From NCBI GenBank assembly GCA_000934665.2, contig KZ538535.1, forward strand, positions 62,001-118,086: DNA of 56,086 nucleotides. Direction: 5' to 3'. Both the position numbers and the translations under genes were made by a program. This document shows positions 1-56,086 of the stretch, piece after piece (within the stretch, counting starts at the first letter, position 1; each line of letters starts with the position of its first letter). Under the pieces are notes generated by a model. That model did not search any database. It saw nothing but the letters and a program-made list of their open reading frames with translations, and was not told the origin of the DNA. This stretch comes from Catajapyx aquilonaris. Its lineage: Eukaryota.

Positions 1-3000
1 CTCGGGATAACCTACTTTGAGGGTACCAAGATCTAATTTCAACTTGGACAGAATTCACCATCGATTCCTCCTCAGTGCGTGTCAAATATATGCGTGGTCA
101 CTGAGCACCATCTGCCAGCACCAGTCGATACAAGTCATAGGAGTTTCAATGCAGAAATATCAGTCCAAAAAGTGGGGCTACTTGATGAGTGATTTTTGGG
201 TAATAACTGTTATGTATAAGAATGTATGGTCATACTCCCTGGAACTCCAGCTCAGCCCCTTGCCTCCCCGTATCCCTTTGGGCTAGTCAGGCGTTATATT
301 ACATGCTCGGCTGGCTGTGCGGCACCAGACTTAACCCCAGTCCACCATTAATGCTAATGTAATCCATCCCGTGAAGCCCTCCCTCCATGGCCCTCCCTCC
401 CTCCCTACCTTCCCAACCAACCTCCAGCCCACCCCCTGGACTCTCCCCACGTACAAACTTGACATTAATCATTAGTGAGTCCTCATTATGTATCCACTAC
501 GACTCGGTCGCATTTCGCAGGACAGACTGTCTGAATTGCCCTCGTGGGAACCTCGGATAATACCCCATTCTTGGTCATTCCGACGAATTGAGCGGCGGTG
601 ATAGCTTGGGCTAAGAGATAGGAGGGGCGTGATCTTTTCACCTGATCCTTGGAAATTTGGTTGTTATGACCCATAAGGCCCTGCACTTCGCCATTACTGT
701 AGTAGGTCTGGTGCACCGCAGTCATGACCGGGGCTTAGTACTGTAGTATACTGGGACGATTCAAAATCGACAATATATGTTCCAGTCGGGCGGTGGGAGG
801 TGAGGCTGGGAGATGGATCCCGTCACGTCGATTCGAATTGCCAACCAAAACTTTGCAAAGCCCAGGATTTAGGGGAAGAATTAGCACACATTGTGCCCTA
901 GTCTTCTTTCCAAACAATAAAAGGTGCTGCACAAACTAGTGCCAGGATATCACTATTCGTACTGGGGGGTCTGAAAATAGGGCTATGTCGATGCATTATG
1001 TACCGGTCCCTTCATGCAATGTTTATATTAGTTTACGTGCCAGACCTTACCGAAAAATCAATCTCACCTATGGTCACCTTATCTGAGCAGGCGTCGTTAC
1101 TTTTCTGCAACGCAACAGTTGGTATACCTATATGCGTCTTAACGACTCAGATAATACTGCGCTCTCTCTCTCTATCCACATAACTTTAAAACTTGATATC
1201 GTATTTTACATTAACACCTATAGCGATAAGCTTTGGAGGCAGTATTCGCCAAAATATCAACCAGAAACGTCCGGGGTTGATCTATAATTGGCGCAATAAA
1301 AGCAGCATTGACAACACGCCATAGTTTTATAACCCATGGTAATACCAAATGCTTTATGGCTGAGTATATATATTTTTTGTTCCTCTCCTCCTAAAATGAG
1401 GCACAGCACCAGGCAACAATAAAAAAGCACTCTTCCTTCATCATACCTTAGGGGCAAATAATTTCCTATTTGATTATGCAACTATCAATAATTTTGGGCC
1501 TTATCGCATTTATAATTGTCTGCATTCGTAAGATCACGCAGAAGTTGGTGGAGCAGAATGGAAAGTTGCCGCCTTGAAATTATTGGCGCGAGGTTTTACA
1601 GCCCCCCAAAATAAAATGCTTCCCGCCCCCGAAACGCCGATTCGGCCAGTCACCCTCAGCCTAGTTCCCAATGCCACAGGACAAAACGAATGCTTCTTCT
1701 GTACGCTCCCATAGGTCCTCCCCCCAACCCCTCCTTTTGCTCCCCCCAGCATGTTTCGCCTCCTTCCCCCACCCACAACTGCCTTCTGTGTGATATGTAG
1801 GCTGCAGACCAACTCGCCAAGTCTCCCAATTGCAACTTTATAAGATAACGGCCGCTTTCACGCCGATTCGCTTTCGAATCAAATAAATTCCCCCATTACG
1901 CTTTCTCTCTCTGCCAATGGGCCTAAGATAATGTTTTTCGTACCATGGGTTTTTTTTTTTACACCAGCTTCCACCAACTTTTCAGGGTGACATTGTGAGA
2001 CACCATGTGCGAAATCATCCTCTTGTTCATTGTTAGGTTAGGTTAGGTTAATGGAGCATATGCCTGGTACTGGCTAAGACACCAACCTGTAATGAGTCGA
2101 GAGTCACTGNCCCTCACGACCCTCAGCACCTCCCTTCGCGCCCCATTTACAATCTGCCAACTAAGCATTAGGGAAATCAATTGATGATCATTACAGGCCA
2201 CCCCCATCTACCCCCTCCATCCCATCCCCTCCGGCCCCTCCTTTTCCTCCGAGTTGGCATTCGAGGGCCATCATTATGACGAGATTTTCTCGGGCCGGGG
2301 GACAGCCGGCCAATCAGGTCGCTCAGGGAAAGGAGTTTGTTCCTGACAAGTGCGGTGACTGGGATTCTGCAACACTTCACTGATTGCGGCGCGCGCTTTT
2401 CATCACAATGTCTCCCTCACCCGCACCATCCCCCACACCCCCCCCNCCCCCCCCCCCCCTACCCGTCCTTCTGCCATATTTAGAGATAGCCTCTGGCTAT
2501 GCCCAACTCCGCCCATATGTAGGCCTAGACATCATTTTTTAGCCGCAGCTCATTGTCACCCTGCCATTATTATTCAACATCGTCACCCACCTCCTGTCCC
2601 CTCCACTAATGCCCGCAAATCTGAAGATTATGCGGGGGGGTTCAACCCCAATGTCAAGGATAGAAGGCAATTGCATATTAATGCAAAACCAGGGTCAAGG
2701 CAGTTGGCCCCCCCCCTCTTTTCTCCCACCCAACTCCAGTTTCGGACCCATTTACAAGAGCAACCGGCGTCTTTGCGCTAATAAGAACCGTTTCTTGAAA
2801 TGGGCCCTAATGACTCCCTGAGCTTAATAATTCAGTAGCCGCGATTTGGTGGAAAAGCCCTTTGAAACGGTCGTTAGAGTAATCTTTCAGGAGGCAAAAG
2901 CTGGTGGGGAGCATTCGAGTCCCTCCTCATGCTGCTCCTTTAGCCATTAAACGCACGCGCCGCTGTGCTCTTGGCATGTCCCTCTAATAATTACGTTATA

Positions 3001-3731
3001 TACAGCCTGTAGCCAGCCTGGTGTGGCCTGTATTCAACAACGGCCATGTAGCCATGAGTTACGCAGCATTGCCAATGGCGCTTGGCAATCCATAACGCCT
3101 CCCCCTATATGCCACTTCTATGGGATGTAGGGTCCACGTCAGCCCACACTCGATATCCCGATAGTTCGCTTTTTTTTAAAAAACAAAAATGCTAAGTTGA
3201 ATTTTACAAGTGATAGATAGAGTGACCAGAAGGGAACTGACCAAAATAATGGCACGAAAACAGGGTGACGCCACCTCAGAGTACATCTGTCGGCCATCAG
3301 GGTGTGGCACATGGACCCACGGTCTGCTCGAGGACCACATTAATAATAGAACTAGCCTTTTCTATGCTAAGAGTTGCCTGCGGGAGTCGGCTCATAGATG
3401 ATGGCAGTGCTTGCAACGAGAGTGTTGGGTGTTGACAAAGAGCATGATGTGCTGTAGGCTACACCAGAACTGAATGAATAAGTATACGGGTATACTGTCA
3501 ATTGGGGTGAGATTGTGCCAGCGGATTTTTGGAAAACAGTGGCATCGGGCGTAAACTAGCGAATTTGGGCATGTTTTCCTACATTGAAGGATGATCAAGG
3601 TTGGCAATGATGAGTAAAATTCGCAGTAGGGCGCACTGTTGTCCAAAAAATGCTCTGGCACAATCTCACACCAATTGACGATATTGTATACTAGTGAGGT
3701 CATATTTCTGAGATTACATGACATACAAGTA

Positions 3732-4066
3732 CAGTGGAGCATCGATTATCCGAACAGAGTCTGCCCATGGGGTGTTCGGATAACTGCTTGTTCGGATAAC
3801 CGATCACTTACTGGAAAAATTGTACCGGTGTCATAGGAGCAATATGAAACTAAGAAACGGTGATATTAACCACAAAACTGTATATTTTCTCTCACAGGCA
3901 CGTCTTAAAAATACTGTACATATACCTTACTCTCCTTACATGAAGTAGTCCTACAGTTTAGGGAGGAAAAGGCCACATAGCGCGTTTTTTTTTTTTTGTC
4001 CACCCGAAAACGTTTGGTTAACCGATGGTTCGGTTGATCGGTGTTCGGATAATCGATGCTCCACTG
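3732..4066. mobile_element. Tc1/mariner (pogo/Tigger-type) MITE
   Basis: Perfect 25-bp TIR CAGTGGAGCATCGATTATCCGAACA, flanked by TA on both sides; internal GTTCGGATAA repeats. Confidence 0.88.
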
Positions 4067-4077
4067 TAGTAGCATAC

Positions 4078-4260
4078 CACCGAAGCAGGTTGGCATAGTG
4101 GATAAGGCGTCCGACTGCTAATCGGGAGGTCCTGGGTTCGAATCCCGGGGCCGGCAACCTTGACCGTGGTTTTCTGTGGTTTTCCACGGTCTTTCTAGGA
4201 TAATTCCGGGGTCGCTTCCGTATAATAGGCCACAGCCGCTTCCTTCCTTCCCTATCCTTG
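4078..4260 (+). mobile_element. tRNA-derived SINE, family A, 3'-truncated copy
   Basis: A box TGGCATAGTGG, anticodon-like arm CCGACTGCTAATCGG, B box GGTTCGAATCCC; highly similar to the inverted copy at 31352-31612. Confidence 0.8.
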
Positions 4261-4391
4261 GAGGTTGAATGGCAAATGCTGGGCCAACCTCCTTAAATAT
4301 CAATTAAAATGTAGTAGCATACCTTACACCAGTCCTTCCTCACCACCCACCTTCCCCCTCCTGCTAATTAGTCCCTTCCTGTACAGCTCAC

Positions 4392-5224
4392 CAGGGCCAC
4401 CTAGAGACAAGGCCGGGGCGCGGGAACGGGTGGATCGCTGTGACGTCACGCTAGGGGGCTAGCTTTTCCATAAGCGGGCTATGGCGGGAGCACGTTTTTG
4501 TACACATTTCAGCGAATTTCGTCATACCAATGCATCGGAGGCCCATGACACCCTCTAATTGATGTCAGGGAAAGAATGTGGGGATTCCAACGGCACCAAA
4601 TTCGATTTAGTATGTGTGCAATGTGTCTGCATATTCGGCGATATATAAGACGAAGGATGTCAGGCATGAGGAAGAAGTGCAGGAATAATTAATAACGATG
4701 GGGTTTTAAATTATAAAGTATTAATTTTATTATTTTTTCATATTTCCTATTTTGCGGAAAGAGTCCAAGCGTAACATGCAAGTTATACTCATAAGCATTG
4801 AACCAAAATTAGCACATTACACAACATAATACCATTTAGCTCGTGATAATTACATACAGTACATACCCAACACTTGTATACCAATAATTGTACAACAATT
4901 TTGTATACCAGTGTTATCTAAATCAGAGTGGATAATTTCGAGGGAATAAGTGATTGACATCTGGACGAAGGACAGCTGGGTTCTCCCCCACCATTTACTA
5001 CTGTCTAACAAAAACATGTGCGATTTTTTCACATCGTTGCAATCACCAAATCATTCTCCAGATATCAATTAGTGGGTGTTATGATCCTCCCATGCATTGG
5101 CATGAAAATAATGGAGAAAACGTGTACAAAAATGTGCTCCCGCCATAGTCCGCTTACGGAGGAGCTCGCCCCCTATCGTGACGTCATGATTCCGGCGCCC
5201 TGGCCTTGTCTCTAGGTGGCCCTG
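4392..5224. mobile_element. Non-autonomous TIR DNA transposon, P-element-like (7-bp TSD)
   Basis: Imperfect ~120-bp TIRs starting CAGGGCCACCTAGAGACAAGGCC; direct repeat AGCTCAC at 4385-4391 and 5225-5231. Superfamily inferred from CA..TG ends and TSD length. Confidence 0.75.
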
Positions 5225-5254
5225 AGCTCACCCTCTCCTCTCCGCCATAGACTG

Positions 5255-5436
5255 AAGGCCGGTATCCACGTACGAGATTCTCGCATACGAGGAGCCGCGA
5301 GGAGCCAACTGCGCATGCCCAGATACGAGAAAGTTGAAAATTTTCAACTTTTTCCCCTTTCCTCGTATCTGGCCATGCGCAGTTGGCTCCTCTCGGCTCC
5401 TCGTATGCGAGAATCTCGTACGTGGATACCGGCCTT
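5255..5436. mobile_element. Palindromic MITE, PIF/Harbinger-like
   Basis: ~75-bp near-perfect inverted arms (AGGCCGGTATCCACGTACGAGATTCTCGCATACGAGGAGCC...) around a short spacer; TGA/TTA flanks. Confidence 0.75.
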
Positions 5437-7082
5437 TATCGGGTCATGACCCCGCGTCCTTCTTGCAACCCTTTTCCAATCCTCCCCCTAGCCACCTACC
5501 CTTGACCCCCAGAGTGAGGGACTCCATAGGAGTTGGACTGGTGGGCTCGGCTCGGCCCTCTTTCTCTCTATCCTTTGCCCTGATCAGGTCCTTCCTTCCT
5601 TTCTTCCTTCCTACTCCTTCTCACTGTATTTATGTAATATACTAGTTATTAGCCCACCCTTGTACGTTATTCCCACATATCCCCAACGTACCGTTACAAC
5701 CTGTGGCTATGATAATTTTGCATTTCAAATCTTAGCTAATTATTGCACGTGACAGCACTCCTAAAGTAAGTTTCAAACAATAATTGCACGTTAAAGTTAA
5801 AGATATGCTACGGGTATTTCCACAACCCCATCCAACACCGTTCTGTCGGGAGCAATTCATCCCCGAAAACGGTAGAACAAATCCCCCAAACTGACATAAT
5901 ATCTATTAATCTGGAAACATTATTGGCGAAGAAACCTTCCCAAGTTCCCACAATCAAGGCTCTTCCCCTTCCATCTAACTGCCACCACCCACCTCCCACT
6001 TCTCCAGGGCCAAGTTAGAAAGGGACTGTAACGAGCTTAAATGGCGACGGTTGTGTTAATCAGTGCGCCAGTGGGGTTAGCTGCCCTAGGTGTAACAAGT
6101 CGACGGTGGCGCCGCTCTGCTGGGGGCGTGGGGCTATATATGGGGGAGAGAGTTCCAACTAAGCCATTTCTGGTATAAATGCCAGAAATTGGCTCTCCAC
6201 TTTTCCTCCCACTGTTTCCCCTCGTGTCTGCGGGACTTTTGTCTGCCTGTTCTTTTGATGTGGACCAGCGGGAACTCATTTCAAGGCGGAAGATCAGCCA
6301 CCATACAGAGGATTACTGTAATTCTGCGAAAACGCACTGGGAAGTCTTTAACTTTGGTACTGCAACTTTTAGCTAGTTTCCCTTTTTTGTAGTTTTTTGA
6401 CGACTTCCGTCCCACTGAGATAATCCAGTATAGGGTTTTTTTTTCTGAAAGGCTTGGCGAAGGATTACTATGCTGTTCTCCATATGTACGCAATTCTATA
6501 TTTTCGTAGGTTTTAGATTAATAAGAAAAAATATATACATATGAAAGGCGTGGTGCGCATTCCGTTCCATGCTTGTAGTGCATACAAAATAGTTGTTTTC
6601 TTAAACACTCTAAATCTTTACTTACATCATAATACATGTGGTTGATAACTTGTGGAACGCATGCATTGAAGATCTTTTCAAAACACAACAGAAAATATTA
6701 TATTGTACCAGTGTATTCCAAGTAGCCGGGTCCTTTATCGCAAATTTCGCCCGAGGTTGTTATTCATGTGCAGATTTTTTTGCGTCCCGATCGAAGTTCT
6801 CAATAATATACGTCGTAGCAGCTGCTACATTCGACCTCACCTGGGAACTATAATATGATATGTTTGGTCAGACGAAAACTGCCGCCGATGAGAAGGGTCA
6901 ACCAACTATACAAGTAGTACTCGCCTTCTCCCTTACCTTTCATACAATCTTTGTTAGACGGATAATTTTAAAAAAATATATTATCAAACCAAAAATTATG
7001 AGCTGACTAGCTCATGAACATTATTATCCTATGTACAGTATATAGGGAGATCCATATTACTTGTCCAATTGCTATGGCTGTT

Positions 7083-7882
7083 GGTTCTAGGATTTCCTCC
7101 CCGCGCCGACACATTATACGTCCCCGACAAATTATGTCCCTGGAAAAAACGTCCCCATCGGGGATGTGCAAAGGAAAAGAGATGACAATCATGTCATCTA
7201 TAGTGTAACGTGATGTAAAATTAATATCCATATTAAAGTATAACCTCATTCCAGTAGGCCGAGTAGGGGGATCGTGAAAATGAGTTCATTCAAAGCTCAG
7301 ACGAATGCCAACGGAAAGACTTTCATATCAGGGGACCGAATGTGGCAGGGGCAGGGGCACGCTGTACTGTATCAACCTACCCCATGACCTAACTTTCCTT
7401 CCCGGCGGATGCAAGCCTGTTCTTCAGCGGATGCACAGGCTATCCTTCAGCAGATACTACTACTCTGCAAACCAAAAAAGAGGTCATATAGTGTCATTTG
7501 GGGCAGGTCACTCTAGTTGCGTCTTTCATCCATTGGTGTGGCCTATCTACCCACAAAATTTGAAGACAATCGGTTGGAATCTCAGGAGTAAGTTGACCTA
7601 TGGCATACCCATACTAGCCTAGGATAGGTAAAAGTGTGGGGTCTCCCGAAGTGAAAGCGCAAGCCTAGCCATGCCAACCTTACATGTACGATTTATGGGG
7701 CATCGGATAACATTGCTCTTGATTAATTATCTTGTATCACTAGACTATATTTTAGAGATATTTTCCCTGGGGACATCCCCGATGGGGACGTTTTTTCCGG
7801 GGATGTAATTTGTTGAGGGGGTAATGTGTCGGGGGACGAAATTTCCGGGGACGTTTTGTCGGGGACGAAATTTCCTGTCACC
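7083..7882. mobile_element. Mutator-like (MULE) non-autonomous element with repetitive TIRs
   Basis: GG..CC ends; inverted subterminal arrays (GGAAAAAACGTCCCCATCGGGGATGT / ACATCCCCGATGGGGACGTTTTTTCC); near-identical 9-bp flanks ATGGCTGTT / ATTGCTGTT. Confidence 0.7.
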
Positions 7883-9359
7883 ATTGCTGTTTGTTGGCAG
7901 TTTTTAGCAGTTGCTTTTGCGTAGTTATTTAAATGGTTACAGAAATAATTCGTTGCTAATACAGTATTAGGTTGCGTGTACGCATCCTTTTTACAGCCGA
8001 CAAGGGGGTCTAGCTACAATGAGGCTGCAGGTGTGACAATTGTGACGAAAACATAGAGTAGGCCTATATTCTGAAACAGATGTACCTCTCTAGCACCCAT
8101 TGACATTCATCGCAGACATGTGCAGGCAGTGTGTTGCGACGCCCGATACGGTGCAAACAGGATTTGAGGGCGGAGCTTGGGAGAACCGTTTTCAGAACGA
8201 CAAAAGAATTCTTTCCTCTTGGCAATGCGACAAGAGTCAGGATGCAGCCATATCAGTACATGCGATTTCTCTCACATTATTCTCTGCCTGCACTTTATTG
8301 GAAACGGCTCGCACACCACATAAAGGCCCTTTCACACTAGTAAATTTTGTTGAACCAAACTGTAGCCATCTTGAATGGATGATGTCACATGCCTAGGATA
8401 GGACAGACACTATCAGCCTACACCAGCAATCGAGTGCAATGAAATGGCAGCCATCCAAGATGATGCCGTACCACTTGCTGCCATAAAATTCCCAAATGTG
8501 GAAGAGCCTTACATCCAAGCCAAGCAATGTCCTGCACCGAATGCATCTGTCTCAAAACGTCAATACAAGCCTTGGAGAGTCGTATAGTATAGGTGCTAGT
8601 CACACTGCAGCATCTACTTGCCTGAATTCAAATTTTCAAACCATACGTCAAATTACGCACTGTTGACAAAAAGTAACAACTTTCATCGAATTTGTGCTGG
8701 TTATTCAGAATTATGCAACCCGTTATGATCATCATGCTGAGGAAGTGAGGGGAGTCCTGGGCATGATTTTCCGTCAGTTTCGAAATGTCGTTGACTGATT
8801 ACGAATATTGACATTTGGAGTTCTCATATTTGATGCGACAAGATAATCTTGTTACATTTCCCCCTTTTTCTTCACCCTGTGCAGACTATTTTCATATTCT
8901 CAGGCATGTGAAACAGCATCCTACCATAAAATTCTCTTTGTTACATTACCCCCCTTCTCTCTCTCCCTCTTCGTCTCTCTCTGTCTCTTTCCCTTCTACC
9001 TCAACATGCTACGCCTGACTCCCGCCCACCGGTTCTTTCTGCCAGACTGAGATTCGTTTCAGGTACTGTAGTCTAACGCTTCTATATTCTGCTGTGATCT
9101 GATTTCTCAGAGTACATGAGTGTCCCGAATGCTTCCATTGATCAGGTTATCGGGTAAGTTGAAGGTGAACACGGGTAGAAAGAAATTGGAAATCTATAAG
9201 ATATAAGGTATTTGGCGGTGAAGGAAAGGATGTTGATCTTTTGAAGTTTATGTGTAACTTGATGAAGAAATATGATGCTACCATCACGTCTTTTTATCAT
9301 ATCTGCAAAGACTACGTTTCGATGTTCGAAGTAGGAAACAGGTGTTTTATTTATTTATT

Positions 9360-9360
<1 letters not shown>

Positions 9361-9428
<68 letters not shown>
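9361..9428. repeat. (ACT)n microsatellite
   Basis: Perfect trinucleotide run. Confidence 0.95.
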
Positions 9429-10363
9429 CTGAAATACTGCAAGACGTAAATATATCAAGCGGGTATTATTGGTGGGTTTTAAATATTAATTTTATTTTCT
9501 ATCACATAGACATCCGCTTGCCTTAGTTTTAGCCAGAATATTAGCCTACACTGTTTTATCATCCCCCATTATGTAGTGTGACTCAATAAAATTACCATAC
9601 TTTGCTCCTTACTTTTTATCTGCGAGGAATCTTTTTAAAAACTTTTATAGAGAGTGGTGTTCCGGAATGACTAAAGGCGGTAATAAAATTCTCGTTAAAA
9701 CTTGTTGATAAATGACACCAATGGCCGCAGGCATACGCGTTCATATAGCTTATGTGGTACTCAAAAAATACCTCCTTTTAAAATAATATGTCACGTGTAG
9801 TATGGAAAAATGAAGCATTTGCTGCAATGTTCATTTCAAGTCATGGCCTGAAACCATGCTTCATTCAACTAAATCATATTAGTAATGAATATAAGAACCT
9901 TTAAAAGGAGTTGTAATAAGTAACTGTGAAAATTAACAATTCATTTGAAACTGTACAATAATAACTTACACGTTTAATTAATACTGAATTAATGTAGTCA
10001 TGTTTATTATAATTTGTACAGTAAGGCGAGTAAATCATGAAATATTTCTTGCAAAGGAATTAAACAAACTCAAATTGCTTAGGTAAGCGAGATCCACTCG
10101 CTATTTTTTTGTGTGTGATCCGATCGACGCCACAAGACTATACACACAGTACTGTAGGAGCGCCTCCCAAGTCGATAACAGACGGTATCCTTATAATACC
10201 TGCCTTTCATTCCCAATCCCCTTTCATTATCCGTAAGCCATGCTGGTTCCCAGAAAATACTGCTTCTAATCCCAAATGCTTCCGAAACATCTCCGGGGCA
10301 TCATTTCTTCTGAGCGGTAGAGAAAAAAAAACACAGGAAAAAAAGCTTTCGTCCGCACTTTGC

Positions 10364-10426
10364 TCTTCTTCTTCTTCTTCTTCTTCTTCTTCTTCTTCTT
10401 CTTCTTCTTCGTCTTCGTCTTCTTCT
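10364..10426. repeat. (TCT)n microsatellite
   Basis: Near-perfect trinucleotide run. Confidence 0.93.
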
Positions 10427-11256
10427 GCTTCTGCTCCTGCTCTCGTTCTCGATCCCCCCCCCCCTCCCCAATCCCACCCAGAACTTCTATCTTACCATCT
10501 CCTTTTCAAATCCCGCATCCATCACTCTGCATATAAAAGACACCCTGCTTTAGCTCTTAAATAATCAATTTTTCATTGCCCCCCAGAAATACGGCTAACA
10601 AATTCTAGATCCTTTTTGGAGCCGCATCCCCAACCGTACATTGCTTTAAATGAGACATCTGTTTCCCCTCACCCAACCGAGGCCCTTGATTCCTATCCTG
10701 TTCGGACACTATCAAGGTGCAACACATCAGCTTCTAATGGCACTTAGGGTGTGTCCACAAAGACGTGCTACAGTCCCAACCGTATTAAGAGGCCCACGAA
10801 ATGGAAGGGAAGAGTTCATTATAGTGACACCTAGAACGTAACGGCTAGGGCTGTTGATGGCTTGAATGTGGTACCTTTTTGCTCAGGAAATGACTCTGCA
10901 TGTTACCCTCACCCGGTGGAATTCAGAAGTAATGGCACGTTTTCCAGTCCTTATAATACACCGTGTGGTTCGCGATAAACTCTACAGGCAGTATGATATG
11001 ACGGTTACTTTTAATCACCGATTAGGCTACACCTTTATACCAGGAGGGGGTCTTTTCAACCACCTGCTGGATATAAATTCACGGCTGTGATACTATCATT
11101 CCCTCCGGATAAGATTCACTATTTCGAGAATGTAACTAGCAAAATTCGCGTAGTAAGTACAGTAACCTCTAAGGTGAAATGGAGCAGTTCCATACAATTT
11201 TTTTGATGAAATTTTGATGGTCGCTTCCGGAAACACAATACGTGTCAACATGTATA

Positions 11257-11572
11257 CAGGGTGTTTCAACTTTTTCGTCCGAACAGTTATCGGAAAATTG
11301 CAAATAGCTGCTACTTTGTAAGCAGTGACTTGCAAACGGTGATTTTTCGGAGGAACGGGGAATATTCCTGCGAATCGTAGATTGAAGTGGCGTACGTGCT
11401 GCCCGCTGAAAATTGAGGGTCAAGCCTGGAAAAAGAGGGCCATGAAATGTGTGACCCTCTTTTTCCCCATTCCCCATTCTGACAAATCACCGGTTGAAAG
11501 TCACTGCTTACAAAGTAGCAGCTACGTGCAATTTTCCGATAACTGTTCGGACAAAAAAGTTGAAACACCCTG
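11257..11572. mobile_element. Tc1/mariner-type MITE with long TIRs
   Basis: ~90-bp TIRs beginning CAGGGTGTTTCAACTTTTT, flanked by TA on both sides. Confidence 0.88.
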
Positions 11573-14500
11573 TATATACCGTTCACGTACACTGTGATAT
11601 GATTGAGGGCAAAGTGTGTCTATCCATTTCCTCCAGCACACTGGGGCAATTCCGTAGTGACCCTTTTTTCTAATGGGAAACCTTGAACTAAAGTTCTGAT
11701 AAAAGTCCGTTCAGGACCGATTTTTCCTCTTTCAAGTTCCGTCGAAATTGGTCAAGCGTGGCAGGAGTTATGAACTTTTCCTGCGTTTTTGGATTGTTTA
11801 ATAACGTATATGGGGGTATGACGTCATATTATGCTGAATGTTATTTTGACATTAGTTTATTAATTTTAATACAATTTAATCTGAATACTTTCGTCGAAAT
11901 AGTAGGCATAACATGCTTACAGTTTCCGTCGTAGCCAATGGCAGTAGGCGCATGTAGTACAGGTGAAATGTGTAACTCCCACATTTTTATTCCTACTTAA
12001 TACTGTAATGCCGGATATCTGCGTAACCAAAAAAGTTTCACGTACAGTTAAACACGACCCTACCATAAATATTATAATATGCATTTTAGTAGTTGGTGCG
12101 TACAAAATTTTTAGCCCCCTAAAACACAACCTTTTTTTCCCTCTCTGATACCTGCATAGTTAAACATCACGTTGTATATGTACTGTAAACCTTTATAGGT
12201 AGTTGACCTGCTAAAGAGTTTATTGCAGATGCAGAGGTTTGGGAAACAAAGCTTTTTGTTGGCTACATAAAGATTTGTGCAATATAAACTATTACACCAT
12301 AATACATTTGTGCACTGTACTTGTAACAAAAAGTTTGCATTGGCGGAATTATTTGCAGCGCAAAATTTTGTTTGTAATGACCTAAAATGAAGTTTCTGAT
12401 TGCATGCCCGTAACTACATAATATACGTAGTTATCCTGTAATATAGCATGCTTTCCTAATCGCTGTGAAAGAATTTTCAACAATCCATACCAATTAAAAA
12501 AAAGTTAGTAATGGCACAGACTAACACTATTAATAACCATATTCCTTGATTCAGTTTGGAAGTTTTTTACTCATCCTCAGATAACACATCATTTATAGGT
12601 TACAAATTGTAGGTACAAATTCAGCTGTCTCACCCATCGCCTGAACATTCCCAATCACTTCTTACAATACGCCCTTTACTTACGCAGTCCTCGCCCCGTC
12701 TTCCAGGCATCTTCTCCACCCTCTTTCCAACCCAACTCTTCAATTTGCAATCACCCTATCACGTCTCAATCCCGCCGAGTTAAATTTTCCCTCAGCATGT
12801 GAAAAAAAAAGTCATCTGGGTGTGGCATGGTGCTGGGGGGGGGGGGGGGGGGGGGGNGGGGAGGCGGTTAGATTTCAACTGCACTGAATAGAAAACCGAG
12901 TGCATGCAAAGGACAAACGAAAAGTGAGGTAGGGGAGGATGGGTGGGACTTGAGGTTCGGGGTTCCAAGTTCGCCTAGAAGTGAATGCTCTCTTCCATTT
13001 TGACGACAGCAGCAATGTGCAGGAAAGGGAAAGATGATGGTTCTATCCCATCCCTCCCCTATTCCCATCCTCCCAAACACCCCATCCCATCGAATCACAG
13101 AGACGAACTTTCCACCCCCTCCTTTTACCCAGGGTCCATGTCAAACGTAGTACCGATCAATGGGCGTCAAGTTCAAAGAGGAGAGACACGTAATAGCGTC
13201 GGAATAAGGAAAGCATTCCAATATCATACCAAATAAATTGGCTGTGCCTCTCTTTCCATTTGTTTGTCCGAGCTGATAGTACCACTACCTCTCGCACGAC
13301 CTGAAAATGGCAGGAGTGTGCAGAGAGGGATGATGCTCCATCTATGAGCAGATTGCGTTTACACAAAAATGTGTGTTTCCAGATATGATCGAGTGAACTT
13401 GACTCTTGCAAGTCCTGGTCTGGCCAAATAGCCTACGCAGATTTGGAAAGTGCTATGCTAGCTGCTGCCCGAGCACAAGAGACTGGTGCTGACTTAGCCG
13501 AATAGTTGTCCTAACCCGACACGTTCAGAAGGAGCCTGAGGAGCTGGAGTGAGGGCAGAGAGGAGCCATTTTCTTGACCTTTTTCTTAAACTTTTGACTA
13601 ACATTAGTATGGTATGCACAGGAAACCAGACAAGTGGTCGTCTGACATTATGATTTAAAAAGGATGCAAACTACACCATTATGGAGCTCTGAACAAGAGT
13701 GGAAGCGACAGTAGAAAAAGGCAGAAAGTGTTGGATATATCGTTCCATCTATTGAAGGGAGAGTTAAGTAATGGGCTTTTGGAGGCGATTACAAAAACAC
13801 CCTGTTGCAACATGACGTCAGGAGTAATGTTGAGGCATACAAACTAGGGTGCCATCTTGAAATTGGAAAACTTGTAGGAAGCTCGTGACCTATCCCAGGC
13901 TTGTTAGTTGCTTTTCTTTGGATAGCCTGTCTTATCCCATGCCCAAAGTAAACATTTACAATAAGGAAATTACTTTCGTTGCATACCGATGGTGGAGGTA
14001 AAATAAACATGCAAGCCGAAATAACACAAAAACTCGCTATTATTATTATTGGTAATGGGAAGGGTAACATTATAATTATCTTACTCATTATTTTACAACC
14101 GTGCCTGATTACAAAATGTAAATTCCTAGTGGTGTTATAATAATCAGCACATTTCTGGGGCATTCATACTCTAGTATATGGTATCAGATTAAATATATTT
14201 TTAATATTGTTTTGTTTAGCGTCATTTTTGCTGAAACCCAACGATCCGCGGTATACATGCAGCATCTGCCGCCATTTCATGCCATCCTCACATGAATCAC
14301 TTGAAAAGGGTTCATGCTATGGTCTGACCCAATCAATAAATAATCACCCGGAAATATGCAGCCTGTGAGCAATCTCCCATGAGAGCAATGATTCATTTCC
14401 AGGTGGAGGGAAAGACAACCTCTGGTAATAATGTGTCGAAGTGATGCTGCGGGTGTCACCGTTGGCTCCGCACATCCACTTACACTATTGCACATTCAGG

Positions 14501-16999
14501 GGGTTTAGCTTTCTATTAACGTAATTATTTATCATGGATCAAGTGAGGTGACATCTCTCATCAGGAATGATCATTTTAATACATACATACGCACATGTAT
14601 GACATTCAACGTCAATAATAATTTTACAGTAATAAATCCGCATGCTTTCAATTGGAGTCAGGGTTTAGCTGACTCACCAATCAGAAAAATTCCTAAACCC
14701 ATTTTGAAAAAAGGAGGCCACGTTTTCTCTAGCGAATATCCGCGGTATTGCTCTCCCTCTAATTTCCAACATACCATGGTAATAAGCCAGAGAGAAAAGA
14801 GCATTCCCTTGTCGTCAACAGTCTAATCTTCATAATGAAGTTACTGCCCCGCACATTATCTGATAGGCAGTTGTCGCTTGCGCCAAGAAAAAGTATTTTG
14901 CAAGGCATTAAATGTCTCGCGCGCACTGCGTCCCAATCCGAAAAGAAACTTCTCTTCCCGAAGTGATTAAATATGCAGTCCCAGTTCATCGGGGATTCAG
15001 CGCCGCAACGCTTATCAAATCAAGTCAGACTCAGTTGGAGCGAAAAGTCTCACGTGGGAGAAGGACGAAGGAGAGATTCTTTTTTTCTCTATGGTATCCC
15101 AATGCACTCTCTAGGATCGCAAGACATTTATTCAATAATCTAGTGCTGCCGTTACCTGTCAACCATTGGTGCTTCCAGGTTCCAGCACCTGTACTCCTTA
15201 GTACCAACTGGCGTACAGTCTCCAGCACAATGATGGTACTGTACAGTACCAGACCTGAATCAGGTTTATCCTACAAGGTATGTCACTCGCACAAAGTAAA
15301 GCGACTTCAAGTTGGATGGGTAGTGCGGGTGGCCTACCTTTCAGGATAAACATGAGGTCAGGTAAAGTGTCTCTAAGTCAGTCCAATAAAATGTGTCACA
15401 CTGCATACTGTACAGTGTATAGTACAGAACTAAACTCTGCAAATAGTGCGCCAGGCTCCTAATTCAATCGCATTTTTAGCCTCTACCCAATGACATCCTT
15501 GCTTATACTGTAGGATAACTAACTTTACTGTACAACCTGCGCCTGTAATTCAGACCAGATCCCTTGGGATAAACGAAGGTTCATACACCCACGTCCACGC
15601 CTTTTTTTAATTGCAATAAAGTGTAACCTTGTTATTCAAACATTATTCCAGCATGTGCTTGTTACTAGCAGATTAGAGCGGTAAAGGAATACCGCGTTAC
15701 TGCTGTAGCGTAACAACCTCAGCGGATCTGACCTACCCCGCCCACCACTCGGTTTTCTTGCAGAACAAAAAAAAAATGCTTTACGATCGGCCGCTGTAAA
15801 AGGATGACCATATTTCATAAAATGTACAACATATTATCAGGTCTACAAAACCCCTCAAAGCGAGCCGGAAGATTGGATTTTATCGCCTGTTAATCGCGGG
15901 TGGGGACAGAATAGTTAACAACGTTATGATCCTCGGATATTACCGGCAATATATTGACGCGATCCGGCGATGAGCCTGACAGCCAAGTTTCGATTCTCCG
16001 GGATGCTGCAACTCGGAATTACCTCTGTGTATTTCATCAGAGCTACGCTGGCGCAGTATTTTCTGATGCAGCGGTTTTCTCTCCCCCTCATGCCTGCTGT
16101 ACTGTACGGCACAGCGATGAATTATTGTGCAAATATTAATGGCCGTTATGATTATTAACTGATTATGGCACTATAAATATAGTGTTTGCAATGACTAACG
16201 AGAAAAGAGGACGATGAGGCTAAATAATGGTCTTTTAACGCGTTCAGAAAATGGTATTTAAACATAACAGGCACCACGGTCAAGGTGACAGTTTCGCGCA
16301 TTTCTACAACATTGTGTACTTAATTATGGCGGACTTAATTAAATTGTCTAATCATCCACATATACTTTGATCCATATTGCGTTCTTACACACTGGAATCT
16401 ACATAGACTCAGATATTTTTTTTGACTCAGCCCTCCAGTTATCGAAGCACTTCCTACCGGCTTTGGAAGGAGCCTAAGACATGGGGCTGGCAGTCTGTAA
16501 AACGTTTCCTACCTCACAAAAGGATTAAGTAGACAAAAGGCAACTGGGAATTGGTAATAAATTTAGCCGTCTCCAACCCGAAGTACTTACTCCAGTTTAA
16601 TAGGAATCCTCAAGAGATACGATTAAATTTATGACCGCTCCCAACTACCCTTTTGTCCAGTCAATTCTTTCCGTCCGTCGGAAATGTTGGATACTTCCCG
16701 GACTCCAATCTGGTGAGCCCCCCCTCCTTTTAAAGATTTCGTGATGTTACACTTGATGGGATTACACGTCACCTGTACCTGCGGCTGACATCTTTGATGG
16801 CCACTAGACAACACATCTCACTGGAGGTCGGGCAAAAGGTTCACCAAATCGCGGCCATTAAGAATATAATGTGACTTGATCCGTCGTTATTCCGACAGGG
16901 ATGTATACCAGAGGGGCCTNNNNNNNNNNNNNNNNNNNNNCCCCCCCCCCCCTCTCCACCTTTCCTCCTCCATACGCTTCTCCCCACTCCTCTCTTCCG

Positions 17000-18450
17000 C
17001 TTTTCCGAGCTGCGCTTTTAGTGTCGGAAAAGATGGCAATGTTGATGTTGTGCCACTTTTAACTACTTACCCCCTTCGTCTCTTCTTCATCCAATCTCAG
17101 ATCATTCTTCCACATCAAATGGACACTCTCGTTCCTCTACTCACCCGCGTTATTAGAATTTCTGTAGTCATCAAAAACGAGCGACTATTCTTATTGCTAG
17201 TCCCATATATTTTTAAAATTTAAAAACTGCAAATTTTCCACCAAAAAGTAGTAGTCAGTTGAGCACCCAACTGTCTGGCAACAAACAGTTTTTGACCCAC
17301 CATCAAGTATATAAAAATACTGGCGTACTAATGGTTTTTGACAGTACATTCCTGAACTGCTCGGTCAACCAGTGTACTGTACACGCATGCAGGTGAAAAG
17401 AACCGCAAATAGGGCGGTGTTCACACAATTTGGAACACACGGTAATGATCGATGCAACTATAATGTACACTAAAAGCGCACAAAAGCCTAAACTCTCCCT
17501 CCAACATTCTTCCCTATAAAAAGCTGCCAAACAATGAGAGACAATTTCATTTGTATAGTACAATTTTTGGCATACTTTAAATGAACTTAGCAGGAAAAGT
17601 TGATTGTTGGGATTGTAGCAGTGGGTGGGAGAAACTCCAGGTATGGTTCATTCGCACGGTGGTTGGGTTGGCGGTGAAATTAATGGTGTTTGAAAGACTC
17701 TCTCCACGCTCTGGTAAAGAGAGATGGGGTGTTGGGATGGACTGCATGGTGGGTTGCGTCATTCGCCCCCAAAGTTTGCGCAAATTATCGCGATTACTCT
17801 CCTGAGTAGAAAATGAAATTTATGGGGGACACCGGCAGAATCCAAGTGCGGGCGCCTGTGGAATATCTTTACGGCAGGGGGGGTTCACTGAAAGCAATTT
17901 CATGAATAATTGAATGAAACCGTCTCGTGTCAAAACTCGACGCAATGTTTACAGAACTGATGACCTGGGTTTTTTTCCCTAGTGTTGCGAGATATATCGA
18001 AAGGGTTAGCTGCTGAAGAGAAGTGAATAATTTACTGCATGGACTGTATATATTCGGGGGGACCCGAGAGAGTACTGGTACTGCAGGGCTCATTCATTTC
18101 AACTCGCAGGTAAGCTGCGCCATTAACAACAATTTCTTAGGAGAAATCGGTAAAACAATAGAATTCGTTTGCCCGCAAGTTGCTATGACAAATGGCCTGC
18201 AAAACAAAATAGGCTGTGGCTTACATCCCCCTATTCGCAACCCAATTTGAACCGAAGCCTAAATCCCCACTGTCCGCATCACCAATCCGAATCACAATGA
18301 CCCATTACTTGAGCTGGCCAAGCCTGGACCAACATTTTCAAGCGGGTTACACACACGTAAAATCAGTTAATTCCCGCTCGACGTTTGACAAACGATGGTT
18401 TTAATCGGGATGCAAATCATCTGGAAATCAATCAGCTGCTGGGATGGTAG
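17000..18450 (+). mobile_element. Heavily decayed Penelope-like retroelement fragment (RT + GIY-YIG endonuclease)
   Basis: Collinear degenerate motifs: NVDVVPLLTTYP (cf. SFDVxSLFTxVP), FLGEIGKTIE (cf. YIGETGR), K*AVA (cf. KSAVAEH), GFNRD..WK (cf. NFNRD.G..LS..W). Many stops and frameshifts; boundaries approximate. Confidence 0.5.
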
Positions 18451-20285
18451 GGATACAAGAAAATGCTCCCAGCAGAGTGCAACACCGACTAGTGCTGAAA
18501 ATTCCCTTGGACTATTGGATCTCTCGTCTCATAGCTCAAGGAAGCAAGAGAGTGGAAGAAATTGGCCCACAAGGGGAATAGACTGCAGGCAGGCTGCAAG
18601 GCCCAGCAGTAGCGGCCACTTCTGTGAGGGATTATGAATTGGATTATAAAACAAGGGAAGTTTATGAGAGTAAAACGCCGTCCAAGTAGAAAAGCAATTT
18701 CCCGAACCCAAAATTTAGTAAGGGGTTTCCAACCCTTGCGGCTTTTCACTAAATTCCTCGCTGATCTCCACTAGCACTCCAACCGTGCCAATTTACTGCC
18801 AGGCAGACTCAGGATTCCAACAACTTTGGGTAAAAGGCTTATTGAAAAAGACGACACTCTTCTCAAGGGGCACCAGTCAATAAGAAAGTGCTGCCGCTAT
18901 TTTTTTGCTCGAAGGTTGCTAGCTCAACGACTCAAAAAATTATAGGGTACTTGACATTTTTTTAAGTAAAAAGGTGGGACTCAGAGGGGCTTATACTTTA
19001 CGAGCCAACCGACATTAATTACCGGTGTAATTCCCTATGTCCAGCATCAGCCTGGTCACCCAGGCTTCGCCGACTGTGTCCGACATACCAAGTACCGGAA
19101 TAGTGCATTTACATCCTGCGCTATTTAATCACAGAGTAGCTCTTTCCCAACTTTTCTAAAACTCTCCATTACAAATTGTGATATTTTAAATATATTACAA
19201 GTTGTAAGTTGCAATCATTGGTTCACTCCATAGATAAACCTCATGTAAATTATTTACTTCATTTTGTATCAGAAAAAATGGTAATGAGAAAATTATGCGG
19301 AATCATTATCTATACGGATGAGGACATGGGGGAATGTTATTGCAACATTATTCAGAACGTTTGGGTTTTATTACTTGAAATGCCATCTTGATCAGTTGTA
19401 ATGGTGTGTAAAATGCCACTCAAATATGTATAATTCTAACGTCTGTTTCACCTCGTGACATTTGGTCAACAGCATCACGGTGAAATAGTAACATACAGTT
19501 AGATGACAATGTAATTCAGGGTTTATGAGTTCCACTGCCAAGAAATCCTATTTCTGACAGTTCAATTTCTACTAGTAGCAGTGGCCAAAACGATAGAAAA
19601 TAGCACGGCCACTTTTGGCCGTGATACCAGAACTGTCATTTTTCTCGTAAAATGTGTTTAGGATTGCTTCGTAGCCTTCCTAATCATCACGGAATCCATC
19701 CTGACAAGCAAATATTGCCGAACAACATTTAATTAGCGTCAACAATGTGAAGACCTGAAATAATGCAGAACGATCACTCGCATTGAAATAATGAACAGTT
19801 GAATTTTGAATATTGCATTACCCCACATGGAATTAATAATTTTCAATAATTACCACGAGTGTAATTTTTCAATCAGAAGACTGATTTGACCTTCGAGGAC
19901 AATTCAACCCCCCCCCCCCCCCCNNNNNNNNNNNNNNNNNNNNNNNNNNNNNNNNNNNNNNNNNNNNNNNNNNNNNNNNNNNNNNNNNNNNNNNNNNNNN
20001 NNNNNNNNNNNNNNNNNNNNNNNNNNNNNNNNNNNNNNNNNNGGGGGGGGGGGGGGGGCGAAAGAAAAATTCCCAGCACAACACTGTTACGACAAATGGA
20101 TCACAGGGTTGGCATTTCCCAATAATGGAATTTCCTCCCACGTTTCATTCGCCATTTTTTCCCATCAGTTGACATCCCTCTAGAGACTGCATGCGGAGAG
20201 GCTGAAGCGAGAGACTCATTTCCATTTCCCACCTAAGTTCACAACTTGTCTTATATTTTTCTGACAATTTATTAGGATCTTCATC

Positions 20286-20286
<1 letters not shown>

Positions 20287-20357
<71 letters not shown>
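20287..20357. repeat. (AAT)n microsatellite, possibly the tail of a minus-strand retroposon
   Basis: Perfect trinucleotide run. Confidence 0.93.
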
Positions 20358-20358
<1 letters not shown>

Positions 20359-21300
20359 TCTTCAGATTGATCCAGCTACTTAGCTAGTTCTTTGGTCTGG
20401 GCGTAAATCACGCGCGGAAATCACAACTGTAGCACCCATAGAATATGATAAATAATGGGGGTTGGCGGGCGGCAGGGTGGGAGGCCTGGGTAGCCGAGTG
20501 GGGATTTACGAGCCTTCCGCACAGTTTGGGGCTGTTGCCCTCGTACCAGCTGAGAATAAAATGGCAAAGTTGAGGATGGGTGGGTGCCGAGTGGAGGAGG
20601 GGTTGCGCCTTTGTCTAATTCTTGGCGGGACCTTGCCACTGGCGGAAACAGGAGACAAGACCTCCCCTGCATAGAATCCGGTAGCTGCAGGAAATGGATG
20701 AAAAAGCGCCACTTGAAATGGCCTTTCTTGTCTCATTCATTTTTTTACCCTCTATATATATCCGGTTCTAACTCCTCGTCTTCAAAAATTCAAATTGTTG
20801 CCATCTCTTGACCCAACCTGCAACCATTCAAGTTTCGATTGCTTAATCGATATGCCTACATCCCCCCCCCCCCCCCNCACACAAAAAAAAAGAGTGACTG
20901 ACTCTCCGCATATAGACATGCGAGTTAACTTTCCCATTGAATACGTAACCCTCTCCTGATTCTAAAGGATCCAGCTTCGTTCCAATTGCGCAAAGCGAAG
21001 GCGCAAACGCAATCAATTTTCAAAGCTTGCCCTCTTCTGTAATCTTCTTTCCGATTTCACTCTGTCAGCGTTCGCAAATTGCCCAAGAAAAGGCTGCCTC
21101 CTTTCTTTGAACAAAGTCTTCGCATTTATAGTACACCTTCTTCTCTTCTTCTTTTTTGGGGGGGAGGGGGGGGGTGGAATGAGAAGGGATGGGTCTCGAC
21201 GAGAGCTGATGTATTTTATATCCCTGCAAAGCAGACTTTCTGCCCTAGCTGTGCCTTAAGGATAATGATTAAAACCTTTCTCCTTGTTGCCTTGCCACAG

Positions 21301-21452
21301 TTCGACCCTTGGAAGCTGTTCTGCTTGGCGACCGGAAGCCCCTTTCGGCCGAGAGAGAATACAATATCATCTGCCAAGCAGTGGGTGCTCGACCCCCAGC
21401 GGTTATGACCTGGTGGAAAGGCAGCACCCGACTTAAGAGCAGCGTTGAAACG
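21301..21452 (+). CDS. Sidestep-family exon: N-half of Ig domain (probably Ig3), [51 protein letters not shown]
   Basis: Pyrimidine tract + cag acceptor ending at 21300; ACG|gtaaga donor; Ig C..G.RPPA..TWW motif; phase 1 to 0. Confidence 0.92.
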
Positions 21453-24400
21453 GTAAGAAATTTTTTAAAAGCATTTATTTCACTTAAGTAACTAGAAATT
21501 GAATATGACACAAGCTGCGGTTGACTACATAAAATTATAACAAAACTGCCTTATGCAGCGGATAATATTGATCTAAACTTTGGAATGTTCACTGAAGTGT
21601 ACTTAAGCTTGATGAAAATATAGCAATCAGCTACACTACCAACTCATTGGAAGGTTGTTGAAAAAGCGCTGGCGTAAATAAGTGCCGCTCTTGGCCTATA
21701 GAACTGTCTCTACAGCAACCGCTGACTTGAGCCTCTGGGACTTCCTCCCATCCACCCTTCTTCAGTTCACACAAATAAAACTGAAACACTGCCTTATCTG
21801 CCGGCTCCTCAAGATTTGTTTATGGCGCAGCTCATTATCATCAATTTATCATGCTTACTGCCATAAACGCCTTATTTGTCCTACTTGCTCAAAAATATCA
21901 TCGGTTTTTGTTGGAACTTACTGATTGGCCCTCATTATAATATAATAATAATTATTGTTGTTCATTAGTGGCTTATGCCGGTCAAGTATAATTATGATGA
22001 TTTAGCTTGCTCTTCATCATTTTGCACAGGGGCGGACTTAGGTAATATGGCGCCCTGTGCGAGGCCAAAATTTNNNNNNNNNNNNCCCCCCCCCCCCCCA
22101 ATAAAACACCACCGAACTTTTACACAGAGTCCATTTGGTACAGTTCCTTAGCTGTTCCTTTTTTTGCAAAATTAAAAACATTCATAAAACTGAACTTGGG
22201 ATAAAAATTTGGCGCTCTCCCCACTAAAACACAATTGATTTTTATAAGAATTATTTTTGACATTTTTGCTTTTCTTGCAAGATTTTTAAAATCAGACAAA
22301 AACGAATTCATGGGAATTCATTTCTTGAGCTGACCTTTCACTCTGTCTGAACTTTGTAATAATAATTGACCTCAGTGGGGCAGTCAAAAAAAAACCTACG
22401 TAGTGAAGATATTGGGGTCATTCAGAATCAAGTGGGCTGAAATGTTGCAGGGAAAAAAATCACAGCTATAAACGCCTGTGCCATAACGCTGCATACCAAG
22501 TTCCATCCATGTTTCACGATTCCAGGGGAGGGGAAAATCGAGAAGTTTTGAAAAAGGCTGAAATTGAGACATTTTCCGATTTTTAAAAAAATGCGGCAGT
22601 GAAAGTGGGCAAAACGCAATGAACATATTTTATCAAAAGAAATAAGACGAAATGAATGCAACTAACTCCATAGATGCATTCTCCTCGTGATTATCTTTCA
22701 TTTGATTGTAGGCTATTATTGGGTTTTGACCAGTTCCACTAATTTAAGAATTTTAGACCTCTTCCAGAATTTCGCGATTTTCCCCCTCCCCTCGGTACAG
22801 GGCTGGGCTGGAAGAACCAGGGGGCTGGGCGACAGTTTTGCAAGTTGTGATTGACTAGGGATAAGTTTTTTTTTCCTCGGCCCGGCGCCTTGGGGCGCCC
22901 CCCTCGGCTTGGCGCCCTGTGCGGGGGAACCTGTCGCACCGCCCTAAATCCAGGCCTGATTTTGCATTCCCTTTCCCCACGTTTGCTCTCCACTTAATCT
23001 GCCTTATTGGTAATGGCTAAATTGCGGTGCTCGAAAGCAATACTGGCCTTCGATTTTGCATCCCGCATCGACCACATTACATTCCTTAGAACCACTGATT
23101 GCGAATATCTTCCACCCATATTCATAATCTACCTCGGTTCGCATCAAATAAGCTCCGAGCCCCAGCATTCTGGCATTCTATTCCCTTCCGCTATCGACAG
23201 GACGATATTAATCAAATATAATAAATGATCATCCTTGCTCTCTCAGCGGTGGGAGTTGGAAGTTCAACTTATCTAGTAAATATAAATTCGACGTTTTTCA
23301 AATTCTTTTTTATCGTATCAGGATGCTAGAAACAGGGTGTTTAATAACGATTCCTATAGTGGAGATAATTTCATACGTAGGTGTCATTTAAGTTAATTAT
23401 CACGTATCAAAATATGCACAAACCATTTATGCGCCTGGGCCGTAAAATTAGGGAAAAACTTTCGTAATGGGACGAATGTGGCAGGGGTAGGGGCACGCTG
23501 CACCAACCTACCCCATGACCTTCCTTCCCGGCGCGGTGGATACACCCTTATCTTTAGGCGGATATACGCCTATCCTTCATCGGATTTACGCTATAAACTT
23601 CTGCAGATACACGCCTAGTAAAGTAGGTAAAAGTGCGGCGTCTCCCGTTATGCAAGTATAGCTAAAATTAGACAGTTACATACAGTACTTTAAATTTAAA
23701 AGGCAAGGTCACTCGACTATTTTACATCTTGTTTTTGAAGTTCATTACCCCGATGCTGTGCAGAGTCCAACGACACCACCATATAAAGTGCCAAGAGTTC
23801 ACTCCAGAAGTACCGGTACGTCTGAATCATGATGGAACACCCTGTAACCCGTGCCAAGAATAGCCCCCTGCCTGTCGATTACACGGCCAGTAATCGTATT
23901 TGTAATGCTTCTGTAGGTGATTTGGAAGCGCTGGTCAAACACGGCGCCTTGGTCCTTGCCCACGGGTGTTTCTTTTGGCAAGAAAGGCGTCCAGCAATGC
24001 GTACCACGGCAGATGAGTTCCGCATTGCAGGTGCAATGACATGCACGGTTTTATTCGCCGGCGCTTCAAGCTCTCGCGGGAAATGTCTCGCAAAGGGGAT
24101 CCCCCACACTCTATGTTCACCTACTAATCTGGGCAGACCTTTGCATACATCCACTATCAAATTTTGAGCTCGAAAATGGCACTTTGACTCAACCCCCCCA
24201 ATCCATTATTAATATGTTCATGTTGTGCTACTGATCTTGTATCTACAAGACAGGATCTAGCAGCAGGTAGCAACACGACTCATTCCAACCGCGGAATAAG
24301 TTAGCTCCCGGAGAAGCGCGGACAAGCCTCCGTACCTGATTAAAAATTAATCCTCTACATGCACTTGTCAACACGGTAATAAAACGGGGAAGGATGCAGC

Positions 24401-27400
24401 CAGGCAGGGGAGGGCGGTTGGCTGGGGGGACATCCGAGTTGCCTCCCCTCCAGCCCTCTCTTATAATAAATTCCGAACTTTGCGTTTAATTCAATTAGGA
24501 TTAGGCCTAACACCCCCTCTCGCGCCGTCAGACTTGAAAGGAGATTACCGACATGACGCCGCACCCTAATCATGTGCGCCTCTGGAGAAATCACACCCAG
24601 TTTAAGGTTTGACGACGAGGCTTTGGTAATATTGCACTGGTCAGGATGGAGCTTCGGTCCTGATTTTGCTTCCTCTGTTTCCGTTTCATGATGACTGGAC
24701 CTGTGTTACTGAACGATCAGAGTCTGGCCTTTCACTGAAGCAGTTTTATGCACAAAATTTCGATACAGTCGCAGTGAAGTAATATTCTACTAGAAACCAG
24801 CTGAAAGTAGAAATCCTACACTCTTGTAATCTGAGAGATCTGGCCTCCCTAGGTCATCATTCTCTCCTGACAGCGCAGTCACCCAGAATCGTGGTTGTGG
24901 TCCAACAACCTATTTATTAGTCTAGCCTCGTCTACGGCTGTCTCATGACTGATTACAACCTCAAGCTTTCCTACCAGGTCCACCCCTATAGACACCCCAG
25001 CCATCTAGTGGGGGGTGTCACAATACCAACTGCATCAGTAGACATTGGAGATGAGGTCAGCTTAAACGCTTCCATGATTACGTCAGTAACCAAACAATGT
25101 AAGACCACCCCGGGAAATATAGTGGAAATGAACTGGATGCCAAATACGGACTATATGACCGTGCGTGTTGTCGCAATGACATGAAGCCAGCTGTACGTTA
25201 TTATCGTAATAGCCGCCACACGTATGGCAACTAACGAGAAAATGTCCATAAAAGAGCAACACCGGCGGAATAGCGCACGGCCGCATTCATTATTTACTTA
25301 GCCTTTCAAAGCTGGCACTAACCAAATCGCGCCATGAAGAGATTTAGCATTATGGTTGGGTGGGTGAGGGTTAGTAACCGTTTCCGAAATATTATGTATT
25401 TTCGGGAGTCCGCCCAAAATCAAACCTACCACCCTCATCAATTCTGCCGCAACACTGGATACCATGTTTACTCCCCATTGAGTACCCCGCAGTTCTTGTC
25501 TACAATATAATGAATAATAACTTGCTATCCGGTCAGCCTTGCAATGCTGTAATCACGCAACACAAGAGAGGCTCTTAGGTTAGCGGCTCGCCAGGATAAA
25601 AGTCCTACTTGCCTGAAATTCAGAACGATCATATTGCTGATTCAGTCATACCAGTCATAGTCGTCGATAACTGTTCTGTTCATATATTATTGTGTAATAT
25701 AAAACAAAAATAATAATAGCCTTTTATATGAGCCTGCGACATCATACGGACAGCGACCTCAGGCTGGGCGTTGCATGGCCAATCAAATCTGTCGCGGATC
25801 AATGTCAGCACCGACTCTTGTCGCAATATGACGCAAGTGGTGGAGCACAAAAAAACACAAATCCCAGCTCTTGCTTTTTTTTCCCCCCGATGCCAATCCT
25901 CGCCTTGACCAAAGTTTCTCGGTACTGTACCATACAGCACGGCATGGATTATGCCCCATAAATTGAGCCCCAAGGTTTGAGGTAAAAGTCTGGGCGGAGA
26001 GCCTCTTTACATGCCTTGTCACACCCACTGATCGGCGACAGTAGCTTTCGGCGTCGGAATGGCCATCGATAAAGAAAGAGGCGGATACTTTCTGGGTACT
26101 TTCCTCCCTCCCGCTTCCATCGCTCTCCCCGTCTGGCTGAAATCCGGGTTCAAATTGTTCGCGTCTATCAGGCGTGCCTCGGATGGGGGAAGAAGAAGAA
26201 GAAGACGGGGAGGGGGTGGGCATCATAAAACAAAAGTGCGGGAAAATGTAAGAAGAAGAAGAAAAGGTCGCTCCATGTTGGAAAAGCTTTCGTTGTTGCA
26301 CTCCACTCCCCCTCTTCCTTCCCATCCTCCTATCCTATCCATAAAAATAGTGCTGTGCAAACTGAATCGTGATGAGCAAGCCAGACGGAATGAGGCTTCA
26401 CTTTTCTAACGGGAGAGGAAGAGACTCCTGACATCACTTGTTCCTGACAGCCCCCTCCTGCAATCGTAAATCATCCCACAATATATTGATCTTCACTACT
26501 TAAAGCCTGGATCCTCACACACATTTTTTGCATAACCCATATTAAATTTTGCAACAATGGTCTTTCAGATCAGCGGCGATGGGAACATGACGACAAGCAA
26601 CCTCACCTTCATCCCGTCGATGGAGGACAGTGGCAAGCATTTGTCTTGTCGAGCAGAAAACCCAATCATTCCATCCAGTGCTACTGAGGACAGCTGGAAA
26701 CTGGACATTCATTGTAAGTAGCCAGATATAATTTTAATCGTGCATCTAATGGTATCTAGTCGCAAAAAAAAATACTTACCTGGGATTTAAAGAACTTGTT
26801 AAGAGCATTGAAAAAAATGAAGTTGATAGGTGCTTGATGAAATCCGCCTAAAGCCCTTTTTTATTCCCTGGCCCCCAGGACCTCCGGAACATTCCGGAGA
26901 AATAGAGTAGATATAGACGAGGCCTTGTTGAGAATATTATCAGGCAGTAGGATCCCCGTGGCAGCAAATCCCGGAGCCCAAGAGAGGAAATGGTCCTTGT
27001 GTCAGCTCCATTGAGTGTAGGAAGAAGGCCTCGGCTTGCAAAAGGGAAAGGAGTGGAGGAGGTGGTGGGTGGAAGTGAAGGAGGGGGGGGGGGGGTAGGA
27101 AAAAAAAGGTGAAGACNAACTGGGGCCAAGAGCCGTAACGGGGGGAAACAATGCTGCAAAACGTGAGTGGAGACTAGCGAGGGAGGAAAATTTGGTTTCT
27201 TCTCTCCCTGGCCCCCCCTCACCCACCTCTAGCCTGATTCATGATTATGGATATTGTCGGCAATGCTTCTTATTGCCCCAAGCCAACGAGCCCCGGAGTT
27301 TTATTTGGCAACGTCCGACGAGCGTTTTGCAGTCGCGCTTTAAATTCACTTTTCCTCTTCCATCACCTTTTTCCTCGCCGCACTTTTTTGAAGCCTCTAA

Positions 27401-30400
27401 ACAACAAAAAAGAAATTCAAATCAAAGAATCGATTGACTCCTGTTTCCTCCGGCTTTCCGCTGGCTCTCCCTGAATATTGTGCATTAGTATGACAAACGA
27501 CTATATCGACATACTTCACTTTGTTCTCTCCCGATCCTTAATTCATTATATTAACAAAGTGAGATGTGCGTGTGTGTGTATCAGCTTCTTTCTAGGCTCA
27601 TAGAAAAACCTATGAGAAACCGGAGGAAGCTGCATTGTGGTATTGTGGGTGGGTGGGTATACATATCTGAAGGTTTCGAAACACTGCTATAAGAATGTCG
27701 TGGGAAGATGATACCATTGCAGAACCTCAACTTGGCCCATTATAGTTCTTCCAATATGTAAGGAGATGATACTATGTCATCTATTATTCCGTGCTATGAT
27801 AGTAGCCTAATAAAAACACTGAAAAATTTCAATTCACAGTACCATCCGAGTAAGCATGCAAAGCTAAGTCAAATGTCTCACAAATAAATAAACCAAAATA
27901 ATATAATTATGCAATTATTCTCCAAATACTTAAAGAATGATACTACGCAACAATTTTTAAAGAAATCTTCAATGCTTTTACATGCTCCGCGTACACTTTG
28001 AAATGGCATATTTTCTGAAGTGTAAATATTTATCAGAGTTACTTTAAAGTTGCAAAAATTAATATTGTAACATGCATACAAGTATAAGCGATAATTCATA
28101 TTTAATGCGCGTAATTTATGTATCATTTATATGAAAAATGAATAACATGGATCAAGTGTGTCGGGCCACATAATGATTCTTTATTCACCGGAATTATTCT
28201 TCAAATCCCGTTCAGCAATATTCCTATATATCAGCACAAATTTTAATCCTGTCTTTTGTGACAAAGCAACTGGTTTTTAAAGTGCTACAGGGTACCAAAA
28301 ATTCTATAATACATTGACGGAAAAGTTCAAGGGAAGAAAGCTACCGTGCCATCTCTCGTCGTTTTCTCTGATCAATAGTTTCACTTCCACAAATACTGTA
28401 CAGTACAGTCTCCCCGAGTTGACTCAAGACACCAAAACTGAACCTGCCAAAAACAGCTACTTTTGTGCTGTTACCTGATGTTGAAAACCCGCACAAAGAA
28501 ATTGATCTGAGCGACTGACGATAGACGACACGATATTTTCCATTTCTTCTGAACGTTCCATTTCTTTGAAGAAAATCTGAATTGGTCCCTCGGATCAAGA
28601 GAAACTGCCTGTTGAAAAATTCATTGTTTTGCCACTGTGAAATATCGCCCTCTTTAAAACCCTCGCGATGGCTGAAAATTGTTACACGAGATTTGTTTAC
28701 AAGGCTCCAGGGGCTCTACCTGCTGTCTGACGATGATATTTCGCTCTATTATAATTATTACATTGCCTGATATGTCATGAACTTTTTCCTATTTGCACCT
28801 GGTTTTCCTGTCATTTATCATCATTTATTTTTTCTCCCTCCACATTCCATAACCTGAAACGTTACTGAGCCCATCCTCCACTACTTTCAAGTGGCACTTG
28901 TTTAGGCCTGTGACATTTCGCTGGAACATTCCGCCATTTTGCAACACCTGCCACCAGTTGGCTGTAAGGAAGCCAACAACCATTTTTGCAAAATGTGCTT
29001 TAACTTCTAGTTCACGACGTGCAAATGCATCCTTCTGGAAAATTTTATCGGCCCCGTATCGGAGGACTATATCCTCCCTGAGCAATACTTTGCGGAAACA
29101 ACATGGCGGAATCATTATTAATTATCGCAGACGGAGAGTACCCGTCGCTAAGCGAGCGAAACAGGAAACAAAGGGATCATTCTTGTTAAGAGAAAAGCGG
29201 AGGGTAGCTTTCACATATTTTTTTTTATGTGTGGAAAAGTGGGGAGATGGGAGTAAGGGGGTGGAGGGGACTGCTTGAGGGGAGGCTCAATTTTTGGCGG
29301 GGCTCCAAATTTTGGTGTCCTGAGAGGGGGAGGGAGAGAAAATTGGAAGGGAAAACGAGGGGATTTTTCGGTCTCTCCGCCGAATAGTGACTCCGTCGGA
29401 CACGACCGGGTTTGTTTACAAGTTTCCTTCCCTGCGCAGAGTCGCCATTTGTGCCAACGAAAGCGATAAACTTCCCTCCACCCACCCTTTAACCACCACC
29501 CCAAACCCTCCACGCCCTTGCGACCTACCCTCTAAAAAGTGGAATAGTGGGGAAGAGAAAAAGTTGCCAAGATCTTGATTCTAACCGATCTGTATAGCCG
29601 TGTTTGCGCTAACAACTGAAGCTGCACATCGAACAGGGATCTAAGGAACATTTGGTCTCAGAGTGAGGGAGGGGAGACTGCTCTTGTTTGCTCAACATTC
29701 ACTGAACGGTCGTACGTTACTACTTACAAACAGAATAAAATAACGGCCATATCATCTTGGGGACAGTGGACAATAATTCTGACCAAGTCATAAATTTTTG
29801 ACAGTCCTGATTTTTGGTCTTATGAAATTTTAGGGTACTCTGCACAATCAAATTCAATTTTTGAGCGTTTCAGCTTGTAACCATTGTCAGGAACCCCCAC
29901 CTGCGGGGTCCCTGGCTCCGTACTAGCTCACGGGTTCAATCAAACACGGACACCGGATGAGGTATAAATGTAACTGTATTTGGCCACAGGCCCGCCTGCA
30001 CAGTCGCAAAGCGGGGAAGGGAATGTTATATCGGGGAAGGGAAAGGGAAGAAGGCGAACCCCCTCCTCCGACATGGTTGCCTCTTTCCCGGCCACCACGT
30101 GGCGGAGTTGCCACGTGGTGTCACACCATGTTGATCAAAATATGTGACACACTTGATGCAATTTCTTCTATCTAGCACAATATCTGTCAAAAACTAATTT
30201 TGCCACACATGCATTAATTGTTTATATTTTGTTCAAAAAATGTATAACTTACCATCATTTATAATATCTTTCCGTTAAAGACACGTTTACATGTGAGCCA
30301 TTTGACAAGCGAAGCGGAGCGAAGCGGAGCGAAGCGGAGCGAAGTAACCAATATTGTTTGAGGTGAATGTAACAATCAAATTTTGCCTCAAACAATACTG

Positions 30401-33400
30401 GTTACTTGGGTTACTCAGCGTTGTTACCGACAGGCGAAGACTTCGCTCGTCAAATCACGTGTAAACGCAGCTTAATTTTTTACTATTGAAAAAATACGAC
30501 ACATTCGGTCCAATCTTTTAGTGAAATTTTCTTGCCACTTTTTGAGAAAATTTGAAAACACCATCAAGATACATATTTAACGCTTCACTTCTTGATGTTA
30601 CAAAATATTCCAGCCTATTTCCCACCCCAGAAACCGTCGCTGAAAGCAGCACACGAGGCGCGGAGTACAAACCAATCCATCTTTAGGAAATACAGAGGGA
30701 TTTATGACTGTCACAGATGTTGCGTCAAGCGGAGGGTGGGTAGGGTGAGGTGAGGGTCGCAAAAACTAACTATCCTACTTTTGGCAGTGAATCTGTTTTA
30801 TCGACACGCTTGGGAAAGTGAGTGCCTTTTCCCGCCTTCTCCGCCACCCTTCCCTCCCACCCGCCTCCCACCAAAGTTGCACAGGCCGCCAGCACGACCA
30901 GAACCCCGCCAGAAACATAGTCCAAGTTTGAGTTAACTTGGCGCGCCACACCGCTGTTTCAGGCCAAATTTTCACTTTGCTCTACGACTTTCCCTGGTGT
31001 GCTTTCTTCTGCTCTTTTCAGCAGAACAAACAAATTAGGTGCCTCCCGTACAAGCGGTCCTATCACGGATTAAATATGTCCCCCAAAACTTGCCTACATC
31101 TCCCTCCCCCCCCCCTAACCATATACAATGCGGTCCTAGAAAGGCTCCCAATCTTCTAGAATTTTCCAATATGATGTTTTATTATAGCTCGGTTTAAGGT
31201 GGTGCGGCGAAATTTGAGCGGGTCACGGAAGGTGGCAGCAGGAGTCGAAAGGACTTTTAGCCAGACTTTGCACAATGTTATGTACTGCATGTCAAAAAAT
31301 AGTAACATGGCTAGAAAACCTCAGTACTCTAGCTAAGTGAAACTTAGGTAATTTTTATTTATTTATTTATTTATACCCCATTGGGAGAATCGGCGCGGCG
31401 CTTCATTAGGGAGGGTGGAGTGCCACCATTGGATGGGGCCGAGGATAGGGAAGAAAGGAGGCGGCTGTGGCCTATTATACGGAAACAACCCCGGAATTAT
31501 CTTGAGGGGAGCGTGAAAAACCACGGTCAGGGTTGCCGGCCCCTGGATTCGAACCCAGGACCTCCCGATTAGCAGTCGGGCTCCTTAACCACCACACCAA
31601 CTTGCTTCGGTATTTTAAAAAATTTGAAAATAGTTCTTTCAGAAATTATTTTGCAGTGACACACAGTGTAAGTTGTATCATATAATAATATATAATATAA
31701 TAATATAATAATGGATACCCCGTGATAGGCCCCTTGGGCCTCTTAGGGGATCATCTTTTGAATAACCGACTTTAATTATTTGCCCGTAATGTGATGGATT
31801 TTGATAGTGGGAGGAAACGGGAGAACCCGTAGAAAACCCACGCGAACACGGAGAGAACCCATCGAAACTCTATCCACATAGTATCCTCCGTCCGACCCGG
31901 GGATCGAACTCGAAACCTTAGAGGTGGAAGGCTGCGGCGCTAACCACTCGGCCACCGTATCGCCAAGTTGTATCATATAATATTAGATAAAAACTGACAC
32001 TAGTTTTTTTTCCTAAGTAAATCCCCCAATTGAAATATTTGGATTTGAAAATCAACATTTTTCAAACCTAACAGCCACAAAAGGAATTAGGAGCATTTGA
32101 AAGTTTCAGGTGAATTTTTACATAAATGGTAGAAGATGATCGATATTTTTGGGTTGCAAGTGGCCCACTAAAATTAATATGAATGGAGGTAATTGTGCGA
32201 ATTATTGGTTTCCCATTGCATTGCCCCCATTTTAACGGTTGCCATATTGTGCAAACATGGTTGAATAATAATCAATCATTTAATGAAATATTTCTCTTTG
32301 CGAAGAATTTTATAAACTCAAAAATTTAGCATTTTTAAACGATGACAAAAAGTTATATGAACATTCTTCATTAATACTAACCCTTCCATTGTCATATGAA
32401 TTATGAAAAAAATTGCACTCATGATTTTCGAATCCTGATTCCTCGGTTGAGGATCTAATATATCTTCTATAAAGCCGTTTGTGAGTCTGTCTGTCTCTTT
32501 GTCTGTCTGTCCGCCTGCCAACCGTTATTTGCCTGCCATCTGTGCTCCACCCCCAGGCCGGGAGAGGATGGAGGTGTTGGGGGTTGACTACAGATGGCAG
32601 GCAAATGACGGTTTCCGTTATACAGGCGGGAGAGGTTCAAGGTGTTGGAGTAGCAGGACCACAGATGGCATTGGTGGCCGGACACACAGAAAGACAGACA
32701 GTTGACGGGGGTACTGGCAGGCGTTTTCCCTTCATTCATTTCTTCCCGGGCAACGCCGGGTGCCGCAGCTAGTATATTATAGTCGAGAACTTCATTTCCC
32801 TTTTTATTACGAAAATTATCATGGGTCACTGCAAAATCAATCCTGGAATTTAAAAATTCACCATCACGTTTCTATCTGCATGAAGGAATAAGTGCAATAG
32901 CACTTATTCCTTTACATATGCAGCGAAGGGCTGTTTCTAAGGATACACCGAGAGAGTAATAACTTTCTGAAGTCCAAAAAAATGATTCCACAATCTAACA
33001 GCCTAATTCTGTGCTAGGGGCGACTGCGAATCCCTCGAATCAAATTTTCTCATTGCTTATGGAGTCAGTTGATCTCATGAGAAAGACTGGAGAGGGGAGG
33101 AATGACAGCATGACACATTCGAAGGATTCTGGTACGGTCGAATCCTCCTCTGAAATGACCCTCCCTTTAAAAAACCGGTTGCGAGGGAACCAGTGCAGTG
33201 GGTGGGTTCTGCGCCGAGAGGATGCCAGATTCAGACTCACCATTTCTTTACCTCCGAAAAAAAAGGAAGAAAACGACACTTCTCTCAACCCACCCACCCC
33301 ACCATCCCTCTCAACTTCTCAACAGCCACCGGGCGCCCATTGGCGTGCTTTGTCAGAACTCAATTCTCCGAAAAGGATCGGAAAAAGGTTATTGCGGTTG

Positions 33401-36400
33401 TCTCGCTCGTCAGCAGCTAAAAAAGGCAATTGCGTCGCTCGGTTGCCTGCTTGGATGAGGTTAAATCAACAAAAAAAAAGCGAGTAGGGGGTGGAGGGGA
33501 TGTGGGAGAAAATGTTCTCGACTCCTCTCTCTAGAGGGAAACGAGAGAGGCTTGGACCAGGGAGGTGGAATGGTCTCTTCACTTCAATTTGCGGCCTAGA
33601 AGAACCGTCTCAGCTGGACAATGGTCATTTCAAAATCAGCCGAATCCAGCCTTTTCCTCGCTACCAAATATGCAAACTGCGTTGGCTCTCACCTTCAGTA
33701 TGCACCAGAATTCCGAATATTATTGCGGCAAGGGGCAGATGCAGACGCCCGCCGGATTTTGGGAAGTTGCTCCGATGCGACGGTAAAATTAATCACAACT
33801 TTTGGGGGGGGGGGGGAGGCCCATTGCAAGGAAGGCTTGATCCTGGTGATGGGGGTATTGGCGTCTGGAAAGGGGGATGAGGCTGGCAAAGGCATTAACA
33901 AGGTGTGGCAGTGCAGCCAGAGTAAACGCGGAGTGAATTAAGAATGCGGCAAGGAGCGTATAAACGTAGCTGGGCATTTTCCCTCCTCGTTTTCACAGAG
34001 GGATGATAATTATTCGGAACAGGCGAGGAGAATTGAAAGCGTCTTCTATTCAAAGCGTTTGGAAATTCCTCCCCTCCACCTACTCTCTCTAACTCCCTAG
34101 TCTTTCATGAAGGCTCCCTCATTACGGTAATTTGCTTTCATTTAACGGCTCTGTACATTTGGGATGAGTCTGAAATATCCTTCGTTTAGTGGACCCCGTG
34201 CTGCCCCCATCTGCCATCACTGCTTACCCCTAGCTCATCCTGTTCCTATCCAACTACCATCAAGAAAGCTTCTTTTCAAGTCGGCCCTCGTTTCAAGTCT
34301 TCTACCCCATTCCGGAGGATTCGAGTCGCTTTTTAACGCCAGAGCAAATTATGTGTACTTTTCGGCATAATTATTGTTTCATTCAAGCTCACTGCGCTTG
34401 TCCACACATTGGAGTTGAAAGAGGGCTGGGGGGGAGGGGAGGGTTGCGCTTGATGTCAAATGTTGAATTTTTCACACTTGGGCGTGGCCGTCCGTGAGTA
34501 AAGCAGGTAATAAACATGTTGAATTTGCAGAGCCGGCGGCGCTTCTCATGTGATTCATTTGAAGCATGCCGATTGTCGCCGGATTTTCCAAATTGCAAGC
34601 ACATCATATGCCACTCTAAGCACAAAACTTTCGGCCTTGTAGAAACAAGCGGTGTGGGTTTCATAGCAACCGAATTTACACAAGGCACTCACTTGAAGAG
34701 AAGAAAAAAAAGCTCCAAGAGTAGCAATTTTCGGAATTTTATTGTACTGAGCTCAGCTTAATTAATCATCTCCGGGACCAATACAAGCGAAGGCCTTTCG
34801 GCCTATAAGATCAACTGCAAGTGTTTCCGTCTACTTCCTCCTTGGATAAAATAAATGTTAGCCCAGCAGGTTCTTTCCGCAAAGTAAACTGAGCAGCACC
34901 GTATCTAGGGCCTTTTGTGTCCGAGAAAAGAATGAAAGGCCCCCATTCATTTAGTCTGCATCATCGCTATGTACTTGAACACTCTTAGGCCTTGAAGACG
35001 GAACGAAGCCCTCCTTTTCCTTCAATCCACACCCTCCCCAACTATTGACTCGTTTGAGATTATTAACTAAACAAGCTGTGGTGTACTATATCGTAGGTAT
35101 AATCGTACAACCCGGGGAGTTGATTGTGGATCGCGTGATATAGGCCTAGTTTAGTTGAAACCGTCGCTCTCCGCAGCTTGCCCTTTATTTACCTCCTTTG
35201 ATCTTCAACAGTTCCTATCTGCATTTCGCAATATCTACAGTGGGAGTGCACCTACCCGCCGATCCACTGCTGTTCAATCAATATTATTTCTATCAATAAG
35301 GCGCCACGGGTCGACAACCTCCATGAAATTTTATATCCTCCGTTGTTAGATGCGGTACCGCCCACCACGTAATGCACCTTTCAATTTCATGATCATAATG
35401 GAACAAAAAAAAATGTAATTCACCAATACAAATCGGACCAAAATATACTGCATGAACTAAACCCTTATCGATCGTTCTTTTCAGATGTACCCATCGTGAC
35501 TCTGGATCTAGGAAGCACTCTGAATGCTAGCAACATCCGTGAAGGTGTCGACGTGTACTTCGAATGCAGCATCAAGTCTAATCCATGGGTCTACAAAGTC
35601 AACTGGAGGCATAACGTAAGTTCGCAACTCTGCATAATTATGTCAAGTCGAGATAAACCAGGGGCTAAGTATGAATAAATTAACGTGCTTGGATCTGGAT
35701 GAAGGATCACAGTGACAAGCCATTTGAGCTAGACGTTCCTCTTTTCCTCCCCTTTCGCAGGGAATGATGCTATCACACAACACCAGCGCAGGGATAATCA
35801 TCAGCAACCAAAGTTTGGTGCTACAGTCGGTGTCGAGGAGAAGTGCAGGGCTCTACACTTGTGTCGCCAGCAACCGTGAAGGCGATGGAGAAAGTAATCC
35901 CGTCTACTTGGATGTGAAATGTAAGCTCATCAGTCTCTGCTGGCTCTACGTCAGATCTGACGTCCCACTGGAAAAGCGCACACTGTATACATGATGAAGT
36001 AGCTCAAAAGTCATTGCAGCAACCCTTTTTTTTCAAAGTGTATAATGTAATGAAGGGCCGCGACCAATGACGTTCTGGCAGCGATCCAAAATAATCCGAC
36101 TCCACTGCCCAGCTGAGAATCCGGCAACCTGGAAAGCTCATAGACGTAGTGCACTTGCCATCTTTTCCCCCGTGGCCTTCAAAAGCATATGAACGGACCA
36201 AATTTTGGGAGATTACGTGGTCCAGGTTCATTTTTACGCAACGCACTTGCTGAGGAATAGGTGATTTTTGACTCGCTTATTTTCAGCGATGTATTGCACA
36301 TTCGAATGTAATTACTAAAGAGAGCGAAAACTGGAAAAAAAATCAAATTTTTAAATAGGAACGTCGCTGTCTTTTGTGCTGCATGTACTTCACTGACTCC

Positions 36401-39400
36401 GAAGTCTTCTCATTAGCCTATCATTATGCGCGTGCCTGCAGGCGGTCATTTTGCCACAACATCCATTAACTCCATGAAAATTCACCCGCTACGCCTCAAG
36501 TACCTAGCGGACAACGCTGTGGAGACGCGGTAATCTGTTATCGTACTTAGCTGCACCGCACTCGCATTTAATTAAAACTTAATAGGCTTACATATGCAAT
36601 ATATCAAAGGTCAACATCCACGCAGTCAGCATGATTCTGAGCGAAAAACCCTTGATTAAATGACCGATGTCGTCTTGCTACCATAGTTTTAGTATCATTT
36701 TCATAAAAGCTCCGTGTATATAGTCAACTCAGAAAGTTGTTTTTTTCACCAGAGGTCTCCCTAACCGCTCTTCTCCTTCATGGTAGTGTTAGTCACTTTC
36801 CCAAAGTGTGTGGATGGACCTCTGCCATGACTCCATCTTCACTCCAACCCAGCTCATTTCTCCTACCCCTTTAAAGACCTTTCTGGGTATCTTAGCGTTT
36901 CCTGCCCGTAGACGTCCTTTTACATCGCTTATGGCTCCCTTGACTCTCCACCATCTTATGGTTATGTTCAAGTCGGGCTAGCGATGGCCTAACTTCCAAC
37001 CGTTCCGCCAATTCTTATCAAACGTTACCGCAGTAAGGGTACAGTACACCCGACCGGTAACTTCCTCCAATTCGGTTGGAGATACAGCAGAGGGAGCTTC
37101 TTGCCTGCAAAGCTTCCCAAAAGAGAGGGTCAAGGGCCTTACAATTCATAGCAGGGTATACGTATAATAACACAGTATAATAACATCTGAAATTGGGATG
37201 TGGAAGGACATCGCATCTAAACGTTCAATTTCCCCTGGACGGCAAGTACCTTGCCCTGGGCCTTTAATAGCCTATTATTCTCCCAAAGCATACGAAACCG
37301 TTTGGGAAATCTCCCAATCCCAGCTATGCAGCATCCTGGCCTCTAGGCAGACCGCATCAGGCACATCCTCAACCGTAATCCGCGATAATACCGTGTAAAC
37401 GCGTGCTGACGGCGGCCATCTCGGACCACGATTTCCCCTAGGGCCCTGCAGGTGTTGCCTATCGTCGGTGAATGTTGATCGATTTTTGATGATGCATGTA
37501 TATGTCCACAGTCGCACCGATCTGCAAGCAGAATCAACAGAAAGTGTACGGAGTGGCCCGCCAGGAGTCAGCACGCATCGCCTGCGAGGTAGAAGCCAAT
37601 CCGCAAGACATCCTCTACAGGTGGAAGTTCAACAATACCTCCGAAACGGTCGACATGCAGCAGTCCCAGTACACAGCCGACCGAACACGAAGTGTCATCA
37701 CCTACACGCCCATGACCGAAATGGACTACGGAACCTTACTGTGTTGGGGGCATAACGAAGTCGGGGGCCAAAAGCAGCCGTGTGTGTACCACATCATCCC
37801 TGCAGGTAGGCATCAGACACGACAGGCCCAGCCGCAGCATCATTGCAGCCAGGGAGGTCATAATAACGCAATAAGTGCATGAACTGCAAAAGAGCGGGAA
37901 TTCCCCGGGTGGAAACGGGCAGCGGCTTTCATCCAGGCTATCGAATGGGTTACAAATTAGCGGCGTAATTGTGGAGGCAGCAGATGGACAGCAGCATGCT
38001 GAAGTCAAATGGGAGCTTATCTGCCATTCAACAACACGGGTCCCAGAGTCAGAGGGTGGACCATGCAAACGCCCTGAAAATCAGAGCGCGGCAGGAACAG
38101 GCCCTGATGGGTTTTTTGAGATGAAACGACCAGTTGCATTTCCAATTCACTTCATCTGCAAACATGGCTCTCAATTAGCAAATATCACTTGGACAAGGCT
38201 TTTTTCCTGATCAAGTATTTATCCGATTGATGGCATCCATAAAACGGGGCGGCGCTAGTGGTGGCTTCTATGATTTACGAAGCGGTTTGCCTGGGGTATT
38301 TGGAGGGCCTTGCTAGATGGCCCATCCGGTTAAATTAGGATCGGTCAAGGCAATAGCCACTCCCCCCAAAACGGCCATTTTTTTTTTTGCTGTTCTGTTT
38401 ACTCTCCTGCTTTCTTTCATCTCTCGGTCAAATGCACGCGGGGCTACCCGCTCATTAGCCAAATTAAAACGAACAGAACGGTCTCGTTTCCCGGGATGAG
38501 CACTTCTGTTTACCTCTGTAAATGTGTAAACGACTGAGGGCGGTTGCCATATATTATGCAGGGCTAGGCCTAATTCGGAAAAAAATATTAAATTAACAAA
38601 TATTTTTCAGTCGCGTAAATTGTATCGCCCTCGGTTGGGAGAATACAGTGCATTCGCTCCACCCAACACAAAGTGTCTCCAGGGGGTTAAATGAACGCTT
38701 TGACTAACCATGGAGAGACAAGCTTGTTACACCTCCGGGGGAATCAAATTGATTGCCAAAAGCACATGCAAACCGGTTTGGAATAATTCTCACGAGTTCA
38801 ATGAATTTGTGGCACACCTACACCTGAAAAATTAACAATAGTATTTCCCATCAGGCTCACGCACGCACATAGTATGCATGCAACAATAGTTAGGGGTGCA
38901 CGGTGGTCAGGTGGTTAATCTAATGGCCAGCCGAGCGTCATGTTAGGACTCGTCACCTTCGATTTGTCCGCCATTTTTCTGATTTTCTATACTGATTGAC
39001 CTGTTCTCAGGGTGACTATGAAGTGTGTGGAAATTAATAAATAACTTAATAACACTCAGAAACTGAATCATTAGTTGAAACCGTTGCATTTTCAACTGTA
39101 TCATGAAACAAAAATATACAGTCGGTAGTCAGTAAATACACCCTCTAGGTCCCTCCAGGCTGAGAAAAATCACGCTGGTCGTTTCAACACATATGGCAAT
39201 GTCAGAAAGGGCTTTGTTTTGGAATCATATTAGCTGTGGGGGTTTTTTTTAAGGCGGTAGGTGAGGGGAATCCACCAAAAATCATAATTCATTCAATGCC
39301 CTATGTTATCGGAACCATTTTCAAAAATTAATATGTACTAACGGTAATCAATTCGCTGGCCGAATGATCTGTCCCTGTCACACGTTTCCAAAACTGGAAC

Positions 39401-40210
39401 ACTATTCGTCCTGCTCATCTAACTCGAGGGGGTAGGGAGGGGGGAGGGGTAAAGTTGGCATATGCTTATTCAATTCGCCTGAAGTCTCCATCTCGTTCCA
39501 CCTCTAGAAAGAATTTTTATCAAAAGNNNNNNNNNNNCTCTCTCTCTTCCCGGGTCCCAATATTTGACATTTCACTAAAAGTTGAAGCCTGTAGGAAGAA
39601 GGGAAAAAAGGCAGCTTGTGGAAAGAACTTCGCCAACTTGGTATTCATAGCCTCATTTTTTCTACCCCCTTTTTTACGCCAACGTTAGACTCTGATACTT
39701 AGTGTTTCCACCCACTACCCCACCCCTTATGAATCTCTAGAGGAGCCCCACAAAACACCTTCACACATTTTTTTAAAAGAGTGTTCCTTGATGAAGCTGC
39801 TACGTTGGTAGTTGGCTAGCCAAGAGTTATCATCATGATGACCTGTGGCTTTTGACTGAATCTCCCCCTTTTTTCATTAGGCAAGCCCGACCCCCTTCAC
39901 AACTGCTCTATTTTGAACCAAACGGCTGAATCTCTTCATGTGGAATGCAATGAGGGCTTCGACGGAGGCCTGCCTCAGAGTTTTATCATGGAGGTGTACG
40001 ACCCCCAGAAGCACCAGTTGGTCTCCAACGTCACCAGCCGAAGTCCCGTCTTTACTGTCAGTGGACTCGAATCCGGGTTAGGATTCGCTATCAATCTCTA
40101 CGCCATGAATGCTAAAGGCCGCAGTGACAAGGCCACACTCTATGCCTACACTCTCAAGGCTGCGGAGAAGAGAACTGGTAAGGGAACCGGTAAGCATCAT
40201 CAGCCATTTC

Positions 40211-40285
<75 letters not shown>

Positions 40286-42202
40286 GATTATTATTATAAG
40301 GCACTTGAAGAGGAATTTTGTGATAATGGACATGTATGGTCATGAGAGGTACTGGAATAGCTTGGAGTTAATTTAATTTTTCACGCTCATTTAACCTTTA
40401 CCAGTTTCTGTTCCTGGCGAAGTTGGGGGCAAAGTGCGGGTTCTAGTCAAGGACTTTTCGAATCTGGGAATGGTGTTGGGCAGCTTTAATAATATTCGAA
40501 TTACTACTTAGGTAATTTTCATTTTTTGGGCTTGACAACGGACAGACAAGGCTTTGTTTATATTTTTTACTGGATGTCCTGTGGGCTAGCGCACTTTTAA
40601 CAGGTGCTCCCGTTGTACACAACATACACATTATTAAAATGCAAGCCGGCTGAGAAAAACTACCTAATAATTAAATTTATGAATTTAAATATTATCAACA
40701 TCTCACAACAAGATAACAAATTATAACACAGTGTCACATAATCTCAACCTTTTGACCACTGCATGTTAAATCGAACTAACATGCGCAAATTAATAGTGTT
40801 AAAGAAAATATGGACATATAATATCGGCACTGAGGCCTATAACCAAAAGTACTCGAGATGAGGCAAAGAATGGGCAAATGTTTAAAAAGTGATAAAAATG
40901 AAACGCTTCCTTTTATAATTGCATATTGAACAATATTGACTTATTCCGACCGTTTAATTCTATATCCTTCACACCAGATATATGAGGCGCCTACTCTCAC
41001 TGAACTTACGAACCAGACCAGCTGCATTGGATAATTTGAATTAAGGTAATGTTGCCCCAAAAATGCCGGATTCAAATCGAAGTAATGGGAAGAGGCTGAC
41101 AAATTCTTCAAATTGGCATGTATTTTGTTATCAATAAAATCCATCAATAATTTCGTCAATATTTTTAATTATTTTTTCGTATATTTTTGTGTTATTCCAA
41201 TAATCCCATGATCCTTTAAAAAAATCCTTCCATTTAACCTGTTGAGGGCCACGAGCCTCATATGAGGGTCTGCGGATGTTTGAATTTGGCGCGATAAAAT
41301 ATGCACAGAGAATTCGAACTTTGCGGTTCTAAATTCGGTTCAATATACTCCTGGCATCTCTTGGATGGTGGCTAAACTACCATGACGCTCCCACAATGCG
41401 CACTGGACGGGAGCCAAGCTGAGTCGAACATGCCAAGGACACGCGGCTGCCGCGTCATCTTTCATGTAAACAAACGCCTTGAGTACAAGGTGTCTGGTAA
41501 AGTTGGACCCTTGAGAGTTTCTCATAGTATAGTGTTGTGGTAATATTATGCAACCCATAGATTAATAAGGTGATGACGCAACCACAATAACAGTGTATAG
41601 TGACTATGTAATCTCGGTAGGCCTATCGACGTTCTGAGAGCCAGACAATCGTAAAAAAATATTTCTGGGACACCCTGTAGATGAATTTTTTCCGTCATTT
41701 TACATTCAAAATATTAAATTTGGCGCGAAGTTGTTATTCATTAATGTCACTTCTACATCAAAATAAAAAATTAAAAAACAACCAAAAAACAAAAAAAAAA
41801 AAAAAACTGGCCCTCAGCAGGTTAAGCAATCATATTTCCATCATTCTCTATCCCAAATATGTCGGCTTATACAAACACTTGGGAAGGCGAAGTGGCGCTG
41901 TGAAACGCACGCGCCCACGGATGGAAGGGTCCCGGTTTCGATACCAAGCCCGGACATTCCCCCCTTTCATCTCGTGCGGAGTTCTGTGGCATCTCCGGCT
42001 TCGTCTAGGGTGGGATTTCCGATAGACGAACGACCCGGGGGAGCTCACAAAATGTCCACAGCAAATGACATTGCACATCCCCTCCCAGTCACCTTGCCCT
42101 TGGACCAAGGGCCAATTCTACATTGTCAAATTCATGTAGGCTACCCATGTGACAAATAAAGGTCTGTGCTCAGACCTCTGAAGAGGTAGGCACTATACCC
42201 AA

Positions 42203-42264
<62 letters not shown>

Positions 42265-45200
42265 CGCAAAAAAGACGGCCGAAAATGCTTTTTCAGCAGA
42301 AACTACAATTAAAAACTACCTCTTGCGTCCTTCTGGCGAATATTGAAAATAATAATCTACTAACATATATTGGTTGCAATATTGTGAAACAGCGCTTAGT
42401 AGTTAGTACCGATAAACATGCATCACATGATACAATAAGGATCATAACTTACTAATATAGATGATATGAATAATGTCCCGAACGTTGTCCCCTAGAGCAG
42501 GCTAAATAGTCACACATGTCTTGCTTGTTCCCACGTTGGTTGTAGTCGAAAATGTGTTCTATATGAAGTCGCTATACTGTATAGGCCTACAGTGTGCGTG
42601 CATGACGTCCTTGCCCCGCTGTCACTTCCACCCAAATGCGACAAGCACGTTAATTGTTCCATGTCCATTTTTTCAACGCTAACGTGTGTTCCTTTGTGCA
42701 AGGGACACATTTATTAAAGTCCAGCCATTGTCCTCTCACAGTCAACAAATCCTTACGAGCTTATGGGACACTTTTGTTCCTTGTCACTGTCATTGCACTA
42801 CAGGAAATGTGACAATCTTAGAACAAAATATGGCCATACTTTGCTCACACAGCGATTAAACAAGCTGCTCTACACTAAAATATTTAGAAATTTTTGTGGC
42901 TTTTCCTGTCAAGTACACAGTATCTCAAAAACAATTACGAGGGGTTATTTAATGCTTACTTTTTATACTAATACATCAGCCTGGATCGTCTATAAAGCTT
43001 ATGTATAATTGACTCCGAAACCATGCATAATTACTCCTTTATTTATATCAGTTTCATGCAGTTTGTTATACATAGTACACAGCAAATTATACTGTACACT
43101 ATTAGTAGGCAAAAATAAATATTTGAATACACCTCGTAATAACGCAGTCTTAATTATACAAATGTTGATTGAGGGCCGGTGTAACATTTTCACCATTTAC
43201 TCCAAATTAAACCCTTGGATAGACGCCAGCAGGAAATTTTACCTCTCATTCAAACTCTTCACCTTATTGATTAAAATCTCACCCAATGGAAGGGAAAGGC
43301 TGTGACAAAATGTTATCAACACTATCTACCGGCGCTTTAAAAAAAAACGACCTCTCGCGTAATTCAATCTTGTTTATGAACTTTTCTGTTTTTTGTGACT
43401 CTTGAGATATGTTGTCAGTCATTATTGGAGTCAATTACTACCATCAGGTGGGAAGTCCAGATTCAAGTGTCTTTTTAATGTAAAGCCTGTGGGCCTGTGT
43501 CTGACACTGGCAGGGACTCGTGTAATTTGAGCTAATCTCTCATTAGCACTCAATTACTCTTTTTTTGTCAAACGGATCATTGAAAGAGCAAAGGGTCATG
43601 AGTGGCATCCAAAGTCATGTGTCTTTGAAGTCATGTAAAAGTACGGTATAGTTTAGGCGAAATGCTCAAGGTAATACAAGTAAGTTCATCAATAACGGAA
43701 TGTCACATCACTAACTTGTAAGTTATAGTTGCATCAATGCAAATTAAGAGCAAGTCTCAGAAATTGTATGGTAGCTCTGCGACTTTCTCTTGCATTATTT
43801 ATACAATCCCCTCCCCTCTAAGTTGATCTTATAAGAGTGACATCCGACTTCGTATTCATAGAGTTCAACAAATGGAGACATTGCTGGAGAAGTTCTTTGT
43901 CCATATAGTCGCAGACTGAGAGAAAAAGCACATGATTTTTTTTTTATAGCGATAAGAGCCCTTGGATTAAGCAGGTAATCTTCAGTTGAACGGATTTAAA
44001 CCCGGGCTGGCGCCCTTTTCGCACAAGATCTTGTCCACGTGATGGAATCGCTTTTGGTCTCTTGTGATGCTGTTATCTGAAAATCGAATTTTTTTAAGGG
44101 CAAAGGGCCCTGCTCTTTCCGGTAAGCTTATCAGTTTCTTTTCTCACGCGCCTTTCGCTTTCACGCTGTGTAAACGCATATAACTTTACACTTAAAAATG
44201 TAATCAATTTTCAGGGTGTCCAATTGCTGACTGCAATATTATAAGCTTAGAATTTCTGCTTTTTGCCAACTACCTCTGTGGGTCTTGTAAAACTTCTTAT
44301 TGTTGTTTCACAAACTTTCACAGCATCGACTCCAGCCATGCTGCCCATAACGCCCATCCTGGGTGTCCTGATTGGTGTGGTGGCTGCTCTAGTCCTGGTA
44401 GCAGTCATCATAGTGGTCATAATGCGCATGCGCACCCATGAAGAGGACAAAGAGCCCTGCGAGGGAGAACCGTGCGACAAGTCCAGCATCCCCTTGAAGA
44501 AGGACATTGACGAAGTCATCGACATGGATGACAAAAATCCAGATATTATCCCCCACAGCAGTGGTAATGTCCACTGTCCACATGACCATGGTCAGGTTAT
44601 AGGTCCTACGTAAACCCAAAAGGTTGCCTCATCGCGGAATTGTTTTATTTCTATTTGGAGTCTCAGGGCTTTTCTCAAGTCCCACACGACATGTTTCTCA
44701 CTTGTAATGGCTGCAATGAAGCGTTTCAATTTAGGCATATGTGAGCAACAATGAGGGTTGCGGGACTTCAGGATCCTCTGCCAGTTGGAAACCCTATAGC
44801 CTCTGTAGTTTAGTGGCAGAACAAACACTCTTCTGGAGTGTGGACCTGGGTTCAATTCCCAGCAGGGGCACATGGGTTTCGGATAATTACCGAAATATTA
44901 GGCTAACTGGTCAAACACTTCTCAGATGTTTTTATAGAGCTGAGAAGCGAATTTTTGCGATTCGAAGTCACCCGGTAGATAATTTTGCAGTTATTTTTCT
45001 TATGATGTGGCAACCTAGTTCTCGGCCAAATTCATTCCCCTATTGGTTTACTAAAATGGCGCATACAGTAAGTCATGTTGAGACTAAAGCATAACCTCAT
45101 GTTAAAATGCTCTAATTATTATAATCATTTAAATTATTTTAAAAAACCTGTATGCCTGCAACAGGCAATCTCCTGCATTTAGTTAATGCTTGGTAAATAG

Positions 45201-47876
45201 TTAATAGAATAATATTTTTTCCCTGGACAAAACTATATATTCATGACATTTTCAATGATATCCTGACATCGTACACGGGACAGCAAGGCAGGGTCATGTA
45301 GGCCTATTTGCAGAAGGTGCCTTGTGTGCGAATTTTGAAATATAATAACACAGGTTAACAACTTTTTTGTTGCATTGATGCCAGACATTGTTCTTACCTA
45401 ATTCGAGGGTGCTGAATCCAAATCTGATGTTAGTTTTTCTCTGTAAGCGCTAGATTTAGAACTGTGGTTCATTCCTTTGCCTATTCTGTACCTATGCTCG
45501 TGTAAAGGCAAAGTGGCCCTTTTGGGAAGATGGCGCGATGCTCTATATAGCGAGGTTGGTTTAGCACATGTAACACATTCGACATGAAAGGGCTAGGGTT
45601 ATGATAGATCTAAGCCTAATTCTCAAGCTAACCCTAATGCAAATAGTAAGGGGTGTCCTTTATTGCGATAATCACAAGTTTCAAATTGCATGAAAACTAG
45701 AGCTTGGAGAGGAAAACGGATTTCAGATTTGAAATCAGCGTTGAAAAGATACTTGGAATCAGTTGAAATATCTCATGCAGCAGATTTTGTTGTTGTTGTT
45801 GTTGGTCTGTGTAATCAATGCAAGATGGGCTTCCATGTCATTATTTTGTTGAATGTGCTTTTGTTTTATTTCTTGAGTTAATACTGTGTTGCGCTGAAAA
45901 GTCTTCAGAGGAAGGGAAGGAAGAGCATGCCTCAACAACCAATTTAAAGAGAAAGAACAAACCTGACAAGTGTGGCCTGATTGCTTCTTCTGGCAGGTCT
46001 CTTCCCTTTAAACTGGTTGCTGAGTTAAATAATTAATAACTTCTTCCCTTTCACTGACGACTTGGGCAGGTTACGTAACATTTTATCTGTATAGTACATG
46101 CATACTAGAGCATCTTAACTTCTCAATCATTCGCAAGTCGTAGACGTAGAGGAATCCACCCTTAGGCAGAATATGCTGAAACTAACTGCAAATCATTGCC
46201 TAAAGTAAACCGGGAGTTTATAAATCTGGAATTTTCTATCGCCTTTCCGCTTTTATTTGTGGAATAAGCTGCAAAAAAGTTAGAATTCCGCCAATATGAA
46301 TTACTGCATGAGCCCCCAATATTAAGCCGCAGAGTAATATTTACCGCTTCATCTTTCTTTTTATGACACCAAATTTCCTTTCAGAAGCAGACTACCACGA
46401 CCCGGGAGACAAAGCTTTTGAAAAAATGAACAATGCTCCCAATCAGCTATACGAAAACGTGCCTCAAATCCATCCTTTCAGCAACCGCTTAGATAGTACT
46501 TATGAGAACGTCAATAACATCAGGAACACACCAAAAGTGGTGAGCTTGTTGTTGCACCCTACTGCATGTGCTGCTGTAAGTGCCTGCCCATTTGTTTAGA
46601 AATACTAAATTTCTCTTAATTTTGAAGCATAACATACGTAATCATCCACAGAATGAAGAAATCACCTACGCTGAGCTAACCTTGCCGAAGAACAACATGT
46701 ACACACAACCAGTGCGGAGGCAGCAGGAACCCATAGTGTACGCCCAAATTGACATAACCAAGCAAGTGCCTCCCGAATTCACCTGCAGTTCCCATCCTCG
46801 CCCTGAAGAGGAAGAGCTTCACAGCACTGCTGAAACTCCGCTGATGAATAGCCACCGGGAGAGCACGGTATAGAACCATGCTGTAACGCTTTGCTGTAGA
46901 AATAGCAAAGGTATATTTGTGATTATTGTACTTGTTGTTGCACTAATGCACATTTCTCTTACAGTGCAAAACAAAGATATTATTGCTATTCATGATAGTG
47001 TAGCAAAGAAAGTAACACAAATCTAGTCATCTCTAGATCAGTTTACTCACAATAAATTATTTAGAGTTAAAATAATCAGCTGTATGCCTAAAATATATTG
47101 GTTAGACTCTGTATTTGATAATCATACGAGAAGTGTTATGATTGCTTTTGGACTGACCACGAAACAGAATTACACAAGTGCATGTGAAATGTCGAAAAAA
47201 TTTATTGTCACTCTCACTCTCATGAACAATAGTTCAGGCACATTTAACATGAAAGCCTGTGCATTTTGGGTTTCCAGATGCTGGACTGTCAAAAGTTATA
47301 ACACTCCTCTGAATAGAAATCAAGTTTTATTACTAAGCTACACTTTGCACTTACTAACCTCCTATACTGTATACAGGGAAGGGGAAAAGCCAGGCATAAA
47401 TGCCCTATTATCTGTTCATTTTTTACTGAAGCTCTAGCTTTTCCCCTTCCCTCATGTCACATCTCATATCACTGTCCGCGCTGTCACTGTAGTATGGCAC
47501 ATTACACACACATTACTAAGTTTATGGATCAGTAAGCCAGCTACATGCTGTGAGCCCTATGTTTAAAAATCCAAGTTACACATCATTGATTATGGTATAT
47601 GCTTGTCATGTAGGGTGCATGCTTGCACAGCACGCCACTGCAATAAACACTCAAGTGCCAAGTGTCAAGTTATTCCCGACACAGCCACCAATATCGAGAA
47701 TAATTTGACTATTTCCTCAAACACTCAAGCTTTTGTGACACCTCCTAATATCCAGTCTTTCCTCATGATTTCAGATGAGGGCCACTACTTCAGAAATAGT
47801 GGAGGACTCGCCTCCAACACCACCTCCACCACCCATGCCATCTGCCCCGAAAGTGGTGGTTGCCACGCGCTTCTGA
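21301..47876 (+). CDS. Sidestep-family / nephrin-like Ig-superfamily single-pass membrane protein, 5'-partial multi-exon gene: join(21301..21452,26569..26713,35485..35615,35761..35920,37512..37805,39881..40177,44324..44563,46385..46539,46652..46867,47775..47876)
   Basis: All nine introns are GT..AG and the phases join into one open frame of about 630 codons: 3 Ig + FN3 + TM + NPDIIP + cytoplasmic tail. This architecture and these motifs are typical of insect Sidestep paralogues. Exact orthology not determined. Confidence 0.93.
22027..22958. mobile_element. Non-autonomous hAT element
   Basis: CAGGGGCGGA..TCCAGGCCTG ends, subterminal GGCGCCC repeats, perfect 8-bp TSD ATTTTGCA (22019-22026 and 22959-22966). 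Confidence 0.85.
23450..23650 (+). repeat. Dispersed repeat homologous to the interior (about 7312-7650) of the MULE-like element
   Basis: Shared blocks GAATGTGGCAGGGG(C/T)AGGGGCACGCTG, CAACCTACCCCATGACCT and TAGGTAAAAGTG. Confidence 0.7.
26569..26713 (+). CDS. Sidestep-family exon: C-half of the same Ig domain, [48 protein letters not shown]
   Basis: tctttcag acceptor, T|gtaagt donor, D.G..LSCRAEN Ig F-strand motif; phase 0 to 1. Absent from the ORF track because it is short. Confidence 0.92.
30279..30472. mobile_element. PIF/Harbinger-like MITE
   Basis: TAA on both flanks; imperfect TIR AGACACGTTTACATGTGA / TCACGTGTAAACGCAGCT; internal (GAAGCGGAGC)3 and inner inverted repeat GTAACCAATATTGTTTGAGG / CCTCAAACAATACTGGTTAC. 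Confidence 0.7.
31352..31612 (-). mobile_element. tRNA-derived SINE, family A, full-length with (TAAA)n tail
   Basis: Reverse complement of the 4078-4260 copy with A/B boxes, extended 3' region and (TTTA)n on the + strand. Confidence 0.82.
31688..31964 (-). mobile_element. tRNA-derived SINE with V-domain-like core
   Basis: A box TGGCCGAGTGG, B box GAGTTCGATCCC; core GCGTGGGTTTTCTACGGGTTCTCCCGTTTCCTCCCAC; AT-rich tail; 18-bp TSD AAGTTGTATCATATAATA (31670-31687 and 31965-31982). Confidence 0.85.
32454..32772 (+). mobile_element. Non-autonomous Helitron
   Basis: Sits between A and T; 5' TC, (GTCT)n microsatellite near the 5' end, 3' hairpin CCCGGGCAACGCCGGG followed by CTAG; no TSD. 5' end approximate. 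Confidence 0.78.
35485..35615 (+). CDS. Sidestep-family exon: N-half of next Ig domain, [44 protein letters not shown]
   Basis: ttttcag acceptor, AAC|gtaagt donor; I.EG.DVYFEC...NP motif characteristic of the family; phase 1 to 0. Confidence 0.95.
35761..35920 (+). CDS. Sidestep-family exon: C-half of Ig domain, [53 protein letters not shown]
   Basis: Long pyrimidine tract + cag, T|gtaagc donor; SNQSLVLQ and G.YTC.ASN.EG motifs; phase 0 to 1. Confidence 0.95.
37512..37805 (+). CDS. Sidestep-family exon: last Ig domain, [19 protein letters not shown]...[28 protein letters not shown]
   Basis: ccacag acceptor, G|gtaggc donor; AP.C and [14 protein letters not shown] motifs; phase 1 to 1. Confidence 0.95.
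39881..40177 (+). CDS. Sidestep-family exon: fibronectin type III domain, [35 protein letters not shown]...YAMNAKGRS...AAEKRT
   Basis: ttttcattag acceptor, G|gtaagg donor; C.EGFDGGL.Q.F and N.KGRS FN3 motifs; phase 1 to 1. Confidence 0.95.
40211..40284. repeat. (CTA)n microsatellite just downstream of the FN3 exon donor
   Basis: Perfect trinucleotide run. Confidence 0.95.
41238..41821. mobile_element. piggyBac-type non-autonomous element
   Basis: TTAA on both flanks; TIR CCTGTTGAGGGCCA / TGGCCCTCAGCAGG (13/14 match). Confidence 0.8.
41881..42261 (+). mobile_element. tRNA-derived SINE, family B, with (ATT)n tail
   Basis: Degenerate A/B boxes; head and body homologous to 52498-52710 (GCGCCCACGGA, TTTCCGATAGAC, CCCGGGGGAG.TCACAAAATG, TTGCACATCCCCTCC); ends in (ATT)n. 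Confidence 0.75.
44324..44563 (+). CDS. Sidestep-family exon: transmembrane helix ([23 protein letters not shown]) and juxtamembrane region ending [12 protein letters not shown]
   Basis: tttcacag acceptor, G|gtaatg donor; 23-aa hydrophobic stretch followed by RMR; NPDIIP motif; phase 1 to 1. Confidence 0.93.
44797..44871 (+). pseudogene. Degenerate tRNA-like sequence or solo SINE head
   Basis: TAGTTTAGTGG A box and GGTTCAATTCCC B box with partial acceptor-stem pairing; poor anticodon arm. Confidence 0.45.
45349..45811. mobile_element. Non-autonomous DNA transposon, superfamily unassigned
   Basis: CACAG..CTGTG ends with imperfect TIR; subterminal inverted blocks GCTGAATCCAAATCTGA (about 45412) and TCAGATTTGAAATCAGC (about 45723). 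Confidence 0.55.
46385..46539 (+). CDS. Sidestep-family cytoplasmic exon, [52 protein letters not shown]
   Basis: ttcctttcag acceptor (in-frame alternatives ending 46387 and 46390), GTG|gtgagc donor; phase 1 to 0; two YENV motifs. Confidence 0.85.
46652..46873 (+). CDS. Sidestep-family cytoplasmic exon, [13 protein letters not shown]...IVYAQIDI...[12 protein letters not shown]; ends V-stop at 46873 if unspliced, or splices at 46867
   Basis: atccacag acceptor, phase 0; ITYAEL, IVYAQI and ETPL motifs; ACG|gtatag is both a weak donor and Val-stop. Confidence 0.87.
   Translation, partial: NEEITYAELTLPKNNMYTQPVRRQQEPIVYAQIDITKQVPPEFTCSSHPRPEEEELHSTAETPLMNSHRESTV
47775..47876 (+). CDS. Probable alternative terminal coding exon, [33 protein letters not shown]
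   Basis: Pyrimidine-rich tract and tttcag acceptor; phase 0 matches the 46867 donor; 34 codons ending in a PDZ-type ATRF; AATAAA at 48051. Confidence 0.72.
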   Translation: MRATTSEIVEDSPPTPPPPPMPSAPKVVVATRF

Positions 47877-49358
47877 CATGAGGACCGAGTAGGATTCCAG
47901 GGCTTTAGCCGATCGTGAGCAGGGACATACGTACGACACGCCCACCAACCGCCGCCTGGTTTCGACAAACAAACAAAATTGTTACCTATTGCAAGAAATA
48001 GTGTTATTTTCTTAAGTGTTGCACGCCAGGGTTGAGTGCGTCAGTGCCAAAATAAACATTGGGGCTGCATGGAGAAGGAAGTTGGTCAGCTGCTGGCGCT
48101 TCCAACCCAGACTATGAAAATAAATGAACTTTTCATACCGTACCATACTATGTATGGCAATGGGTGCGCAGGGATTATAAAGAGAGAAAATCCTCCTCCT
48201 CCTCCTCCCCCCCAATACCCCTTTCCTTCCCCCACCTTTCCCATACCGTCCCGATCGCCCCTAATGCCCCTGAAAGACACATGCTGTACACTATGTAATG
48301 ACTGTGAATTTAATTTGTTTGTTTCTTTCATGTAAATATTGACCATGTTACGAGCCCACATCTTCCCGTCTGGTTAAGACGACCTTCCCGCCAAACTAGA
48401 AACAGTCATCCATCAGGTCCGTTTTGTAAGTTGGGAAGTGCAAGGTGCATACATGAGAGACCGTCTTCATTCTGCCAAGGACACGCATCCAGAGGGCAGA
48501 GGAAGTACGAGCGTTTCTCCAAGATTACCATCAAGTTATGTGCTTCGCGGACAAAATGACTTCACGACCCGTTTGGTGAATTGTGGGCTACACGTGCAAA
48601 AAATACAGCGCCATTTTTATGTCCGTTGAATTGAGTGACATGCATCGTCTGGCATTGACCTAAGTAATGATTTTTATGGCTATTATTATGATAGCATTTC
48701 ATAAGCACAAGATGGTTTTTGGTATGACCATACCAATACCTTTGAAATGATGAAAGCAGGGTTTCTCACTTTTTGATATTTGTACCGAACCTCATTCCAA
48801 AACGTAGTTTCACAATATTCAGTTGTTTTGCTGCCAAGGACCGAAGTGTCTGCAAACTGGTAGAATTACATGCTGCTTACTCCATCATGAGCTTGTCATC
48901 CACCAAGTTGCGTTGAGAAGGGCATCTTGTGCTTCTGAAGTCATCAGTCAATGGTATGACATGTTCCCTTATTACAATTGTACATAACAGTAAAAAGGTG
49001 AAAATAAGACATGAAATGAAATGTGTCCTTTCCTTTGAGGGGTGTGGCGGAAAAAAGTGATAACCCTCAACCCTCAACTGGGAATCACAGCCATGATATT
49101 AAGAGAGATATAGGCAGTCAGAGATAATAAATCAGACTTGACTATAAAAAGAAGAGAAGAAGATTGCCTGGGTGGATCCGAGGTGAACCGCAAAGAACAG
49201 CAGTCAAATATTCTGGGTATGGTTTCTTGTCAGTTTTTTATGTGGGGAAAAAGAAAGAGACACTTTCAGGTGCTTGAGCAATGCAGTTGTCGGCATTCTC
49301 GAGGACATCATCTCATTGCATCACAGAGGCAGTGGGTTATGTTTGAATTTACTTGCTG

Positions 49359-49651
49359 AGGAAAGCATGGTGGTCTGGTGGTCACGCCACTGGCCAGCCA
49401 AGCGGGTGGCCAGGGTTCAAATCTCGTCCCCGTCACCTCTGCTTGGCCGGGTCTTTTTCCGCTTTTCACCCGACATGCCAGGGCAGAATTGCACTCCCTA
49501 CTCTGCCCAGGTCTAGGAGAAAAGGTCTGGTGTATTTCAGAAAGTCAGAAATGACTAATTACAGTGCCCTCCCTTGGGAACCTCCCCTGCCCCCCTAAAA
49601 GGGCTCTGCCCTATCACGGGGTAAATTTTAAAAAATAAAAATAAAAATAAA
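49359..49651 (+). mobile_element. tRNA-derived SINE, family C
   Basis: A box TGGTCTGGTGG, B box GGTTCAAATC, tail CCTATCACGGGGTAAA + (TAAAAA)n; 13-bp TSD AATTTACTTGCTG (49346-49358 and 49652-49664). Confidence 0.85.
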
Positions 49652-50049
49652 AATTTACTTGCTGTCAAAGGATGACTTCAGAAATTTATTTTTGTTGTGG
49701 GCCATGATAATTTTTATTGGAAGGTGTGCAGTATAATATTGGATGAAACATTGAACCAAAAAGTGAAAACGTGAAAAAAGCTGTTAGATATCAGTTTTGT
49801 TCACTGACAATGGGTAGCGAGAACCTGGTCTTGAAAGTTGAGAATTTGGAATTTTGTTGAACTTGAAATGGTCAGATCAGTAGTACTTAGATGATGGCTA
49901 TTTTTTGTGAGATGAAATAATTACTGTCAGAATTGAAAAGACCTTGCTTATACCCCAACTCTGTAAAAGCAGGATGCAAAAGTATTTGCTATCAACATGT
50001 GATATAAAGCTGTTATTAGAACCAGTTGTGACAACAATATTGCAATTGT

Positions 50050-53000
50050 CACTGAGAAAAAACTGTGCCAGTTATGGCAACAGCCAAGTGTTATTCCTTC
50101 CTATACCAATTCCAAGTCACATTCCTAACAAAAGTACCTTCATAGGAGAAATGCTGACACTTTGGGCAGTACTTGATCAAAAGCTGTGGTACACTTCCAA
50201 GTTCCCAGTGTGGCAGAACTTAGCTAGTAAGGGGCCCAAGAGCCTTTTAGAAGGGAAGGTTGCTTCAATACTGCAAGCATTGCAGTGGGAGATAGAATCC
50301 ACACTGGCTGATGCTGCTCATCTGTAGGGGGGATGCAAACAATATATTCCAGAACTTGGTGTTCCCTTTCCGCACATGAATGTTTGCAACATGCTGCAGA
50401 ACTGATTCCAACCGTTCCCTGTCAGAATACATAGATGTGTCATCACTCTACACTGCTTGCAGCATGAACAGCACAAACATACCTGAGGCTCACAGTGTCT
50501 CCTTCACAGATGTTGCGCAACACCACCAGAAATGGTTAACTATGGAAGTCTTGCACTTCTGCAGCAACCGGTTTCCTTTTCTCCTGGACACCTGATCTGT
50601 CTTTTAACCAATGTTCTCGGCCACATCCCAAATGTCACGTTGGTGTTCAATGTTCGAATACTTTTGCGCCAGGCAAGCGGCTACCCCAACATGCCTGTCC
50701 TTGTCAAAAGTGGCTATTTTGATAGCAGAATATTAGTGATACGTTCCAAAACAATTTGGAATGCAGCCTTCTCCAGTTTGTTAGCACAAGTTGTTTCCAT
50801 CTGAAATGAAAGTAGCCATGCATGATGCTGCATGTACATACAAATTAATGATTCTTTCAGTCACTATTTTACAAAATACCTATTATAAATAATAACACTG
50901 CTGATTATACAACAAAAGGGAAAGGTTTATTGGTGCAAAGATAATTATTGGAGACCATAAATCATTCCTTTACAACGGCATGCAGCATAATTTTGAAGTG
51001 AATAGGAGGGAAGAAAATTCAATAAATAGTAAGTTTTTATTCCTCCTTTTTAACTAGAGCATACCTGACCAACTTGTAGGACCTCAAAGTCCAGAATCTT
51101 CTTGGCCTTGATGTTCCTGATGTTATAGGTCAAATATTTGGCATTGTGGCCTGGTGAGTCGTACCTGCCATGTCCTGCTATAAAATAAGTCCTTCAGGCT
51201 CTCCTAGAAGGTCATCAATGGTGGACTCTCTGGTCTTTTCCCAGTGCTGGCATAAGGCAGGGAAAATGCGATTCTTCTGCACATTATAGAACCATGTTTT
51301 TCTAGGATGGTGCACTGACATGGACTCTTAGCCAGTCACGAATCCTTACATAGCTTAGGCCTTTCAACATAGTTGTGGCAGGAAGTAAGTACATTTCCTT
51401 GTGCCACAGTTTTTGACTTAGAGATGTCGAGTCCAACCCCGATATCATTGTACCAAGTGTTCACGTGGCCATTGTAGCAGCACATCTTTGCCTTGATCAT
51501 TGTGCCACTGCCACCTGCAATTATATTCTTCCCCTGCACAGGACAGCCACAGTTCGGGCAATTGGCCAAGAGTTTCTCCAGCTATACTCATGGTAAACCA
51601 AGTAATATCTTCTTCCAGATTCCAAGCTGTCCTCTAGATCTAATGAGGAAGCATCACATTCTGGCCGGGACTGTATAGCTAGCTAATGTTCCTTCCTCTT
51701 CTTCTCACCACAATTTGCTGGGATCTTCACATGTGATGGAGACTTGGGCTCCAACAGAGACTCTCCATCAGCTTGGCCAGCAAGCTCACATCTGATGACC
51801 ATGCAAAATCACAATATAAGAATATTGTACTGGAGCTGCTCTTGTACATGAAACAATAAGACAAGTACGAAATGAGACAGGCATTACCAAAGCAACATCG
51901 TGCTCCAATTCTGTACAGTGCATGCAGAGTGATGTAATCACCTAGGTCAGCTGTTTTCTTTCTCTTTGGGGTGGAAGTGTGAGGTCCGTTGGGGTCACCA
52001 TCTGCATGTATGGCTGCAGAAAAAACTGTGAGCTGCTGAGGTGGCTGTGCCAACAGTTCTTGTGATCTTAACACCAAGGCAGCATTGAGTGGAGATGCTT
52101 TGAAACATAATTGTCTGCAATAGACTATGTCATGGAGTAGGCACAAATGTATATTTATGACTTTAGCAATTTCGTAAATAGCATATATGCTACTAATTCT
52201 TCTGACACTTACTGAGACAGTTTGTGTGCCTGTGGTTTGGACATCCTTTACATTCAGAGCACACTGCACTGACCCACCATGGGATGTCGTGCTGTTGCCA
52301 CTATATCATGGGATGCTGCGGTTGGGGCATCCTTGACATTCAGCGCACACAGCACTGATGCACCATGGACGAGTGTGTGCTCAAGTCACCACCATCATGA
52401 TTGATCATTGACTGGAAGGAAAATTTGATCATATACGTATTATATGGCAGGTCATTGTCAGTATGTTGAATTATAGGCTTCAGAAAGGCTTCAGAAAGGG
52501 AGACGGAGTGGCGCCGCGGTAACGCGTGCGCCCACGGAAGTTAAGGTCCCGGGTTCAATCCCCACCCGGGGTTCCCACCTTCTTTCGTGCAGAGTTGGGC
52601 CATCTCTGGCTTCGTTTCGGGTGGCAATTTCCGATAGACTAAGCCACCCGGGGGAGTTCACAAAATGACCAATTAACGACAGCGCACATGCACTTTGCAC
52701 ATCCCCTCCTAACTACCTTGGAGTATACTAATAAGATTATTCTTAACTCGCTCCAAAAAAAACAAATACCAATGGTGGTAATCCACCACCCCCTATAGAC
52801 CTAAACTACAGGTCATCACGGGGTAAATGAAAAAAAAAAAAAAGGCTTCAGAACAAAATACCATGTGCACGCTGAATGAAACTGGCTATGGGGACACCTA
52901 AGAAATAAAACCAGTTTAGTTCTTCAGCAACATGATTGTGTACTTCGCTGAGTACTCTAATTCTGTTCATAATTGACGCGCTTACCTGTGACTGCATGAA

Positions 53001-53230
53001 GGTACAGCATGCAGATTCAAACGAAGGCGAGTGAAGTGGTCTGTCCTGAAGTGCGCATTATCTTCTTGTCTACTCTCAAATGTTCCTTCCCAAAGTAAAG
53101 TAATTCCCACGCAGAGATGCACGGCGCATGCGTCTGTAATGACAAGGTGTAGGTTCGAATTAAGCGCGCCTACTTCAACACTGGAAGTGCGACAAGCAGC
53201 ACTGCGCGTGGACAAAAACGCCCTGTGAAT
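50050..53230 (-). pseudogene. Decayed intron-containing DDE transposase gene, Kolobok-like, with possible THAP domain remnant
   Basis: Collinear motifs on the - strand: RLRL..AVPS (THAP-like, about 53000), CPNC..C.NGH...W (51569-51450), GHGRYDSPGHNAKY (about 51175-51135), GT-AG intron 51064-50801, DRH, EHQRDIW, SIVNHFWWC, HTGNLEVYHS..KYCPK..FSY (about 50210-50140). Multiple stops and frameshifts. Confidence 0.75.
52498..52840 (+). mobile_element. tRNA-derived SINE, family B, with poly(A) tail, inserted in the transposase pseudogene
   Basis: B box GGTTCAATCCC; tail CATCACGGGGTAAATG(A)n; TSD AAAGGCTTCAGAA (52484-52496 and 52841-52853). Confidence 0.85.
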
Positions 53231-55129
53231 TTTTACTCCTGATATAATATAACATACTAATTTTCACGTCACCTCGTGTATAACAGAGACCATTTCTGGG
53301 TCTATCTCTTGGTGGAAAAATAATTTTGCTGTTTGATTACTCAGCTTCTTTTCCCAGGCACAGGAAAGCATGGCATACTCCTGGAGCGGAGGTGATTTTC
53401 CCACCTGTCACTGATCTAACACTTGCCGAACAGGTCAAAATATTTCCTTTAATCCTATTTTTGGCAGTGAGAAGGCATGAGAAAATGAGGTATTTTTTTG
53501 CCATGTGTAATTATTTACGAGTGAGCTAAATTTGTATATTTGTGTGTATAGTTTCCTTACCCAGTCATTAGCGTGCATTATAAGCATGTCGAAAGAAGAA
53601 AACTTTGCGTATTCGTTGCAAAACTGACAACTTGGCTATAACATACTGATGTCCTCGGTCCCTTGAAGTCTGTTATATCCGGATTAAAATGTATTAGGCT
53701 ATAAAAGGCACAGTTTGTTCGTTCGTTTGTTCATTTGGTTTCCAAAGGTATCAATAATGTTTGATTGCCTGTGTTGATTACAATATGCCATAATTATGGA
53801 AACAGGTCGTGCCAAGAACGGATTCCGCTACTACAATAGTCAACAACTAACTTTGACATGCAGTTAGAGGTTTAGAGAAACTTTGTCAGTTGTCTGCTAA
53901 CCCCCAGTTAAACGATTGGAACCAAGAGATACATTGCTCTTGTTGAATCTCAATTAAAACACTCAAATTCCCGCTTCATCTCGACATATGACAACATCGC
54001 ACGCCAAAGCCAGCGCATGCGCAGACCTACCATCCGAGCCCCGCAATGGCGCCACCAAGTCGAACAAAGAGGCCCGAAATCCCGCCCAAAGTGTCAGGGT
54101 AGCCAATCTTGCCAGCGTGGGACGGAGGAGGGTGGGGGGGAGTCTAACTATATTCCCTACTCTGAGGGGGGAGTACGCGCCTGTTTGGATCAGTGGTGCC
54201 ATCCTCTCCCGCCCCTTCCCTATTACTTTCCGCAGCTTTCCGTTGTTGTCGGTTCCTTTCATTGCCCATCTTAGGTTGGCTACCCCCCTTCTAATTCTGC
54301 CTCCCTCTTCCCCAGTCCCTTGCCCCCTTCCCTCTCACCCCCTGTTCTTCTGTCAGTTCCAGGAAGTGTTCCACTGCGGTGGAACACTTCCTGGAACTGC
54401 TCTGCTTCCAGCCCCGTTTGCGCCCCGCAGGATCTTCCTCAGAATATTCCGTCTGACCAGCACCAGGAGAACGCGTTCATACAGCTGACACCGCAATGAC
54501 TGCTGCACCCCATCAGATGCGACGTAAACACGAGATTTTCACTTACGCCGTTTTTACAACTTATTTGCGTGGCTGTACAAAAATTACCCTTAACTTTTGG
54601 TAGTTGGTCTAACCGTAGAAAAACTCCATAAGGTGCCCAGAACGTGGTAAAAAAAATCGATTTTGGCTCGAAGTGCATAATTCCGTCAAAAAAATGATGT
54701 CGGACTCGAAGGACAGGCAAGTGGCTGGGTGAGGCGCGCCAAGGAAGTGAGTCCAACCCGGGCGTTTGCACTCCGGTGGTGGGCGACAGTGATGTGTGAG
54801 TACTGGTCACATCCCCCTCCCCCAGCATCCACCGTGCACTCGGTCGTAACTCGAGTAATCCGTCTCAAATCGGGCACAAGGCCCGTTTCCCCATGCAGAG
54901 CGCCTGTTTTCATAATGAGCGGGAGATTTTGTCATCTGGGGGACGTCACGCGGCTGCTTCGCGCTGATTGGCCAGACCGCTTACGGCGCTACCCTTTCTT
55001 CTATTTACCCTCCACCTTCCGTATGACGTCACTAGGCAAGATGGCCTCCACTGGAGGAATTGATGACTTTCCAGTTGCACGCCCCTAGCGGCCAAATTTG
55101 GCCTGCCATCAAAATGGCGGCGTTAGCTA

Positions 55130-56086
55130 TGCAGAGGCGGGATTTTCCTATCCCTGCCCATGTTAAATGGCCTCTGCTTGCTCGCGTCTGGGGGTCTGGC
55201 CCCGGGGCAGATCTTGTTGACATATTTTTTTCTGGAGTGAGGAGGTTCCTGGCCTGCCCTCACCAGGTTCCAAAAGTTAATTGGCCCCCGGGCGGACCGC
55301 CCCCGGAGTGATTTCGTGAATGGTGATCGCGCTTTTCTCGCTGCTGTCCGGGCTCCGATTGTCCGCGTCTGGGGGTCTGGCCCCGGGTCAGATCTTGGTG
55401 ACATATTTTTTTGTGGAGTGAGGATGTTCCTGGCCTGCCCTCACCAGGTTCCAAAAGTTAATTGGCCCCCGGAGTGATTTTGTGAGTGCGAGTTTCTCAT
55501 TACTAATATCCGGTCTCTTCATTGTCCGCGTCTGATATGGTTTGGCCCCGGGGCTGATCTTGCTGGTTTTTTTTTGAGTGACCATAGAGACCGGACCTTC
55601 CATTTTACCAGGTGCCTGAAGTGAATCGGCCCCGAGGCGAAGTGCCCCCGGACCCGGAGTGATTTTCTTTTATGGTGGTGACTGCGCTTTTCTCATTATT
55701 ACGTATATCTGGGCTCCGATTGTTTGCGTCTGGCGGTTTGGCCCCGGGGCAGATCTTGCTGAGGATGAACCCTTTTGACTATGTTTGTGTGAGTTTGTAG
55801 CTTGCTCATTTAAAAAAATCTGTCATATGTTATAATGAATGTTTGCGATACGATTGTACCGTATACGTGCATATTTTTGCAACAGTTCTGTTATGCTGGG
55901 AGTGTAATGTGACACTGTAATTTATGACATTAGTGGAACCATTTTAAAAATGCTCAGCAAGATCTACCACGGGGTCAAACCACCAGATGCGGACAATCGG
56001 AGCCCAGATAATAATGAGAAAAGCTCTGTCACCACTATAACAAAATCATTCCGGGTCCGGGGGAACTTCGCCTCGGGGCCGATTCA
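55130..56086. mobile_element. Foldback-like element: tandem ~180-bp units in the left arm, AT-rich centre, inverted right arm cut by the window end
   Basis: GCGTCTG..TGGCCCCGGG..GATCTTG recurs at about 55185, 55365, 55528 and 55726; 55622-55762 is the reverse complement of 55953-56086. Confidence 0.72.

Follow-up and report, generated by a model that had tools for sequence, protein, structure and literature searches.

The 3' end of one gene in a 56,086-nucleotide stretch of the Catajapyx aquilonaris genome (contig KZ538535.1; "the window" below means this whole stretch) raises the question of how a single gene could end its protein in either of two ways, and by what switch. The penultimate exon, 46652-46867, ends ACG|GTATAG; read on through this boundary, the frame yields ..HRESTV and stops at TAG 46871-46873, whereas a phase-0 intron of 907 nt, the acceptor of which, TTTCAG, ends at 47774, leads into a last exon ending P-K-V-V-V-A-T-R-F. 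An earlier note on this DNA, all coordinates of which hold on re-reading the sequence, had attributed the choice to alternative splicing or polyadenylation in a gene for axon guidance or synaptic adhesion. Two donors, D1 and D2, probably compete for one acceptor, swapping the family-wide E-S-x-V end for a T-R-F end specific to Sidestep-VIII (Side-VIII). The features are collected in Table 1.

Table 1. Features of the Side-VIII gene in the window; position 1 is the first letter of the window.
Feature	Position	Strand	Evidence or remark
Exon, Ig domain 3, first half	21301..21452	+	tblastn, Pfam C2-set, AG/GT ends, open frame
Exon, Ig3, second half	26569..26713	+	tblastn, AG/GT, frame
Exon, Ig4, first half	35485..35615	+	Pfam, tblastn, AG/GT, frame
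Exon, Ig4, second half	35761..35920	+	Pfam, tblastn, AG/GT, frame
Exon, Ig5	37512..37805	+	Pfam Ig_3 E 1.7e-7; AG/GT, frame
Exon, fibronectin type III domain	39881..40177	+	Pfam fn3 E 0.0037, under the curated cut-off; tblastn 79% to P0001
Exon, transmembrane helix and start of tail	44324..44563	+	visible hydrophobic stretch; X1 contig 44340-44563 stops at its donor
Tail exon	46385..46539	+	joint 46539^46652 in X1; tblastn
Penultimate exon, conserved motifs ITYAEL and IVYAQI, ..REST	46652..46910	+	end 46867 (D1) or 46910 (D2)
Donor D1, ACG|GTATAG	46865..46873	+	the Val codon and stop of the ESTV form make up the first six bases of the intron
Donor D2, AAG|GTATAT	46908..46916	+	43 nt 3' of D1 and 37 nt beyond the stop
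Last intron	46868..47774	+	907 nt from D1; 864 nt from D2 (46911-47774)
AATAAA of the earlier note	47051..47056	+	within the intron removed in X1 contig 3
Last exon: adds 33 aa when joined to D1, belongs to the 3' UTR when joined to D2	47775..47876	+	acceptor used in X1
Proline-rich run of the long tail	47808..47849	+	near-identical run only in an Aedes Side-VIII alternative exon
Probable shared 3' UTR	47877..48902	+	AATAAA at 48051 and 48119; X1 contigs 47991-48216 and 48357-48902 are separate pieces, a candidate single transcript only

By sequence comparison and trees the gene is the C. aquilonaris orthologue of Sidestep-VIII, and the earlier assignment to axon guidance or synaptic adhesion was thereby borne out. 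In a tree of the Ig3-FN3 region with 64 rows (14 of 78 having been removed as near-duplicate or partial) the C. aquilonaris protein falls within the Side-VIII clade, apart from the other Side paralogues (SH-aLRT 99), and in a 47-row tree, a selected subset in which the group label of P0268 and P0409 is a default unrelated to their ends, it groups with Aedes A0A6I8U0C6 (supports 98/93 and 99/99), which is Side-VIII by name in Table 3 of PMC13521578. The TRF ends in both trees all lie inside the clade that holds these two proteins. The position of C. aquilonaris within the Side-VIII clade is not the same in the two trees.

Of the five Ig domains of the Sidestep family, Ig3 to Ig5 are in the window, with Ig2 (G000:C957:30506-30742) and the end of Ig1 (G000:C957:24435-24560) found by tblastn upstream on the same contig; most of Ig1, through which Sidestep proteins bind a Beat protein, is absent from this contig, and the best candidate for the rest, on G000:C962 (61%), has no linkage to it. 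An FN3 domain, under the Pfam cut-off, is followed by a transmembrane helix, as in the Sidestep family, and ESTV and ATRF both give the cytoplasmic tail the PDZ-ligand-like end by which the family is defined (PMC12258940). The insect Side-VIII orthologues, Drosophila CG12484 among them, likewise combine Ig domains, FN3, a transmembrane helix and an unstructured tail. The fn3 match of orthologue P0090 is under the Pfam cut-off as well. A search of 40178-46400 gave no second FN3-like exon such as the longer forms of beetles, bees and Anabrus possess. A 2017 study classed fly Side-VIII as an orphan, with no Beat partner known and with expression in a few CNS neurons (PMC5578738).

Which donor is joined to the acceptor could be read from X1, the sole public run matching the stretch, the kind of which is unrecorded. 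Its contig 3, 671 nt long at a depth of 4.55 and free of mismatches, contains the GT..AG joints 46539^46652 and 46910^47775, the latter skipping 864 nt; D2 is the sole donor seen joined to 47775 in this one run, and the D1 junction 46867^47775 was not seen in X1, which has one spanning contig. The earlier note had set 46867^47775 against read-through, and this contig carries neither, having the D2 joint instead. D2, at 46910/46911, is absent from that note. The missing cover of X1 at 46911-47772 counts only because contig 3 joins across it, and since the penultimate and last exons are both single-copy in the assembly (G000), no processed copy there accounts for the joint. X1 also contains intronic pieces at 46296-46384 (on the same contig as the joint) and 45174-45412, so that contig 3 may be partly processed RNA. 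By consensus match D2 (7/11) is the best among the 58 GTs in 46652-47774, and D1 (5/11) equals the lowest of the eight other donors in the gene, which span 5-9. No clear counterpart of D2 was found in relatives, where GTs at most 150 nt from D1 score at most 6/11 (termite-like) or below 6 (locus L040).

In the proposed mechanism, two competing 5' splice sites in the penultimate exon would join the single acceptor at 47775. Use of D2 would keep GTA TAG in the mRNA, the protein would end in E-S-T-V and the last exon would become 3' UTR, which is the form seen in the one contig; use of the weaker D1, which is written into the Thr-Val-stop codons themselves, would cut out the Val and the stop and add in frame the exon ending in A-T-R-F, as conservation suggests. 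As a single 3' UTR would be common to both mRNAs, the tail would be chosen by donor competition and not by polyadenylation.

The ESTV-form RNA in X1 is spliced from D2, with the stop left in and the last exon joined after it, and the joint 46910^47775 means that this RNA was not read through to the AATAAA at 47051. The part of the earlier note's switch in which non-splicing and polyadenylation at 47051 were to yield the ESTV form is not borne out: the sole spanning contig is spliced across the site, and an intron AATAAA on its own is at chance level, with at least one in 46% of 3000 resampled intron copies and one within the first 200 nt in 13%. Those two results make it unlikely that the ESTV mRNA comes mainly from a skipped splice and cleavage after this hexamer, with D2 minor or cryptic, and the mayfly-like locus has no AATAAA in the 544 nt examined. 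The hexamer is nonetheless present at 47051, and such a route may serve relatives, which lack an obvious D2 and of which the termite-like ones have an intron AATAAA 283 nt after D1.

For D1, the evidence comes from conservation. The sequence AGC ACG|GTA TAR stands at D1 in 9/9 metagenome loci, eight near-identical termite-like ones and one mayfly-like one (two lineages), and a phase-0 exon ending VTTTRF lies 3.2 kb downstream in the two loci where one was found. Across the window, L037 and L040, both codons at D1, Thr and Val, are identical (2/2), as against 0/10 of the other four-fold codons for conserved residues of that exon, odds of about 1 in 66 by an exact count that is hand-computed and post hoc. 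Both ends are on record in six insects (Cloeon, Cacopsylla, Macrosteles, Homalodisca, Halyomorpha and Graphocephala), which bears out the expectation that both C-termini are kept in orthologues; Graphocephala has the short end KESSV and Halyomorpha HTTV. In Halyomorpha, T-T-V is kept despite changed upstream residues. Of 14 distinct long tails, 8 have a residue other than Val following [RK]ES[TSAM], as expected from a splice at D1. The orthologue records are mostly gene models in which RNA support is not visible, and since phase-0 read-through always begins with Val, part of the ESTV ends on record may be artefacts of annotation.

From the in-frame TRF exon, the shared D1 codons and the six insects with both ends, one may infer that D1 is used in C. 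aquilonaris. It could instead be disused there, the ATRF frame being a relic in the 3' UTR and the protein always ending in ESTV, as the weak match of D1 and the sight of D2 alone in X1 might suggest; this is very unlikely, given that the frame is unbroken and closes with the consensus of the clade, that the synonymous bases of D1 are the same as in two distant lineages, and that assembled contigs lose rarer alternatives, so that the absence of D1 from X1 is not evidence.

The opposite simplification, in which the contig with the D2 joint stems from noise in splicing or from an RNA in mid-processing and ATRF is the sole functional product, as in fly and mosquito records, would fit the single low-depth contig with its retained upstream intron sequence and the dipteran records, which have no [RK]ES motif in the last 200 aa. 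It is hardly credible in view of the E-S-x-V that ends most other Side paralogues, including ESCV in one C. aquilonaris paralogue, of the T-T-V of Halyomorpha, and of the Logan records ending RESTV, whose multi-exon frames encode 622 aa (contig of 2.1 kb) and 819 aa (contig of 3.6 kb). The 13 stretches of G000 with paralogues contain that one ESCV end and no TRF exon, most paralogue tails lying outside them, and a degenerate pattern for ES-x-V-stop in G000 was uninformative (270 matches vs 312 in the control).

Several candidates for control of the two donors were discarded. A hairpin masking D1 appears in single folds, yet when the 120 nt downstream are shuffled 100 times, 96, 13 and 50 of the shuffled copies are as paired for the window, L037 and L040. 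A 9-bp hairpin at 46889-46910, before D2, has z -3.1 in one 70-nt window and -1.5 and -1.2 in two others, and was chosen post hoc; an 11-mer common to the introns of the window and the termite-like loci near D1 occurs in 5/258 control windows and is absent from L040. No Rfam family was found at the splice sites.

The last exon matches the orthologue consensus P-R-x-V-T-A-T-R-F. Among 1168 + strand YAG acceptors from which a phase-0 peptide no shorter than 4 aa follows, a TRF end follows only 47775, while a class I-like end ([ST]x[VILF]) follows 53 and is by itself no better than chance. Over 39 distinct orthologue tails, Ala at -3 (26), Val at -5 (30) and Pro at -8 (26) all agree with C. aquilonaris, which has Lys where 23 have Arg at -7; none of these four positions played a part in selecting the orthologues. 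The proline run is another matter. Ligands of EVH1, SH3 and WW domains follow the consensus patterns [FLWY]PPPP, PPxxF, [RK]xxPxxP, PxxPx[RK] and PPxY. None of these five matches the run, which holds only bare PxxP and a P5 run, and PPP occurs in 2/57 distinct TRF-ending tails; the suggestion that it binds SH3 or EVH1 domains thus looks weak.

T-R-F persists across lineages that include mayfly, damselfly, mosquito and blowfly, the remaining exon diverging. Records with the long end only are found in Ischnura (4/4), Hetaerina (2/2), Neocloeon (2/2) and Lycorma (2/2), those of D. citri that reach the tail have the short end (4/4), and TRF is present in the mosquito and blowfly records. In bees, ants and wasps the tails are ..PTT-like and carry neither motif, so neither ligand is required in every insect.

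That both ends fit the class I PDZ consensus, as first proposed, was confirmed: S-T-V and T-R-F agree with X-[S/T]-X-hydrophobic (PMC2553845). Compared by eye with the 16 class sub-types of that study, neither is a full match, ESTV being one change away from sub-class 1d (ETXV) and ATRF fitting sub-class 1b at 0, -1 and -2, without its Glu at -3. E-S-T-V, with an acidic residue at -3 and Val at 0, and T-R-F, with Arg at -1 and Phe at 0, are unlike at sites recognised by PDZ domains and are common to distant insects, so that, on balance, the two ends may recruit partly different scaffolds, as their sequences suggest. Against this, the NHERF1 pocket has been argued to be shaped for Leu, so that larger residues would clash with it (PMC3788737). 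It is possible, though doubtful, that both forms bind the same PDZ proteins and that the switch alters only tail length, added motifs or mRNA handling, a view compatible with the competition of D1 and D2. In its favour, both ends belong to the generic class 1 (PMC2553845), PDZ domains are promiscuous binders (PMC3788737) and the hymenopteran tails do without either motif; a duplicate of the same ligand, on the other hand, has no obvious need for Arg at -1 and Phe at 0, T-R-F outlasted the divergence of the rest of its exon, and the tails of mouse 5-HT4(a) and (e) pull down different PDZ sets (PMC2644495).

In that system, NHERF and SNX27 as opposed to CIPP are recovered with the alternative tails, and (a) likewise ends in Phe (PMC2644495), so splice-swapped PDZ ligands are already known as a kind and the type of mechanism is ordinary. 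5-HT4 is a GPCR with experimental binding, whereas Side-VIII is an adhesion protein the putative ligands of which are known from sequence, and in Side-VIII, unlike 5-HT4, the final codon of the short form and its stop lie within one of the donors. In Drosophila Dscam1, an IgSF wiring molecule, the PDZ motif is alternatively spliced (PMC10084454), but there it is removed and in Side-VIII exchanged. The Sides in the accessible parts of PMC12258940 and PMC10084454 have one C-terminal PDZ motif each, as against two alternative ends here. For the Drosophila paralogue Side-IV, acting alongside Dsyd-1 and Liprin-alpha, the accessible part of bioRxiv 10.1101/2023.03.27.534487 reports that the C-terminal PDZ motif aids synapse induction and Dsyd-1 co-localisation, both of which are weaker upon its deletion; that study describes no alternative tail, and the word "isoform" is absent from its main text. 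Splice isoforms lie outside a 2026 survey of Beats and Sides, as its own limitations state (PMC13521578), no report of splice-swapped PDZ tails in Side-VIII was found in the literature searched, and there the switch and its spread over insect orders appear undescribed.

Side proteins help to set synaptic partners and PDZ tails do signalling work, as shown for Side-IV; here, one old isoform switch at the Side-VIII tail can be named, with two peptides and two junctions directly testable. A tentative history would have the family's ancestral E-S-x-V last codons becoming a splice donor that gave access to a second PDZ ligand, T-R-F, with neurons choosing between an E-S-x-V (Dlg- or Syd-1-like) scaffold and one that reads Arg(-1)/Phe(0), and with mayflies, termites and bugs retaining the switch and T-R-F becoming fixed in flies and mosquitoes. 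Such fixation would mean that fly Side-VIII signals via a PDZ protein unlike that of other Sides; the prediction, drawn from mosquito and blowfly records, among which the Drosophila end does not figure, is that dipteran Side-VIII uses a T-R-F-reading scaffold.

The gene in the window has two alternative C-termini, both of which are real and old. Left unspliced at donor D1 (ACG|GTATAG), its penultimate exon is extended by GTA TAG, that is, by valine and a stop, creating a short protein form that ends in ..HRESTV*. Joining D1 to the common acceptor removes 907 nt, keeps the frame and adds a 33-residue exon ending in ATRF, the long form. The coordinates that an earlier note, a first reading of the sequence alone, had assigned to both ends were all borne out on re-reading. 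Its remark that both ends fit the class I PDZ-ligand consensus holds as well (both are class 1), but the fit alone says little: a generic class I end arises by chance from 53 of the 1168 YAG acceptors on the window's strand, and at least one AATAAA occurs in 46% of 3000 resampled introns, so that consensus and hexamer are weak evidence by themselves. A TRF* end arises from one of those 1168 acceptors, which is that of the last exon.

Coordinates of features in the window
Feature	Position	Remark
Nine exons of the gene	21301 to 46867	each AG/GT-bounded
Exon ending at D1	46652-46867	
Donor D1	after 46867	ACG|GTATAG
Donor D2	after 46910	AAG|GTATAT
Common acceptor	47774/47775	
Last exon (ATRF)	47775-47876	
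AATAAA copies	47051, 47642, 48051, 48119	
Joints in X1 contig 3	46539^46652, 46910^47775	GT..AG
Intron retained in X1 contig 3	46296-46384	89 nt
Wholly intronic X1 contig	45174-45412	
Very high X1 contig depth	49339-49500	summed depth 888
Tandem acceptors	46379-46390	TTTCAG AAGCAG, 6 nt apart
ITYAEL	46661-46678	
IVYAQI	46733-46750	
Hairpin at D2	46889-46910	9 bp, 4-nt loop
Proline run	47808-47849	
tRNA-Arg(TCT)	44799-44871	inside intron of gene
tRNA-Ser(GCT), weaker	4085-4156	inside intron of gene
Trinucleotide microsatellites, 20-25 units	9360-9428, 10364-10432, 20286-20358, 40211-40285, 42203-42261	intronic

The suggestion of the earlier note that the product is an axon-guidance or synaptic adhesion protein is upheld by trees and named records, which identify the gene as Sidestep-VIII. 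Its nine exons connect into a stop-free frame of 596 residues and encode three Ig domains, an FN3 domain, one transmembrane helix and the tail; farther upstream the contig also carries Ig2 and the end of Ig1, most of Ig1 being absent from it. According to published descriptions, Side proteins combine five Ig domains with one FN3, and also have a transmembrane helix and a PDZ peptide at the C-terminus (PMC5578738, PMC12258940, PMC10084454). The nearest proteins are from insects (70-72% across the Ig3-FN3 core), two records of this group are named "sidestep VIII", and Side-VI, -IV and -VII are among the best solved-structure matches of the orthologue P0007. A 47-row tree places the window in a clade (98/93, 99/99) with Aedes A0A6I8U0C6, which is Side-VIII in Table 3 of PMC13521578, and a 64-row tree recovers the same clade (SH-aLRT 99), the window's position within it not being the same in the two trees. 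All 21 TRF-ending rows of the larger tree lie inside the Side-VIII clade, and the paralogue clades' ends are mostly E-S-x-V/I. Fly side-VIII was described in 2017 as an orphan, with expression in a small number of CNS neurons (PMC5578738). The assembly contains eight Ig5-like exons. Anabrus, beetle and bee forms (P0001, P0095, P0129 and others) are longer by ~100 residues resembling a second FN3; a search of window positions 40178-46400 turned up no exon of this kind. Several Side-VIII copies, their ends diverged, are present in fireflies and Schistocerca (P0109, P0036, P0207, P0118, P0124; P0112, P0125).

The earlier note proposed that ESTV is produced by read-through of D1 to the first AATAAA, which is probably wrong. 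Transcript data consisted of Logan contigs of one public run (X1) of unrecorded kind, in which a 671-nt contig (contig 3; depth 4.55, zero mismatches) is spliced to the last exon from a donor which that note had overlooked, D2, 43 nt 3' of D1 and 37 nt beyond the stop. This RNA codes for ESTV*, and the intron with the first AATAAA is gone; the ESTV end is thus probably produced here via D2 splicing rather than read-through. D2 is the top consensus match among the 58 GTs in 46652-47774 (7/11, with D1 at 5/11 and the gene's other eight donors at 5 to 9 matches), and the assembly has one copy of each of the two exons. Of the two junctions in question, the D2 joint was observed, and 46867^47775 was absent from the contigs of this one run, where a single low-depth contig spans the region and contigs lose rarer forms. 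It has to be noted that contig 3 also retains upstream intron sequence and a separate contig is wholly intronic, for which reason contig 3 may be partly processed RNA; an internal start is another possible source of the retained stretch. Tandem acceptors (46379-46390) could vary the protein by two residues, and orthologue isoforms differ by 1-3 residues. The very high depth further downstream fits a multi-copy repeat.

In the model that we propose, D2 splicing gives the ESTV-coding RNA with the last exon carried as 3' UTR, as seen in contig 3, and D1 splicing would give the ATRF form, the two sharing one 3' UTR. In mammals a junction within roughly 50 nt after the stop escapes junction-dependent decay, and the D2 junction lies inside this limit, the relevance of which to arthropods is uncertain. 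The two-donor, two-tail structure is considered quite likely for Catajapyx aquilonaris, where conservation points to the ATRF end. Control of donor choice by RNA structure was unsupported in folding tests; the hairpin that ends exactly at D2 varies in significance with the folding window, and among the donors folded D2 shows the highest pairing (0.77).

Comparison of orthologous C-termini showed that both ends recur, together in six species (Cloeon dipterum, Cacopsylla melanoneura, Macrosteles, Homalodisca, Halyomorpha and Graphocephala). Of the 118 new proteins in the nearest group, 39 have the TRF end and 2 the ESTV end, the remainder being mostly hymenopteran (APTT in 54; TPTT, TATT or AATT in 13 more). 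The long end alone is recorded for Ischnura (4/4), Hetaerina, Neocloeon and Lycorma (2/2 each), and D. citri records have the short end only. Gene models make up most of these records, and the RNA behind them is not visible; long multi-exon frames in Logan records, on contigs of 2-4 kb, have RESTV (P0003, P0057), ATRF (P0102) and NATRF (P0263) as their ends. The beetle records examined have an altered motif (e.g. RDTS, RDSS, RENN) and no short ESTV form, and mosquito and blowfly records, without an ES motif in the last 200 residues, end in TRF save four Aedes isoforms with a different last exon. In mayflies, P0062 and P0063 (RefSeq X2 isoforms) use a third donor, which lies in the same exon 30 residues further upstream and is joined to the TRF exon; no strong counterpart was found in the window.

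A metagenome scan (9 loci out of 139 candidate stretches) gave eight near-identical termite-like loci and one mayfly-like locus, hence two independent lineages, and AGC ACG|GTA TAR is present at D1 in all nine. Between the window, termite-like L037 and mayfly-like L040, the D1 Thr and Val codons are both identical, whereas other four-fold codons of conserved residues are identical in 0/10, as predicted for a splice signal overlapping coding sequence. In termite-like L035 and L037, a phase-0 exon 3.2 kb downstream starts with a Val codon and ends in VTTTRF*, which may be why Val after the motif is kept in 6 of 14 distinct long tails and not in 8. A paralogue in the same assembly (L002, L010) ends in ESCV, GTA TAG, with T instead of G before GT, making the Val codon less telling than the preceding G. 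No clear D2 counterpart was found near D1 in the termite-like and mayfly-like loci, and the short form may therefore arise another way there.

That the two ends have different PDZ partners is somewhat favoured by their sequences, and they may recruit partly different PDZ proteins, a weaker proposal than D1 splicing. A PDZ domain can read as many as seven positions, and eight specificities are distinguished at position 0 (PMC2553845). ESTV has the acidic residue at -3 that PSD-95 prefers, and TRF the Arg at -1 that NHERF1 PDZ1 selects (PMC3788737); the PDZ1 pocket has been argued to be Leu-shaped, such that larger residues would clash (PMC3788737), yet the Phe-ending 5-HT4(a) tail does bind NHERF (PMC2644495). 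The Side-IV PDZ motif helps synapse induction with Dsyd-1 (bioRxiv 10.1101/2023.03.27.534487). Exchange of PDZ ligands by splicing is established for 5-HT4 (PMC2644495), and in Dscam1 splicing removes the PDZ motif (PMC10084454). Splice isoforms are stated for many side genes but fell outside the analysis of that survey (PMC13521578), whose Fig 1F isoform table could bear on the matter; the literature searched, which excluded most subscription papers, held no report of alternative Side-VIII tails. Such forms are already present, unremarked, in public annotations. Though its components are ordinary, the tail switch is a real and ancient one, open to direct test, in a wiring family that has been studied.

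The SH3/EVH1 binding that the earlier note held possible for the proline run was not substantiated: the run matched 0/5 EVH1, SH3 or WW consensus patterns, and PPP is present in just 2 of 57 distinct TRF-ending tails. The alternative last exon of the four Aedes isoforms (P0409-P0411, P0416) begins with a stretch identical to the run at 11/14 positions, the sole such matches among 396 long Side-family proteins; in one species and low-complexity sequence, homology or convergence is possible. Common to both isoforms are the tyrosine motifs ITYAEL and IVYAQI, which we take to resemble ITIM-type sites; 74 and 83 of 114 TRF-ending records contain similar motifs, and the preceding exon contains two YENV motifs.
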